Shown: positions 1-59,213 of the stretch, one piece after another
Position numbering within the stretch: position 1 is the first letter of the stretch
How the letters are laid out: each line of letters starts with the position of its first letter
Notes under the pieces: generated by a model
Seen by the model: the letters and a program-made list of their open reading frames with translations, nothing else
Database searches by the model: none
Told to the model about the DNA's origin: nothing
Program-made: the position numbers and the translations under genes
NCBI GenBank assembly: GCA_977020255.1
Contig: CDROCS010004439.1
Location: 1 to 59,213, forward strand
Origin: Obrimoposthia wandeli
Taxonomy: Eukaryota
Length of the DNA: 59,213 nucleotides
Direction of reading: 5' to 3'

Positions 1-593
1 ATTGTTTCGAGCTTGAAACTGATCCTAGTCTGGATTTTAAGATGATCTAGGATATTTGATTTAACTCCAATTCTGGGCTATGGAATATCTCAATACGTCT
101 GAATGGATATTTGCTGATGACGGGAAAATGCAGCCTCTCCTGGACTTTGAGTGGTAATATGTTGTTTTATGTTTAATAAATATTTTGAAAAATAATTTTT
201 GTCTCGTATTTGTTTTTGCTCCTCTAAATTATATATAGATCTGACCGATTTTCTCCTCTAAATTCTAAAACTGACATAGATATTTAACATGTAGTAATTT
301 ATTAATCTAAAATCTTTCTTAGCCAAAAATAGTAGTAATATTTGAAATCTCGTCTGCGAAAAAAGCCGTCGGGGTCAATATGGATTCTCGTGGTCTTCTC
401 TAACCACTTTTGAGATTCATGGTAAAGTTTAACAAATATAATTGAGGGGTACCCTTCCTTCCCCCCTTGGGTGGAATGGAGACACACATACACGAAATTC
501 CTCCACACACCTACGAAATTTCCTCCACACACATGCACGGTTTAAAGGACAGTAGGGGGAGGGGGTGTGGATTAGACAGGACATCCACCTACT
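1..593 (+). mobile_element. Right end of a Maverick/Polinton copy: 3' part of SSB-like gene B, subterminal region and terminal inverted repeat
   Basis: 1-400 matches 32760-33140 and 46370-46790. It ends ...GACAGGACATCCACCTACT at 593, like the terminus at 33949, with CACGAAA-containing subterminal repeats at about 482-540. Confidence 0.85.
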
Positions 594-599
594 TTTATG

Positions 600-1452
600 A
601 GCCAAGATAGTGTTCCACAGTCTACGAATGTTTTTGAATATGATTTAGGTGAAGACTATTTAGGATTTGTTGTGAAATGCTTGTATTTTCAACCTGCTCT
701 TAAAAAACTTCAATGAAATGAAGCATTAATACTAGAGTTATATTTCATAATGAACAAAAAATAAGACAGTCGCTAATAGAAAAGAAATCTGAAAAATATT
801 ACGGAAAAAAAAATTGCCCAACAAATTATGCAATGTAACACAAATCTTATTAGAGGGTTCAGTAGATGCTGACATGTGCTTCGACACTGCCATTCGATAT
901 GTTGAAAAATAGGTTCATTTCAATGATAAAATTTGAAATATTAATCAATTTAAATATGGAGTAATTCCAAATTTAGAACTAATTTTAGAAGTGGTTGATA
1001 TTTACAAAATAAGCATTAATCAAGACATTATGTTCGAAGAATATATATATTTTAAAATATTTGTTAATCAACTAAAATGAAAAGAGAAAACAATTGCCTT
1101 GTTATAAAATGGGTTCTATTTTTTTAAAAGTTATTGAGCATATATTTTCGATTCCCCATTCAAATTCCATTTCAGAAAGAATATTCAGTTTGATGACAAC
1201 TGCTTGGCGTAAGGACCGGAATAGGCTACTGATTGAAAATTTAGAAGCTGAACTAATGATTAAAGAAAATTTTAGAATGTCGTTAAAGAATTCCAAGATT
1301 TTTTTTAAAGGCTGACGGTTTTATGATTTTGGGAAAAATGAAATCTAGTGCTAAATACAGTGTTATTTAGTAATATTTATTATATAATTTACTTATGTTG
1401 TTTGCATCCTGATCTTGTCCCGCATTGCAATTTTTTATAATCTGGCATCCTG
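600..1452 (+). pseudogene. hAT transposase C-terminal remnant with probable right TIR
   Basis: ORF 1094-1315 contains IPHSNSISERIFSLM..W..DRNRL, the hAT dimerization-domain motif. The upstream frame is broken by stops. TCTGGCATCCTG at 1441-1452 resembles a hAT terminus. Confidence 0.7.
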
Positions 1453-4400
1453 ACATGAGCACTTATATGGGAATCTAAATTTTACAATATATAAAGTAAG
1501 TTTTTTAATATTAGTATGTATATAATTAGTACTACAATTTAAGTACTTTTTAAAGTTGTACTTATTAATTATACATCGTTAACTGTGGTGCAATGTTTAG
1601 CTGAGCATAATTATTATTTTTTAAAGTTAGATGTTTAAGAGTAATAGTACTTAAATATAAATATTTTAATACAGAAATATTCATGTCTTCTATATCAACA
1701 CAGGCTTCAATTAGTAGAAAATTACGTAAAATATAAAGTTCACGTTTAGTAGAATACGGGAAAAAAGCCAATATTAAAGAAATCTGCACAGAAAAATAGA
1801 GTAGAGCGGACCAATGAAAGAGAATAAATAAACTTAACTGAAACTGAAGATAAAAGTATAAACTTATGAATTTTGTATATCATAGTTATGAATTAAAAAC
1901 TCCATATGATATTTAGTTGACCGATACGTAGTTAACGCTATAATTGTTCAATACAAAAATTTTGCCAGAAATCTATGTACCCAGGGCGATCCGAGAACCT
2001 TTTGTCAAAATTGAAATCGTATAAATATACATTTTTACTGTACCCTGGCATTTCTAATGAATAAATTGTTTAGTTACTTATGCTATTTCAGCAAACAGTT
2101 TGACGCAGAAGACAATTTGAGACAGAGTTTGTAAAGGGCATCTCCAACAAGAACACTCAGAAACAGATGACCACGTTTTATTCAATTTGTAAGTATTTTA
2201 CCTCTTTGTCGAGTCCTGACAATTAAAATAAGAAAGAGGATTTAAAAAATGTGACAACATTTGGAATGGCTAATTTTCTTCTCTAAGGCACTGAACATAG
2301 CATACGAATTTTTGTAGCAACATGGACGAGAGACTGGGTCATTACTTATTAGCTTCTAGGGTGACTTTGTCTAAAACTTTTTGTAGAAAGGGCATGGTTG
2401 AGACCCTCGACCTGAACAATAGTCTCAACAACGGTGAAAGAATAGAAACGTCTGAGGCTCACAATCTTAAAATCATTTCATAATTTCCGTCACCATCATG
2501 AGTCTAACCAAATCTGATTAGTCTGCCCAACCAGAACAAGCCCGAAGATACATAATTAACCGCTGCTGCTGATACTTCTTATTTTATCAATCAATGCTTG
2601 CATTTGCATTTTATTGTCAATCAACGATGATAAGTGATAAAAAAAGTTCTTCTTCATTAAGAAAAGATTATATACTACTGGCTGATTGTTATAAAGCATT
2701 AAAAATACAGTAAATTCACGTAGTTAAAGTACAGAAGCTAAATAAATGTGTTGTGTTAACAGGTTAAAGTATTGAAAAAATCAAAAGCCAGAGAAGTGAA
2801 ACCTGCCACTGCTGATTCACTACAGTGAAAGATATTATGTAATTTCAGGAAGCACGTATTGACTAAATTAATAAACCTAAAAATAACATATTTGATTTTT
2901 AACTCTATTTTCCCATCTAGACATGTTTTTTTATTTTATTATTATGTTTAATATTTAGATTGTATATTTATATTCATCGAACAACCGACAACATGAGTAG
3001 GAATGTAAAACTGATTCAAATCGATTTTGTTTGTCTGTGGTTATTTAACCATTAATCTGGGGGTCTCTTTAACGAGTTTAGCATTTGTGGATCTTATATA
3101 TATGTGGAATATTTCCAACTCCCACCAATCGGGAACCATTATGCTCCAGTTTTTTTGTGATATAATTTAAATTCCAATAAATCAATCATTTATATTTTTT
3201 TTTAATTTTGACTTTAATATATTTATGATTTGCCCCAAATTTACGATTTATCAATTTCTTCGTAGATTTAATCTTATTTTAAAATTAGTAATCAATTATT
3301 AAATAACAACGGAATAAGTTGGATAGTCCTGTAATAACAGGAAACTCCATTAACTTTTTGAATTAAAAGAAAATTTGATGCTCACCTTGAGATCTCTTTA
3401 ATCAAATAGTTTTTATTGCACAGTAATTATCAATAATAACAAGTGTTTATATTTAGACAACAACAAAAAGTTGACTTCAAATTCCTGATAAGAAAAGGTT
3501 ATTCAGATTCAAACCCAAAACAATTGATTTTACATGATGTAATTTGTTTTTGTTTCAGTTGGAACCATGAGTAAATTTTTGAGCAACAAAATGTCAAGAA
3601 CGGTATGGAAAGGAAGAAACATGATCAAATGAAGAAATAACTTTTAAGGCAAATATTGAAAGAAATAACTCACTCAAACCGACTGCATCTGATCTGATGA
3701 TGCAATTGTCAGTGATATAGAGTATTAACAAAATTAACAAAATCTTTCCAACAGTTCAATTATTATATTTGGGGATAACTGTTCAGCTCACACTAAAAGA
3801 AAAATTACACACAATCGTTTAGAATTTCTCAAATTTATTTGAACATCCATCAATTAGATAATTAACTTCAATGAATTTTATCAGTAAGCTAGTGAAGCTG
3901 ACACTGCACCATCTGGAGATCTGGTGATATTCAGCCAACGACTTCAACCCATGGGTCTCAATTATACAAGATTCCAAGTTAATAGCCATAGATTGAGATG
4001 TTAAACCCAAAAATATTGCAACTACTATAGAATCGCAGTTTTTATCCCTTTGATCCGTTCAAATTGTCAAACTTCAAGATGATGCGATGTATGCATTGGT
4101 AGAGGTTACAAATAAAGAAAGAGCATATGTCGATCGATAACAATATGATCTGATATGATGAAAAATCTGCCAACATTGACAAAATATGATGATTGTATTG
4201 AATCCTGATCGATCAAAGACAGCAAAAATGCCTTTGAAACTCTTCAAACATACATGATGCAACAAAGATTCGATTTATTTTCTGCTCTTGACCTAGTTCA
4301 CGATAAGATCAATAAAAAAATTAAACCTCAAAAACAACTTACATTGACGCTTTACTGTCAGTATACTTTTTTAATATAACCCTATAGTAAGCAATGTGCA

Positions 4401-6699
4401 AAATAACAGTATGTATTACAGAAATAATAGTTTTATAAAAAAACAATATATATTATTAGTATTGATTGGTAATCGAGATAAATGAGGCCTTTTACAAACG
4501 TCACTCAATTAACGGATTCAGTGCATAAAACATTAAATGTGAGTTATTATGTTTGGCATGATTTAAGACCATATTAGTCAAAAATTAAACAAATGGTTAA
4601 AATGGTTAGAAAGCAGAAACCATAATATGCAGTGAAGAAATACATCAGAACATAAAGTAAGACAAAAATATTTCCAATTTTACGCTGTCCGGATAGTGCA
4701 TATACTTTCTTTTGCGTGGTATAAACAGTGATTAATGACAATGATCTCTGTAGTGGAAATTGATTCATCATTTATTGCCGTGAATTATTGGCGGTGGGTC
4801 GATCGAAAAACGAAGTTATTGTTTTCGAAAATTAATGAATTGCGAGTGGTAGTTAGATCCAGAATCGTCTTTTGACCGACCAGGTGCGAGTATCTATCGT
4901 ATACATGTGTCACACGAATCTGTTCATTGGACACGAGTGTATTCCTAAAACCAGCAACTCCATCAGCTTTATTTTGTGTTTTTTATGTGACCTACAGACT
5001 CGTAACCATTTTGACAAGTTATTTTTCTTTCTGATTTTAAGGATTATTTTATATATTGTTCGTCCTGTTTAATCCATGTGGCATGCATTAACAGCAGGCT
5101 CATCTATAGCAAATATAACATGTTATTATCAAAAAAATAATGTAAAGTTTCAGAATAGATAAATATGGTAAGAGTTAAATTTTAAATAAGTTAAAAAATG
5201 TCTGACAAAGTGATACAGTAAAATAATAATATAAATATTCTAACTCAAAGTTATAAAGCTACTTTTTAAATATTCTACTTTATTGAAATTTTATAAATTT
5301 TTTTGTTGTATTTATTGACCAAATCCACGATTAGAGATCAGAAGACAGGCGGTAATACAACGGGAATCGAGGCTCACTCCACAAACAATATGTAAAGATT
5401 GCTCCAAACTAACTCAGACAAAGAGAATATATTCAATGGAAATATCCCCAGGGTAATTTAAGCCTCAAATAAGCTGTTAGATAATCGAAATACAGTAAAT
5501 ATTTACCTAATCAGAACGGACAACAGAACAAAACAAGAAGTGAAAAGAACTTTCCAGGTGAACTTCTTCATATGCGCGAATCTATTACCGCAGGCAGATT
5601 GAAGGATATATTAATCCACGGTGTGAACATCGGCGACCATGAACATTTGGCTGAAGAAGCGATTGAATGACGAAACTGCAAGCATCTAATGCTGAAGAAC
5701 CTCAAGAAATAACTAATGGCGAAGATTTGAAATGCTTCAATACATGTATTCAATGGCTTCAACAGCCTGTAGAAATTCTGGACAGCTGCAAACCTTCACC
5801 CACTGAGAATCGACGGCACATTTTCCTTTTTTCGGGCAGCCCTCAAAACACTGCTGTCGGGATAAAGAGAATTTACTGTATTCGTATTTTTGAAAATAAA
5901 TGTTTTCACTAAAAGAAAGTATAAAAATTAATTTATATACATATCTTTGATATTTTGTACTGAATTTTAAAACGGTTTCTTAAGAATGAAAACAAAGAAT
6001 CATTTATTGAGAGATAAATACATTCTGTCAAAAATCATTTGCAATTATAGGCAATAGCTAAACATGCAGGGAAACCCTTCATAATGTTTTTCTTTCTGAT
6101 CGTTCCACATTCCATAGGTTTTAGACAGTTAATATTGACTAAACAAAATATTTGACAAAAATTAGGTTTGTTTCACATCCATATAAAGTATTCGATATGA
6201 TTTCTACCATATATTCTCCACGGAAATATCTTTTATCTCTAATTTAGTATAGGTTTTTAATGGAATGGATGTCATGCCGCGAACATATGAGCCAAATCAA
6301 GTCAAACTAGAGTTATGGAATATGGTCAAGTTTGTAAGTCTTCCATCTTTGATCAATAGATTTGCTGTGAAAATATGAGTAAGCCCTTTTCTATTGATGA
6401 GTTTGTGGTCATTCATAAAAATTATAATAATTATTTTAAAAGAACAGCGTGTGAATGTATAAAAGAAACCAGTCATTCATTTATGGTTACCATATTTTTA
6501 TTTTAAAAATAGACTATTTTCTTAAAGTCAATGAAAAAAGAATAAAAAAGAGAACAAAGTATACTAAAAATATTAATTATTATTAACTTTATAATAAAAT
6601 AATACAAAATTCAATATAGAAAACAAGTTTAAATAAAAAGGAACTTCAATTCAAAATAAGCTAAACACACTAAATTAAAAAAAAATTAAACAAATAAAT

Positions 6700-8330
6700 T
6701 CAGTCCCCAATACAATTCCAGTACTTATTTAAATACATATTTCGCTGTTCCTGAATTTCGGATAGCAGCTGTTTGCCATATTCAGTAAACAATTTGAATA
6801 AAATTAAGAGTAATCCAAATGCTTTAAGTTGAATTCAACCATTGGTGGAACTGCTTAACAGACTCCGACAGCAGTCTGTTTATTTCGTCAGTCCACTTTG
6901 CTTTCATTAAACTAAAAATTCTTTCAGTGTTGGCATTGTGTGTCGGTATTGTAAAAACAGTAGCTACATAGTTTTAAAATTCGGAAGATGTGCTATCATG
7001 TCTTCTTTCGAAATATTTCACCCACATTTTTAAATTCATCGTCATCTTGCACTTTATTTTAAAAATATATTTAAGTTTAGGCTTTGGTCGAATAATCGTG
7101 AACCATTTTTTATCCACATTTTTCTGTCAAAAATGCAATAGTTTTTTTCAATTTCGTTTAACGTCTGCATAACGTTAAAACGCATCAAATCAAAAACACT
7201 AAATACCTGCAAGGAAGCTATCCACATTTTCAAATACTCTACACAGCGACTATATACGTGAATTAATTCATTCTTCATATTTACTCTAGGGTCGTCATTA
7301 TTTCGGTGTCAAAAAGAGAATTAAAGCAGAGAATAATTCCAGAATTCGATGTATAACCGGGAATAACGACAACAAAGGAGTTGTTGAATGAAATAGAAGT
7401 TTTGAAGTCTACATAAACGAAGCTACAAAGTTTTTTAAGTTTCGGTACGAACTGTATAGATTGTAAAGCACATAATCTATTTTCAATACAGTAGATTCTA
7501 CATCAATCGGAAGTACATCTAGTCTGAACAGAATCATTCAAAATATGGGCTGGGCAACCAATACCAATTAATTCCATTACGAGTTAATTCTGCAATTGAG
7601 TGTACACCTTATTACTGCCTCTCTTATCACCACCAAAATGGCTTTACAGTTGTCACCAGCAAAAGCAATACAATTGTCATTAAAATGTACATTGTCCAGA
7701 GCTGATATTATAAAGGAATTAAAGTTAATTTTTCCACATTTTCAGCTTGAACTGATTTCATTTCAATTAATGCAACGTTTATCCCAAACTCCTTCACGCA
7801 ATACTGATTTAGTATTGGACACATGTTTGTTACGCCATGCTTTGAACCATCTGTACATGCACCAACATACTGTACATTCTTAGTTTCGATTGCATCCAAA
7901 AATAGTTTTTAGCGAATTTAGCGCTAAAACATTATTGACATTTGCCTTAGTTTTTTCCTGCCTGAAGACATTTTTCATTGCAATTTGAGTCTGAACAGTC
8001 ATAAGATTTATAGCTTCGATGATGTTTCACTGTGTGTAGCTCCTGGCGTCAATATTTGTTCTTCTAAAGTTTTGTTTATCAAAGTAACGAATGTTGAAAT
8101 GTTTCCACTAGAGTTTGTTGATAGAATACGACCTTTATGTTTTAGTAATGGTAGATGCAGGTCAAAATCAGCCTTGCCTTTATTTGTAATGAAAACAGTT
8201 GAATTGCATACCTCGAACACTTCGTGGTTCGCCTTCAATTGTTTGAAAATAGTTTTTTATTCAAGCTCATCGCTAAATTTACATTTTCATCGGGATACTT
8301 TATGACTAGATAGTTTCGAAAATATATTTA
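6700..8330 (-). pseudogene. Decayed hAT transposase, same broad family as 600-1452
   Basis: Minus-strand pieces: IAFAGDN (catalytic region), LPIDVESTVLKI, ORF 7054-7278, and TIPTHNANTERIFSLMKAKWTDEINRL (dimerization motif). Many stops and frameshifts. Confidence 0.75.
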
Positions 8331-8819
8331 AAAAGCTAATAATGAATATAAGGTTCAAAATACTTTTCATACAAACAAAAATTAATAACAAATTTACGAT
8401 ACAAAACAAGAGCAGAATGACGACAATGAATATAAATCCAGCAAAGAAATCAAAACAAAGTCGTCGACGAATTTCTGAATGGCCGTTGTGTATGACATTT
8501 TGTTAACAATTCGTTGTAGACAACTTTTCAAAGACAAAAAAATAAAATAAATTTTATTTTTAAAAAGAGAAAAAAAAGAGAAAGATGTATTTCAGAGACA
8601 ATTGTAAATGCAAAATTAAAACAGGAAATAGAAGAGTCAGAATGGAAAAAGTATAAACTACAAAGTAAACAGATCAAGCAGAGTACGGTTGGTAAAATAC
8701 ATTCATAAAAAATAGAAAAGGATTGCCTGAAACTTCTTTTTAAAAAATTAACAACTATTTTTGGGTGACTCATACAGAAATAAATTTTTAAGAAGAAAAA
8801 AGTTCAAATATTTAAATAT

Positions 8820-9210
8820 CATGCCACTCATACAGTTCTCGTAATGAATAGTATGACTGACAAATGATGCCAAAGATTGCAGCTGGTATGACTAAAATCT
8901 TTCAACCAGTGGACATAAGTGTCAACCGATTTTAAAACATAAACTCGAGAAAAGTGAGAGAAATGGATTGGTTCCAGAGACCTTATTTACTGCAACTGAG
9001 AGGATGGATGAAATAGCTTTGTAGGTTAGGGATTCTTACAATAAAGTTATCAGACAAGCTATAATTATTGCAGGATTGGATCAAAAAGATGAGGAATTAG
9101 AAGATGAATCTAAAGAGAGAGAATTTGCCGCTACTACCTGAGACTGTTGAGCTCTTTCAATCCGACATTGAAGATAAAAATTTCAATGGGTTTACAGCAG
9201 AAAATTGAAT
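8820..9210 (+). pseudogene. pogo/Tigger-type DDE transposase C-terminal remnant
   Basis: Frame-broken IAAGMTK..QPVDISVNR motif (pogo consensus IPGGMT..LQPLDVSVN) followed by an acidic tail ending ..EDKNFNGF. Confidence 0.55.
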
Positions 9211-9829
9211 AAATTTTTCGTTTTAAATGTTTTTGTAATGATTAGTATTTTTGGGTTTCCTTTATTTTAGATTTATTTTTATTACTGATAATGTTTTTGC
9301 GTTGTATTTCCTAGCCCTTACAACAAAAAATTAAAAAAATACAGTAAAATAAAAAGCAGAGAAAATGTAGCGCTTCGTTTATTTAAAAAAAAATTATATT
9401 GATGTTGACAAAAGTGGAATTGAGTTTTAACTAAAAAACCACTGTGAAATTGAAATAATTTTAAACTAAATTACCTTCCGTTCAATTATAGTAGTATTCA
9501 TTAAAAACGGAAATATGATCTTTCCAATACAATATTTGTTGCATCATGACCCACAACCATGTCAATAGGGTCACCGCAAGGTGCTGTCAATCTTATACCT
9601 CAGTTAAGTCATTTTTACACCTGGTTACTGTTCTATTTAAAAATGTTAAATTCTGCTGTTTTTATATAATTACCGTATTTGCTACAATAGACTTTTAATT
9701 TAAATTTGACCCTGGTTCAACTATTTTGAATATAAAATTATAGTAGAATTATGAAAAATTAAATAATAACACATTACCCTTCTAATGGTATATTTCAATA
9801 AAACATTTACAGTGCCTTACAAATTATAG

Positions 9830-10200
9830 ATTTGCACGACCTGGAGAAAGTTTTAATCGGACACCAGGGTTTTAAAATGAAATTATGGGATATCTAGACG
9901 CCAATATAATTTGATGGTTTAAGGAGATGAACACGCTACAAAGGAAAATATGACACAAGTTCAGCTAATAAATTTGATCCCCGCGCAAACTCCTGTTCTG
10001 AATTTGTCTGTTACACCGTTGGGTTCTCCACGTCGAGGAATTACAGTCAGACAGATATCCCAGCAGATGCAAATATTCACAAGAAACTGTACAAAATTCT
10101 GAAACTATATCCTCTTAAATGTTATAAAGAGCTTGAACCCAACAGACTACTGCACCTGGATTCTATCACAAGCAACGCAACAGGAAATTCAATGTCATTT
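9830..10200 (+). pseudogene. Tc1/mariner-superfamily transposase N-terminal remnant
   Basis: SPRRGITVRQISQQMQI..KILKLYP...ELNPTDY resembles the HTH/linker region preceding the DDE domain. It is frame-broken. Confidence 0.5.
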
Positions 10201-10229
10201 TAGAAAGCCTGAGACACCATTTCACACCA

Positions 10230-11029
10230 AAAATAGACATATTCTATATTTTAAAAATCAAATATTCACTCACGTATTATTTGATCCTTGCATATTTCGA
10301 ACATGTGATAGGTAGTGAGTTATCTAAATAGATAAATTGCAGCTAAGATCTAATTTGTATCATACATTATTATCGAAATCATTTCGAAAAGAAATGTATT
10401 GAATATTAAATTAATGATAATTTGACACTTACATTTCTGATTAAAGGATAATCGAATTCCAGAAAAATATTTTTAAATTCGAACAACTGATTCTTAAATG
10501 TTTCTAGATAACATGTCCAAATTTTGTAGTTCCGGCTTAAAATTGGCTTCTAAATTTCTAAAATAAACAGAAAATCAAAGAATTTCACCTTAACTGTACT
10601 AATCTGTCTTTTATACGATGCAACAACTTCCCGGAGGAACTATTTGACTCAAAATAATGACATAATTCTTCCAGCTGTTCCTCAATAAAATCAAACGTAT
10701 CACGCAAAATTTCCTCAAGTGTATTCATTGTGTTTTGCTTCAGTATTTTCGACTTATCGACTATTATTCCAATTTTTGAAATTGCAATAATAACAATACA
10801 GCTTTTAATATAAATACAACATGCTCTCAATCGGTTCAAATCTTCTCGGGTTGTTATTAAAATAATAGATTTTAAATATTTCTAAATTTATACAGTTTTA
10901 TTAAAATATATTTTAAAACTTACTGACTAAATTTGTTAAATTTAACTCTGAAAAAATATTATTAGTAAGATATTCAAAGAACAAATGCTCAAAAGCAGCG
11001 AGATCAAATACTCTTTCGATAGAAGACAT
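10230..11029 (-). CDS. Probable multi-exon host gene with micro-introns, product unknown
   Basis: ATG at 11029. Exon 11029-10928 joins in frame across a 46-nt GT-AG intron (10927-10882) to the 10585-10839 ORF. Further open segments ending in GTAAGT/GTGAGT donors lie downstream, but one junction is not cleanly resolved. Confidence 0.4.
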
Positions 11030-13019
11030 ATTAAATTATTTCAAAAATGGTCTGTAAGAGTTAAAGCATAAATTAAAAAAAGATAATCTTACCCTCTATA
11101 TTTCCAGTTTATAGTCAAGACTGACAATTCAAAAAAAGTAATTGTAAAAATGGGCAGATAATACTTTACGCTATTTTAAATATTTCGCTAAAAGTAACCC
11201 AATGGACTCAAGTTTTCACTGTAAAATAAATTAGTCTAAATTAAAACCACATGATTAAATAGATAATTTAGAAAAACATATACAAATATCTTTATAAATA
11301 GCACATTTAAACTATAAAATACTCAGATATCATTCTGTCCGACTAGCTCATTTCAATAAAACTATTTTCATTTGATATTTCATAGATAATACGGAGATAT
11401 TCTATTCCAATGGCGGTTTTACCCTTAATTTGACCTAAAATTAATTATATTTTCATATTTTTGATCATATAGATCTTAAAATATATCTATAAATAAGCAC
11501 ATTTAAACTATAAAATGCTCAGATATCATCCTGTCCGACTAGAAACGTTTAATGATTTTTAAAATAAATATAAAGTGTCTAATTTCTTATGATTTCTTAT
11601 ATTTCTTTCTCTAATTCTTTTTTCCCACTCATTAGTAGAATAAACAATCTAATATAACTTATGTATATTCAAAAGTGTTTTAAGGGTTCCTCATGTACCA
11701 AATCATATGAAAGTACAACTTAAATATAACTAAATAAAACTTAAAAGAAAAATATTTGTGGTAGGTAACGAATTCGTAAGGAAAAATAATAAAAATCAAA
11801 TTTAGTTGATTTAATTTATGTAACTGATCTGAAAATAAATGTTATAAATTATAAATTTAAAACAGAATCAATTCATAAAACTAACGAACTACCATTGTGC
11901 TGAAAGCAAAGAAAATTGTAAATACAAATCATCTCAATGGCACAACCAAAGGTCACTAGTCACCTTTATACTCACCTAGTCAGAGTGTAAGGGTTGATAG
12001 CAATATAGGTAATGCAGATAAATTGAATAGAAAACATGGACGTTGAGTTGGAATGATGTAGTCAACATTATTAATTCGTTGCATCTGAAAAGTCTTCATA
12101 TGTTGCGGTGTGGTTCTCGGCTTTTCAGACAAAGTGCGAGACTTCACTCGATTTTGTTAATCTATGCGTATTCAATGTGATTTACGTATCTCAATGCAAA
12201 AAATGTCTAATAGCTTTAAAAGGAAATACTGAAAGACTGTCATAAACAAAAAATAGTGAAGTTCGAAAATATCTAATTTATTTAATATAGAGTTTAATTT
12301 TAAGTTGTAATAACAACTAAAGTAAATGTCAAAATAATTTTCAAGAAAACATCATGTTATATCAGCTTTAAGACATTGTCTATGAATCTAATCTTAAATT
12401 GAATAAAATATCATATTTCAATAATTTTAGAAATGGCTTTTGATGGCGTTTACATGTTATAAACAATACACTGTATTTATGTATAAATATCAGGAAAAGT
12501 AAACTATTAAGTTCAGAAGGATTTTATTTATTTTTATAGGTTAGATTACAGATTTAATATTATATGAAAATATAATCAAAGTTTAATTTTAAATTAATAA
12601 TGTTTGCTAATTTATTATATATTTTATTTAAAATTAAACTTTGTTTATATGCTTATTTGTATCTCAATTTTTGTTTAAAAATATATATAAATTATACAAA
12701 TATATTTAATTAACAATAGTTACATTTGTATACTAAATATTTTAAATATATGTCAACTTATGAAATTTAAATAAAATAATATTCATATGTAAACTGTTTC
12801 TTTTGTATTAATTTATATATGACCGATTTCACATCCAAAATATGTCAGTGAAAATTCGAGTCGGACAAGTTAATTACCTATTATTTAAACAACAAGATTT
12901 TTTAATCAATACCATGTGATTAATAAAGTATTTTAAATTCCAGATATTGTATTTACTTTTATTAATTCTAAAATAACAATGATACACATAAAGATATTAT
13001 AATTTTTTTTTAATATGTA

Positions 13020-14423
13020 TGTTAGAAAAACTGATTTGTTTAGTTGGAGTATCTTTAGGAAGTATTATTCTTGTTATTGGTGATTTACAAAGTGATTTCT
13101 TAAGTTAAACGTTACTGGTAATTCACTCGTACATCAATCTCTCTTACTCAATTGTACGAGTACTTTTCACACCTGTAAGTGCACAGTACATTTCCCATGG
13201 TTTTAGCAAATATACCTTTGTCTAAGGTTAATAGTGGTGCTACGATGTCTGTATTTGTACTAGCTAGTGCCAGCTTAGTTCTTGTTATCTATTCATTTAA
13301 TTGACAATCTCTCTCAACCATCATTTGATAAAATATGTAAATTTTGTTGTTAAAATATGTGTGTAGCTGAATTTCCCTGTGATTTATTGTAACTCTAGCC
13401 ATTAATATTGGTTCTTTTGACAAATATATTCCAGTATGGTTTGATGTGTTAATTGTCATTCACATCGCGCCTTATTCTCTTTTTTAATGAATATCAATTC
13501 TTTTTAGCTGATATTGCTATTAATAGTGAAGTTGTTGGTGTTGATGAAATTGGTCCTGTTTTGTTATAGAATCTTTCACCTCCTTTATTATACAGATAAC
13601 ATTTTACATTATTAAATTTGATTTTCTTTAGCAATATTAATGTGAATTTTTTCAGGCCTGTGTATTACTCCATTGTCCTGTCTGACAATATGTGTCTGTC
13701 ACTTTATATTCGGGATATTTCCTCATGCGTTGGGTAGTTAAATTTGATAAGTCCCATCTAATAGCATATAATCCACATATGTTTCACCTTTTCTTCTCCT
13801 TTACAATATCCATCGTTCTATCATTGTCCTATTCTCGTAATGGTTTCATATCATCGTATACCAATTTTGGTTTCGGTTTTGTAAATCTTATCTATTTATA
13901 TCATTCCTTTTCGGAATGTGTCTTCACAATCTTTTGAAGGAACGTTCTTCAATGGTCAATTTGTACTAAGTGTAATTTCGGATAAGAAACTTCTGTGTCC
14001 ACAGTAGAACGCACTGTAACTTAAATGGATGGAACACTCTCTTACTTGTACTAGTTATTTATCGACGTCCTATTAAACAAAATAGTTTTTTGATGGTTGT
14101 AATTCTGAACAATCTTTGCTGTCGAGTAATGAGTATTTCTGTTCCATCTTTGGTACACTACAATCGTAAGCAACCAGTGCCAATGTATGTTGCATTCTCA
14201 TGAACATTATTAACAGCATCATCATCATTGTTGTAGACATATTAGGTTCAATATTTCTTTTTCTAGAACGATTATGTTTATTCTCTCTTTGACGATTCTC
14301 ATTAATTGGCTCGTTATCATCTTCAGTTGCTTCCATAAATGTTTCAGCATAATCACTCAATTTTATCCATTTTCCATTCTCATCGATACGTTGTTGCAAT
14401 ACATTCTCAATTAAATACATCAC
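13020..14423 (-). pseudogene. env: Retroelement env-like glycoprotein (chuvirus/herpes gB-like class III fusogen), decayed
   Basis: A hydrophobic signal is followed by ALVAYDC..YSLLD..C. Later segments read TKLALASTN..GIFAKTMGNVL.TYRCE and LPVTF..F..PITRII, motifs typical of chuvirus-like glycoproteins carried by LTR elements. Confidence 0.7.
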
Positions 14424-14574
14424 TTGATTTATTCCTTGTTTAACTTTGTTCGATTGAATTGTCCTTTTTAATAATTAAAAACATAAGTATGTTATTGCTG
14501 TAATTATTTCCTTACTACTTGGAATTTCTGAGTTCATATCATCTCTGATATCTTCATTCCGTTCTGTGAAGTAC

Positions 14575-14792
14575 TACAGAAACAGAGCCGAAGCCAAGCG
14601 ACGACAACGATGCTCCTCCCATATAACAAGGCTTAACAACCCTATAAATGCGATTTCGACTTCTTCTCTACAATTGACGGCGGCGGCTCTTGATACAGTT
14701 TGACGATTTGTCAGCTAACGGTTGTTGTAATTGTGATCATATCTAGTATCGATTTTTTTGACTGCTACTAATAAATGTTACATTGGTCAGAA
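14575..14792 (+). mobile_element. 3' part of an LTR with PBS-like sequence
   Basis: CTATAAAT, then AATAAA, then the end TGTTACA at about 14781, immediately followed by TTGGTCAGAA. The 5' LTR boundary was not found. Confidence 0.5.
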
Positions 14793-14849
14793 ACAATTTT
14801 AATTCCTAGGTCATATCAAAACAGAAAGGGAAGACAAATCAGTCGAAAG

Positions 14850-15026
14850 TCAACGAAATTATAAATTGGGGCAGTATTAAGCCAACTGGATGAAATGATA
14901 AATGAAAAAGTGATTGCATACGCTTCAAGACATTTGACTTCCATGAGAAAGTATTTCGTGTTACCAGTAAAGAACTTTTATCAGTAAACGAATTTATTAT
15001 GCATTTCAAACAATATTTAAATGGAA
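14850..15026 (+). pseudogene. Gypsy RNase H fragment
   Basis: GAVLSQLDE..EKVIAYASRHL..HE..ELL..HFKQYLNG. Confidence 0.7.
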
Positions 15027-16125
15027 CAGATGTGTAAATTTTAGAAACCAAATTACACAAATAAATTTTAGGACTTCATTATTTCGTCATTTATTTTAAT
15101 TTGTATTATCTGAAAATAAAATTATTTTACAAACCTTTATTTATTAGATCAATAAAATAAATTTTAAAAATATCAAAATATTTTAGAACCTATAGTCATT
15201 TGATATATATTTTTGCAATAATATTATAAAATAGAAATATACTAAAAATGTTAAAAATATTTAATAAAATTTAATATTTATTTTTGATTGAAGTTAACAA
15301 TAATTTGATTTTAAATTATAAAAATAATAATTTTAATTAAATCACATACAAATTAATGTTTATGACCTTAAATATTTCATAAAAGTTGATGTAAAAATTC
15401 ATTGTTGATAGCGTAGAAATAGTATATGTGCCAAAAATTGTGTTCAAGATTTGAGTAAAAAGTTAAACAATGTAAGAAACATGTGCATTTATTTTTATTT
15501 TTTAATATAATTTGTAAATATCAGTCTGATTGTGAAAATACGTAATCACTAATAAAATCATAACATCAATTTTTATAATGTCAGATGTGTAAATTTTAGA
15601 AATTAAGCAAAATAAATTTAGGACTTCATTATTTCGTCATTTATTTTTTGAATTTGTATTATCTGAAAATAAAATTATTTTACAAACCTTTATTTATTAG
15701 ATCAATAAAATAAATTTTAAAATATCAAAATATTTAGAACCTATAGTCATTTGATATATATTTTTGCAATATATTAAAAATAGAAATATATAAAAATATG
15801 TTAAAATATTTAATAAAATTTAATATTTATTTTTTGATTGAAGTTAACAATAATTTGATTTTAAATTATAAAAATAATAATTTTAATTAAATCACATACA
15901 AATTAATGTTTATGACCTTAAATATTTCATAAAAGTTGATGTAAAAATTCATTGTTGATAGCGTAGAAATAGTATATGTGCCAAAAATTAAACAAGATTT
16001 GAGTAAAGAGTTAAACAATGTGCATTTATTTTATTTTTTTAATTTTATACTTTGTAAATATCAGTCTGATTGTGAAAAATACGTAATCACTAATAAAATC
16101 ATAACATCAATTTTTTATAATGTCA
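15027..16125. repeat. Tandem duplication, 2 x about 555 bp, AT-rich
   Basis: CAGATGTGTAAATTTTAGA starts at 15027 and 15582, and the downstream sequences are colinear with small indels. Confidence 0.9.
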
Positions 16126-16734
16126 CATTAAATTTAAACATCGAAGCAAAATAAACCGTTTACTAAAAATTATGCAATAATCTTTGTTTATATATATAAA
16201 TTATCTGTATACATAAAAAATTATTAAAGTATATACAAAAATGTCACCAGGAATACTTTATATTGAAAAGAAGAAACTGATGAAAAATGTATGCTCAATC
16301 ATATATTCATTAGATGTATTTGAACTCATTACTACTTGTATTTATATTTTAACTGATATACATTAACTGTATTAACCATTTTTAAGATACTTTTGAAAAT
16401 TGTGACTACTCCAAAAAATGTTTTTTGGTGTATAATTTAAACTGCTGTTTGTGTTAGCTCATATCTTTTTCGTTTCTTCATTTATTATATATTACAATTA
16501 GCTAGAAAGCTATTATTTGCTACAATTTGCTGAAAAGCTATTTTATGAAAACTATTGTTTATTAGTCTTCTGATAGTTATTGTTTGCCACAATTTACTAA
16601 TTCTTAAAAAACTACAATTAACTGAAAATAATTCATATTGCCATTTTATGAAAAATTATAATTTGAAAAATTTGTTACTTTTATGATTTTCTATTAATTA
16701 GAATTACACCTTAATCAGAACATCCAGATAACAA

Positions 16735-16967
16735 CGAGTTCCACTTTTGAGAACAATATGGATATCTAAAAATGAAACTACAGATGGGGACGATGTCGGT
16801 ATGTGTATAGATCAATCAATGTATCTTCCAGTTGCTCTCCTTTCTATAAATAATATTGAAGTAAATATTAAAATGATTCCGGACAACTAATAGATTTCAC
16901 ATACGGGGCCAAGACAAGTTTAACAATACATTTAAGAAAACAAAATGGCGAATCCGGCAATAATTGA
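16735..16967 (+). pseudogene. Maverick penton (minor capsid) C-terminus, copy 1
   Basis: VPLLRTIW...QSMYLPVALLSINNIEVNI.NDSGQLIDFTYGAKTSLTIHLRK, with one frameshift. Confidence 0.75.
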
Positions 16968-17322
16968 AGCTTATAGACAAAGTCAACAAGGTGGAGAATT
17001 ACCATATTTTGTTGGTAAACAATATGGATCTGGCTGGCTTAGAACATTAGGTAGATTTGCCTTTCATCTTTTAAAGAGACTCGGGCGGTTTATATCAAAA
17101 TTAGGAAAGGACTACCTTTCATCTAAGGACAATAAACTAATACCAACTTTTAAGAAGCATGCGCTTGATGAACTTGATAATGTTTTACCTGAAGTTGCTA
17201 ATTTGATAAGAAAAGGTAAATCAAATAAACACCAAGCAGGTCGTGGATTTAAACGTAAAAATAAGCAAAAAAATAATATAAACAAACGTAAGAAAGTTGA
17301 AGGAACAATATTTGCAAAATGA
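16945..17322 (+). CDS. Maverick basic core protein (pX/pVII-like), copy 1
   Basis: Intact 125-aa ORF with QGGELPYFVG.QYGSG at the N-terminus, QAGRG, and a Lys/Arg-rich tail ending GTIFAK. It sits between penton and hexon, and its stop overlaps the hexon ATG (ATGA). Confidence 0.75.
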   Translation: MANPAIIEAYRQSQQGGELPYFVGKQYGSGWLRTLGRFAFHLLKRLGRFISKLGKDYLSSKDNKLIPTFKKHALDELDNVLPEVANLIRKGKSNKHQAGRGFKRKNKQKNNINKRKKVEGTIFAK

Positions 17323-17909
17323 GTTGCACCAAAACCGAATTGTGTATTTTTGATAAACCACTTCCACAAGTAGTTGTAGATAATGCTTCCTTTGAAGAAA
17401 TATTTCTAGTTAACTCAGTTTCAGGAACCACTTTAACCGATTTAGAATTTAATATTAATGGTTCCAATAGCGAGTATTTAGATTTGAATGATACTTTGCC
17501 TTATGTTCAAATAAAAGTATTAAATCGGGATGGTACTAATTTAGAGGAAAATGCCGATGTAACACCTGTAAATTATCTCTTTAATTCTTTATTTAGTGAT
17601 GCCATTGTTACTCTTAATAATGTCAAAATTGAAGGTGGAAATTCTTCCTATGCTCATAAAGCTTTGATTGAAGGTCTTTTGAATTATAGTACTGATACTC
17701 AAAATACTAATTTGGCAACAATTGGTTATGATAAAACGGCTGCAACTCGCAAAGAATGGATTGGAGGTTCTAAAGCTTACGAAATGTGTGGGTCTTTGAG
17801 ATTGAATTTATTTGAACAACCGAAATATTTAATTCCCGGTGTTAATGTACATCTTCGTTTGAAGCGTAAGAAATGGATTTTTTCTTTGATAAGCACAGAC
17901 GTTCTAAAA
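17319..17909 (+). pseudogene. Maverick hexon (double jelly-roll major capsid) N-terminal part, cut by hAT
   Basis: MSCTKTELCIF..LEFNINGSNSEYLDLNDT..VQIKV..NSLFSD..LIPGVNVHLRLKR matches the Polinton MCP pattern. The frame runs into the hAT TIR at 17910. Confidence 0.85.
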
Positions 17910-20173
17910 CAGTGGTTCTCAAACATTTTTTACTCGCGGCCCCTTTCAAAACGTTCAACCCACCCGCGGCTCCCTGCGAACAAACACTTATAAAACTTGT
18001 TGCGTAACATTATATTAAAAATACAGTAAGACTATTAATGAGAGGGATGGTGCTGCATTTTCGACGCGAGTTCACTGATATTGGGCTTGGTTGTTGATAA
18101 AACACATCGGAGATCGGATTCCACTAGTAATCGATTACGAGATTTCGTTTTCAAGGTTAAAAGGGAAGAAAATCCAGATTCGCATTCGTAAGTGGTGCTG
18201 AAGGGTAAAATTATGCGCAAGGCAATATCGCCAAGAATGGGATACTTTGCAGCCATTTTGATCCAGAAATGGTGAAGGGACAAATCATCGAATGGCAGTT
18301 TATTATATGACTCACTGACCATGTCTATGAACTGTTCTTGGGATTTAAGAGTGCAGTTTGGTACATCTTCTACCTCACAACCAAAAGGATTTTTAACAAA
18401 TTTGTGCAAATTTTCCGTGAACAAGTTTATAGGAAAATAATGATTGAAGTTATCGAAAAGTGATTGCATATGGATTCTCATGTTTTGTTTTGACATTTTC
18501 ATCCACAATGACATTCTTCTGTTTCAGAAATGATGCAGTTGTAGGAAACATGGCATAAGAATTTCGTGCAACCTCAGATGTTCATAACTTCAATTTGAGA
18601 CTGAATGCTTTTACCTTGTCTGAAGCGTCAATAATGGTCATTTGCTTGCCTTGTAACAAGAGATTTAGATCATTTATGTGGTTAAATATATCAACTAAAT
18701 AAGCCAGATATAATACCCATTTGTTGTCATCGGCTATTGCTGCCCATTCATATTTCTTTTTCTTTTCGAAAAACTCCGCAATCTCTTCCCTCAAACTGTA
18801 GACACGCTGTAAGACTTTTCCTCTGGACAACCACGGGACGTGTGAATAATATAATAATCCTTCGTAATCGCTTCCCATTTCAACACATAATTTTTGAAAA
18901 ATACGACTGTTTAATGCCAAATTTTTTATGTTGTTCACCATTTTAATGACATCATTCATCATTGATAACATCGGGGCCGGCATTGTCTTTGATGCTAGCA
19001 CTTGCCTGTGAAACATATAAAAATTAAATAAAATAGCACTTGCCTGTGAATCATACAATGGGTGTGAATAACATTCGGAGATATTTCCTTAACTTTCTGT
19101 TGAAATCCGGACTTTATACCAAACATGCTGGGAGCTCCATCTGTACATATTCCGCATAGATTTTCCCAATTAATGCCGATAACTTCGAAGAATACGTTGA
19201 CTTTGTTGAATATATCTTGTGCCGTAGTCGTAGACTCTAGTTCGCTGCAGAACAAGAACTCATCCTTGATTTCCGAATTACAAACATAACGAGCGTAAAC
19301 GAGTAGCTGTGCACAATCTGCAACATCAGTGGTCTCGTCTAACTGAATCGCAAACAATCCACATGTCGACATTTTGAGCTGGTCAATCACTTGTTCCTCA
19401 ATATTATTGGACATACTCTGAATACGGCGGTGGACAGTATAGTTGGATAGTGATAATATCTCAAGTTTCTTTGCACTGGCAGCACCAAGGATGGATGACA
19501 CAATATCAATACAGGCTGGGAGTAAGAGATTTTCGCCAATGTTGTGCGGCTTCTTAGCTTGGGCAATACGATATTACACTAAAAATGAAGCTTGTACAGC
19601 TGCTTCAGTTTGTTTCACAAAAGCCCCTGTCGAATCTAATCTAGCTTGTTTAGTAGAAACTTCTTTGCTTTTAAAAAAATCCACAGGCTTGTTTGCATAT
19701 GCAGGATGCTTTGATTTTAGATGGCGTATCATCTTGCTAGGCTTCAGTACTTCGGCTTATAAAACTTCTTGGCATAAAATGCATTGTGATTTTTCAACAT
19801 TCGACGATATAATCTTGGTAAATTCATATGCGATATATGTATCATCGTATTTACGCTTCTGAGATGCATTTGTTGATGGCATGATATTAAGATTTTGAAA
19901 ATTTAAAAATAGGAGTATTTAAACATTTTGTAAATTGAAATATTCAAACAATCAATTATATTAGTTTCTATTATAATACATAATGTTTTAACTACAATAT
20001 TTTATTTAAAAAAATAACTTAATACACAGTCAATAAAAAGATATTTATACTTTAATTATTAGATAGTACCTAAAATGAAGACCGTACTATATACCGGTAT
20101 ACAAATTTCTGCACTTTCGATATATAGCCCACCCCCACAAAATCCCCTACGGCCCCCAGTTTGAGAAACACTA
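17910..20173 (-). mobile_element. hAT DNA transposon, Buster/Charlie type
   Basis: TIRs CAGTGGTTCTCAAAC (17910) and GTTTGAGAAACACTA (ending 20173). The 8-bp flanks TTCTAAAA and TACTATAG both fit nnnTAnnn but are not identical. Confidence 0.92.
18035..19882 (-). pseudogene. Buster-type hAT transposase with BED zinc finger
   Basis: QCILCQEVL..KPSKMIRHLKSKH, then AIQLDETTD, CTDGAPSM, HCMIHRQ.LASK, and LPFSTTYECESGFS. It has in-frame stops, a 38-nt insertion and a break near 18550. Confidence 0.92.
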
Positions 20174-20175
20174 TA

Positions 20176-20339
20176 CTATAGACCAACCAATGTATATTCA
20201 AGTTGCTCTCTTTTCTATAAACTATATTGAAGTAAATATTAGAAATGATTCCGGACAACTAATACATTTCACGTACGGAGCCAAGACAAGTTTAACAATA
20301 CATTTAAGAAAACAAAATGGCGAATCCGGCAATATTTGA
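20176..20339 (+). pseudogene. Maverick penton C-terminus, copy 2
   Basis: IDQPMYIQVALFSINYIEVNIRNDSGQLIHFTYGAKTSLTIHLRKQNGESGNI*; duplicate of 16805-16967. Confidence 0.75.
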
Positions 20340-20694
20340 AGCTAATAGTCAAAGCCAACAAGGTGGAGAATTACCATATTTTGTTGGTAAACAATATGGA
20401 TCTGGCTGGCTTAGAACATTTGGTAGATTTGCCTTTCCTCGTTTAAAGAGACTCGGGTGATTTGTATCAAAATTAGTAAAGGACTACCTTTCATCTAAGG
20501 ACAATAAACTAATACCAACTTTTAAAAAGCATGCAATTAATGAACTTGATAATGTTTTACCTGACGGTGATAATTTGATTAGAAAGGGTAAATCAAATAA
20601 ACACCAAGCAGGTCGTGGATTTAAACGTAAAAGTAAGCAAAAAAATAATATAAACAAACGTAAGAAAGTTGAAGGAACAATATTTGCAAAATGA
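20317..20694 (+). pseudogene. Maverick core protein, copy 2
   Basis: Same 378-nt length as copy 1, with an internal TGA at 20458-20460. Confidence 0.75.
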
Positions 20695-21810
20695 GTTGCA
20701 CCAAAACCGAATTGTGTATTTTTGATAAACCACTTCCACAAGTAGTTGTAGATAATGCTTCCTTTGAAGAAATATTTCTAGTTAACTCAGTTTCAGGAAC
20801 CACTTTAACCGATTTAGAATTTAATATTAATGGTTCCTATAATGAGTATTTAGATTTAAATGATACTTTGCTTTATGTTCAAATAAAAGTATTAAATCGA
20901 GATGGTAGTAATTTAGAGGAAAATGCCGATGTAACACCTGTAAATTATCTCTTTAATTCTTTATCTAGTGATGCCATTGTTACTCTTAATAATGTCAAAA
21001 TTAAAAGTGGAATTATTCCTATGCTCATAAAGCTTTGATTGAATTATAGTACTGATACTCAAAATACTATTTTGGCAACCATTGGTTATGATAAAACGGC
21101 TGCAACTCGCTAAGAATGGATTGCAAAATCTAAAGCTTACGAAATGTGTGGGTCTATGAGATTAAATTTTTTTTAACAAATGAAATATTTAATTCCCGGT
21201 GTTAATGTACATCTTCGTTTGAAACGTAATAAATGGAATTTTTCTTTGATAAGCACAGACGTTCTAAAACCTAGATTTGATATTTTGGATGCAAAATTAT
21301 ATGTTCGAAGAGTTAAAACCGAGCAATCAGTTTTAATGGCACATAAAATAGGAATGGAAAAAAACAATACTTGTTATCCTATTAGAGAAACTAAACTTAT
21401 AACCTACTCTTTAGGTATGGTACACAAACTTTTAATAAGGATCAAATCTTTGGTCATGTAAAATTACCGAAATTCGTTTTAATTTCTTTTCAAAAAACTG
21501 CAAAGTTTCTAGGAAATTATACGACAGATGTAACTCAATTTGACAATCATAATGTAGGTTCAGTGAAACTTTCAAGAAATACTGATTATCGTGAAACATA
21601 TAAAACATATTTCGAAGGTAACGCTTATGCTTTGGCTTATACGCAATCTATTATTCGGAATTTGGGTCAACTAAATAAAAATATAAACAATGGTATTTCT
21701 TTCATTGAGTTCAAAAGCAGCTGTCCGTTCTTCACATTTGTTTTGGCACCAGACTTTGATATAAACCAATGCCAACTACCAAAGGATGGAAATTTACGAC
21801 TAGAAATCAT
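20691..21810 (+). pseudogene. Maverick hexon, copy 2, near full length
   Basis: ORFs 20691-21038, 21180-21461 and 21563 onward, ending FTFVLAPD..KDGNLRLEI. It has frameshifts, and the C-terminus is deleted into the protease gene. Confidence 0.88.
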
Positions 21811-22101
21811 GCAGAGAAGGTCCTGGGTGATAAATTCAAGGGAGTTTATCCTATTGATATGATTCCATTTTTTCAATCTGAAGGTTACATTATCAATACT
21901 CATACTTCGAATTTACCAGAAGAACATTGGATAGCAATTTATGTTAGAGAGTGGACAATAAATGTATTTGATCCACTTGCAATGTAATATCCACACAAAC
22001 TTGTTTCGACTATTCAAAAAGGACAAAGAAGAGTATTTTACAACAAGATACAATATGAAGATCCTGTGACGAGAAACTGTAGACATTTATGTATTTTATA
22101 G
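21808..22101 (+). pseudogene. Adenain-type cysteine protease
   Basis: FKGVYPID..IINTHTSNLPEEHWIAIY..VFDP*..QYEDPVTRNCRHLC gives the His/Asp/Cys order of adenain. There is one internal stop and the N-terminus is lost. Confidence 0.8.
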
Positions 22102-22368
22102 TAATCGTTGCAAATAATAATAATATAATAATAAATATTTTTAAAAACATGTTTTATTTTGATTTTTTTTTAAATTCCCAAAAAATATAAGGGTAAAATA
22201 ATAAAAGACATAAGATGATTTTTTTTAATACATATCACAACGAGATTTGTCAGCAAAGATAAGGCCCAACCTAAAAAAGTATTGATGTAACAAAAAGTTA
22301 GAGTCAAGGTGCCATTGGGATCTAAAATTTTAAAAAACTAAACAAAAAAGTCAAAAAATGAAAACCGT

Positions 22369-25300
22369 TTAAATTCGGAAGTGTCCATAAGCCAGGCTAG
22401 CGTTATTTTCTACCCAAAAGCGCTTGTCGTCATTACTACTCAAAGCGATTTTGGTTGATTTATGGGAATACAGTTGATGGGCTCTTGAAATAAATCTAGT
22501 TTGCTCAACGCTTTCAATACACCCAGTATCATAAACTTTCCGGTAGGCCTCATGTGTAAGATTGTTTCTTCCCACACCCTTTGCTCTCATTGAACATGTA
22601 TTATTAGATGCATGTAAACTGTAGCATTTAGGGCGTAGGAAAATACAATCATCATACGAAACCTGTCCCTCGCTTTCATCCTTAAATTTCCCGATAATGT
22701 CCTTTAAACTCATAGAGTGTAGAGGATGGTTAGCGGGATATTTACGGGTATCTAAAGTTGTCCTAAACATTGCTGGTAATAATTGATTATTTAAACTAAC
22801 ATTCCTACATTCTAAAAAGAAAGAGTCAGTGTCCCCAGCTGCGATTTTAATCTCACAATTAAATTCTTGTCGGTATTTCTCCAATTCTATGTATTGAAGC
22901 TCATACATTCTGAGTTTAGAAATGTCTAAAACCGTTTGACCTATATAACTCGGTTGATCGAGACAAATACTCTGTTTTCCTAATAACACTGCTACCAAGT
23001 CATCTGCAATTGTAAAACTACGATTGAAGTTGTACTTGCTAGTATATGTTATTAGTTTACGCTCATCATTGCAAAACCGTAGACAAATACGTTTCCGCAA
23101 GTCCTCTACAGTTTTTCCAAAGAGACTATTACTTTTTAACTTGTAAAAATCTCGATCGAATTTGCTAGTGGCCAAATTACGTTTTCTTGAATTCTTCTCA
23201 ATATAGTCTTTAAACACAAAGTTTTGACTGAAGCTTATAGCACGATGAATTCGAGTAACTTTCGCTCCCAACTTTAAGTAGAATTGAAGAAGCCGCCAAT
23301 GCACAACATAATTCAACTTGTCTTCATGGGTTAACAATAATTTCTTAACCTTTGAATTAGGTGGGCATTGATGAACAGGCGCTACTGGAAGATCATCTAA
23401 TTTATCATGCACATTGGGAGGGATTTTTATGTCCACCTCAACCAAATAGCCGACGTCGGATGAAACTGTATCAACAGTAGCCAAATCTGTCATCAACTTA
23501 TTCAACTGATCCACATCATAAACCCACTTAAAGTTGGCATGAGGTAGAAGTTGAGTGAGCGCCCACTTATACAAATTATTAATATCGATGTACAGAATCT
23601 TCGTGGATTGATTTTTGACAACATGATGTTTGTTGACAAAAGTAATTCCACCGCGTATACCATAATCATACATTTGATACATCGCGGGATCTTGCAGTAA
23701 CTCGATATTAATTTTAAGAGTTTTTATTGCTGTTGCCCATGAAAGACCAGGTAAACTAAAGAAATGCATGGGATCTAGCCCATCTTCTGCTAAAGACTTT
23801 ACACGAAAGGACTCAAAAACATCAGCTAAAAGATAAATGTCTAACTTCATATAATAAAGCATATATTCGAGAAGATTTTGACAATTATTCACCCAAAATG
23901 TACGGGCCTCATTATAGTCTTGAAGACTTACACCCTCAAATTCAGTTATGGGTGGGATTTCAGTTGTATTTTCTAAATCTGTGAAAGTTTTCGCAAATTT
24001 ATACGGAAAAATCCCCTTATCGTTAACCGAAGCTGGGAACACTGACTGTAATTGGCCATGCATTTAAAGATGCCGTTAAAGTTTTTAAAGACCCGCTCAA
24101 AAACTGTAGAGAATCTATGAATCTTAAACTGCAGAATTCAGTATATGCAGTTAAAGATAAATATTTATCTGAAGTTTGAGGTATACATGAAATTTCCCAA
24201 GAGCTTAATGTACCCAACGTATATTTAAGTATATGATGCAAATCATATCCCTTGAGATTATGAAAAACGATGGGAATGCGTGGTTTTTTAGGGAGACGAC
24301 GGCCAAGGTTACAAAGGTTGCACGCCGCTCCCAAGTATCGCCCCGTAACATGATCGTAATCTCTGACTAACTTAGACTGGGTTCCACACAAATAACATAA
24401 TCTACAAGAATTAAAATTAACCCAGTCTTTACCTGTCATGATCATTGCTTGATGAGCATTAAGATCATACCACGGTTTAACAATTGTTGTTCCTAATTCT
24501 TCTAATTTTAACATAAAATCTAAAATACAATTTGGACAGGGAAATGTATGATACTGTGTAATATTGGGGTCTAAGAATAGTAGTCCTGCCGAAGCCGGTA
24601 GGTGAATACTCTCATACTGGTCGTGCAATGCTAAAATTGACTCAAAATCTGCATACACCCTGAATTCCACGGGTATGCATTTTGCCCAATCCCTGAATTT
24701 TAAATCCTTATCCTTAGGCGTGCTATATAGCGTATTGTCATCAGGATTTGGTGAACATAATGTCAGATGTTTAATGTAAGAGAGCTCGGATTGGAATCCA
24801 TGCAAACATCTATGACACCACTTACACCTTATACTAACCGGTAAGGCTCCATTATCTAAATTTAGAAGACGATCTAAATTTGGAATTGCAGCATAATGGA
24901 ATTTTTTGTTATGTCGAGCAAAATTAAGTTTACCTGAGTCCTCTCATTTTTGCTTCTATAAATTACATCTACAAAAGGATTTAAAAAAATTTATTCATCT
25001 GTTAAATTAACTGGGATATCAGTATTATATTTGAATACATTAATACTCAAGTTATTAAGGTGCTAAAATCTTGATATCGCAGTTAATTTAAATGGAAAAT
25101 CTATTCCATGATAATGCAATTCATTTAAAAAAGGGGTATATTTACTGACACGCTCTCTATGCTCAGTAATTATATCCCTTTTGAGGATGACCAACACGCT
25201 ATACAGAAAGCAAAGGTTATCACTGTTTTGTATGTTAACAATGGAACGTGAAAGTTGAAGAGATCTAGGTGAAGGAATGTATGAACTCCCCAAAAGATAT

Positions 25301-25960
25301 ATCATGTCAGTGAACTTTGTTAGAACAAAGCTAACATCGTGAATTCTAACTAGAGTCCATGCACTACTTAACTCGCTATAATTAGCAATTTTTTCATCTA
25401 GGTTTCTTCCAATTTTAGTTACAAAATTATCATAGAAAACAGTTGCTTTATGTGAAATTACCCAAGTTTTAGTCTCTTCATTGACATTTTAAAACTGCAC
25501 TGTTGCGCAAAATTGAACCTTAGCCTGTCCTAATTTAGTCATTTCTGATTTTAAAAGACTTTCAATATTTGAATCTACACCTACGTTTAATAAAATTTCA
25601 TTTCCTAATGGCACCTTAACTATAACATATTTATTATTTATGTGATACTCTATAGTAGCACCGTATTTTCTACGTTTTTTGGGTGGGACCTTATTAAGAA
25701 ATTGGCCTCGCCTCTTTCTTCCCACAGTTGCGGACAAACCTCCCTCTAATTGAACGGAAAGATAACTATTTATATTAACAGTTGAGGCAATCGCATCTGA
25801 GGTGGAAGGTGCTGCTATTGGTGTTGCTGCCGATGTTGAGGCATTCGCAGCTGATGTAGACGATGCTGCTGTAGTAAATGCTACCGCAGATGATGATACA
25901 GTAGATGCTGCATTTGAAGTTGGAGTAGATGAGTATATAAATATTTTAATTTTTTTTTAT
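22369..25960 (-). pseudogene. polB: Protein-primed family B DNA polymerase (pPolB) with EndoVII-like insertion
   Basis: GSSYIP..IVNIQNSDNLCF, VYADFES, DYDHVTGRYLGAACNLCN, FHNLKGYD, RFIDSLQF, GIRGG, YIDINNLY, KLKSNSLFGK, AGDTDS, GKFKDE, LRPKCY. Several frameshifts and stops; the longest intact part is 22369-24063. Confidence 0.95.
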
Positions 25961-26310
25961 TTCGTCAATTAAAAGGATTATTTGTAATTGGATGAAAATT
26001 TTGTAAATTATGAATTTCTCCAATTAGAAGAATTGTTTATCTACATGTCAAGTAATAATAAGATAGACTTAAACATTTTTTATATGCGCAATGGTCACCA
26101 TGATCACGATATGGACAGCAAATATTTCGTGGAATTTTTAATAGATGATCACGTGAAATATTTAAAGTATTCAATCTCAAATTTGGAAAATATTTTTTTA
26201 AAGACTTATACTTTTTGCCATCCATTTCATCTAAAACATAAAAAATTCCATTTTCAATATCAAAATTAGATTTTATTGTATTGAAAATACATATTTCACA
26301 AAAAGCCTTA

Positions 26311-26727
26311 TGTAGTGAATTCATGTTTTGTAGTTACTTAATTACCTAAAGTAATTGGTTGCATAATTATTCAATAAAATTGTATAATTACGCAACAAAC
26401 AAACTGTTTTATTTTATTTCGTTTTTAATTAATTTTGAAAACAAAATGGAGTAAAAGGGTTTGTTTTAATTTTTATATTTATTTTAATTTATTAATTTTG
26501 AATTACATGATGAATCTCTCAAATACAACATGGTCAGCTGCAACAACGACTTCTCAAGCTAATCCGGCAGCATGGTCTATTTCTGCCAATGAACTATATT
26601 ACAATTATTACCAAACTATATCTCCAGCAGTTACCACTATTTCAACTACTACTCAAACTCAAACTCAAACTGTGGAATTTAATCAAGACATAATATCATA
26701 TATAATTAAATATATGCTTACACTACA
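26311..26727 (+). repeat. 5' LTR (417 bp)
   Basis: TG...CA with a 7-bp terminal inverted repeat, followed by PBS-like TTGATGTCAGAAG. It has about 82 extra bp relative to the 3' LTR. Confidence 0.95.
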
Positions 26728-26750
26728 TTGATGTCAGAAGAAAAAAAAGC

Positions 26751-28104
26751 ATGTTCACATGTAAGTTTATTTTTGATTTTTTAAAACTATCATTTATCAT
26801 AGATAATTTCAAATCATTTAAAAATAAAATTAAAAATAACTTTTCGGTAGATGTATTTACATCACCAAACATAGATAATTTCAAATCATTTAAAAATAAA
26901 ATTAAAAATAACTTTTCGGTAGATGTATTTACATCATCAAACATACTTTGTGAAAGTAATGATAAGGTTAGGTCACCGGACACTGTTAGTACGTCCTCAG
27001 AATTTTTCTTTAAACATGAGGATTTTGGTAACATCACCACCAAATTTTCGTCACTTACCCGTATTGATGCAGTAGTTAGGTTCTTTCTGCCCACTTATGG
27101 TGCCGTTTGGTTGTCAGTAGATCCTAAACCACTACGATCATCATTAACACTTGGTGACTATAGAACTGGTTTGGTAACTGAAGTTATCATTCATCAAAAA
27201 CTTATAGGAGGTGATGATACTAATGCCTTGTCACTTGGTGACACCGCCTTAAGTTTTTTTCTAGATTCAAACGGTTCTCTTTCGTGTTGGTTTTCAATAC
27301 TAGAATCTCGATTTACGGCGCTGAACGTCACAAATCAGATGTCGAAAGTACATCGCACTTTACCCTTACTCACCGTTTAAAGTACTACAGAGTATTTCTA
27401 TGTCTTTGTCAGACGTTTTTGAAAATAAGGAACCTTTTACTGAACTGAAACGACTTATAGAATTTAAATATAAACCCTCATTTGATTCAGTATTTATTAA
27501 ATATTTCGGTTCACAATCACTTGGTGCAAAATCTCCTTCTGCATTCCTTAACACTGCAATCTCTGATTTAGAAACGCTACATCCCGGCATAACCAAAGAA
27601 AACAATAATAATTTGTGGCGCAAATTGTTCATTCAAGCACTGCCAAAAATGGCACAAGCAATTCTTGCTGGTAATGAGATGGTAGGTGATATCAAAATTC
27701 TTGCAAACTTGGCAGATCGCATCGTCACGAATTTAGAGCCTACGAAACCAGTATTTGCAATAAAGAGTGACATCGCAGAACCACAAGCATTAGATACTCT
27801 TACCAGTGTTATTTCGGCATTAGCAGATAAGGTATCACGTTTGGAAACTGAAATGACATCACATCGTTCACGATCTCCGCAACGTTCACGTAGCGCTTCT
27901 AGAGATCCTACTTTATGTTATTTCCATTATAAGTTTGGAAATGATGCTAGGAAATGTAACTTAGGCTGTGGTTGGAGACATAAGTCAGATAAACTTTTCA
28001 TTTTAGACACGTGCATCTATCACGCAAAATATAGAATTGACGCTAAGAAATGTTATCCAGGTTGTAAGTTCCAAACAGATAATTCTATTTCCTCAAAAAA
28101 CTAG
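26751..28104 (+). pseudogene. gag: Gypsy gag with two CHCC zinc fingers
   Basis: WFSILESRF..; a frameshift near 27352 joins to ORF 27400-28104 (LGAKSPSAFL; CYFHYKFGNDARKCNLGC and CIYHAKYRIDAKKCYPGC). A 72-bp tandem duplication lies at 26798-26941. Confidence 0.85.
28095..28101 (+). other. -1 ribosomal frameshift slippery site A AAA AAC
   Basis: Canonical X XXY YYZ heptamer in gag phase directly before the gag stop. The protease ORF is in the -1 frame. Confidence 0.8.
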
Positions 28105-31052
28105 TATCACCTTCGGTTACGACCGCAAACTCGCAAGGTGACTTATCATGCGGCATTTTTACTTCCCATGCTACTTTAACAGACTCCAATATCAATAGCT
28201 TAGAATTTCTCATTGATACAGGTTCAGCCATTTCGGCACTACCTATGTCCTTATATCCTACATTCCGCATGACCGACAGAATATTAGTTGCTGCAAATGG
28301 TACCACCGTTCATACTTATGGAACTACTACACTTCAATTTAGTCTTCAAGATATATCCACATCATTTAGTTGGACATTTACCATTGCCAACGTAACTCGT
28401 CCAATTTTAGGATCCGACTTTTTCTCTCATTATCGTCTACTAGTCGACTGTCATAACCAATGCGTACTCCACCCGACAGCACATGCAATTCCTCTGCCGA
28501 ACATCGAAATCAATATGCTTAACAAATTAACTGTCCAAAATTCTACTGCTTACATTACGGAACATTTTCCTAGACTTATTCATCGAACTACAGACATACA
28601 AAGCTCTGTTGAATCTTAACATCACATTATTACCTCACAATGCGCACCTGTTGGCCAACGTCGACGTGAATTGTCCCAAGAAAGAAGACTGCTATGTGAA
28701 GAGCAATTCTTACAACTTGAAAAAGATGAGATCATCAGACGTTCATCTTCTCCATGGGCTTCTCCACTACAAATTGTCCACAATAAAGATGGTACTTTGC
28801 GCATATGTGGCGATTATCGTGGTGTAAACAAAGTCACTATCCCTGATTCATATCCAATGCCTCTAATCAGCGATATCATTCAACGCTTTAACAAATGCAC
28901 AGTATTTTCGTCCATTGATTTAGTGAAAGCATATCATCAAATTCCGATGGAAAGTTCGTCGATAGAGAAAACAGCTGTCACCACTCCATTTGGACTATTC
29001 GAATATCTTCGAATGCCATTTGGACTTCGCAACGCGTCCCAAACGTTTCAACGGCATATAGATAGGGTCCTGCAAAATTTACCATATACAACGGCATATA
29101 TTGATGATATCATCATTGCATCGCCTAACGCTGAGGTACATAAAGTTCACCTTGAAGCAACACTCTCGCGACTAAATGAGCACAATCTACAGATTAAAAT
29201 GGCTAAATGTAACTTTTTTGCTTCACATGTAGAATTTTTAGGATACAATATTTCATCCCATGGTATTCAACCATTACCAAGTCGACTTTCTGCAATAAGA
29301 AACTTCCCTAAACCATCTACTACTACTGAACTACGCAGCTTCTTGGGAATGATCAATTTCTGCCGTAGATTTTTACCAAATCTATCTGGCAAACTTGCAA
29401 CCTTAACTACACTTTCCACTGGCAAGAAGCGTGCAAATATACAGTGGCCTGATAATGCTAACAACGCATTTTTACAAATAAAGGAAGAGTTAGTTGAAGT
29501 TACAACACTTAAATTCCCAGACAAGGATCTTACACTTACCACCGACGCTTCTAATGTCGCTATAATGATGCTTGCACAAATCAAACAAGACATTTCTGAA
29601 CCTCTTGAATTCTTTTCTCGTAAACTTTCGGTTGCACAAACCAGGTATTCCGCATTCGATCGAGAATAGTTAGGAATATACCTTTCTGTAAAGCATTTCG
29701 AACATCTTATTATTGGAAGGCATGTGATAATCTACACTGATCATAAACCTTTGATACATGCACTCACAAAAAAAAACTCCCAAACAACAGCGCCACATCA
29801 GCTACTTATCAGAGTTTGACATTGACATACGTCACATTTCTGGTGCAGAAAACATAGTGGCTGACTGTTTTTCACGGATTGAAATCGACTCAATTGATTT
29901 CGAGCCAATGTTATCACAAGATGTACTTGTGGAAAACCCTCCATCATCTGGAGACATATAATTATTTCAGACACCGCCTACCTTGAGAAATGGTATCTAC
30001 TATGACTATACTCTCAGCGGTTGTACTAGACTGGTGATAGGATTAAAATTACGCATTGATGTTTTTAAGGCAATCCATGCAATAACTCATGCAGGATTTC
30101 GTGCTACCTATGAACAAATCAAAACCAGAGTAGTTTGGCTCTTTATGCGAAAAGATATAAAGAATTGGTGCAAATCTTGTTTAGCATGTCAAGCCAATAA
30201 AGTCGTGAAACATACTAAACCACCAATTTTACAATTTCCAACAGGCAGCAGATTTGATACAGTACATATCGACATTGTAGGACCACTACCACCATCGAGA
30301 GGGTACACTTATTTACTAACTATGATTGATTGAAAAACTCGTTGGCCCGAAGCGTTTCCAATTCGTACAATATCAGCGCAAACTGTTGCTGACATCTTCA
30401 TAGCAAATTGGGTTGCCAGATTTGGTGTCCCGAAACGTGTTATTACAGATCAAGGCACCCAGTTTGAATCGGCGCTTTTCACATCACTAATAAAGCGTAT
30501 AGGGTCACAAAAAATTCGCACAACAGCATTTCATCCACAATCCAATGGTCTTATAGAACGATTCCACATAACGTTAAAGAATTCATTTAGATCACTTTCT
30601 GTTAACCACTATTGGATTCTTGCACTACCTTATGTGTTATTAGGATGGCGCAACATTATCAGCAGCAGACATGGCGCTTCTCCTGTTCAAATGCTATTTG
30701 GGTGTAACACCAATCTAATTGATGAAATATTTTTTGGCAACAACCCGTTAGATGATGTTCATGCGCAACGTGTCAGGGAACATTTTAAAACGCTGGACAC
30801 TACACCTACTACAAAATCTAGTCTGAATATATATGTACCAAAAGAGCTAAAAAACGCTAAGTATGTTTGGTTACAACGGGAATCTCCTACTTCCTTGCAG
30901 GCCAGATATTCTGGTCCTTTTCTTCTTTTACATAGCAATTTCGACAATAACACAGCAGTAATACTTGTAAACGATAAACAACGTACCGTAAACGTTTGTA
31001 AAATTAAACCTGCCTCGCATATAGATGACGACACGTGCTGTGGAGCCCTATA
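28101..31052 (+). pseudogene. pol: Gypsy pol (PR-RT-RNaseH-INT)
   Basis: FLIDTGSA; SPWASPL..ICGDYR; YIDDIII; TTDAS; TDHKPL; HAITH..CKSC; HIDIVGPLP; ITDQGTQFES. In-frame stops at about 28617, 29667 and 30331, and a frameshift near 29770. Confidence 0.95.
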
Positions 31053-31267
31053 AATTAATAAACATGTAACCTTTTCACCTTGGTGTACAATTTTCGGTGA
31101 ACAAACCTTACTAAAAACTTTCATTTAACATGCTTAATTTTAACTTTCATAATCTTTCATTAAATTAAATACTAAGTATAATTATATGTATATTTGATAG
31201 TGTTAAGAGATTGAGAATAGCTTCTTTTTAAATATTCCTTTTCGCTCCGCTACTTAGGTGGGGGCTA

Positions 31268-31602
31268 TGTAGTGAATTCATGTTTTGTAGTTACTTAATT
31301 AGCTTAAGTAATTGGTTGCATAATTATTCAATAAAATTATATAATTACGCAACAAACAAACCGTTTTATTTTATTTCGTTTTTAATTAATCTTTCAAATC
31401 CAACATGGTCAGCTGCAACAACGACTTCTCAAGCTAATCCGGCAGCATGGTCTATTTCTGCCAATGAACTATATTACAATTATTACCAAACTATATCTCC
31501 AGCAGTTACCACTATTTCAACTACTACTCAAACTCAAACTCAAACTGTGGAATTTAATCAAGACATAATATCACATATAATTAAATATATGCTTACACTA
31601 CA
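31268..31602 (+). repeat. 3' LTR (335 bp) preceded by polypurine tract AGGTGGGGG
   Basis: Matches the 5' LTR apart from one indel and a few substitutions. Confidence 0.95.
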
Positions 31603-31844
31603 CCTTATGTCCTTCTTTCCATTTTAATAAATGAAAGAAATTAGTTAGATATAAATTAATACATTTTTTCTTATAATCTAAACTTTTAAACGGGATATCT
31701 ATTTGAAATATGAAATGCAAAGGATGAAAAACGTCGTATACATCCATAATACATAATTCTTTTTTAATATAATCACCATTTTTGTTAACGAAAGCCTCAA
31801 AATAGTTAATCAAAAATTTATTAAAATAACAAAGTACTCAGGAT

Positions 31845-32065
31845 TCATTTTTTCATGTTAAGATTGGTATATATTGTCAATTCTCCTATGAATATTAAAA
31901 AAATTATATTAAATGTAAACATACCTAAATATTTCGAAATTAAATTACATATTTTATCTCCAACAATTTCCGGAGTATCATTTTCTGAGAAGAAATTTTT
32001 TTATAATCTTTTTTATAATCTGTAGATAATTTAATGTATAATTTATTCCAATTTTTATTTTCCAT
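31845..32065 (-). pseudogene. Small Maverick ORF with a 39-nt GT-AG intron (31924-31886)
   Basis: MENKNWNKLY..PEIVGDKICNLISKYLG|ELTIYTNLNMKK*. Its stop overlaps the ATG of the next gene (ATGA), and it has one frameshift. Confidence 0.45.
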
Positions 32066-32529
32066 GTTAAAAAAACATTATATATAAAATTGTTTATATT
32101 TAGACAATTATGTAACATAAAATTAATCAATGAAGGACAAAACAATAATATTCAAAAAATTAATTTTTTTGTGGAAAGATCCTCTTCAGGTTTAATCTGG
32201 GGGATTCTCTTTCTTTCAGCTAGCCGATTGTCCTCCATCTCCTCTATTTTTTTTCATCCAGTTTCTTTTTTTTCCAATTCTATCTTTTTGTTCCACTCCA
32301 CGATCCGACGTCCTTCTGCTAGCCGCCTGTACTGAAATGGGAACAAAGTTGCCTATGTGCAAAATTGAACGTGCTCATATTTCTATGTTTTAAACATTTC
32401 ACGTAATAAATTGTAATCAGTTTTACTATGTTTATTTCATTTGGCAATTAATAATCAGTTTTATTTTTTTTAATATTTGTATCTTATATGTATTTTTTTA
32501 TAAACTTTGTTTTTAATCAGTTTCCTTAT

Positions 32530-32942
32530 TTTAGAATATATTCTCTTCTGAGATGTGTAGGAAAATTTTATTATCCAGAAAGAATTTCAAAAGGAAAACT
32601 ATGTAATATATTAAAGAGGCATCAAATTATACGAGTTATGAATACTGTGAAAATATCAAAAGTGGAGAATAAATATCTCATCGAAATTTTAACAACATCT
32701 GATATTGATCAATTGAAAAATATTTTGGGATTTTACATTTCTGATTATGTATATGAAGGAAATTGTTTCCAGCTTGAAACTGATCCCAGTCTGGCTTTTA
32801 GAGATGATCTAGGATTGATTGCTCAATTCTAGATGAAGAACTATGGAATATCTCAATACGTCTCAATGGATATTTTGCTGATGACGGGAAAATGAAGCCT
32901 CTTTGGACTTTGAGTGAAGCCAATATGATGTTTAATGTTTAA
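32530..32942 (+). pseudogene. Maverick SSB-like gene B
   Basis: Homologous to 46150-46556. After a frameshift near 32815 it continues ..EELWNISIRLNGYFADDGKMKPLWTLSEA. Confidence 0.55.
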
Positions 32943-33244
32943 TAAATGTTTTGAAAAATAATTTTGACTCGTATTTTGTTTTTATCCTCTAAATTATATA
33001 GATCTATTTTTTCTCTTATAAATCTGACCTAAATATTTAACAAGTAGTAATCTAAAATCTTTCTTAAAAATAGTAGTAATATATTCACATTTGAAATCTC
33101 ATCTGCGAAAAGCCGCCGGGGCCAATATGGATTCCCGTGGTCTTTTCTAACCACATTGGTATCAAAAATGAGTTAAATATAGATATTTTTGCGTCCGGAG
33201 AACGAGAATAGAGCCCGACCCAAAGGGGCGGGCGGCGGGCGTTG

Positions 33245-33562
33245 TGATTCGGTGGGTGATTCAGTGGGTGTTTCGGTGGGGTGTTTCGGGGTGGTATGAT
33301 TCGGTGGATGGTGTGGTGATTCGGTGGGTGGTGTGTTTCGGTGGATGATTTGGTGAATGATTCGGTGGGTGTAGATGGTTCGGTGGGTGTGGATGATTCG
33401 GTGGATGTGGATGGTTCGGTGAGTGTGGATGATTCGGTGAGTGATTCGGTGGATGATTCGGTGGGTGATTCGGTGGGTGTGGATGATTCGGTAGGTGATT
33501 CAGTGGTGTGATTCGGTGGGTGGTATGGTGATTCGGTGGGTGCGGATGGTTCGGTGGGTGGT
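33245..33562. repeat. G-rich tandem array of GATTCGGTGGGT-like 12/18-bp units
   Basis: Directly visible. The array is flanked by GC-rich hairpins at 33213-33233 and 33663-33683. Confidence 0.9.
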
Positions 33563-33789
33563 TTTTTTGGGGGTATGTGTAGATGGTTAAAGTAAAAAAT
33601 ACTATAGCGCCCGAAGGGGATTTATGTTATAGTTATTATCACACCCGGAAAACTAGAATAAAGCCCGCCCCGAAGGGGAGGGCGGTGGGGGAGTGACGCG
33701 CCTCGACAGGGGCGATTTATTTTTTTAGGGGGGTTATTCCCCACCCCCTCCTATTCGTTGCTTTTTGAAATTTTCAAATTTTTTTTTTT

Positions 33790-33949
33790 TGCGTAAACAC
33801 ATGCACGAAATTTCACTCCACAAACATACACGAAATTTCACTCCACACACATGCACGAAATTTCACTCTACACACATGCACGATTTTAAAGGACAGTGGT
33901 AGCCCCCCCACGGGGAGGGGGTGGATTAGACCAGACACATCCACCTACT
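33790..33949. repeat. Maverick right terminal inverted repeat with about 24-bp direct repeats
   Basis: Its reverse complement matches 43983-44089 nearly base for base. ACACATGCACGAAATTTCACTC occurs about 3.5 times. Confidence 0.9.
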
Positions 33950-34518
33950 GTCGATCATACCCTTTTGGTCGAACTCGCCTTTTTAATATGAACTCAACCA
34001 TATACTCAAACCTTGACAATTGAAATTTGATTTCGTGTTTAGCCCGATCCCTTCATCTATGGACGACCACAACTCTTTAAATTTTGTTGGCCATCCATAG
34101 ATGACCTCAACCATACCTTCAAAGCTTGAAGTCATAACTGAGTCATACCCATTTATCTATGGACTACCACAACCCTTTAGATGTGTTGCACAACGAGATA
34201 TGACCTCAAACCTTCATAACCTTTCTCAGACAGACCCTTATGGTGTTACAAGCCTCCATTGGGCAATTACACAATCACTTCCTATATGCAGACAATCACT
34301 TCCGGTTGGTGTGCGCATACAAGTGGGTGGGGTGTACCAAGTGGGCCACAGTTCATCATTTCACCTACTTAAATAAAATTCGTTCGTTCAGTGTTTATCA
34401 AGTAGACCGATATTAAAAATCTAAGACAAAACTTTAATTAAATTTTATTTAAATATCACTTTTTGAGGCATCTAATAATAATCGTTTTGAACTATATTGT
34501 TTAATAATTAGCATTTAT

Positions 34519-36354
34519 TCATATTTTTGGTTGTTTTCTTCTGTGTTTAAATAAATTGAATACAGTTTTGCCTTTCTTTTGACCTGCATTTTTTGTTTGG
34601 GGATTAGTTATAAGCTCGTCAGCACTTTTACGAGGTTTAAAAAATTGATTATTTTTATTGACAATATACGAACAACTCTTTTCAACAGTAATGGGTGGAA
34701 GCAACGGTGGCGTATTTACTGTGTTTGTCGAATCAACTGGTGCCGCAATGTCATATATATCCTCGTCTTTTTGAGCTTCTGTACATCCCTGTTCATCAAT
34801 AGAATTTTCTGTCATCAAGTGGACGTTGTCTTGTTTCGTGGTATTACAATTTCTTGAATCAAATACCTTTGGTGCTTCTTTTCTAGCATAAATATTTTCA
34901 TAGCTCTTTATAATTGTTTCCGAGGATTCAAGTCCAATGTAGACTCCAAAATTTATCGCGTTAGGAACATCTGGTACTATTTTTGTAGTAGGGCTTTTAG
35001 AAAGATTTTCATTGCTCTTTACAATTGTTTCTGAGGATTCAGGTCCATCGTAGACTCCAAAATTTATCGAGTTAGGAACATCTGGTACTATTTTTGTAGT
35101 AGGGCTTTTAGAAAGATTTTCATTGCTCTTTACAATTGTTTCTGAGGATTCAGGTCCATCGTAGACTCCGAAATTTATCGAGTTAGGAACATCTGGTACT
35201 ATTTTTGTAGTAGGGCTTTTAGAAAGATTTTCATTGCTCTTTACAATTGTTTCTGAGGATTCAGGTCCATCGTAGACTCCAAAATTTATCGAGTTAGGAA
35301 CATCTGGTACTATTTTTGTAGTAGGGCTTTTAGAAAGATTTTCATTGCTCTTTACAATTGTTTCTGAGGATTCAGGTCCATCGTAGACTCCGAAATTAAT
35401 CGAGTTAGGAACATCTGGTGATTTTGTTTTGAAGTGTGACTGTTCAGCTGATTCTGTTTTATCCTGAGATTTATTTGGATTTATATTATGATCGCAGCCA
35501 AATTTTAGGGAATTTGACACATTTGAATCATGATTTTTAGATTCTTGCAATTCGATAGAATCTGTTTCAGTAGATTTTTTGATTGCTGTCGTATTGGCCG
35601 GTTTTTGAAGTAAGCCTAACTTAGTTTTAGAATCAGTCTTCCCACGCTGTGATTTAGGTATTACTGCTTGATATATGTCATCATCTTCCTCTTCTTTCTT
35701 GTTTTGCATAGATTTGGGTACCCCAGTTTCGCATTCATGTCCATCGTCCGATTCTTCTTTCTTTTCCTCTTCATCTGAGGTAAGCTTAACACTTATATCG
35801 CTGATTTCTAAATCTTTGGTGGAACATTTATGATGGTGTTTGATGTCTGGTTTTGATGACTTACTTTGCTGTGGTGGGGGAGGAGGAGGCCTGTCTTTAA
35901 CATTGCAATATAATTTATTTTCTGACAAGGAATCTTTTTTCAAGATTTGTGAATACTCCCGATTATCATAGTCACTATTAGATTCAAGATTATCACTGTT
36001 GAACGGATTTGCTTTTTTTTTCGATGCATCAATTTCTGGCATAGGACGCCTCTGTAGTTCCTGGTCATCAATGTTGGTCAAAGAAGAAATTTGGAAATTT
36101 GATAGAGGTTCATTTAGAATGTTTACTTTCTTTCCAACGTCATTATGAGGTTTTGCTGCATTGTTGTTTTGTGAATTTTGATTATCATTAGAAAATACGT
36201 TAGAGATTATTTGTTGTACTCCAGGTGAACTGGGTTTTTGTTTTGTCTGCGGTTTGTTTATATCTCTTTGTTTCGTTGAAGGTTTCGGAGGATAGGTGGG
36301 ACGACTGGGTGGACTTTTGGTTTCTGAAATAAATGAAGTATGACATATTTTCAT
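34519..36354 (-). CDS. Probable host low-complexity protein or large exon with Pro-rich motifs and Tyr-motif tandem repeats
   Basis: Uninterrupted 611-codon ORF in a region where nearly everything else is decayed. No recognisable globular domain. Confidence 0.7.
   Translation of the reverse strand: MKICHTSFISETKSPPSRPTYPPKPSTKQRDINKPQTKQKPSSPGVQQIISNVFSNDNQNSQNNNAAKPHNDVGKKVNILNEPLSNFQISSLTNIDDQELQRRPMPEIDASKKKANPFNSDNLESNSDYDNREYSQILKKDSLSENKLYCNVKDRPPPPPPQQSKSSKPDIKHHHKCSTKDLEISDISVKLTSDEEEKKEESDDGHECETGVPKSMQNKKEEEDDDIYQAVIPKSQRGKTDSKTKLGLLQKPANTTAIKKSTETDSIELQESKNHDSNVSNSLKFGCDHNINPNKSQDKTESAEQSHFKTKSPDVPNSINFGVYDGPESSETIVKSNENLSKSPTTKIVPDVPNSINFGVYDGPESSETIVKSNENLSKSPTTKIVPDVPNSINFGVYDGPESSETIVKSNENLSKSPTTKIVPDVPNSINFGVYDGPESSETIVKSNENLSKSPTTKIVPDVPNAINFGVYIGLESSETIIKSYENIYARKEAPKVFDSRNCNTTKQDNVHLMTENSIDEQGCTEAQKDEDIYDIAAPVDSTNTVNTPPLLPPITVEKSCSYIVNKNNQFFKPRKSADELITNPQTKNAGQKKGKTVFNLFKHRRKQPKI
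34890..35418 (-). repeat. Coding tandem repeat, 111 bp / 37 aa, 4 full copies plus 1 partial
   Basis: PDVPNSINFGVYDGPESSETIVKSNENLSKSPTTKIV repeated almost identically. Confidence 0.95.
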
Positions 36355-39309
36355 AAGTCTATTAAATCTTTTAAAATAAATATATATTTCAACATATGAT
36401 GCAACCCCTTTTGTTTTAATGTATTACTTAGGCACTGTTGATTAGTTAATACATTTTAAACATTGCTTTTAAAACAATACAGCATATATAAAAGTTTCAA
36501 CCGGTTTTTAAAAAGAATTAAATATTTAAAAACAGTTTCAGTCGTCTGTTTGATTTATTTTAAAACTTTGGTTTTGTTATTTTTATTATACCACTTTAGA
36601 ATTAATTTTATATACAAAATATATCATACATTTATATCATATATCGTAAATTTATTTTATAATTAATATATTATACACAAATAATATAATAAAATTTATT
36701 AAAATTAAGTAGGTACATGTTTAATTTATTAAAAATGTTATTAAAACATTAAGTTTAAAAATTTAATTACAAAATTGTTCTTTATGAATATCAAAAAAAT
36801 AAAAAATGAAACATAACAAATTATTTAAAAAATAGAATAAAGTATTATAAGTACCATCAATAACAAACAAAAATGAAAATGTCAATTTAAAGCTCTGTCA
36901 TTTTTTAAACTCAGTTCTATAAATACATTTTTTTAATTTAACAGTGATTATAGAACTTAAATAGATTATTTAAGGTTCAACAAAAATTATAATTTATAAT
37001 TACAATATTTTCAAATAATAATTTTATCATTTTTAAAATACATAATTTACAAAGTAAATTTAAAGAATTATGAAAATAACTAATAAACAAGGAAAATATA
37101 ATATAAACTATTTACATAATTGTAGAAAATAATTCATTCAAAACCAGTTTCACATGAAATTTTGAATCTTGAAGATCATTTAAATAAAATTAATTTGATT
37201 AGTTAGTTAATTTTTTTAGTTTCTACAAGTATTTAGCAGATATGAATAATAAAATTGATATTCACTGGTACTCTGTTGGAATTATTCAATTGTAAATGTG
37301 TATTTATTTGTGGAAGTAATATTTATTTAACATTTTGATAAGTGCCAAATCAAACAATTTTGTATACACTCAAAATCGTTTATAACTGTCAAAGCTCCTG
37401 ATATAATGCCCGACAAAATTTTTGAATAATTTATATTTTATCATATTTTTGTTAAATTGTTTCAAATAAAATTCAAAAAAACGTGATAACGAGACTTTAC
37501 ATTAATACGTTTTATCCTATCATAAATATTCAAATAAATGATTTGAGATAACTAGTTATTAGATTTTAGATAAGTGGGTAAATAAAAAAATACTTAATTT
37601 TAAATTAATTTTGTGATTCTTGTTGTAGAAACAATCTATAAATTTCTGTGTGCGAAATGCCACAAGTTCAAACTAAAATTCCAAGGTTTATTGAGCTCAA
37701 TCGCTGAAAATGGTCAATTTTAAAGTTTCAGAATAAGATTTAAACAACACTTTACGATTAAATATGCTTCCGTCAATGAATAACCCCCAATCTGACTTGA
37801 TATCAGAGAAAGTTCCCGATTATTTTAGTATCCTTGTATCTCACTCGTATAAATGATGTGACGTTTCTCCTACAGTCCTTGAATATATATTCTCAAACAT
37901 GTAATATGGGTAATATGGGTCAATACCCCGGTCATCAGAGGTCACTGCCTAATGCAGTTTGGGGATCCTTCAATATGTATGTTCATTATATCTAAAACAA
38001 GTTTTTTTGTAGTTTCAAAATTTAAATGCGGATTATCGAAATTAAATGATCAACTGGATGTGATCAAAAACCTTAAATATTTTCAAATTAAGCCAAATAA
38101 ACTCCATTAAATCTGAAAATTAACAAATGTCTTTTGTTCTTATATCTTTGTTTTTATCACGACTCAATGACTAGTCGCCCATACTAGTCCACATGAAAAT
38201 CCAGCCTTAGTTATTGTAATATACATGTATTGAAACTATGAACATTGATTCCAATTGAAGTGGAGAGATGAAAACCAGTAGCACACAATGAACAGAGCAA
38301 TTATAATGATTAAATACGAATAAATAACCGTAGAATTATTCTGTCAATTCTTATTAAATGGAAAACCCCTAAAACATATGATAAAATAGCTTTTAAGAAT
38401 TAGACATTTCTTTATAGCAGTGACTAGAATTTTAAACTTACTTTAAGACAGAATATAACCTTTCAAGAATTTATAAAATTCTTATTTTTTAAAACTCATG
38501 TTTAAATGAAATACTCGAATTTGGTGTATGGGTATATCTTGAATATAAATCTAGATGCGATTAAATAAATTTAACTTCATAATCGGGAAGAGCTGTTAAC
38601 AGGTAAAGCAAATGGTTAGTAGTCTTCGAGATGTAACGTCTTTAAGCTATTCCCAAACTTTAATTAGGTACGATGTGTGACTTTCTTCATTGAAGTCGCA
38701 GGATTTAATACAAATGCCTAGTAAACCATTTTTTGTAAGCCAACTTTTAAATTTTTAACATAGACAGCATTTTTTATCAGACACTTTACCATATTTTAAA
38801 TAATGGCAAATACTTATAAAAAGGCGTCTTTATTCGAGTACAACAAATTGCTACAGAAAAATGACCACATAATAAACCGAGGCTACTGGATGCAACCCCT
38901 ACAAACCATGCCTTAATCCAGCACTGGAAACCTGGTTGCTAGAATTCTTAATATATAAGTTTTTAAAATTTTTATTGTGTAGTGTTATCGGATCTGGCCA
39001 GCCCCAGTTTGAGAAATTTCAACCACCTAAGTCAATGATCAAAGAACTTTCTGGTCATACCTTGCATGTAAAATGCTAAATCTCAAAGATATTTGACAGA
39101 CCAACTTCCAACATTCACAGGCCCAAAATGATAGACTTAAATATCTTACGATCAGATAGTATATTCTATCAGATAGACTGGTAATATAATCTATTATTAC
39201 TATATTCGATAATCAAGAACCTCATAGTCACCGGGGTGGTTTGAAGATTCCATCGATTCATCTAGACTCTAGATTCTAGAGGTTACCAATAAGCCCATCT
39301 TCACGAAGG

Positions 39310-39590
39310 CTCGCTCGTGGCCCTCAGTATCCTAGGCGTAGAAGAGAAGAACCTACAAGAGCTGGTTAACCAAGGCATTGTTAGACCAGTAGAATCGAGT
39401 GTCCGAGCCACGTTAATTATGACTCTAATCAATGGTATTTCTTTTGTAGGGTTTCCGAGACCCACACTTCAAACATATATCCACGAGACTGCTGGAAATC
39501 GCTGGTATTTACCAAGGTCTTCTGACAACAAAGTTTTATGTCATTCTTTCAGATTCGCCTGGATAACAAAATCAGCCCCACATTATTAAT
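39310..39590 (+). pseudogene. Fragment of LTR-retrotransposon RT N-terminus
   Basis: LQELVNQGIVRPVESS..A resembles the L..L...GII.P..S.WA motif preceding the RT core. Heavily decayed. Confidence 0.45.
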
Positions 39591-42486
39591 TATTATCTAC
39601 GGAGCGAAGAGAAAGGAATTATGCAGTTGTTCAATGGCCACATCCAAATAAATGTCAAAATAGCCGATCTTCAATGTTAATCAGATTCAATACTTTCTAT
39701 ATTATATCTATTGATTTATTTAAATATTATATTTTCTTCGAATCGATGAACACAGCCTTATATAGTTTATTCATTTAAGAAATGCATATAAACTAATCCG
39801 AAATATAAAATAGAATATAAATAGTAAGTTTAACTCTGATGGTTGGCTTGAGACTCACCTTAAAATAACACACGGTCAACATCTCTATCAGTAGAATGGT
39901 ATGCAAGAAATAGTCAACGTTCAATTACTCAAACAATATATAGGAATAATTAGGCTGCTGGTATATATAATCTTACGATTTTGAACTTGACTAGTTACTG
40001 ACGAAGATTTGAATTGCATATCAAATTTATTGGCCAAAAATCTCAGATATTATATTACCTGGTGCATTGACGAAGTATACAACACATATTACGCATTCGA
40101 CAGTACTACTGCTGTTAGTGACAAAGCATTGACGTAGGGGTTTCAAGTTATAAAGCGAATAATTTGTATATAACCCTGTTGATAAATTTAAGATAGTAGC
40201 TGGATGTTGAGCATCATTTTTCGCTTAATATTCGTTGTCAAGTTCAACTTTCGGATAGTTTCCGTTGCTGATTGGCTGTTTTCATAGTAGAGCTTTACTA
40301 ATATAATTCTGTCTTCTATGCTAATTCATTTTTTAGATGTTTTATGTCCCATTTAACAGTACAAGCTTCATTTCTTCATATTCATCAAAAATATAAACTT
40401 ATAATCACAATTCAACCTTCATTATTCCGAAATAAGGTGACTGATTCTTATACTAAGCGTTTAATTCACTCAATCAATCACTCTTACATTCATACCTAAT
40501 TTACAAAATCAATAAACATTTTAATTTTATAATATTGTAATTTATTAACATCACACACTATAACACTAAGAATAACACTAACCAGGGACATGTTCTTGGC
40601 TTACAGCGGGTTTAGAGCTGTTAATAATTACTCCTCTGTTGGTTTTGACATGCTCATCAGTAATATAACTGCAAGGAGTGTCATAAACGCAGTTGATGTC
40701 GCTGTTGTTGTCTTTAGCAAAAGAAGTCGTGTGAATACCTTCTTGACTCATCTTCCGCATTTCTGTAAGTCAAGTCTCAATTTCAAACTTATACAATCAC
40801 GTTTATGCAATATAATTTATCGTCAATCTAAATATGTACTCTTTATGTTAAAGAAATAAATCAAATACATAATAGGTGTACAATTAATTATTCAGAAATC
40901 AAAAATGAGCATTTAAATTTTGACTACACAAAACATTTGTACGTGTAGTAGCATGTTGGTGTTAAGAACAAGCTTAATCAACAAACAACATTTCTGCTTT
41001 GTAATTACTAAATATTTCAAGTATATTTTGAGATTTATATTTATACATAAAATACGTAAAGCATAATTAAATTTACAAAATATTGCCAAAATTACAATGT
41101 ACATTAAAATTTTGATACTTTATAATCTTTAATTAGTCATAAGAAATTAAAGTAAATAACCAATAAATAAAAATAAATAGAGTCTTAAAAGATCGTAATT
41201 TTACCTTTCTTTAAATTTTAATCCTTCACGTACTGATGCAAAAAGAATAGCAACGGATACGTAATACCAAATATGTACCAAATCTATCTGACTAAACATT
41301 AAGAATTCATTTATGCACAAACGTCTATGAAGTTGTTCATTCTACGCGATTGATTTTTAATCACGCTGATCACACACACAGTCACTAATTATTTTCATAT
41401 TTGTGCACACAACCTTTAACTTGCTTTAACTTGAGTTCGATGTTACAGAGATAATTTTATCCGCCATTGTAATAAATTCAATTTTTGTCATTAAATATAG
41501 CTGGTAAATCAAACAAAAGAACTTGACTATATAAAGAAGTACAGTGAGTGTAACTCGTGATGCATCAGCGTTGCTCAACTGAATCTGCAATTCAACTGTA
41601 ATTGTACCGGATTGTGTGTTAAGGTGGCAGATCCAACTGACTGCTGAAACATCCTTGATTTTGGTTCTCGGGGTTTAGCAAGACGAAAATAACTTTTTTA
41701 AAGACTACAATAGATTATGAATATATATCGAACTCACTTTAATAGTCATGCATAAGCTGACAAGTCTTAATAACAAAATTCAATTAAAATCCGTAAATTA
41801 CAAAAAATATATCATGTACATTTTTAAGATATAAATTGTAATTTTAAAAATACTGACAGTGCATCATTTATAATAATTTACTTTATAATTTTGAAAATCT
41901 TGTCATGGGGGATTTTATTGAAAATGTCTAGAATTATTACAAATGTAGTTGGTTTTTCTTATCTTACTCTCGTGGACAAATATGGACATCTTTCTATTTT
42001 ATTTTTCGATCCAGAACTTACGCCATTAAATGTTCTTTATATTGAAACTCAGTCAAGAAACTTTCTTGTATTAGCGGAAAGCACATTTGTGATTTTTAAT
42101 ATTTGCTGTTACTATTTTATTTCGCAACTTACATACACCCTACTTTGACATTTATATTGACTTCTACAAGAAATAATAATTTAATCTATATTGTAAATAT
42201 TAGTCTTTGTTTGGTATAGAATTGTACAGTTGCAGCCTTTCCATGAGGTAAATATTACACATCAGAATGCATGAATAAGAGAAGTAGCATTAGCTCTCTG
42301 TTTCTCTTTTTATTTCAAAACAAGCACAAAACTATGCCGTTAATGTATAATAAATAGTATCTCGCTTATTAAAACCTTGCACTAGCTTTGAAATACCATT
42401 GAGGTACTAATTTTGAAACTAGATTTATTTCATTTCTTATGGAAGTCTATAGTGAGTTATAAGCGGTATAAAACTTGCTTGTAAAG

Positions 42487-42742
42487 CAGCGGTTCCCAAC
42501 CTTTCTGGTGCGGTGACCCCTTGATAACATTTGCCAAGTTGCGGTGACCCCAAGTATAAAATAATTTTATCAACACAACAATTTGTTATATTTTAACTAC
42601 AAAAAATTTATTGGCACAATGTTTTTTATTTACAAATTTTCAATAATTGAATCATAATAATTTTATCGACACAACAATCGACTCCAGGCCAATTGTCAGG
42701 CGACCCCAGTTGGTTTCGCGACCCACAGGTTGGGAACCGCTG
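42487..42742. mobile_element. 256-bp hAT (Buster-type) MITE
   Basis: Perfect 16-bp TIR CAGCGGTTCCCAACCT and perfect 8-bp TSD TTGTAAAG (42479-42486 and 42743-42750). Confidence 0.96.
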
Positions 42743-42949
42743 TTGTAAAGCCTATCCTAGGTAATCTCAAAATCTGAAGGTTTGTTGGTTATTGTGGGGC
42801 AAACGTTTACTTATGAAATACAATATCTTAAAGAGTAAAATAAAATTTATTACATAAAAGTCAATCAACGATTATACAAATCTAAATTAATTATTACGAA
42901 ACTCACATACATCTTCAATGTATTTTACCATTCCAAAGTACTAAAATGT

Positions 42950-43430
42950 CTCCGCCCCAATGTTGTAGTTATGTTTTCTATAATAGACATAATTCAAAAG
43001 TTAGAATTCACAACACAATTTATATTATTCAGGTTTAAATACGAATTCATAAACAAATATTTCCTGTAGGATTTTTCTGGATTTTGATTACATAACTCTC
43101 CTCTTCACTATTCAAACTTGCACTTCTTCAGCCATTCGATTCTCATGGAAAGGATTCCTCTTGGAAACTGAATAGATACCTGTACTGTGGACTCAAAAAT
43201 TATATTATTCTATATGAGTCTTCATACTGGTCACTATTCTTGCTGCTTTTAAGTGAATCCTTTTTAACAAGCACTTTTCCTTTTCTTAAAATATCCTATC
43301 CCTCTTCTTTCATTATCTAACTTCTCTAACATTTTAGCTACGATTTGTTGGTTCTTACTTACGTTTTGAATGATGATTTCTTTATTGTTTGTTGTTGCAT
43401 TTGATGCTTGAATTGTTATTTTTCTTCCAT
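42950..43430 (-). pseudogene. gag/protease fragment of an LTR element
   Basis: A coiled-coil segment, a degenerate knuckle (GIGY..C..HLK) and FESTVQVS, resembling the aspartic protease active site. Confidence 0.35.
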
Positions 43431-43432
43431 AA

Positions 43433-43982
43433 ATGACCTCAAACGGTAAAGATATGGCTCATTATTTTTGCAAGGTGGGTATACCACATGAAATACTGAC
43501 TGATCAAGGTACTAATTTTGTCAGTGATTTGATGAATCAAATGTTTAAATTAGTGAACGTAAAGCATATTAAAGTGACTCCTACCATCCTCAAACCAATT
43601 CAATATGCGAGAGGTTTAATGGAACACTGGAATCAATGTTGAAGAGTCTATCTGCAGATACCGATGGAAAAGATTAGGATTAATATGTATCCTACATTTG
43701 CTACACATATAAATCGTCAGTGATTGCTAATTTAGGATTCAGTCATTTCGAATTATTATTCGACCGAGATATCCAAGATATATATATATATATCCTTTAT
43801 ATACCGAACAACGTTACAGATAGATGAAAAAGAATCAAATTTATGTGAATATTTCCTGGATATGAAAGACAAATTACAACAAGTATCAGAAAATACGAAT
43901 GAAAAAGATGAGAAAATTAAAGAAAAGCAAAAGAAATGGTAAGATAGAAAGTTTAAATCTACTCCATTTAATAAAGGCGATG
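43433..43982 (+). pseudogene. Gypsy integrase core fragment, cut by the Maverick left terminus
   Basis: GIPHEILTDQGTNFVSDLM..HIKVTP..LGFSHFELLF..KW*D..PFNKGD; ends at 43982. Confidence 0.8.
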
Positions 43983-44414
43983 AGTAGGTGGATATGTCCG
44001 GTCTAATCCACCCCCTCCCCTGGGGGGCTACCAATGTCCTTTAAAACCGTGCATGTGTGTGGAGTGAAATTTCGTGCAAATATATACATGTCCTGAGACG
44101 TGTATACACGTTTCAACTGTACAAGTGCAGTTCACTGGTGGTATATGATACGGTAGTCAAGGTGGGGAAATTAAATTGGAAAAATAAGCGCATGGTATAC
44201 TTGAATTCCGCCAAGAGCAAATTCAAGCAAGTTCCTGCGATTCCTGGCTTACTATTTACCTTCTGAAATTCACCAATTTGTCCGCACATGTCCCATACCA
44301 CTGCCAATAAATCCCTATATATGACTTTATAAATTATATAAAGTAACGTATACGTGTTTTTTTTCTCCTATCTATCCTACAACCCTCAACACCCAAAAAG
44401 ACTAATTACCCCAT

Positions 44415-44723
44415 TTAATACCCTTTAAAATTGAAAATCTCATAGTGCTCCCACAGAGTGAGGAATATTGAAATGTATAATGTCAGAGCTGTTGTAGATG
44501 AAATACAAAAAATAATTAATATATATTTGGTTATAATTTTATTTATTTGTGTTTGATTTCTAAATTCTCAAATAACGTTTAATCTAACCAATATTTCAAT
44601 GTTATCTCTTGTTATATCATTAATTTTTTATTCTGATAAAATTTGTTTACCCCTAATTTTTCCAGAAAATATTTCAACGACAAGCCGATTTACTTCATTG
44701 TCTGTATTTATAGTATTATTCAT
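44415..44723 (-). pseudogene. Small ORF with C-terminal hydrophobic segment
   Basis: 103 codons in one frame with two internal stops, including YILIIFCISSTTALTLYISIFLTLW. Confidence 0.35.
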
Positions 44724-44789
44724 TTGATATAATAGGTTTAAACGGTTTTGTTTATAGAAGAAAGATAACAAGATATAATAAAATATATT

Positions 44790-45254
44790 TTATAAAATCG
44801 AATCAATAATGTCTGGATAATAAATTTTTTTCAATCCTAATATCATAACTTTGCCACTGGGATATATATTTACACATAGTGGTTTAAACTTCAAATAACT
44901 GAGTGCAGGAAAAATTTCTGGTTCAAGCATGCATTCTTCTTTCATTTTCTCTGCAATTTTATAAAGATTTATTGGGTTTCCGAGATTAGCTGAAATTGTG
45001 ATTGATTGTTTTGCAGTGATTCGAATTCCAAATGGTAAATTGAACTCATTCAATGTTTTTTTGCATCCCATAACACGACAACTTCCTAAAAGAATTCAAT
45101 ATGAAAATAAAATAAAAAACTAACCTGAGGGAAAAATAACAACTGTAAAATAGTTAAACCTTTTCACATATTGTCTCAGCTTTCATTCATTGAATAGTAA
45201 GTACGAAATATCATCTGCTATTCTGATTTTATAATTTATATTTACGAGTTTCAT
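44790..45254 (-). pseudogene. TATA-binding-protein-like gene: 2 exons (45254-45125, 45085-44790), 39-nt intron, one internal stop
   Basis: Spliced product MKLVNINYK..TVVIFPSG|SCRVMGCK..ANLGNPINL..LEPEIFPALSY..PLCVNIYPSGKVMILGLK reproduces both TBP repeats (LIFSSGKMVCTGAK; YEPELFPGLIY..LIFVSGKVVLTGAK). Confidence 0.85.
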
Positions 45255-45531
45255 TAAACTAAAATTTTATTCTGTAAATTCTTCTTTATATATGCCTGAA
45301 CCTGCATTTTTATAACGCATTTCTTGTAATTATCTTGCAAACCTAATATAATTGGATGATATATTTCTTCCAATCAATATCGATTTTTTTTAATATGGAT
45401 TTAGTCCAATCAAATTCAATGTTTTAGTTATTAACCAATGAGATTCATGTCTTTGTTACTACTTAGTATAAAAGAATGCACCATTGGAGGACAAATCATA
45501 ATAAATGCATTCATATCAAAGACAATTATAA

Positions 45532-45981
45532 ATGATGGACGATAGCCAACAGATATTAAGCTGTGATGAAGATTTAGAAATGTTTGAAGAATCGGATAAG
45601 GATATGTATGAAGAAGTGAAACAATATTTCAAATATAAAGTCAGATTCATGAAGAAGCCTCAACTGATTGCTTTAGTAAATCCTGTGACAATTGAAAGAA
45701 GAAAGTTCAGCTATTATCTATCAAATATTCAATAACCAGATTTTCAATATCTTAAACAGAAAGTTAAAAAGGCAGTTCCACATTTTACTTTCTATAAGAA
45801 CGAATTTTATATCCGAGGAGCCGATGCAGCATTTCTAGATGACTATGGAAGAGAAATAGATGTTGATGCGTTTCCGAAACAAAAGCAATGGACTGTAACA
45901 ATTCGACTTCATGGTTACAAGAAAGATGAAATTGGAACAAAGTTACCTATGTGGAAAATTGAACGTGCTCATATATTTTAA
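45532..45981 (+). pseudogene. Maverick SSB-like gene A (149 aa, one internal stop)
   Basis: A single frame reads through TAA 45733-45735 to ..AAFLDDYG..WTVTIRLHGY..KLPMWKIERAHIF*. It is paralogous to gene B; the SSB function is inferred. Confidence 0.55.
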
Positions 45982-46149
45982 CTACTTATTTTTCTTTCAT
46001 TTTGCATTTAATAAATTATAATCGGTTTTATTCATTTTTACTATGTTTCTTTCATTTGGCAATTAATAATCAGTTTTATTTTCATAATATTTGTATTTTA
46101 TATGTATTTTTTTATAAACATTGTTTTTAATCAGTTTCCTTATTTTAGA

Positions 46150-46556
46150 ATGGATCCTCTTCTGAGATATGTAGGACATTTTTATTATCCAGAAAGAATT
46201 TCAAAAGGAAAACTATGTAATATATTACATAGGCATCAAATTATACGAGTTATGAATCCTGTGAAAATATCAAAAGTGGAGAATAAATATCTCATCGAAA
46301 TTTTAACAACATCTGATAATGATCAATTGAAAAATATTTTGGGATTTTACATTCCTGATTATGTATATGAAGGAAATTGTTTCCAGCTTGAAACTGATCC
46401 CAGTCTGGCTTTTAGAGATGATCTAGGATTGATTGCTCAATTTTAGATGAAGAACTATGGAATATTTCAATAAGTCTCAAAGGATATTTTGCCGTTGACG
46501 GGAAAATGCAGCCTCTTTTGACTTTGAGTGAAGCCAATATGGTGTTTTATGTTTGA
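46150..46556 (+). pseudogene. Maverick SSB-like gene B
   Basis: MDPLLRY..QIIRVMNPVKI..LAFRDDLG (frameshift) ..LWNISISLKGY..GKMQPL. Confidence 0.55.
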
Positions 46557-46851
46557 TTTAATAAATGTCTTTAAAATAATTTTGACTCGTATTTTGTTTT
46601 TCTCCTATTAAACTGACCTAAACGTAATTTCTCGTATCTTACCAATGTTTTTATCTCATAAATTATTACTCTAAAATCTTTCTAAAAAATAGAAATAATA
46701 TATTCACGTAAACATATTATTTGAAATCTCGTCTTCGATAAGCCATCAGGGTCAAGATGGATTCCAGTGGTCTTCTCTAATCACTTTTGAGATTAGCAGT
46801 AAAATTCAAAGTAAAATAATTGTTATTAATTTATTCAAAAATGAGTTAAAA

Positions 46852-48355
46852 ATATACTTTATAAATTCATAATTTATAGTGATATGACACGATATATACA
46901 CGTGTAGTTAAATAGTGTTGGGGTTTCTGTTTGAAACTAGAGGCCCCCAACGTGAGTTCTGTAACAATAGGGCTTAAATATGTATGTGGCCTATATTTTT
47001 CTGGTTTATTTCGTTTAGTCTCAGTTCTAAAGGATTTTGCCTTCGTATTTGTATTGCAGTTGTGTGGAAAGTGATGTTCGTAGTACACCGACGACTTCCC
47101 GCTAACGTAGTGTCGAATATAGTAAAATTCGTATCTTTCTAGTCCTATGTGGGTCGATCAAATTAGCTTTACTCGATATGTAGGAAATAATATATTAATT
47201 CACGCGTAACTAAAAAGGAGCTATATCGACAATGATTTGTCTTACTACGCTTGTTTCCACACGGGGTAAACAAGTATGACCTTTACCTAACGTATTGAAT
47301 TTAATTTCTATATATTGATTTAAGTTTCGGATTCTACGTTCCGTAGTTGTTCCTTTCCTATGCTATTCAAATTATTCAAATCAATTAAGGTGATCTATTT
47401 CTCAGATTAGTCAAATACTTCTCAACTTAATTTTTACACAACTTTTTTAAATGATTTTTTAAAATGAAGTAACCCTTAAATTAAACAATTATTTTAATGA
47501 TTCTTTACACAATTTCTTTTCTTTAAAACAAAACGATTATACAGTTTCTTTTCTTTAAAACGAAACAATCACACAATTTCTTTTCTTTAAAACAAAACGA
47601 TTACACAATTTATTTTCTTTACAACGAAACGATCACACATTTTCTTTTAAATAGTTCACTCTACTTACCTCGATCAAGCTAGGGTTTGGTAATGTGAGAT
47701 CCTCGTCTAATTTCCTTGTGTAGTTCTTTTCCTCCGGCGTCCGTTGTCTGGTTGATTTCTCTTGTACGGCTGGTTCCTTTCTTGTACTGGCAATTAATGT
47801 TAACAACTTAATTTTTCCTTTTTTATTCAATTACATCATGAGTCTCCAATTATTCTCGTGGCAATTCGTCAATTCGCTTTCTCAGTCTCACAGTTTCCGT
47901 TTTTGTTTTCTTTAATGATTCGATTGCTGCTTTTATATAGTTTCATAAATTATAGTTTAGATAATTCAATTAGGCTAAGTGCCCTTACTTAGCTGAATGG
48001 ATGCCGGTTGTCCAATTCTCAGGAATCTGCAGACAGCATTTAGTTGTCGCGGTTTCTTGTCAGCTGGCTAAATTCCCAGCGAGTGTAATTTGAACCGTTA
48101 TTACAATTTTCTGCTTGTTGCAACTTATTTATTATTTTTGTCTTTTGTAATATTTTCCCCTTAACTTTCCTATATACATCACATTATACAACTGACCTCT
48201 TCAAGGTCCTAAATTACGTTTTCTTAATTTTTAATTTTAATTTAAAAAATATTAATTTATTTATTTATTCAACCTTAATTCAAGGTTTTATTTCTCCTAC
48301 ATATAGTTAATTTTATTTTAAAAATTTAATAATTCCCAATCTTAACAATAGTGAG
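46852..48355. mobile_element. Unidentified 1.5-kb insert, possibly an LTR/gag remnant, replacing the G-rich array
   Basis: Homology to the 33-kb Maverick end stops at about 46850 and resumes at about 48358. The insert has a decayed coiled-coil frame on the - strand and a 32-bp tandem repeat (about 4.5 copies, 47507-47650). Confidence 0.4.
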
Positions 48356-49677
48356 AGGCGGGGTATGTGTAGATGGATAAAGTTAATGAAAAATACTGTA
48401 GCACCCGGAGGGGCGCGTTGGGGCGACCGCACCCCCGCCTCCCAAAGGGGAGGGGAGCAGACGGGTCGAACATTTTTGGGCGGAAGGACCTTAGGAGATA
48501 TTTTGTTGACCTCTTTGTTGATATTTTTCAAAATTTCACTACACACACATGCATGAAATTTCACTCCACACACATGCACGATTTTAAAGGACAGTTGTAG
48601 CCCCCCGAATGGACAGGGTATTAGACCGGACATATCCACCTTCTACAAAAATTAACAAAACTGACGTATACATATCCACGAATTTATAGCTGCTGTATCA
48701 AAAAATTACATCAAACTGTTATAGGCTGTGAATAGGCTTGAAGATGGTAGGTTACTTATGAATAATTTAATTTTATATATCATTCCTTTTGTTTTTATTT
48801 TTCACACGAGATGGAATTGAAGATGGTAGGTTACTTATGAATAACCCGGTACAAGACAATGCATTTCCTCTAACTTCAAATTTACCGAGTATTTTTTATG
48901 AAAATAACGAAATTTAATTCGTACAAATTAACCTCCTTCTTTAGACAGATATTATAGAAAATATTTCGACTATAGTTCATAAAATTTTAGGAAAGGTTTT
49001 TGACAACATTGAAAGAATTAAAAATGAATTTCTGAAAATTTATCTGAAAACGATAAAAAAAACTTTATTCATCATTGCCTTGTCGAAGAATAGTATATTA
49101 CGCGAAGACAATAAGATATTAACTCTGTGATTTTACTTTATGTTTCACTAAAAAATTCTGTTCATATTTGTGTGACATGAATAAATGTTGTAGTGGTCTG
49201 TTTTACTTGTCACTTTGAAAATATATAAATAGTATTAAGCATTGTATATTTACGAAATTAATAGTTCGTTATCGACAGATTAATATTATAAAAAGACAGC
49301 TTAAAATAACTTTGGATTTGTGACTCTTACCAGTTTATTCATTTACAGACAACAAAAAATTATAAATAAAAAATAATATACAACATTGTGGACGAATACC
49401 ATAGTGAATTAGCATTTTTGACGTTCACTAGAAAACATGACCTATTGTTATATAATTTAAAAAATACTAACATTTAAGAAACAGTGCAGTTATCAAGAAA
49501 TAATTAACCATCCGTGATATCATCACATTTAGTTTATAAAGTTTAATATTGTTAAGAATATAAAAGAGTATTTGTTAAAATTGGTTAAAACCATAAAAAA
49601 TATACCTTTGACAAACAGATACTCAAAATTTAAAATAAATTAACATTACTTAATATTAACCTATACACATACACAAC

Positions 49678-50750
49678 TGTTAATAAACGGGTGTAAGGCA
49701 AAGACCAATATCCTCAACAATATATTCACAAACAACTATCCAATTTTGTTAACAAATATTCTTTGTGGATAACAATATATTCAATTCTGATAAATAACTA
49801 TTCTTTGGATAACAATATATTCAATTCTGATAAATAAATATTCTTTGCGGATAACAATATATTCAATTCTGATAAATAACTATTCTTTGGATAACAATAT
49901 ATTCAATTCGGATAAATAACTATTCTTTGGATAACAATATATTCAATTCTGACAAATAAATATTCTTTGTGGATAACAATATATTCAATTCTGATAAATA
50001 TCTATTCTTTGGATAACAATATATTCAATTCTGATAAATCAATATTCTTTGTGGATAACAATATATTCAATTCTGACAAATCAATATTCTTTGTATAACA
50101 ATATATTCAATTCTGATAAATCAAATCAATATTCTTTATTCTTTGGATATCCAATGTAAAAATATAAATAGTTTGTGAATAAATAAATATTTGTGTTATA
50201 TCCAATTTAAATGGTTGCTATTTATAGCAAAAACTGGTAAATCCAGGTAGAGGAGATTCTGCTGGTAGCTGGCACACAACAACAGAACAGATGCCGGAAA
50301 ACATCGCTGTCTGTTCGACTTCTGGGCAGAGAAATCCTGGACAGGTGAGAAATCTGGCCAAATAAACTGCATCAACACACAAACCACAGATGCCGGAAAA
50401 CACGCTGTCTGTTCGACTTCTGGGCAGAGAAATCCTGGGACAGGTGGGAAATCTGGCCCATATAAAAACTGCATCAACACACATACACAAATAAACACAT
50501 TTTAGCTGTGAGTGAGTAGTGAGATGAGTATGTAAGTGAGTATGTGAGTGTTAATGTTGAGTGAGTTGTGAGTGTAAGGAAGTTGAGTGAGTGTGTGTGT
50601 GTGTGTTGAATTGTGCACTCATATATATGTGAGTGTTAATGTTGTGAGTGAGTTGTGAGTGTAAGGAAGTTGAGTGAGTGTGTGTGTGTGTGTTGAATTG
50701 TGCACTTGCGCACACTAACATCACATGTCGACAATATTCGTCGGCACATG
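49678..50750 (-). repeat. Probable 3' LTR rich in internal tandem repeats
   Basis: On the - strand: 2 x about 80-bp CA-rich units (50545-50707), 2 x about 100-bp units (50288-50482), CTATAAATA near 50222, AATAAA near 50135, 9 x 40-42-bp units (49757-50130), and the end TTATTAACA at 49678. The upstream boundary is uncertain. Confidence 0.55.
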
Positions 50751-50820
50751 AAAGGGGGAATCTTTCCTCTTTCCCTGACTTTATTATTGTTATCTCTGGC
50801 TTCGCGGAATCCACCGTGAA

Positions 50821-50904
50821 GTCAGAGATAATAAACGCCATCTCCTGATGAGCCCGGCAGGGCGAAAGGGGCTTTTTCCCGTCGGAGATTGATTATCTTG
50901 AGAC
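50821..50904 (+). ncRNA. Type I hammerhead ribozyme, slightly decayed
   Basis: ATCTC-CTGATGA(50845-51)-GCCC/GGCA/GGGC-GAAA-gGGG/CTTTTT/CCC-GTC-gGAGAT. A distal stem I (AGATAAT 50826-32 pairing with ATTATCT 50892-98) lies beyond an internal loop. Two deviations from consensus. Confidence 0.8.
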
Positions 50905-51270
50905 AAAATGCCAAAGTGCATATTTTTAAAATAGAACTTTTCCTAATTAAGGAAAGTTCTAATTAATTCTTTAGTTAATTAATTTTTTTTACTTTTTATT
51001 TTTTAAAAATTTTTATATTTTTATTTTTTCAAAATAAATAGTTATAATATTTTCCCAACAATCTCCGGGTCATAAAAAGTCTCTGTCCTCAGCTTTATAA
51101 TCTATATTTTAATTATTGATGAAACTATTTTGTCTTGTTACTATTGTTAACTAGTGTTGTTTGTATGTTATAACTGATCAATGTTTTATTAATCACAATC
51201 ATGTCTGGTTAAATATCGTTAAAAATTTAGGACAAGAATGAAAACAGAATAAAATAATAACAATACTACC

Positions 51271-52442
51271 TTAATCCAACAAAATCGGGGAGTTTTGTGT
51301 ACCGGACTCCGAGTTTCCGGTCTTATGTGAGAACGATGAACTGGGGTTGTTCTCGCTAGATGGTGGATTCATCACCTCGGTCAAATCAAACTCTCTATTC
51401 AACATTTCCTCCTTCATTATGAAAATTTTTCGGGTGTGATTTGCATCTTCCATGCTAGTGTGGACTCCTTTTGTGTTTCTATATTTAAGTATTTCCGCAC
51501 CATGTTGGCGAGTCCAATATTTGGATGATTGGGATTTAGTTCTGATTTTTGCTTTCAGATATTCCTAAATCAACAATGTTGAATAACATCCATTTCTGTA
51601 GGCGTAAAGCTTTTAAATCGTTTGTTAGTCCCACACCTACGATGATGTTACCATACACAATGTTTTTTACTTCCTCAATTACTTCATCAGCATCTCTACA
51701 TCCTTGTAACTTTCTATCTGACAGTCCAGTTATTCTAGTAACGTAATTTCTTACTCTATCTCTAGTTACGCACAGTGTATCTATAATTACGTTACCTATG
51801 TAATTTATAATAGAAACACTTGCTAAAACTGGCTGTTTATCTACTGATATCACCATTTCGCAATCGAGGAATAAAATTGCTGGTTTCTGTGCGTTTTTTT
51901 AATTCAAAAAGGGCTATTTGTTGAGGTTCTTCTGCTTTTCTTATTTTTTCTATAAATAATAGATTTGGTCCTCTTCCTATTTTTATGCTATATTGATTTT
52001 CTAATTGAGCTGCTTGTAAGGTGTAGGTGGATTTCCTATCATCAGAAAGTTTAATGTCTTATCTGATTTGGTTTTTAAATGGGCCACTCCTAGTGCCACG
52101 TGAATATCTATTTTTTCACAATTATTATCGGGGAATATTTCGCTGAGAGCCATATGGGTTGGTCTTTTTTCATTGGAAAAAATAAGTGCGCTTGTTCTTT
52201 TTCTTCTGTGGTACTTTTAACTTATTAGGAAGAAATGTTTGATTTGAAAACATTTTTTCTTCCTCCGTTGTTTCTAAAGTATGCAATGCTAAACTGACGC
52301 ATCTTTGATACAGGAATTTTGCTAAATACCACCTTTCTGGTATATTTTCCGTTTTTCCTCCTTTTCTATTTTTGCTGTGCTTTTTGTTTGATCTGACCGA
52401 GAGTGAGCTGGTCTGAGTCGTATCCAGGTGATTGTTATCCAT
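51271..52442 (-). pseudogene. ORF with basic N-terminal region and C-terminal DEDDh 3'-5' exonuclease (REX4/ISG20-like)
   Basis: ILFLDCEMV..LASVSIINYIG..IIDT..NYVTRITGL..IIVGVGLTNDLKAL..IGLANMVRKYL..GVHTSMEDA. All D-E-D-H-D residues are present, with frameshifts near 51545 and 51470. Confidence 0.88.
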
Positions 52443-52499
52443 TCTGCTTTAATCAATTTGTTAGTTGAATAAAATAATATAATTATTTCACAGTCTTAA

Positions 52500-53005
52500 A
52501 GTTATAAAAATATCAGTCTTATCCATGCAGTATGTGGGATTTGTCATGAAAATAAACTTATTAATAAAAGTTAGACAATTTGTACAAAGGAGGATGTATG
52601 GTTATAGTTTAACCAGAATTTTGTTCACCAATGTTCATATCCGAGTCATATCCATCATCAAGTGTTGTATTAGTTGGGATAGTAGGATTAATGGTCATAT
52701 AAAAGTTTATCATGTCGCTATAGGTCATCATTTGTCTTCTTAATGAGGCTATAGTTGATCGTTGACTTAAAGTTGTTGTATTAAATAGTCTATTCTGCCA
52801 AAACTATGTGTCAATCTCCCTTCTAGTTCGTCAATTGTTAAATCATTATTCAATTTTTTCTTCCACACTTTGTTTTATTAACTGTTTCAGTGATTCATTT
52901 TGAGTTGTGATCTTTATATAGTAGTCGTCATGCTGTCTGGAAACATCTCGAATCTTTTTCTCTAATTTTTTGCATTTTTTACAAACTTTTGCCAATCTGT
53001 TCATT
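52500..53005 (-). pseudogene. Decayed coiled-coil ORF of unknown function
   Basis: MNRLAKVCKKCKKLEKKIRDVSRQHDDYYIKITTQNESLKQLIKQSVEEKIE.. with several stops. Confidence 0.35.
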
Positions 53006-53229
53006 TTTATATCTAAAAATAACCATTATTAAATTTCAGGATGCGTTTCCTGGTGATTTTATTTTAATATTATTTCATTAAATCGTCTTTAAAAATATAC
53101 ATATATCAAATTTTTATTCTATTTCCTAACTAATTTAGATTTACTTAATAGTACTAACATTTTTTGTTACTTAAACGGTTTTATTTAAAAAGGATTTGAT
53201 TATTGTGTTATATTTCTTTTCCTATTTTC

Positions 53230-54420
53230 TATTACAGTATTTATGGATAATTCTGAAGAATTCTCATCCTTGGGAATAATATAAATAGTAAAAGGGCCTG
53301 GGGGCCCACAAAAGTGTTTTAGTTGTTTTGTTTCTATCATTTTTGTATGTTTCAAAATTAACATTCTCCATGATATTTGATTTATAAAAATATAATTATT
53401 TCGATTACTATAACTATTATTATAAGTTCTTTTTTATCTTCATTCCTTGAATGTTCTTGTTTACCATAGTGCATTTTTAAACTTTCATTAAATGATTTAT
53501 AGGATATTGTTTCTGTTGTTTTTAATTTTAATTTAATTCTTATTTTTTCCGTAATTTCAACTTGATTTGTAACTCTGTAACTTTTTGATGTAAATGTTGT
53601 GGTATGTAGCAATTGTTTTGTGGTTATTTCTTTAACATATTTCTTAATTTTTACTGCTGACCAACGACCACAAAAAATTGTAGGTTGATATAGTTTGATA
53701 TCTTATTTCCTAAAAAAATTGTTAATTTTGTTAGATTTTTATAACTTTCAAACTTTTGACTCCATTGTCTGTACATTATTGGTTTATTAGTGATTACGCA
53801 TTCTCTATTGTCTATTATTATTTTCTTTGGATATCTTATATTTTCTATGGTTAAATTTGTTTTAGTTTGTGTATTTTCTAATTGTTTTTCTGAGTCTTTC
53901 CAAAAATGAGCATTATGATCTCTATATCTAATTCTAATGATGGCTTTATCTAAATTATCTATTTTAAGTTGAAATTCCCATTTTATCATGATTTGATGTT
54001 TTTATATATATTTTGCTGTTGTTTTTAATATTGATGCTAGGTATATGTGAGTTTCTATAATTCTTTCATAGAGTGTTATATTTTTTAATTTCGACTTAAT
54101 TCTTATTTTTATATTGTGTTTCTGTTCTTAAAAATGGTATTGTATATTTTTGTGATTTTATTCCTGAAATAATTATATTTTGTTTTCTATCTGTTTGTGT
54201 GATTTGCACATTTTCCTGTTTTGTTTGTAAGAAGAGAAATTTTTAACTTTATTGATGTGATTTCAGGTATTATTGTTAATCCAAAAATTTTTATGAGATG
54301 AGTTGTTGAGTCGAATTTATTTGTTTGTTGTTGTATGATTGATTGATTTTCATTTATGTTTGTTGCGTTTACTTTCAGTAGGTAATATTTTATTATAAAA
54401 TATATTATCAATAACATCAT
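53230..54420 (-). pseudogene. Second putative type I membrane protein downstream of integrase
   Basis: N-terminal signal-like MMLLIIYFIIKYYLLKVNA and near-C-terminal LIIIVIVIEIIIFL. ORFs 54187-54420, 53651-53989 and 53382-53612 can be linked across stops and frameshifts. Confidence 0.5.
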
Positions 54421-54483
54421 TATTTTACCAATTTCTTTTATTGATATTTTATTGTATTTCTGGTTTGATGACTCAAAATAGTT

Positions 54484-55850
54484 TTATTTTGTTTTTTGTG
54501 AGTTTTTTATTGTCAACATTTGTAGAACTGTATTATAATTAGTTGATCTTAAGTTATATTTGTGACTTTTTATTTTTGTATTCTCCTCAGGTATTTCTCG
54601 ACATCTGTTTATATGTGCTCTTATTTCTTTTGATTTTGGTTCATTATCTAGTTTAGCTGTTATGTTGGTTCCGTTGGTACTAATGACTGTATATGGTCCT
54701 TTGTATGGTTTTGATAATTTGTGAGACAATCCTACATTAATTTGTGGATTGTGAATCATCACTTTACTTCCGCTTTTTATATTTGATGGCTTAGTTCTTC
54801 TATCATAATATTCTTTGTAATTTTCTTGTATGTTTTTTACAAATAGTTTAGCTTTTTCGAATGCTAGTTTTATTCTTTCTCTAATTTCTATTTTATATTC
54901 AGGTATTTCTAAATATTGTGTAGTAGGTTGTAGTAATGTTAGGTCAATAGGCATTTGAGGATCTCTGAGGAACATAAGATAAAAAGATGTTTCTCCTGTG
55001 GATGCATGTACTGATGTTCTATATGCAAAAAGGCATGGAGGTATGTGTAAATCCCAATCTGTTTGGTTGTTGTTTGTGTATGATGCCATCATATCTTCGA
55101 GGGTTCTATTAAATCTTTCTACTAACCCGTCAGTTTGAGGGTGATATGGTGTTGTATTGATCTTTTTATGTGAAAAATTTCAGCTATTGACGCTAATACA
55201 TTATTTATAAATTCAGGACCTTTGTCGGTTATAATTTTCGGGGTGCACCGAAAGTAAAAATAATTTTTCGACTAAAACCTTCGCGATGGTTTCAGCCTTA
55301 TGATCATGTGTAGGAAAAGCCTCTGGCCATCTTGTAAAATAATCAGAAAATACTATTATATATCGATTTCCTCGGGGTGTTTGTGTAATGGTCCCATTAC
55401 ATCCATGGCAACAGTTTCCATGGGGGCTGATGGATAAGGTATTGGCTTTAAAGGTATTTTGTGGTACGTAAAGTATTTTTCCGTTTAAGACATATTTCAC
55501 ATGTTTTTACACCAATTTTTTACATCTTCTTTTCATGTCAATCTAATAGTATTTTAAATTTAATCGTGAATGTGTCTTTTTTGATGATAAATGTCCTCCT
55601 AGGGCTCCATTATGATATTGAAGAAGTAATTGACACTGAATTTCTTTAGGAATAACTAGTGAATATATAGATTTTTGTCATTTAAATAATATAATATTTC
55701 ATTACTATATTTGTATCGTGATTCGTAGATTTTTAAATGTTTTCTTAATTTTTCATCTGTTGGTACTTCGTTTGTGCTAATGTATTTAGTTATTTGCTGA
55801 ATTTCATTATCTTTGCTTTGAAGTTTAGTAATTACTTTTTTCATCATATT
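54484..55850 (-). pseudogene. Gypsy integrase
   Basis: HHCC region (KNWCKTC), MDVMGP..GNRYIIVFSDYFTRWPEAF, TPYHPQTDGLVE, KLSKPYKGPY (GPY/F module), YNLRS. Confidence 0.93.
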
Positions 55851-55989
55851 TAGCTTGAATTATTGTAAAGATTTAATTCGATGTCGTTAGCAGTTATTTC
55901 GTTTATTTCTTCTCTTATTCGTGATAGACAATCTGCATTAGCGTTAAATTTTTTTTTCTATATTTTATTTCAATATCAAATTTTTGTAA

Positions 55990-57100
55990 AATCAATGCCC
56001 ATCTCATTAATCTAGATGTTGTATCCTTATGATTTAAAAGCCATTGTAATGGTCTTTGATCTGTGTAAACATAAACCTTTCGTCCTAATAAGTAATGTTT
56101 AAAAATGTTCCATTGCGAAACAAATAGCCAGCATTCTCTTTCTATCGTTGAGTAATCTTTTCATGTTTTTAAGACCTCTGCTCGCATATGCTATCACATT
56201 ATCTTTTCGTTATTTTCCTGTTGTCCTAAACTGCTCCTAACGCATAACCACTGGCGTCAGTCATAACTAAAACGAGTTATTAAAATTAGATATCTAAGTA
56301 TAGGTTTTTTCGATTAATTTTTGTTTTAAATATTCATAAGATTCTTGTTGTTCTTTTTTCCCATTCAAATTTTTCTTTATCTTTTTTAATAAGTTTATTT
56401 AATGAACTATTTGTGCGAAATTTCTAATAAATCTTCGATAATAATATCCTGCAAGCCCTAAAATTCTGTATATTTTTACTGTTTTTGGGATTGGAAAATT
56501 TTTTAATCTTTTTCTACATTACTCTCGTCTGGTTGTATTCCTTTTTGCTGGATACAGCATGTCCTAAGTAATTTCATTTTTATCTTTTTATCCATTCATT
56601 TCTTTGGTTTTAGTTTTAATCCTGCTACCTGTAATCTTAAGAATACGTTTTCTAAATCTTTAAATGTTCTTCAAAATTTTTGAAAAATAAGAATGTCGTC
56701 GATATACCATTACGTGATCTGCATCCATTAAAATATATGGCTCATACATCTCTGAAATGTTGCTGGAGCTCCGGTTAATCCAAATGAATTCATACAATCC
56801 TTCTCCTGTTGAGAAAGCTGTTTTATATTTATCTGACTCCTCACTTCTATTTGCCAGTATCCACTCTGTAAATCTAAAGTTGTAAATACTTGTGCATTTT
56901 TTAGTTTGTCTAATATTTACTCACCTCTGGCAGTGGATAAGTATCTTTGTGAGTGACTTGCTTCTAGTTTTCTGTAGTCTACGCAAAACTTCAAAGAACC
57001 ATCTTTCTTTTTTACTAAAACAACAGGTGATGTCCATGCAGAAAACTTTTCTAACAATTTCGGCTTTCTAACATTCCTTTTATTTGTCTTTGAGCTTCAT
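55990..57100 (-). pseudogene. Gypsy reverse transcriptase and RNase H
   Basis: [79 protein letters not shown]. Many frameshifts. Confidence 0.95.
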
Positions 57101-57689
57101 CTCTGTAGGCATATGGAATTCGGTAGGTTTGTTTTATTGCGGTGTTTGTTGTTAACGGAAGATTTATGTTTTATCAAATTTGTTCGACCTAAATCGTATT
57201 CATTTTAGCAAATATTACATCATATTTTCTTGTTAAAGTTTTAAGTTTTGATTTTTCATAATCATTTAATTTGATATCGTTAAAATTTATCGTAGATTTA
57301 TCTTTTATTTTTCATTATCTATTAATTCAATATTTCAATAACATCTCTATTTTCTCAAGACGTACTCCTTCCTTGAGATGAATTTTATTAATGTCTGCAT
57401 TTAGATTCTTGATTGGTATTGTGTTGTTTTTTATTTTACAAATTATATTTGGCAAAACGTAGTTCAAGGTTTCTGTTGATATTTATAAGACTCCAAATAA
57501 TACATCTTTTTTCCGCATTCGTTAGTTTCTAGTTGTAACATTGTTTCTGTTCTTGGTTGGAGAATGATATCTTCCTTTTATTTCTTAACTCGTATTCATC
57601 TTTGGCGTTAGGTCTGTAATGCTCATTTGATTTTTTTCAAAATCAAAGTGAAATTATTTCCTAATTCTCAATGTATCTATTCCGATGAT

Positions 57690-57960
57690 CATTTGGCAAA
57701 GACAATTTTTCATTATTTTTGTAGGTATTTTATGAATTTATTTCCTATTTTAAAAAGAAAGTCTAATTTTCCTATTATATTTACGGGCGACTGTTTGCTG
57801 CTGTGACTTGGACTATTTTCCTTAAGAAGAAGTAATTTTTGTTGTGTTTTAAGAAAGATTCGTCTAAAACTGTTACGTTTCTTTGATCCTGTGTCAATTA
57901 AAGCTAAGTTTATATTCGTTAATTTCTACTTTACATATGGTCATGTTTATCGTTATCTTT
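57690..57960 (-). pseudogene. Retroviral-type aspartic protease
   Basis: CKVEIN....LIDTGS (across a frameshift) ..IIGKLDF..MIIGIDTL. Confidence 0.8.
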
Positions 57961-57989
57961 TGATTTATTGTATATATTGTTGGTGCAGT

Positions 57990-59213
57990 TGATTTTTGTA
58001 TAGTTGTTTTATCTATATATTTTCTTAAATCAGGATATTTTGAAGATTCCGTTTTTTCTGTTTCTTTTGGTACTTGTAATTTTTTGTATATTTGTTTCTC
58101 GCATTTCATTTGATAATGTGTTACTATGTTTTGATGATGATTAAAAAATAAGGAATTTTGCCAAAAATGGGACACATCCTAAGACACTTCCATGTTAATC
58201 CTCCAACTTATAAATATAATATGTTGATAAAATTTGACTTAGAAGAATCTTAAAGCAAATTAATACATATATTCCAACTAATCCAGAAAAATGCTTGTCC
58301 AAAAATTAAAATTTACCCCATATTTTGACATGGTGTTTAGTGGCTTTATAAAATGATTTGGAGTAGAAAGTAATGTCGTAATCGGACGGCTAATTCCGTC
58401 AGGTAATTGATCTTTTCTATGATTTGTGTTAAAATTCTGGATCTTATTTTAGAAATAAAATTTCATTTTCTTAACTATCTATATCTTCCTGTATATAAAT
58501 TCCTTTGTGTTTAATCTGTTATCTGATTGTATATTGATGCCGTTAAGGAGAGTGGTTAATTGTAATTTTGTGGCCTCCTAAGTGACAATATCTCTTCTGG
58601 AAGTGAAAACTAAATATATTTTGAAATTTGATAATGAGGTGCCAATATGTTTGAGCAGTTTATTTCTTTTATGCTAAAAGTGTTATATGATTCTAGTGAT
58701 TGGTTCACAAATAATGAATTATTTTTCAAGAAATTGGTAATTTTTTGTACATTTTTGATGATTTCTATGTTAACTTTTCTACTTTTTACATTGATAAGTG
58801 TATAACACCTCCCATTACTCTTCCAAAAAGTACCGTCAGCTAATGGTACAATGGTGTTGGGAATACTCCTGGGTTAGTTAGTAAATAATTGCCAATTTCG
58901 TTTTTAATATTTCCTGATTTAATTTTACAATCATTCATTATGGTTTCTCTATATATTGCTTCTATTGTCATTAGTCTCAGATAAAAAATAATCTAATTTA
59001 GGTTAAAATAATCATAATTTTTAATATCAAATTTAGTTGGTGTCGTTTTTGAATTATGTATTTTTCATTACTAAATATATCCCTTTTTATAATTAGTTGT
59101 GGAACAGAGTGTCCACATCGATTTCTTTTTAATAAACGTGATTCCTGAACCTTGTTCAATAGACACAATATAGTTGGAGTTGGTTAATACGCACCGAACG
59201 GAAGCACAATGAT
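57990..59213 (-). pseudogene. env: gB/chuvirus-like env, C-terminal half, directly upstream of protease
   Basis: LLTNP..DGTFGRVMGGVIHL..EPITRII..EINCSNILAPHYQI..IWGKF..FSGLVGI..GLTWKCL. Homologous to 13020-13300. Confidence 0.72.

Follow-up and report, generated by a model that had tools for sequence, protein, structure and literature searches.

A TBP-like gene of a Maverick lineage in Obrimoposthia wandeli and a candidate promoter word before its capsid and packaging genes

How integrated Mavericks (Polintons) switch on their capsid and packaging genes, and whether they pass through a real viral late phase or none, is an open question. It is raised by a homolog of the TATA-binding protein (TBP) encoded on the minus strand of the window, by which we mean the whole stretch analysed here, 59,213 nucleotides of contig CDROCS010004439.1 of Obrimoposthia wandeli. 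Read from the ATG at 45254, the gene matches Pfam PF00352 (E 1.4e-11; 44.5 bits against a cut-off of 22.9), the match being confined to the second repeat, and all 35 of the 35 solved-structure matches of its protein are TBPs, so the first-pass annotation named the gene correctly. It had also rebuilt an open frame of 141 amino acids by removal of an intron, and this part did not stand. Because of an in-frame stop at codon 24, no GT-AG intron at the claimed place restores the frame from 45254 to 44790, and the end at codon 142 is premature, since nine of 30 copies first stop at codon 154 and thus encode 153 amino acids. A strict open-frame test is passed by eight of the 30. In other copies the stop codon falls within the TATAAAC word at 44756-44750. 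As to the start, homologs open with the same M-x-x-N-I-N-Y motif; a start 22 codons further upstream was discarded, being an ATG in only eight of 30 copies while homologs begin at the position of 45254. The TBP-like gene of the window is a pseudogene, and the copy that carries it is dead, a fossil.

That the gene lies inside Maverick termini, as had been claimed, is confirmed by inverted ends at 43983 and 48644, which match at 87.6% over 97 nt and enclose an element of 4.66 kb (Table 1). Longer copies continue past 44466 with genes for a packaging ATPase, an integrase, minor and major capsid proteins, a protease, a protein-primed polymerase (pPolB) and RING-like and DEDD-type proteins, the DEDD and RING labels being partly assigned by eye. 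In the window element the ATPase, integrase, capsid, protease and polymerase genes are gone by a deletion at about 44465/44466; since longer copies carry the core genes past this point, the copy in the window is a non-autonomous Maverick with an internal deletion. An ATPase match lies within 1.5 kb in 24 of 30 copies, and about 1.5 kb ahead of the repeat at 48550-48644 matches few or no other fetched copies. No 6-bp target duplication was found in the flanks of the window element; five of six flanking bases are duplicated around a TBP-bearing copy of 11.7 kb, and all six around a 185-bp mini-element with the same ends. The protein of the divergent neighbour, modelled from another copy, matches T7 gp2.5 with a middling Z of 7.7 (rmsd 3.3 over 110 residues). 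The short open reading frame beyond it gave no Pfam match, and a TATAAAC word stands 37-39 nt before its start in 13 of 16 copies.

A first look at the 1.35-Gb genome gave 5,813 candidate copies, 40 of which were scored and the 30 best-matching fetched; these are 89-99% identical. Variation among them is almost flat across the codon positions (0.033, 0.035 and 0.044), and own-genome copies have a pairwise dN of 0.057 and dS of 0.109. Near-equal change at the three positions fits decay after insertion, and we propose that the thousands of chromosomal copies, the one in the window included, are mostly decaying insertions.

Other parts of the window hold related and unrelated material. Positions 16731-33949 contain a larger, rearranged segment from the same family of Mavericks, with partly duplicated capsid genes, a protease, pPolB, a DEDD-type gene and a terminal repeat; a hAT fragment (about 18035-19573) and a Gypsy element (26309-31602) break it up. 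The polymerase of this segment (24023-24943), like that at L058:9125-12391, has a weak Endonuclease VII/HNH match, a feature described for pPolB2-class Polintons (PMC10748475). At 34519-36354 lies a minus-strand reading frame of 611 amino acids built on 111-nt tandem repeats, with no Pfam match; 14073-14474 weakly matches a viral fusion glycoprotein, and 53400-58900 matches an LTR retroelement with integrase and an envelope-like reading frame in L149-L150.

Table 1. Coordinates in the window of the element and of the TBP-like gene with its surroundings
Feature	Position	Strand	Remarks
Terminal inverted repeat, begins AGTAGG	43983..44078	+	
Deletion junction	44465..44466	.	Longer copies continue here with packaging ATPase, capsid, protease, integrase and pPolB genes
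TATAAAC word, 3' end of TBP-like gene, facing next gene	44750..44756	-	Present in 25/30 copies
Exon 2, TBP-like gene	44752..45085	-	Codes for the last part of repeat 1 and the whole of repeat 2; stops prematurely at codon 142 (44792-44790)
Intron, TBP-like gene	45086..45124	-	39-nt GT..AG, phase 1, within Gly codon after F116 equivalent
Exon 1, TBP-like gene	45125..45254	-	130 nt from ATG 45254; in-frame stop at codon 24 (45185-45183)
Canonical TATA box TATATAAA	45285..45292	-	38 nt upstream of TBP-like ATG; read from sequence
OB-fold single-stranded-DNA-binding-protein-like (SSB-like) gene, divergent neighbour	45532..45981	+	Broken by one stop
TATAAAC word (46113-46119) and short unknown ORF from 46150	46113..46446	+	ORF 37 nt on from word
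Opposite terminal inverted repeat	48550..48644	-	Last bases decayed

Although the window copy is dead, the gene belongs to a family. A profile search with a cut at E <=1e-5 found 747 proteins, and its best 120 matches are all short members of the family. With clustering at 50% identity, 62 clusters scored E <=1e-30, and the family alignment holds 137 homologs with a median length of 151 amino acids. Copies within Mavericks, which the first-pass annotation led one to expect, occur both as the longer own-genome copies and in metagenomic loci; a core Polinton gene is present in 22 of these 54 loci, and in 14 of 20 when only those of at least 3 kb are counted. Long runs of core genes stand in L058, L068, L074 and L089, and pPolB, integrase, ATPase, protease and major and minor capsid genes are present across L058, L068, L074, L046 and L047, the pPolB and capsid labels being based on weak Pfam matches and chains of homology; one of the 54 loci, L104, matches weakly and probably falls outside the family. 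Like Polintons or Mavericks (adintoviruses) at large, the elements have AG-starting inverted termini, pPolB, integrase, an A32-like ATPase, an adenain-like protease and two capsid genes. Related metagenomic Polintons also carry cargo, such as a ubiquitin-conjugating enzyme (L074:225-719) and a leucine-rich-repeat protein (L078:1918-3327), the latter of a family that mostly stands behind TATAAAC (3/4). Of the 40 pairs for which dN/dS could be computed, 39 stay below 0.5, most of them at 0.1-0.25 (about 0.2), the pairs not being independent; the family is evidently under purifying selection across unrelated Polintons.

It is conceivable that such a gene is a recent passenger, a pseudogene of a host TBP or TRF. 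The window copy is broken, the variation among copies is flat across codon positions, and the host, which has canonical TBP genes of its own, has several TBP paralogs. However, in a tree of 38 family members (30 drawn at random from the 137, plus 8) and 10 cellular TBPs, three of them host genes, a branch of 2.6 substitutions per site with support of 100/100 separates the family from the cellular proteins; left out of this tree were two host paralog loci with only partial exons and archaeal and giant-virus TBPs. The family moreover recurs in unrelated Polintons under purifying selection, and the host TBP has no intron at the site of its intron. The tree, the recurrence and the selection refute a host pseudogene, to which we give practically no probability, and the earlier statement that this is not the host TBP holds. 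The TBP-like gene is a standing part of a conserved Polinton lineage, far from the host TBPs. The host itself (L105-L113, L156-L163, genome G000) has about five TBP-family genes and several BRF-like paralogs; two of the TBP-family genes lie head-to-head on C238, two are divergent and intronless, and one is without an F99 equivalent.

The intron proposed by the first-pass annotation fared better than the open frame. Its retention (45124-45086) brings an in-frame TAG at once and then a second in-frame stop, and exactly these 13 codons are missing from all 21 homologs of the first search. Among the 30 copies, AG is kept in 30 and GT in 25; the length of the segment is altered in six, never by a multiple of three, against length changes in only three and four copies in the far longer exons. 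In L089, a metagenomic element at about 51% protein identity, a GT..AG intron of 40 nt with an unrelated sequence occupies this site in the same phase, and unrelated introns interrupt the same site in four further own-genome subfamilies that are 50-55% identical in exon 2 (15/20 copies, 23-35 nt; 14/14, 33-39 nt; 1/4 and 3/4, 39 nt), so that lengths across these other carriers run from 23 to 40 nt. Given the 13-codon gap of the homologs and the five other unrelated introns that share the site, the 39-nt segment is well supported as an intron, independently of RNA. Among the joints listed for four runs, which were contigs of one sample, none falls at the intron, a result that speaks neither for nor against splicing. 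The site is continuous, without an intron, in 50 of the 54 metagenomic loci (three do not span it) and in two single-copy own-genome subfamilies, a third one not being classifiable. About 15 representatives begin at a Met just past the site, which fits hidden introns and equally any gene cut at its 5' end. The host TBP has no intron here; an intron of a host TBP is 47 nt long. One TBP-bearing subfamily (L164-L183, genome G000) has a TAT/TAC microsatellite as its intron, with lengths of 23-35 nt, of which 23 nt is very short for an animal; other small genes of the elements (SSB-like, c9) have apparent short GT-AG introns near their 5' ends. The common site indicates that these elements rely on host splicing, unlike the intact vertebrate Maverick elements, whose genes are intronless (Barreat 2021, PMC8097293); introns are already in print for dinoflagellate polinton-like elements (PMC11957031).

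What kind of TBP the family encodes can be approached through a model of a second natural copy, with X placed at the intron stops. The model (pLDDT 92.6) matches yeast TBP (7o4i_O) with a Z of 12.9 and an rmsd of 2.7 over 150 residues, and its top five VIA matches are all TBPs (Z 11.0-12.9, model range 1-165). Like cellular TBPs (PF00352; yeast 7o4i_O, human 1cdw, Sulfolobus 1mp9), the protein forms a two-repeat saddle; unlike them, it has about 150 rather than about 180 amino acids and is without the helices of repeat 1. Repeat 2 is complete in the model, repeat 1 keeps its strands and has no helix of four or more residues (residues 1-96), and the alignment of 137 homologs has gaps where H1 and H2 of repeat 1 would stand. 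Shared with cellular TBPs across the 137 are the equivalents of F116, F190 and F207 (99-100%), P191 (91%) and N69 (98%), and the acidic C-terminal stirrup on the TFIIB side (E 97%, P 100%, E 100%). Lost is F99, which has no conserved aromatic counterpart among the 137, in an alignment whose register at strand 1 and at the F99 loop was set by eye, MAFFT having shifted strand 1. A K-R-F in repeat 1 was considered as its equivalent and dropped after alignment. The protein thus appears to fall outside the four-phenylalanine definition of a canonical cellular TBP, one intercalating Phe being lost. Further departures from cellular TBPs are Asn for V71, Arg for V122, Met for T124, Ser for N159, Arg for I194 and Asn for L205, each in 98-100% of homologs (Ser for N159 in 99%), and Thr for V161 in 88% of 137, where for I194 and E186 we assume the numbering. 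This pattern is repeated in 64 full-span distant representatives and is weaker below 120 bits. Such invariant yet altered DNA-facing residues suggest a changed and selected specificity. The phenylalanine positions and the TFIIB surface singled out by the first-pass annotation are retained only in part: three of the phenylalanines and the acidic stirrup are there, F99 is not. Yeast residue numbering is otherwise as in Table 1 of PMC12529657.

For a motif, the first-pass annotation had pointed to the stretches upstream of the capsid genes. In a scan of the 110 nt before called start codons, with near-duplicates removed, TATAAAC stands in 37 of 52 virion and packaging upstream regions, against 17 of 104 others and 123 of 2,866 background windows (4%), the Fisher p of 2e-11 for this enrichment being an overstatement because the upstream regions of one element are not independent. 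It precedes the ATPase in 10 of 12 cases (at 32-48 nt), MCP in six of seven, c11 in six of six, c4 in six of nine, the minor capsid gene in four of seven, the integrase in three of seven and the protease in two of four, and so there is indeed a motif upstream of capsid genes. In three loci the word is strand-biased (9 to 0, 8 to 0 and 9 to 0). The 15 virion or packaging regions that lack it include several with CATAAAC or mis-called start codons, and TATAAAC is likewise found before genes that we class as non-virion (DEDD-type exonuclease-like, 5/8; three unknowns, 3/5, 5/5 and 3/4). Before the TBP-like and SSB-like genes of the metagenomic set it is found in one of 40 and none of 18 regions, and canonical TATAWAWR in 18 of 40 TBP-like regions. 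The own genome gives the same picture, with TATAAAC before the ATPase in 10 of 12, MCP in two of two, the TBP-like gene in none of 19 and the SSB-like gene in none of 15, and with canonical TATA in 16 of 19 TBP-like and 11 of 15 SSB-like regions; in other own-genome subfamilies the word precedes the ATPase in 16 of 17. In the window it stands at 17277 and 20649, each 42 nt ahead of a capsid ATG. Early-type genes also have, past the TATA box, a word TCA(C/T)T that resembles an initiator.

TATAAA is a known variant of the poly(A) signal, and the word could accordingly serve the gene upstream of it and have nothing to do with the TBP-like gene. It does overlap or follow several stop codons, among them the one of the TBP-like gene. 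Yet in the case of c11, MCP and the protease it is embedded in the coding sequence of the preceding gene, about 40-107 nt deep and ahead of the stop, and it keeps a tight spacing to the ATG downstream (32-48 nt for the ATPase) despite differing upstream neighbours. Because the word is so often inside coding sequence, a polyadenylation-type signal is very unlikely.

A different possibility is that TATAAAC is simply a weak TATA box for the host TBP and that the TBP-like protein does another job, for instance binding early promoters or the terminal repeats and thereby repressing early genes or assisting replication alongside the SSB-like protein. TATAAA, which makes up the first six bases, is canonical, the protein has lost one intercalating Phe, and its gene often adjoins the SSB-like gene, homologs of which are present in 19 of the 54 metagenomic loci. 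However, early-type genes of the same elements use TATAWAWR and avoid TATAAAC, and the TFIIB stirrup is near invariant. The word is also absent, at 0 of 51 upstream regions of 10 genes, from another Polinton family that shares the genome but is unrelated, and in which the TBP profile found no match in eight of eight 20-kb stretches; this co-occurrence of gene and word compares one lineage with one control family in one genome, and some control copies may not be complete. As IMG/VR scans with TBP and capsid alignments and a prokaryote scan gave no relative, the comparison has a single TBP-less family to draw on. That family (L115-L148, G000) has a PF21738-type capsid and several conserved unknown genes. 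We consider it unlikely that the word is read by the host TBP alone while the TBP-like protein serves elsewhere.

A more appealing scenario is that the compact TBP-fold protein, of about 150 amino acids, is a late-promoter factor that recognises TATAAAC and brings host TFIIB and Pol II to it, and on the residue pattern and the placement of the word we regard this as probable. An element that has its own TBP gene and a fixed word before its capsid and packaging genes likely uses this protein as its own switch to start virion production. The TBP-like and SSB-like genes would be early genes, read by the host TBP from canonical TATA boxes, and the host spliceosome would remove the intron. The C-terminal repeat, with the F190, P191 and F207 equivalents intact, would read the 5' TATA half, and the rebuilt N-terminal repeat, without F99 and with invariant Asn, Arg and Met on its DNA face, would accept the C at position 7. 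A C at this position is excluded by the cellular TATA consensus YWTAWADN, and the Phe pairs of TBP insert at steps 1-2 and 7-8 of the TATA box (PMC1935006). P191 sets the first T of TATA (PMC12529657), from which we infer that repeat 2 sits at the 5' end and that the unusual C7 faces the rebuilt repeat 1. The retained E-P-E stirrup would bind host TFIIB, and the product would recruit it together with Pol II to the virion, packaging and integrase genes as a late-gene switch. TFIIA, TAF1, Mot1 and Brf1 contact TBP on surfaces of the repeat-1 helices, and the loss of these helices would free the protein from such contacts.

The same features, a retained stirrup and a missing TFIIA/TAF side, are the pattern of a dominant-negative TBP, and the first-pass annotation had left the choice between a promoter factor and a decoy. 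A decoy would sequester host TFIIB or block host TATA boxes and so shut down host or defence transcription. But a pure sink needs no invariant, newly polar DNA face, and the positioned TATAAAC word would be left unexplained. Because of this word and of the invariant, remodelled DNA face, we favour a late-gene factor at the level of the family, the window copy itself being dead, and hold a decoy to be quite improbable.

Viral TBP mimics that serve late genes through host Pol II are known from beta- and gammaherpesviruses (KSHV ORF24, EBV BcRF1, HCMV UL87; PMC12529657, PMC12197705). KSHV ORF24 has polar residues at V122, V161 and L205, reads TATTWAA and is described as lacking the TFIIB-binding acids (PMC12529657). 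The Polinton protein resembles these mimics in the polar DNA face at the same three positions and in a TATA-like late word. The herpesvirus proteins are large and multidomain, act in a six-protein complex, have four Phe, lack the acids and read TATT, whereas the Polinton protein is a single small domain that keeps the acids and is paired with TATAAAC. The KSHV viral TBP needs all four phenylalanines (PMC12529657), of which the Polinton protein is without one, and the Giardia TBP, without three, prefers single-stranded DNA (PMC12209930). EBV BcRF1 is among the weak fold matches of our model, whose top viral matches are annotated giant-virus TBPs at 10-20% identity; a chain of the vaccinia intermediate pre-initiation complex reaches a Z of 5.5. 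No common ancestry is shown by the likeness of herpesvirus and Polinton TBPs. Giant viruses and poxviruses mostly bring their own RNA polymerase; unlike them, these TBP-bearing Polintons have neither an RNA polymerase nor a TFIIB-like gene that we could see.

TBP is not named, by term searches, in the main texts of PMC10748475, PMC11161782 and PMC8097293. A literature search for a Polinton TBP or promoter word, over texts without their supplements, found only the bare label 'TBP' in the Fig. 5 legend of Starrett 2021 (PMC8502044), for MELD viruses of non-animal datasets, which may or may not be this family; the supplements of Starrett 2021 and Jeong 2023 could list the gene. The Polinton TBP variant, with its matching candidate promoter, is real and conserved and apparently undescribed.

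A lineage-wide TBP variant and a positioned, non-canonical word make the question of a Maverick late phase testable with one small protein and a 7-base site. They also offer a natural experiment on TBP itself, parallel to herpesvirus ORF24, on which of its surfaces are dispensable and how a polar DNA face shifts specificity. It is possible, though we hold it at slightly less than even chances, that a whole clade of Polintons runs two-stage transcription from a single gene of 150 residues, in which a half-rebuilt, minimal TBP with its own TATAAAC promoter would use host TFIIB and Pol II and no other viral factor. No known viral system of late transcription would then be smaller; it would have evolved independently of that of the herpesviruses and would take the element from silent integration to virion production, with the host-spliced micro-intron as a possible gate.

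Follow-up and report, generated by a model that had tools for sequence, protein, structure and literature searches.

A Ty3/Gypsy element of Obrimoposthia wandeli with a gB-type env before pol, a DEDDh exonuclease ORF and antisense hammerheads in its LTRs

At the end of one Obrimoposthia wandeli contig, a gB-like env, a Ty3/Gypsy pol, a second membrane protein segment, a coiled-coil ORF, an exonuclease and a hammerhead ribozyme motif lie in one run. The window analysed here is the entire contig C4439, with a length of 59,213 nucleotides. Does this run belong to one element, and what might an exonuclease and a ribozyme on the opposite strand do for it?

Extent of the element and its copies

Of a single ~14.3-kb Ty3/Gypsy element, young and abundant in the genome, the window holds the 3' two-thirds. 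The element is delimited by a pair of LTRs (1.1–1.4 kb each), a 4-bp TSD and a PBS. Its 3' boundary in the window consists of the following features.

49674–49677, no strand: left copy of the TSD, 4 bp; the same 4 bases flank both insertion ends in copy C118
49678–51060, minus strand: 3' LTR (TG...CA), with ends defined against second LTR copies
51061–51075, minus strand: short purine-rich tract, a weak PPT, before the 3' LTR, as read at the junction

The hallmarks of Ty3/Gypsy elements were thus present, namely the TG...CA LTR pair, the TSD, the PBS and the PPT; a guessed tRNA pattern gave no match for the primer tRNA of the PBS. Tandem repeats of 40–42 bp were found at the outer end of the 3' LTR. 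A second LTR was present in 17 of 20 fetched copies, and the 4-bp TSD was found in all five copies with both ends parsed (20 examined). A single element of more than 9.5 kb had been proposed in an earlier, sequence-only reading of this DNA, together with a check of co-occurrence between paired LTRs with a TSD. The element proved to be longer than proposed, and in 9 of 10 pol-anchored copies the exonuclease segment was present with the order unchanged.

The frames are broken in the window, and all parts had been described as similarly decayed. The window differed from each of nine copies by 121–129 indel events over 53201–59100, ~63% of them in homopolymer runs, whereas copy C2697 differed from five others by just 9–16 indel events over the same stretch. 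Because of this difference, the apparent decay is attributed mostly to error in contig C4439.

Copy C118 is the same insertion as that of the window, with a flank in common from 48185 and the same TSD; it is also among the copies of this indel comparison. For the window copy, gag, the 5' LTR and the remainder of env lie beyond the contig end, and the final 30 window bases did not align to any copy.

The polyprotein frame and two further ORFs

Parts of the element in the window were located by Pfam and by tblastn, for which natural frames without breaks were taken from other copies. All of the parts listed in the sequence-only reading were present on the minus strand in the order given there, as follows.

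58020–59183, minus strand: gB/class III-type envelope glycoprotein, C-terminal part and TM region (tblastn mapping)
57650–57940, minus strand: aspartyl protease (PR; Pfam, tblastn)
55960–57100, minus strand: reverse transcriptase and RNase H, Ty3/Gypsy type (RT ~57100–56340, RH ~56350–55960)
54540–55680, minus strand: integrase (IN; H2C2, rve, GPY motif; Pfam, tblastn)
53203–54450, minus strand: in-frame C-terminal module of the polyprotein, with a signal-like segment, beta-rich ectodomain, TM helix and short tail
52612–53025, minus strand: ~130-aa ORF, basic/coiled-coil/acidic-tail
51274–52448, minus strand: 391-aa ORF, N-terminal domain and DEDDh 3'-5' exonuclease of the ISG20/ISG20L2/REX4 type (Pfam RNase_T)

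A single frame of ~2,900 aa encodes gag, gB-type env, PR-RT-RH-IN and a signal-peptide/FN3-like/TM module. The gag-env, env-PR and IN-ectodomain junctions were unbroken in 9/17, 14/19 and 13/18 copies, respectively, and in-domain controls of similar length were unbroken in 8/16, 11/19 and 4/17 copies. By this continuity, the second membrane protein, which had been read as an ORF of its own, is the C-terminus of the polyprotein. The gag frame contained three Cys/His knuckle-like motifs and had no Pfam match. Env matched PF24664 (E 1.8e-91, on the unbroken frame of copy C3736), and Pfam, hydropathy and junction continuity placed a gB/class III ectodomain with flanking signal/TM segments between gag and pol. 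Because a second hydrophobic stretch follows the env TM, the topology is unsure. The best PDB matches of the RT were Ty3 RT, caulimovirus-type RT and foamy virus RT (E 8e-74, 2e-45 and 3e-31, respectively), and the domain order PR-RT-RH-IN is that of Ty3/Gypsy (Metaviridae).

The signal-like segment of the post-integrase module is internal. Its ectodomain may contain two FN3-like repeats, which is a lead: the FN3 match in the Atlas was 0.87, below its threshold, and Pfam fn3 was detected in 4 of 12 module members (best E 0.09). The AlphaFold model of the ectodomain was poor (pLDDT 40), and Foldseek on this low-confidence model returned C2 beta-sandwiches with low TM-score and no FN3. A protein database search with the module returned no relatives, a blank that does not establish novelty. 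The module is predicted to be a second, fast-evolving surface protein.

The exonuclease ORF is frameshifted in the window copy, and the DEDDh assignment of the sequence-only reading was borne out. The ExoI D-E, ExoII D and ExoIII H-x4-D motifs were present in the alignment, and D-E, D and H-D were kept between versions of the exonuclease at 40% identity. PDB matches were ISG20L2 (E 7.7e-12) and SDN1 (3.3e-9). The dN/dS values were 0.10–0.28 for six unsaturated pairs, showing that this ORF is under purifying selection. AlphaFold models of the ORF were poor (mean pLDDT 40–42 across models) and confident at residues ~81–170 only. These residues matched cupin folds with Z up to 9.6, a modelling lead to a possible cupin-like fold of the N-terminal domain, for which the Atlas gave no usable match. 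Protein database searches with a single sequence and with the alignment of this ORF returned no relatives, and these blanks do not establish novelty.

A pyrimidine-rich...YAG sequence was located immediately 5' of the exonuclease ATG in 20/20 window-family sequences; the sibling acceptor tally came from sequences pre-filtered for YAG and is illustrative only. A strict pattern for a consensus-like splice donor in the 5' leader found none. The coiled-coil and exonuclease ORFs would be expressed from spliced RNAs. Sibling subfamilies carried a 102-aa ORF at the position matching the coiled-coil ORF, with weak similarity (6/1000 shuffles as high). The exonuclease and the LTR diverge jointly as a module, separately from pol.

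The antisense hammerhead in the LTR

A plus-strand hammerhead followed by an LTR-like region had been described in the window. The antisense hammerhead itself stood, but it sits inside the LTR and not before it.

50840–50889, plus strand: type I hammerhead ribozyme motif, U3 end of the LTR, antisense to gag-pol; predicted cut after 50883
50787–50834, plus strand: ~21-bp hairpin immediately upstream of the hammerhead, as read on the antisense strand; restricted to the window subfamily

Both LTRs carry the motif at their U3 end, as do solo LTRs, with 1,868 exact genomic sites and a spacing of 12.6–14.2 kb between the hammerheads of paired LTRs. It has the type I core CUGANGA / GAAA / NUH and three stems, with stem I open and a stem III of 5 bp. 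The window hammerhead differs at two places from most copies and is below the Rfam gathering cut-off (0 hits); the L005 hammerhead reached 32.4 bits (E 1e-4) against Rfam Hammerhead_1, with a cut-off of 34.

In the hammerhead alignment, 96.9% of cells were paired, compared with 33–55% in slid controls. Two-sided changes were found in three pairs and are subfamily-level events, and the count of such pairs did not exceed the shuffle test (483 of 500). The core was invariant save one position, which in hammerheads is free to vary. A stem I U-G/C-G pair (19 and 13 of 32 rows) works on the antisense strand only. The hammerhead showed 73–81% identity across five sibling LTR types, whose upstream flanks were at shuffle level, and an antisense hammerhead was found behind 19 of 20 sibling exonuclease loci. 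From these alignments, we were able to show that the hammerhead is conserved strand-specifically and under selection.

The hammerhead fold was not the minimum-energy fold of isolated segments, in which stem I pairs otherwise. The region upstream of the hammerhead in L005 folded with z -6.3, and the ~21-bp hairpin was not alignable in sibling LTR types. No conserved antisense ORF was found in the LTR upstream of the hammerhead, and for this reason it was rejected that the ribozyme helps to initiate translation of an antisense protein encoded downstream (compare PMC13725137).

Relatives of the element and proposed roles of its parts

The env-before-pol layout, which had been put forward as new, is already known, as are DEDD ORFs in rotifer LTR elements. 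GAG-ENV-POL gB-type Ty3/gypsy elements have been published for Nematoda, Bryozoa and Platyhelminthes (PMC13524379), and planarian Burro/GYPSM1, a giant Gypsy, carries an in-frame env between gag and pol and extra domains (PMC6431247). Like Smed_errantivirus_1/2 of Schmidtea mediterranea (PMC13524379), the O. wandeli element is multicopy, with a Ty3/gypsy pol and a gB-type env between gag and pol, and by eye its env has many motifs in common with the env domain I-II rows of the supplement of that paper. The main text of PMC13524379 has 0 mentions of exonuclease, hammerhead or ribozyme, and no LTR or PBS is listed there for the six Smed elements. As in Burro (PMC6431247), env is in frame inside one gag-pol polyprotein. 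Burro has 25–30 kb and a ~5,000-aa ORF with BIR/BCL2/MATH/ankyrin inserts, whereas the O. wandeli element has ~14 kb and a ~2,900-aa frame; no BIR/RING/BCL2-type insert separates its env from PR, and the membrane module, exonuclease and hammerhead are what it carries instead. Identity with Burro was ruled out by size, frame length and the missing BIR/BCL2/MATH/ankyrin-type inserts. In an RT tree of families of the O. wandeli genome alone, which had not converged, the sister of the element was an abundant Burro-like family (62% RT identity) with BIR, RING and DSP phosphatase and frames of up to 5,300 aa. No exonuclease homologue was found in 20-kb stretches of this family and no hammerhead in the stretches scanned.

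Bdelloid rotifer Juno/Vesta LTR retrotransposons carry a DEDDy ORF3, likewise a DEDD-superfamily exonuclease ORF downstream of pol (PMC5408684). Their enzyme is RNase D-like and occurs in lineages without bona fide env (PMC5408684), whereas that of O. wandeli belongs to the DEDDh kind (ISG20/REX4-like), bears an additional N-terminal domain and is found together with env. The hammerhead in each terminal repeat, the 4-bp TSD and the Gypsy-type ends resemble plant LTR retrozymes, and the type I topology resembles PLE/Terminon hammerheads (PMC4918200, PMC7761336). Retrozymes are non-coding, <1 kb and mostly of type III, and PLE hammerheads are minimal, without a stable helix III (PMC4918200, PMC7761336); the O. 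wandeli hammerhead, in contrast, is of complete type I, its stem III spans 5 bp, and it lies antisense to the ORFs of an element that is autonomous and coding. A 14-kb coding element rules out an LTR retrozyme, which is non-coding, non-autonomous and <1 kb. A literature search of open-licence papers, with subscription journals and Repbase reports outside its scope, found no report of this feature combination, of an antisense type I hammerhead as a conserved island with compensatory changes in autonomous env-bearing Gypsy LTRs, or of the post-integrase membrane module. The literature searched associates hammerheads with Penelope-like elements and with retrozymes that are non-autonomous, and with no autonomous LTR element.

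We give about even chances to a reading in which one ~14.3-kb GAG-ENV-POL element of the gB-errantivirus kind blunts RNA silencing with the antisense hammerheads of its LTRs and its DEDDh exonuclease. Antisense or read-through transcripts would be cut by the ribozyme 100–190 nt ahead of the point where they leave the 3' LTR for the coding region, and silencing-related RNA would be trimmed or destroyed by the exonuclease. The polyprotein would be processed at the ER membrane into Gag, fusogen, Pol enzymes and the second surface protein, which might serve the gB-type fusogen as a partner in attachment. That the ribozyme cleaves in vivo, that the cassette works against silencing and that the element is infectious is what we infer. 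It counts against a silencing role that the cut alone does not destroy the downstream piece of the antisense RNA. Since the abundant Burro-like sister family is without exonuclease and hammerhead in the stretches scanned, this cassette is not needed for success. A more specific version is rather doubtful: the ribozyme would defuse a piRNA-cluster trap, any host or cluster transcript entering antisense being cut while still in the LTR, short of the coding region, with the support of an encoded exonuclease that degrades small RNA, while the FN3-like second surface protein, cut from the Pol end, would partner the gB-like fusogen.

Other roles were weighed against these. The ribozyme might mark where a short, structured antisense RNA from the LTR ends, an RNA that would have a regulatory role of its own, as suggested by the stable hairpins just 5' of the hammerhead and by GC-rich structured sequence upstream of it in most LTR types; this is unlikely, as LTR types compared over this upstream stretch are only as identical as shuffled sequence and have no ORF in common. 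It is quite unlikely that the exonuclease serves replication, through RNA/cDNA end processing or proofreading of a long genome, unlinked to silencing or ribozyme. Auxiliary replication roles have been discussed for the rotifer DEDDy ORF3s (PMC5408684) and among solved structures the nearest relatives are RNA trimmers of a general kind, but the longer sister family has no homologue in the 20-kb stretches examined, and the joint divergence of exonuclease and LTR apart from pol also speaks against it. We consider improbable a retrozyme-like use, in which an antisense transcript cut at both LTRs would give a ~13-kb RNA circle in replication or persistence. One hammerhead per LTR is the geometry of plant LTR retrozymes (PMC4918200, PMC7761336) and the paired motifs have the matching spacing, but the hammerhead strand is opposite to the PBS and ORFs, so that the circle would be neither primed nor translated, and known retrozyme circles are <1 kb.

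A neutral relic captured from a Penelope-like element or satellite would fit with metazoan PLEs and non-LTR retrozymes, whose hammerheads are typically of type I; the conservation of the motif with compensatory changes, between flanks diverged beyond alignment, already disfavours this origin and makes it highly improbable. That separate elements adjoin by chance has a negligible likelihood. One of the 10 pol-anchored copies is without the exonuclease segment, 4 of 20 sibling exonuclease loci are without this pol within 6.5 kb upstream, and the 3' segment occurs in a single tandem array, but these exceptions are explained by internal deletion (the pol-anchored copy), by neighbouring sister-family sequence or foldback repeat, and by a single rearrangement at one locus. 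Paired LTRs with a TSD enclose the segment, and isolated hammerheads are mostly solo LTRs (TSD in 7/14 vs 0.6 expected).

For the silencing reading, an autonomous env-bearing Gypsy whose ribozyme is under selection on the antisense strand points to a possible RNA-only interference with antisense/piRNA silencing, and since the host group has a well-studied PIWI system, the question is directly testable. With its module after integrase, the element may make an entry apparatus of two glycoproteins from a single polyprotein. With ~1,900 hammerhead motifs across the genome, many in solo LTRs, the ribozymes could also cut host transcripts.

Copies, terminal repeats and the window contig

The Ty3/Gypsy element is real, young and present in high copy number, and its core belongs to a known kind. 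Unbroken natural frames of other copies, mapped onto the window, gave the minus-strand order env, PR, RT, RH, IN, signal/ectodomain/TM, small coiled-coil ORF and exonuclease, the order that the sequence-only reading had listed, and Pfam backed each enzyme domain. That reading had placed the hammerhead ahead of an LTR-like region, but the motif lies within the LTR:

49678-51060, LTR, with the plus-strand hammerhead inside

DNA searches each returned about 3,000-3,400 first-look candidates, of which 40 were scored. Copies were sampled as 20 kb around the top 10 exonuclease-anchored and 10 pol-anchored matches, which biases the sample to close relatives. All 20 copies contained the LTR end and protease, and 17 had a second LTR, with pair identities of 86-100% and several pairs at 99% or above. 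The exonuclease segment was present in 9/10 pol-anchored copies and had been lost from the remaining one through an internal deletion; among the 10 exonuclease-anchored copies, three had internal pol deletions and one was cut off in env. A 4-bp TSD and an identical PBS were found in 5/5 copies (of the 20) with both ends parsed, giving a full element of 14.0-14.3 kb and a deleted copy of 11.5 kb. The proposed single element of over 9.5 kb was thus upheld, its parts co-occurring in the same order between paired LTRs with a TSD. The gag and 5' LTR absent from the window, expected past 59213, were supplied by contig C118, which has the same flank and TSD.

The window is the entire contig C4439 of the 1.35-Gb assembly. 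It does look decayed, as had been claimed, but mainly because this contig is error-rich: the window differed from each of nine copies by 121-129 indel events in 5.9 kb, while a copy on contig C2697 differed from five others by 9-16 in the same comparison. Window 48185-59183 shares flank and TSD with the C118 locus and seems to duplicate it, with many errors.

The polyprotein and its known relatives

All polyprotein junctions are overlapped by natural frames: one of 1,017 aa that runs from gag into env, one of 1,641 aa between env and IN, one of 826 aa between IN and TM and, in a sibling subfamily, one of 1,905 aa between env and TM. The gag-env, env-PR and IN-ectodomain junctions were unbroken in 9/17, 14/19 and 13/18 cases, compared with 8/16, 11/19 and 4/17 for in-domain controls. 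Junctions were unbroken as often as controls, and therefore no programmed stop or shift was evident. The signal and TM segment, previously taken for a separate ORF, is joined to IN in the 826-aa frame.

Env matched PF24664 (E 1.8e-91) and the RT was closest to Ty3. Hydropathy placed a signal-like segment ahead of env and a TM region behind it, then a second signal-like segment and a final TM after IN. The ectodomain is beta-rich. An FN3 lead came from a sub-threshold Atlas score (0.87) and weak Pfam matches; the structural model was poor, and Foldseek returned C2 sandwiches, not FN3. The ectodomain changes more quickly than pol: its dN/dS was 0.35-0.45 in between-subfamily comparisons and about 1 among window-family copies, and that of env/pol was 0.03-0.06. 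The first ectodomain repeat showed the strongest constraint (0.16).

Env before pol, put forward as new, is already published. PMC13524379 describes gB elements of GAG-ENV-POL layout from Nematoda, Bryozoa and Platyhelminthes, six of them in Schmidtea, whose env rows resemble that of our element by eye, and PMC6431247 describes an in-frame env in Burro. Taken with the Burro-like sister family described below, the env resemblance suggests a planarian-like host. DEDDy nuclease ORFs in bdelloid rotifer retroelements, mentioned in the sequence-only reading, are indeed described as ORF3s (PMC5408684). Hammerheads are described from retrozymes, PLEs, Terminons and RNA viruses (PMC4918200, PMC7761336, PMC4209133, PMC13725137 and 10.64898/2026.07.22.740005; see also 10.1101/2020.02.15.950899). 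Listings from searches of open-licence literature showed neither an autonomous LTR element bearing an LTR hammerhead nor one bearing this post-IN membrane module; within that scope, the accessory set is not found in print.

A sister GAG-ENV-POL family with 62% RT identity (contigs C76, C6390, C6901, C3263 and others; stretches L044-L063) showed frames of up to 5,301 aa that carry BIR and RING in the env-PR interval and, within a 1,750-aa extension behind integrase, a dual-specificity phosphatase. This family is Burro-like; its phosphatase is absent from the Burro passages considered from PMC6431247.

The antisense hammerhead and the 3' ORFs

Within the accessory set, the antisense ribozyme under selection stands out as strongest and most testable. 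The predicted hammerhead was present in the 3' LTR of 19/20 sampled copies, in both LTRs of 13, and behind 19/20 sibling exonuclease loci. It sits on the strand opposite the ORFs, roughly 90-190 nt off the inner LTR end. Pairing held in 96.9% of cells over the 32 distinct sequences, compared with 33-55% in slid controls, and three pairs showed two-sided changes, which represent few events because the sequences are related. Hammerhead identity between LTR types was 73-81%, with upstream flanks at shuffle level. A tight pattern had 1,868 exact genomic matches and its reversed control 0; among the first 100 matches listed, at least 16 same-strand pairs lay 12.6-14.2 kb apart. Of 20 unpaired sites, four were 3' LTRs behind an exonuclease and one was followed by the family PBS; a solo-LTR test found a TSD in 7/14 sites (0.6 expected). 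The Rfam score was just under cut-off, and the active fold was not the minimum-energy fold when segments were folded in isolation. No hammerhead was found in 2.2 kb upstream of gag at 10 sister-family loci, a partial control because the LTRs there may be incomplete.

The 391-aa exonuclease ORF is intact in many copies and matched ISG20L2, SDN1 and ISG20; modelling offers a lead to a cupin-like N-domain. Twenty of the weak RNase_T matches, from 150 listed, were sampled, and all 20 were exonuclease homologues of about 40% identity. The catalytic motifs are kept, and exonuclease dN/dS was 0.10-0.28 in six unsaturated pairs. Window-type pol lay upstream in 16/20 of these loci; the other four adjoin sister-family sequence or a foldback repeat. 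A pyrimidine-rich YAG lies 0-7 nt ahead of both 3' ORFs in each subfamily version, which suggests that the small ORF and exonuclease are made from spliced RNAs.

In the sibling subfamilies (L054, L066-L085), env/pol retain ~90% protein identity, yet the exonuclease versions are only 40% identical, and the small ORF and LTRs are unalignable; judged from such alignments, the 3' module appears to behave as an exchangeable cassette. At C2540:439092-459854 (L106-L108), a tandem array contains seven units of small ORF and exonuclease ORF, which are linked by LTR outer repeats and lack the central LTR and hammerhead.

Sense genomic RNA holds only the inactive hammerhead complement, so selection must act on antisense RNA; no conserved antisense ORF was found. 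The simplest reading, to which we give about an even chance, is that the hammerhead would act as a fuse, severing antisense or read-through RNAs before they extend over the coding region. This would reduce the supply of double-stranded RNA or piRNA precursors, and the exonuclease would work on the same pathway.

Other sequences in the window and assembly

Further features were located in the window:

13018-14180, minus strand, pieces of a further gB-type env (31-54% identical), by frame mapping
28620-30699, plus strand, distant Gypsy pol (RT 38% identical)
44790-45095, minus strand, TBP-like frame without introns (Pfam TBP, E 6.6e-11)
44011-44078 and 48550-48606, inverted repeats of ~57-68 bp around the TBP-like frame

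The TBP-like frame probably belongs to a DNA transposon or to a Polinton-like element. Many strong intron-free RNase_T-family matches on the long contigs C253, C506, C361 and C1802 suggest bacterial sequence in the assembly.

Follow-up and report, generated by a model that had tools for sequence, protein, structure and literature searches.

Antisense hammerhead ribozyme motif in the long terminal repeats of a gag-env-pol Ty3/gypsy element of Obrimoposthia wandeli

The plus strand of the window (the whole stretch of 59,213 nt of Obrimoposthia wandeli DNA that was analysed) carries a type I hammerhead motif inside the 3' long terminal repeat (LTR) of a gag-env-pol Ty3/gypsy element of about 13 kb, which lies on the minus strand (Table 1). 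The hammerhead is very probably real and under selection. All core boxes named in the original prediction were recovered on the plus strand, and its placement of the motif in the 3' LTR, antisense to the open reading frames (ORFs), was upheld by the LTR ends and by a tRNA-Trp primer site. In three elements the LTR was found twice, about 9.4–13 kb apart, with the ribozyme in both LTRs, which makes the ribozyme part of the LTR itself.

Table 1. Features of the window (positions of the whole stretch)
Feature	Position	Strand	Remarks
3' LTR	49678..51060	-	1,383 nt; TGTT...AACA ends; internal repeats of 40-42 nt and 87 nt
Hairpin immediately upstream of the ribozyme	50787..50834	+	21 bp; 20/21 pairs at probability 0.96-1.0
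Conserved triplet 5' of stem I	50837..50839	+	Common to 48/60 distinct motifs
Type I hammerhead	50840..50889	+	Stems I and II of 6 and 4 bp; sister copies have a 5-bp stem III
Stem I, 5' strand	50840..50844	+	
CUGAUGA	50845..50851	+	
Stem II	50852..50863	+	4 bp with a 4-nt loop
GAAA	50864..50867	+	
Stem III	50869..50880	+	
GUC	50881..50883	+	Cut site predicted after 50883
Stem I, 3' strand	50884..50889	+	
Conserved bases 3' of stem I	50890..50892	+	Triplet identical in 55/60 motifs
Short conserved motif 3' of the ribozyme	50905..50921	+	Contains a 4-bp hairpin
Short purine-rich stretch beside the 3' LTR	51061..51070	-	Putative weak polypurine tract
Extra ORF, broken frames	51271..52448	-	3'-5' exonuclease domain (RNase_T family; PF00929, E 4e-6 in the C118 copy)
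Broken pol and end of env	52900..59213	-	Protease, reverse transcriptase (RT), RNase H, integrase; left boundary approximate

The hammerhead motif, its flanks and its covariation

The conserved boxes CUGANGA, GAAA and UH are arranged around a three-way junction with an open stem I, and the motif is unique in the window (0 in 20 shuffled windows). Two deviations had been flagged, a mismatch at 50868 and a stem I short by one pair at its junction with the core; both are present and mark the window copy as damaged, all 29 other loci of the window's family being unlike it at both places. Assembly errors may account for these deviations, since the window contig is rich in indels (50 indel events in 5.1 kb vs 11 between two other copies), but across the genome the 50868-type mismatch was seen at 6 places, and the two deviations in combination at 2.

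A search with the Rfam hammerhead models, proposed along with the original prediction, gave a mixed outcome. The window copy stayed below every Rfam gathering score, with a weak match to Hammerhead_3 (19.5 bits, E 1); the sister copy L007 reached 32.4 bits (E 2.9e-6) against Hammerhead_1 (RF00163), the cut-off of which is 34; and RF00163 searched against the genome gave 10 matches among 74 scored candidates, 6 of them over the cut-off and with differing stems. Folded as a hammerhead, the window copy has an energy of -13.3 kcal/mol vs -19.0 for its best fold, and for the 52-nt motif of L007 the hammerhead is the best fold (-19.3).

Covariation was counted on 60 distinct motifs (L102 and L103, which carry a more distant motif, were left out). 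At least two Watson-Crick pair types, each seen at least 2 times, were present at 9/14 stem positions, so that the compensatory changes whose absence would have spoken against the original prediction were found, in related copies with an intact core. Wobble pairs were biased toward the ribozyme strand (G-U 48 vs A-C 16), and the variable core position was occupied by three bases. Paired cells amounted to 760/840 vs 627 +/- 10 after dealing the 3' strands among the rows, a contrast inflated by related rows. Because the motifs had been chosen partly by pairing, an extra test was made on positions that the search pattern left free: in stem I, which is mostly unspecified in the pattern, 159/174 cells were paired, and at its pattern-free positions 102/116, compared with 29–79 in slid controls (L081, a duplicate of L080, was excluded here).

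Conservation was also seen next to the stems. Position 1.7 is U in 59/60 motifs and the final base of loop 2 is A in 60/60, and the loop-2 ending is common to 42/60; the U at 1.7, the triplet 3' of stem I and the loop-2 A were not demanded by the motif finder, with the reservation that 9 rows trace to the search with the Rfam model. The U at 1.7 may be the partner of this loop-2 A, and the two may be the bases of the reverse Hoogsteen contact between helices I and II. The text available from PMC6155905 describes such a contact as conserved in hammerheads. A putative pseudoknot, for which no covariation was seen, would join loop 2 to the triplet preceding stem I.

The distal part of stem I in the original prediction did not hold: its proposed 5' arm is the 3' arm of the 21-bp hairpin just upstream of the ribozyme, and the distal stem was dropped, the best helix there being 2–6 bp across 25 sequence groups and not kept. 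Several subfamilies have the upstream hairpin, with varying stem and loop; it is short in one and absent in another. On the 3' side, other subfamilies have a duplicate of stem I's 5' strand in place of the short conserved motif, and in two subfamily groups (L069-L098, L105-L134) this strand is repeated 10–25 nt 3' of stem I. The repeated strand could fold onto the 3' product and thereby block re-ligation, or compete with the active fold. Pairing of the polypurine-tract junction with the motif in the sense RNA was likewise explored and rejected; it is present in the window's family and does not covary in two other subfamilies.

Ensemble folding was done with 80 nt of sequence included upstream and takes no account of tertiary contacts; the probability of stem I was at most 0.14 at all four lengths in 8/13 natural copies, the high-copy family among them, and exceeded 0.5 in only 2/13. 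Folding in context disfavours the active form in these models, and this counts against cleavage.

The 50868-type mismatch is present in both LTRs of two other elements, which indicates that elements with a weakened ribozyme have transposed. Some other base stands at the equivalent position in 25 copies, and the core has decayed in old solo LTRs. ATG-started ORFs longer than 158 aa were absent from the ribozyme strand in 6 stretches, and no antisense coding was found.

The host element and the spread of the motif among its relatives

The element combines TG...CA LTR ends and a target duplication (4 bp, on the C118 and C636 copies) with a tRNA primer site. The latter lies on the minus strand after the upstream LTR and matches the 3' end of this genome's tRNA-Trp genes; it fixes the orientation of the element, and the ribozyme is therefore antisense, with its cut site about 180 nt inside the start of the window LTR. 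The tRNA-Trp genes stand in a tandem array with a 207-bp period (G000:C5734:143176-151119), and at 4 loci where ARAGORN called no tRNA the sequences are copies of the primer site. AATAAA or ATTAAA was observed in the first 36 nt of 15/16 LTRs (sense positions 14–36; around 51025 in the window), which may be chance in AT-rich sequence or the sign of an unusually short U3-R.

Between the LTRs, the minus strand encodes a gag-like frame, the viral fusion glycoprotein PF24664, protease, RT, RNase H, integrase and an RNase_T exonuclease. The gag-like frame is labelled by position alone and has no Pfam match. PF24664 was found in three consecutive frames preceding the protease, between gag and pol, and the order protease-RT-RNase H-integrase is that of errantiviruses; the best database relatives are 54% identical. 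The window integrase has a long C-terminal extension, and the element extends past the window edge (beyond 59213). Extra coding sequence follows the integrase (51271-54483 (-) in the window; L033:5517-9926), with about 500 residues without a Pfam match, and the exonuclease, a separate ORF after the integrase, is merely 41–53% identical in some subfamilies.

Every copy count given here comes from one genome. The intact 30-nt core occurs in 1,295 exact copies (control 0), and each of the 150 RT matches scored shows 100% identity across 102 aa; on these counts the window's family is young and large. A pattern leaving out this family gave 188 further matches (control 0), which likewise lie close to a ...CCCAACA end. 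The signature of a solo LTR (4-bp duplication plus TGTT) was seen in 13/34 of these further copies, with 1.6 expected (maximum 7).

For orientation, LTRs were chosen by their primer site alone, using the first 30 of 229 matches. An antisense hammerhead was present in 18 of these 30 LTRs and a sense hammerhead in none (shuffles 0/120). Among the other 12, 5 carried a decayed or partial antisense copy, 1 retained the flank alone, where the locus ends, and the remaining 6 showed nothing. Interiors were examined for 14 of the 18 hammerhead-bearing elements, and in 14/14 the strand with the primer site is also the one that encodes gag, env or pol, with proteins mostly 70–97% identical to those of the window's family, which points to a single lineage with many LTR types. 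Integrase DNA is 90–94% identical between subfamilies in 10/20 stretches. The LTRs themselves match the window LTR solely around the ribozyme, within its positions 53–281, in 11/15 comparisons and nowhere in the other 4, and the core lies 122–216 nt from the LTR start in all 16 LTRs compared. Judged from these alignments, the ribozyme is the best-preserved part of the LTRs.

Hammerhead relatives were not detected in a pattern scan of metagenome contigs, nor RT/RNase H relatives in a search of viral contigs (0 in each). A link of the motif to the distant family C2320 (envelope 39% identical) was not established, since neither a primer site nor a gag lies between the two. L102:7631, L103:6962 and L104 near 6080 hold a hammerhead that is more distant: its stem III is longer, and its flanking hairpin and tail are similar. 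Tandem arrays were observed at G000:C1071:289000-346300 (L099-L101), where each 907-bp unit holds one pattern-matching and one decayed hammerhead module, and at C6912:182900-204200; the C1071 units end in an LTR-type end, and the array resembles a retrozyme multimer derived from LTR ends.

The element is surrounded by Polinton-like DNA (22369-24943 (-) and 44790-45095 (-) in the window; L037:1470-2165 (-)), with frames for a protein-primed DNA polymerase B (PF03175), a TBP-like protein (PF00352, E 7e-11) and, by eye, a Walker-A-like protein. The flanks of 12/29 family loci match window DNA left of 49200, which suggests an insertion preference for the Polinton-like repeat. Another Ty3/gypsy-type element, unrelated to the first, is located at 26309-31602 (+); its LTRs are short and it lacks a hammerhead. 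Positions 13104-14162 (-) are a fragment of a more distant envelope glycoprotein family (DNA 67–79% identical to L045 and L043). Positions 45746-59183 correspond to G000:C118:366000-379476 as a 13.4-kb duplicate or second haplotype at 96% identity, insertion site included; in this comparison the window side is rich in homopolymer indels.

Proposed role and rival explanations

The chances are about even that the job of the ribozyme is to cut antisense read-through RNA ahead of the genes. An active lineage of envelope-carrying gag-env-pol Ty3/gypsy elements would then be retaining a working hammerhead at the U3-side end of the LTR, opposite the genes. Antisense RNA, whether it enters from neighbouring DNA, belongs to a host small-RNA precursor or starts through backward promoter activity of the LTR itself, would be cut about 180 nt before leaving the 3' LTR toward the genes; the downstream piece, with no cap and a 5'-OH end, would be degraded or not exported, and its loss would mean less antisense interference and fewer dsRNA or piRNA precursors against gag-env-pol. 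The sense genomic RNA carries the reverse complement only and would remain uncut. The beneficiary would be the element lineage over many generations, and not a single replication round or the host. The variant with the mismatch in both LTRs and the decay of old solo copies fit a benefit that a single round can do without, although the former may equally be read as weak selection.

The weak point of this anti-silencing role is the fate of the downstream 5'-OH piece. Since the polymerase would continue after the cut and the ORFs are matched by the downstream piece, the idea needs this piece to be degraded or else rejected by the machinery that makes small RNAs; 5'-3' exonucleases act poorly on 5'-OH ends until these are phosphorylated. 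About 85% of the LTR would be left upstream on the capped antisense piece, so that LTR-directed small RNAs would not be prevented. Gypsy-type elements are known to be silenced by antisense piRNAs and flamenco (PMC11599104, in the text available). The further suggestion that the ribozyme acts as a counter-defence, with each insertion breaking antisense host RNA including piRNA-cluster transcripts, and that this helped the element to reach more than 1,000 LTR copies, is possible but doubtful. Host transcripts that run across any of more than 1,000 LTRs in one of the two orientations could be cut, and a single predicted cut position in that many genomic repeats would allow a sharp test of how an element responds to antisense and piRNA silencing.

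The ribozyme might instead yield a useful antisense RNA, either a capped LTR RNA whose defined 3' end would consist of the hairpin and a cyclic phosphate, or a circle of unit length, for self-regulation or as a decoy. We regard this as the main rival, but as unlikely. The motif does stand in both LTRs, and two cuts would give a unit-length RNA with ligatable ends, as in the plant retrozymes described in the accessible text of PMC4918200; a strong hairpin directly precedes the cut site in several subfamilies, and the 907-bp units at C1071 each pair a pattern-matching with a decayed module. Yet that hairpin is short in one subfamily and missing from another, there is no antisense ORF, the LTR interiors lack the conservation expected of a functional RNA, and a stable antisense RNA would presumably harm the element. 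Decidedly improbable is a hitch-hiker, that is, a fragment of a Penelope element or retrozyme taken up in reverse by an ancestral LTR and carried along, or kept by a selfish non-coding RNA that uses the LTRs, although type I hammerheads of animals are known in Penelope pLTRs and non-LTR retrozymes (PMC4209133, PMC7229834, bioRxiv 10.64898/2026.07.22.740005; accessible text in each case), the 6-bp and 4-bp helices have canonical metazoan sizes (PMC4209133) and tandem arrays do exist (C1071, C6912). The relic of a Penelope element or retrozyme that the original prediction had offered as an alternative was weakened by the loci themselves: no Penelope-type domain was detected in 80 frames (at least 105 aa) from 67 hammerhead loci, no Penelope element was found near the motif to which it might belong independently of the LTR, and LTR ends, 4-bp duplications and primer sites were found instead. 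Moreover, the copies stop at LTR termini (4-bp duplication plus TGTT in the 13/34 given above), stem III is a stable 5-bp helix and not the 1–2 bp described as typical of Penelope and retrozyme motifs in that part of PMC4209133, and a passive relic would not outlive the rest of the LTR with compensatory changes. A Penelope or retrozyme origin is plausible; it may explain where the ribozyme came from, but not its upkeep.

That the conservation is non-catalytic, reflecting a DNA promoter or integrase signal, a structure of the sense RNA or a template-switch site among subfamilies, with no cleavage in vivo, is highly improbable. The proximity of the motif to the LTR end, the upstream hairpin doubling as a DNA inverted repeat, the folding in context against the active form and the transposition of the mismatch variant would all be compatible with it; against it, the stem letters vary while pairing is retained, wobble pairs stand 48 to 16 for the antisense strand, the core position that varies in hammerheads shows three bases here, the loop-2 A and U1.7 are nearly invariant, and the pairing between polypurine tract and motif shows no covariation. 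An obligatory step in replication, for example an antisense piece priming reverse transcription, would presumably profit from defined RNA ends near the LTR start, but the canonical tRNA-Trp primer site is present and elements with the mismatch in both LTRs exist, and we give this reading hardly any credence.

Comparison with known systems

The motif resembles hammerheads of RF00163 (Hammerhead_1) in its core boxes, in its open stem I and in the lengths of stems I and II (6 and 4 bp), and relatives score over the gathering cut-off; it differs from the usual members in its stable 5-bp stem III, in having no conserved distal stem I, and in its location in a true LTR on the antisense strand. With the plant LTR retrozymes, as far as the text available from PMC4918200 describes them, the element shares a hammerhead in both LTRs, a primer site, a 4-bp target duplication and Ty3/gypsy machinery. 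Those retrozymes are non-coding and non-autonomous, with a type III ribozyme on the primer-site strand, whereas the present element codes for gag, env, pol and an exonuclease, and its hammerhead is of type I and opposite the primer-site strand in 18/18 cases. The hammerheads of Penelope pLTRs and metazoan non-LTR retrozymes (PMC4209133, PMC7229834, in the portions available) are similar in being of type I, in a terminal repeat of an animal retroelement and occasionally in tandem arrays; they are described there as being without LTR ends, primer site and polypurine tract and as having mostly a minimal or weak stem III. An ORF with RT and GIY-YIG between pLTRs was not found here, nor were short tandem units, the arrays at C1071 and C6912 being the exceptions. 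On its sequence features, the element is neither an LTR retrozyme nor a Penelope element.

Ribozymes are also known from other retroelements. The HDV-like 5' ribozymes of the R2 and L1Tc non-LTR elements likewise set a self-cleaving RNA against read-through transcription, but in the literature available they cut the sense RNA and free the element's own 5' end, and both ribozyme class and element type are different. In general, the known retroelement ribozymes (Penelope, R2-type, non-coding retrozymes) process the element's own RNA, and here the orientation is reversed; a reversed hammerhead as the best-preserved LTR feature in a protein-coding, envelope-carrying element would imply selection on antisense transcripts of a retrovirus-like element. 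In a literature search with thin cover of subscription journals, an antisense hammerhead in a coding LTR element was unreported, and the search gave no ribozyme that counters host silencing instead of processing the RNA of the element carrying it.

The element itself agrees with the gB-type GAG-ENV-POL errantiviruses (PMC13524379) in gene order, PF24664 glycoprotein, LTRs, tRNA primer site and many near-identical copies; the available text reports the gag-env-pol order for gB-type errantiviruses of nematodes, bryozoans and flatworms. Compared with the errantiviruses in that text, the present element adds an exonuclease ORF and the antisense ribozyme, and the words 'ribozyme', 'hammerhead' and 'exonuclease' are absent from the main text of PMC13524379 as available. 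Both parts are of known types, the ribozyme as a new member of its class and the element as an errantivirus; it is their combination that the literature search did not turn up.

Follow-up and report, generated by a model that had tools for sequence, protein, structure and literature searches.

An accessory gene of an LTR element in Obrimoposthia wandeli encodes a predicted two-domain protein, in which an N-terminal AlkB-like fold is joined to a DEDDh exonuclease. A broken copy of this gene was found on the minus strand of the window, i.e., the whole 59,213-nucleotide stretch of DNA that was analyzed. The element around the gene is a young, high-copy, envelope-bearing Ty3/gypsy errantivirus of the GAG-ENV-POL type, and sequence comparison indicates that the accessory gene is old and conserved in several element lineages. 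The product may act in trans as a counter-defence RNase whose AlkB-like barrel selects the substrate; we give this reading a probability of about one half. The features of the element in the window are as follows.

50645..51060, minus strand: start of the 3′ LTR, which begins TGTTG at 51060 (84–86% to sister LTRs; blastn to the loci)
51271..52442, minus strand: broken copy of the 389-aa accessory gene (AlkB-like fold plus DEDDh exonuclease), collinear with unbroken sister ORFs, with start and stop mapped
51406..51883, minus strand: DEDDh exonuclease domain, residues 186–345, placed by codon map; catalytic codons present, split over two frames
51930..52322, minus strand: N-terminal double-stranded beta-helix domain, residues 40–170, with an AlkB/2OG-oxygenase-like predicted fold; canonical metal triad not conserved
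52612..53025, minus strand: broken copy of a 138-codon ORF (tblastn with a natural copy; coiled-coil-like Pfam matches weak and below cut-off)
53206..54483, minus strand: long polyprotein extension after integrase, no family assigned (tblastn)
54484..58370, minus strand: pol with protease, reverse transcriptase, RNase H, and integrase, heavily frameshifted (Pfam rve and RT_RNaseH on pieces; tblastn)
58383..59213, minus strand: 3′ part of a class III (Monjiviricetes-type) env (tblastn; PF24664 on a sister frame)

The window is a whole contig that ends inside env, so that gag, the 5′ LTR, and the remainder of env are missing from this copy. In a sister frame, env matched PF24664 (E 1.2e-69) and was followed by aspartic protease, reverse transcriptase, RNase H, and integrase. 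The order of the element is gag, class III env, protease, reverse transcriptase, RNase H, integrase, extension, 138-codon ORF, nuclease ORF, and 3′ LTR, and the extension reads in frame with pol in contig C214 (a 1503-codon frame). An earlier note on this DNA had placed the gene between pol and the LTR; consistent with this, the integrase and its extension end near 53200 in the window, the 138-codon ORF spans 53025–52612, and the LTR starts at 51060. The match of one sister to the 3′ LTR runs on to about 50290, and a 40/42-base tandem array (49669–50203) adjoins the LTR. ARAGORN detected no tRNA in four 5′ loci, and TGG directly follows the 5′ LTR in four copies.

In family A, the family of the window element, all six loci with flanks were full LTR-gag-env-pol-nuclease-LTR elements, whose paired LTRs were 94–100% alike and whose length was approximately 14 kb (13.5–15.1 kb by LTR bounds). 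The 120-aa open piece of the window gene had 3649 candidate matches in the 1.35-Gb genome, and the best 150 of them, which were scored, showed identities of 96–100%. The gene is thus present in at least 150 near-identical copies, and a chance motif match was ruled out. Together with the full LTR elements around the gene and the best matches to ISG20L2 and ISG20, the copy number, which the earlier note had proposed to determine, bears out its description of the gene as REX4/ISG20-type cargo of a retroelement. The 391-codon frame was kept in 48 of the best 150 copies by hand count and was missing in 102. A 210-codon frame was common to 15 of the 150, and in two loci with this frame the remaining sequence was collinear with the element. 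The element may therefore have spread with the gene interrupted, although some of the breaks may be assembly errors.

Residues were numbered according to P0001, a natural unbroken copy of 389 aa, which served as the reference. The codon map against P0001 placed the catalytic codons on the window minus strand at 51865 (D192), 51859 (E194), 51619 (Exo II D274), 51571 (D290), 51462 (H327), and 51447 (D332). The first four of these codons share a frame, H327 and D332 share a second one, and no continuous frame for the gene runs from 52442 to 51271 on the minus strand. Compared with each of four unbroken sisters, the window copy had 29–34 substitutions and 11 indels that shift the frame, two of them within the nuclease domain and the other nine ahead of it, whereas two sisters differed from each other by 13 substitutions and no indels. 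Hence, the claim that all catalytic motifs lie in an intronless frame was right as to the motif codons, all of which are present, but not as to the frame. The 120-aa open piece (51898–51536) matched Pfam RNase_T with an E-value of 1.7e-4, below the curated cut-off, and matched ISG20L2 and ISG20 at E 1e-6. The indels in the window were mostly of one base, about half of them in homopolymer runs, and in pol, where 46–47 indels were counted in 2.5 kb relative to the sisters, indels outnumbered substitutions. Both decay and assembly error are possible causes, between which the four sequencing runs of one sample do not distinguish. The same four runs gave no clear splice joint in the region at high summed depth.

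The catalytic set of the nuclease domain was conserved throughout the family, which was assembled from a HMMER search. D192, E194, H327, and D332 were each present in all 24 aligned members, and Exo II position 274 was acidic in 24/24 (Asp in 19 and Glu in 5); the His of the Exo II "GH" motif was kept in only seven. Pfam RNase_T matched the unbroken copy with an E-value of 4.6e-7 (31 bits vs a cut-off of 24). The nuclease model matched ISG20 with Z 21.5 and an rmsd of 2.0 over 161 aligned residues, in agreement with a DnaQ/RNase T fold, and scored lower against DnaQ (15.5) and RNase D (10.6). Profile matches were obtained with ISG20L2 (E 4e-29), ISG20 (6e-23), SDN1 (1e-15), and PAN2 (5e-8). 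On these results, the domain is predicted to be a metal-dependent 3′–5′ DEDDh exoribonuclease of the REX4/ISG20 type. ISG20L2 and ISG20 are its closest matches by sequence and fold, and the tree described below is unrooted and holds no REXO1, PAN2, or ISG20 rows. Membership in the DEDDy group known from rotifer elements was rejected, as the Exo III residue was His rather than Tyr in 24/24 and the Z-score was 10.6 for RNase D vs 21.5 for ISG20.

The earlier note had regarded the gene as a captured host nuclease, but a recent capture does not agree with the distance to the host gene. Over 90 aa, the element gene was 32% identical to the REXO4 candidate of the host (G000:C325), which was 50–54% identical to other REXO4-like proteins and 26–33% identical to the element versions. 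In a maximum-likelihood tree of 56 nuclease domains, 31 element-type domains were split from 25 cellular ones, including the host REXO4, at 100/100, and the comparison with the host gene proposed in the earlier note thus placed the two on opposite sides of this branch. This tree is unrooted, retains 25 of 134 cellular rows (10 chosen and 15 random), and was calculated without second domains and without the long-branch P0020. A first tree of 162 rows, made by a quick method, had put 10 unlabelled proteins in the element clade; these were then added to the group, so that the element group of the 56-domain tree is partly defined from the first tree. Seven of the added proteins were full length and aligned over the N-terminal domain, and three were fragments.

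A processed host REXO4 pseudogene, the single-copy case that the earlier note had named as fatal to its view, was ruled out by the 32% identity, the 100/100 split, and the copy number. Relatives that share only about 53% identity in RNase H-integrase have the same gene downstream of pol. Because the host REXO4 is distant and the gene is shared by these relatives, any capture would be ancient. In short, the sequence comparison excludes a recent retrocopy, and the tree does not name the donor. The absence of introns, which had been taken to fit capture through RNA, is hardly informative, since the cargo of an RNA-replicating element loses introns anyway. Among the cellular REXO4-like proteins, P0007, P0009, P0038, and P0043 had two tandem nuclease domains, and P0007 and P0009 are from tapeworms.

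Genome searches whose queries were a cestode REXO4 and a distant relative revealed further families. In families B and C, element sequence lay directly upstream of the nuclease in 9/9 loci, with gag-env-pol in eight, and in families D and E all six loci were linked to an element, and four of them showed gag, env, and pol within the retrieved sequence. In family F, none of the three loci (contigs C422, C2698, and C2378; loci L167–L169) had pol directly upstream. The family F nuclease lies outside an LTR pair in C422 and has no nearby pol in C2698 and C2378, and the C2698 locus carries a long tail of 34-aa tandem repeats and an inverted duplicate. Three neighbouring ORFs were also recorded. A BIR + RING (IAP-like) ORF (L078:6892-7665, plus strand) lies just outside the 3′ LTR in a copy of family C. 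In C422, a Burro-like element of about 24 kb has a 1792-codon frame after integrase (L182:1889-7264, minus strand) with dual-specificity phosphatase domains (E 1e-40). An intronless PCNA ORF (L186:8125-8877, plus strand; E 9e-52), which may be element cargo, lies about 3 kb downstream of a Burro-like pol and runs in the opposite direction.

Relatives of the protein were also found outside this genome. In a HMMER search of 1.84 billion representatives, unnamed proteins that matched both halves (best E 5e-38) outranked all REXO4-like matches. A word-index homologue search gave one REXO4-like match with the single protein and, with the alignment, three matches of any kind at E≤1e-25. Among seven loci of a JGI metagenome, the gene followed a single env-pol polyprotein of 3000–3200 aa in two, preceded gag in one, and adjoined RING or TRAF/MATH ORFs in two; the other two loci were too short to tell. 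The relatives P0138, P0083, and P0076 recurred in numerous ENA metagenome assemblies on contigs of 15–17.6 kb (clusters of 24, 7, and 4), as whole genomes of elements or viruses would. Four scans of viral contigs for relatives found none, and residues 35–180 gave no usable match in the ESM Atlas.

The N-terminal part of the protein had been described as a long basic extension. Residues 40–170 contain 19 Lys/Arg and 10 Asp/Glu and were modelled as a beta-sandwich with a pLDDT of mostly 76–94; a basic low-complexity tail was therefore ruled out in favour of a conserved predicted folded domain. The model was alignment-based (15 sequences, whole protein, pLDDT 80); single-sequence folding gave a pLDDT of 33. 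Residues 21–170 of the model matched ALKBH6 with Z 11.3 and an rmsd of 3.0 over 135 aligned residues, followed by Ofd2 (10.4), OsALKBH1 (10.4), ALKBH5 (10.1), and a viral prolyl hydroxylase (10.0). ALKBH7 also matched, and the Z-scores of the 2OG oxygenases other than ALKBH6 were 10.0–10.4, with identities of 6–13%. Foldseek also listed a cupin and, among viral matches, plant-virus replicases, whose match ranges were not given and which presumably matched through their AlkB domains. The likeness to AlkB is that of one predicted model, against which prolyl hydroxylases score almost as high as ALKBH proteins.

AlkB enzymes are defined by an HxD/E...H iron triad and an RxxxxxR 2-oxoglutarate motif (PMC9289625). 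In the column census of the N-terminal domain in 24 sequences, His113 (22/24), an acidic residue at 164 (19/24), and Gly117 stood out. Neither an HxD/E pair nor a second His column was found in the 24 sequences, the next-best His column reaching 6/24, and the last strand had no Arg column; the only Arg column, 81 (12/24), is near the start of the barrel. As judged from these alignment columns, the iron triad and the Arg motif are not conserved, and membership in the AlkB enzymes was rejected. In addition, hhalign against a shallow profile of 77 enterobacterial-type AlkB sequences (Neff 2.9) gave a probability of 0.1%, and no 2OG Pfam match was obtained in 15 family members. The N-terminal domain is predicted to have a 2OG-oxygenase-type fold and is probably not a canonical enzyme.

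The dN/dS comparison that the earlier note had proposed gave values far below 1 between families. Between families D and E, the nuclease showed 0.073 and the N-terminal domain 0.059, which are rough values because dS (1.7–2.5) is near saturation, and families A and B showed 0.34 over the whole ORF. At this level of precision, both domains are under purifying selection. Among 14 unbroken copies, single-copy variants of the N-terminal domain comprised 11 non-synonymous and 5 synonymous changes, and shared variants comprised 5 synonymous and 2 non-synonymous changes over 78 and 294 sites, respectively. The within-family variant count for residues 186–301 was left out because it is biased by the search.

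In families B, C, and D, RNase H-integrase was 97–99% identical (pS 0.06–0.08), whereas the nucleases were only 41–46% identical (pS 0.78); between families D and E, the nucleases were 79% and pol 88% identical. Since saturated synonymous sites adjoin a near-identical pol, faster protein evolution alone is insufficient, which argues for recombination of the 3′ cassette. The simplest reading, for which each family is represented by one copy, is that element lineages apparently swapped this cassette. This swapping, the env between gag and protease, and the second folded domain were absent from the earlier note.

If the protein is a counter-defence RNase, its separate ORF after the polyprotein stop would be translated from a spliced or subgenomic message. 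An ISG20-type activity would attack RNA whose 3′ end is unprotected but leave poly(A)-protected mRNA intact; ISG20 has been described to spare PABP1-loaded mRNA (PMC10902665). The RNA of the element itself would then be safe, whereas the enzyme could reach small silencing RNAs, their precursors, or cleavage fragments. The N-terminal barrel, in which the canonical iron site is not conserved, could serve as a binding module, perhaps via His113 and Glu164. Versions swapped between near-identical pol backbones would fit a gene in conflict with the host better than a part of the replication machinery, and the neighbouring cargo of the relatives, which is of the host-signalling type (RING, TRAF/MATH, and dual-specificity phosphatase), also speaks for counter-defence. 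On the other hand, 102 of the best 150 copies are without the 391-codon frame, and family F is detached from pol. Cassette swapping is also seen in neutral 3′ regions, which further weakens the case, as does the absence of a clear link between rotifer ORF3 nucleases and copy number.

The last point is taken from the rotifer study (PMC5408684). Between the two roles that the earlier note had offered, end processing and suppression of silencing, the evidence leans to counter-defence. A more specific version, which we regard as tentative and doubtful, is that a catalytically lost AlkB-derived barrel reads an RNA mark (e.g., m6A or a methylated 3′ end of small RNA) and passes the RNA to the ISG20-like exonuclease. 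In this version, the deeply different forms would be swapped in an arms race with the piRNA system, and the gene would belong to an old lineage of animal errantiviruses; its relatives on the recurrent metagenome contigs of 15–17.6 kb hint that it is widespread, possibly even beyond host chromosomes.

A possible, though somewhat doubtful, alternative to counter-defence is that the protein is an auxiliary replication factor, which trims the 3′ end of the element RNA or of the primer tRNA, clears RNase H fragments, or trims cDNA ends. Such a role would suit REX4/ISG20L2-type enzymes, which process structured RNA ends, and a gene that keeps its place across lineages with about 53% identical pol. 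The same role has been proposed for rotifer DEDDy ORF3s (PMC5408684). A partner of reverse transcriptase or integrase should, however, track pol, and here 41–46% identical versions sit on 97–99% identical pol; packaging would also not be assured for the product of a separate ORF outside the polyprotein. To our knowledge, most gypsy elements replicate without a nuclease gene of this sort. Another conceivable role is proofreading of reverse transcription, by which the nuclease would permit element genomes of 14–30 kb in the manner of nidovirus ExoN. The elements are long, and DEDDh ExoN has been linked to large nidovirus genomes (PMC11848433), but the nuclease does not co-vary with pol and its closest relatives are ISG20/REX4-type RNases, not DnaQ (Z 21.5 vs 15.5), making this role very improbable.

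The N-terminal domain may alternatively be an active non-canonical oxygenase or metal enzyme that removes RNA modifications, after which the RNA is degraded or released. The fold matches to ALKBH6, Ofd2, ALKBH1, ALKBH5, and ALKBH7 (Z 10.0–11.3), the presumed AlkB domains of the plant-virus replicases, the conservation of His113 (22/24) and of an acidic residue at 164 (19/24), and the active m6A demethylase carried by an orchid gypsy element (PMC9289625) are consistent with such an activity. Nevertheless, we consider it unlikely, because the columns of the HxD/E pair, the second His, and the RxxxxxR motif are not conserved, whereas the orchid protein keeps all of them. Finally, the gene could be a neutral passenger, derived from a host nuclease that was acquired a single time; this would explain the many broken copies and the excess of non-synonymous single-copy variants in the N-terminal domain (11 vs 5 in the 14 unbroken copies). 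The shared variants there show the reverse ratio (5 synonymous and 2 non-synonymous). The catalytic residues, moreover, are invariant over sequences only 20–40% identical, and between-family dN/dS is far below 1; these two findings largely refute the passenger explanation, to which we assign a very small likelihood.

Some other features of the window were recorded. A TBP-like ORF (44790–45095, minus strand; Pfam TBP, E 7e-11), which may be a virus-borne TATA-binding protein, lies in a repeated unit (44466–45974, also matching C141 and C214) among Polinton/adintovirus-like pieces. The stretch 17301–25956 contains what we take to be Polinton/adintovirus-like pieces, with a protein-primed polymerase-like frame (22369–24943) and capsid-like copies (17301–17993 and 20673–21862); Pfam and NCBIfam gave no match on these pieces. 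A second, unrelated gypsy element (27325–31053, plus strand) showed gag, protease, reverse transcriptase, and integrase by eye, with no env seen, and is flanked by repeats at about 26309–26727 and 31266–31602. A fragment of the start of another class III env (14073–14474, minus strand; PF24664, E 5e-5) and a 634-codon low-complexity frame with 111-base repeats (34519–36423, minus strand) were also observed.

Little is known about the counter-defence proteins that elements encode, or about how LTR elements reach thousands of copies in animals whose piRNA systems are strong. The present gene is a small, testable candidate: its 389-aa product has an intact nuclease site and a second domain predicted with confidence, its natural versions range from 20% to 80% in identity, and it bears the mark of cassette exchange. 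It places an antiviral-type host enzyme family (ISG20/REX4) on the side of the virus. Even a helper that only trims RNA ends would be a new type of accessory gene for errantiviruses.

A close known counterpart is found in bdelloid rotifers, where the Juno/Vesta LTR retrotransposons and Athena/Terminon carry a DEDDy exonuclease as ORF3 (Rodriguez et al. 2017, PMC5408684). As described there, ORF3 resembles the present gene in being a DEDD-superfamily 3′–5′ nuclease in a separate ORF downstream of pol, with intact catalytic residues and a sequence nearer to other element copies than to host genes. It differs in being an RNase D/WRN/mut-7-type DEDDy enzyme in families without env, whereas the present nuclease is of the DEDDh REX4/ISG20 type, fused to a second folded domain, and carried by an element with env.

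As for the element, GAG-ENV-POL errantiviruses with HSV/gB-type env have been reported in Platyhelminthes, Nematoda, and Bryozoa (Chary et al. 2026, PMC13524379). The present element likewise has LTRs, a gag followed by class III env and then protease, reverse transcriptase, RNase H, and integrase, and many young copies, and the env of a Schmidtea element listed in that paper resembles that of the window family by eye. The main text of the paper does not contain the word "nuclease", and seven of its supplements contain neither "exonuclease" nor "AlkB" (PMC13524379). Burro/GYPSM1, the giant gypsy elements of planarians, also have an in-frame env that separates gag from pol (Arkhipova and Yushenova 2019, PMC6431247), and their accessory ORFs with MATH/TRAF and RING-type domains have counterparts flanking the nuclease in the relatives L082 and L084. 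The consulted text of that review lists no nuclease for Burro. The window family differs from Burro proper (>30 kb, with BIR/BCL2/MATH/dUTPase cargo), and membership was rejected, since it is about 14 kb (13.5–15.1 kb) and its scanned frames gave no Pfam matches to BIR, BCL2, MATH, or dUTPase. A figure in Grohme et al. 2018 may label a DEDD RNase in Burro, which would lower the novelty of the present finding.

In the open-access literature, no DEDDh or AlkB-fold-DEDDh cargo of an LTR element was found; nuclease cargo of the DEDDy type is known from rotifers and AlkB cargo from orchids, and we did not find the AlkB-fold-DEDDh fusion in print. Among cellular proteins, ISG20, ISG20L2, and REXO4 gave the best sequence and fold matches, yet the identity is 23–32% and the element proteins form a separate clade, with a folded barrel at the N-terminus where host REXO4 has a lysine-rich stretch. 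Gypsy elements of Phalaenopsis carry an ORF with an AlkB domain (PMC9289625), and this ORF and the AlkB domains of plant RNA viruses resemble the present protein in that an AlkB-type fold is an extra on a mobile RNA-based element. The orchid protein is described as a recent ALKBH5-like capture that has all cofactor residues and shown activity (PMC9289625), whereas in the present protein the triad is not conserved, the identity is 6–13%, and the domain is fused to a nuclease.
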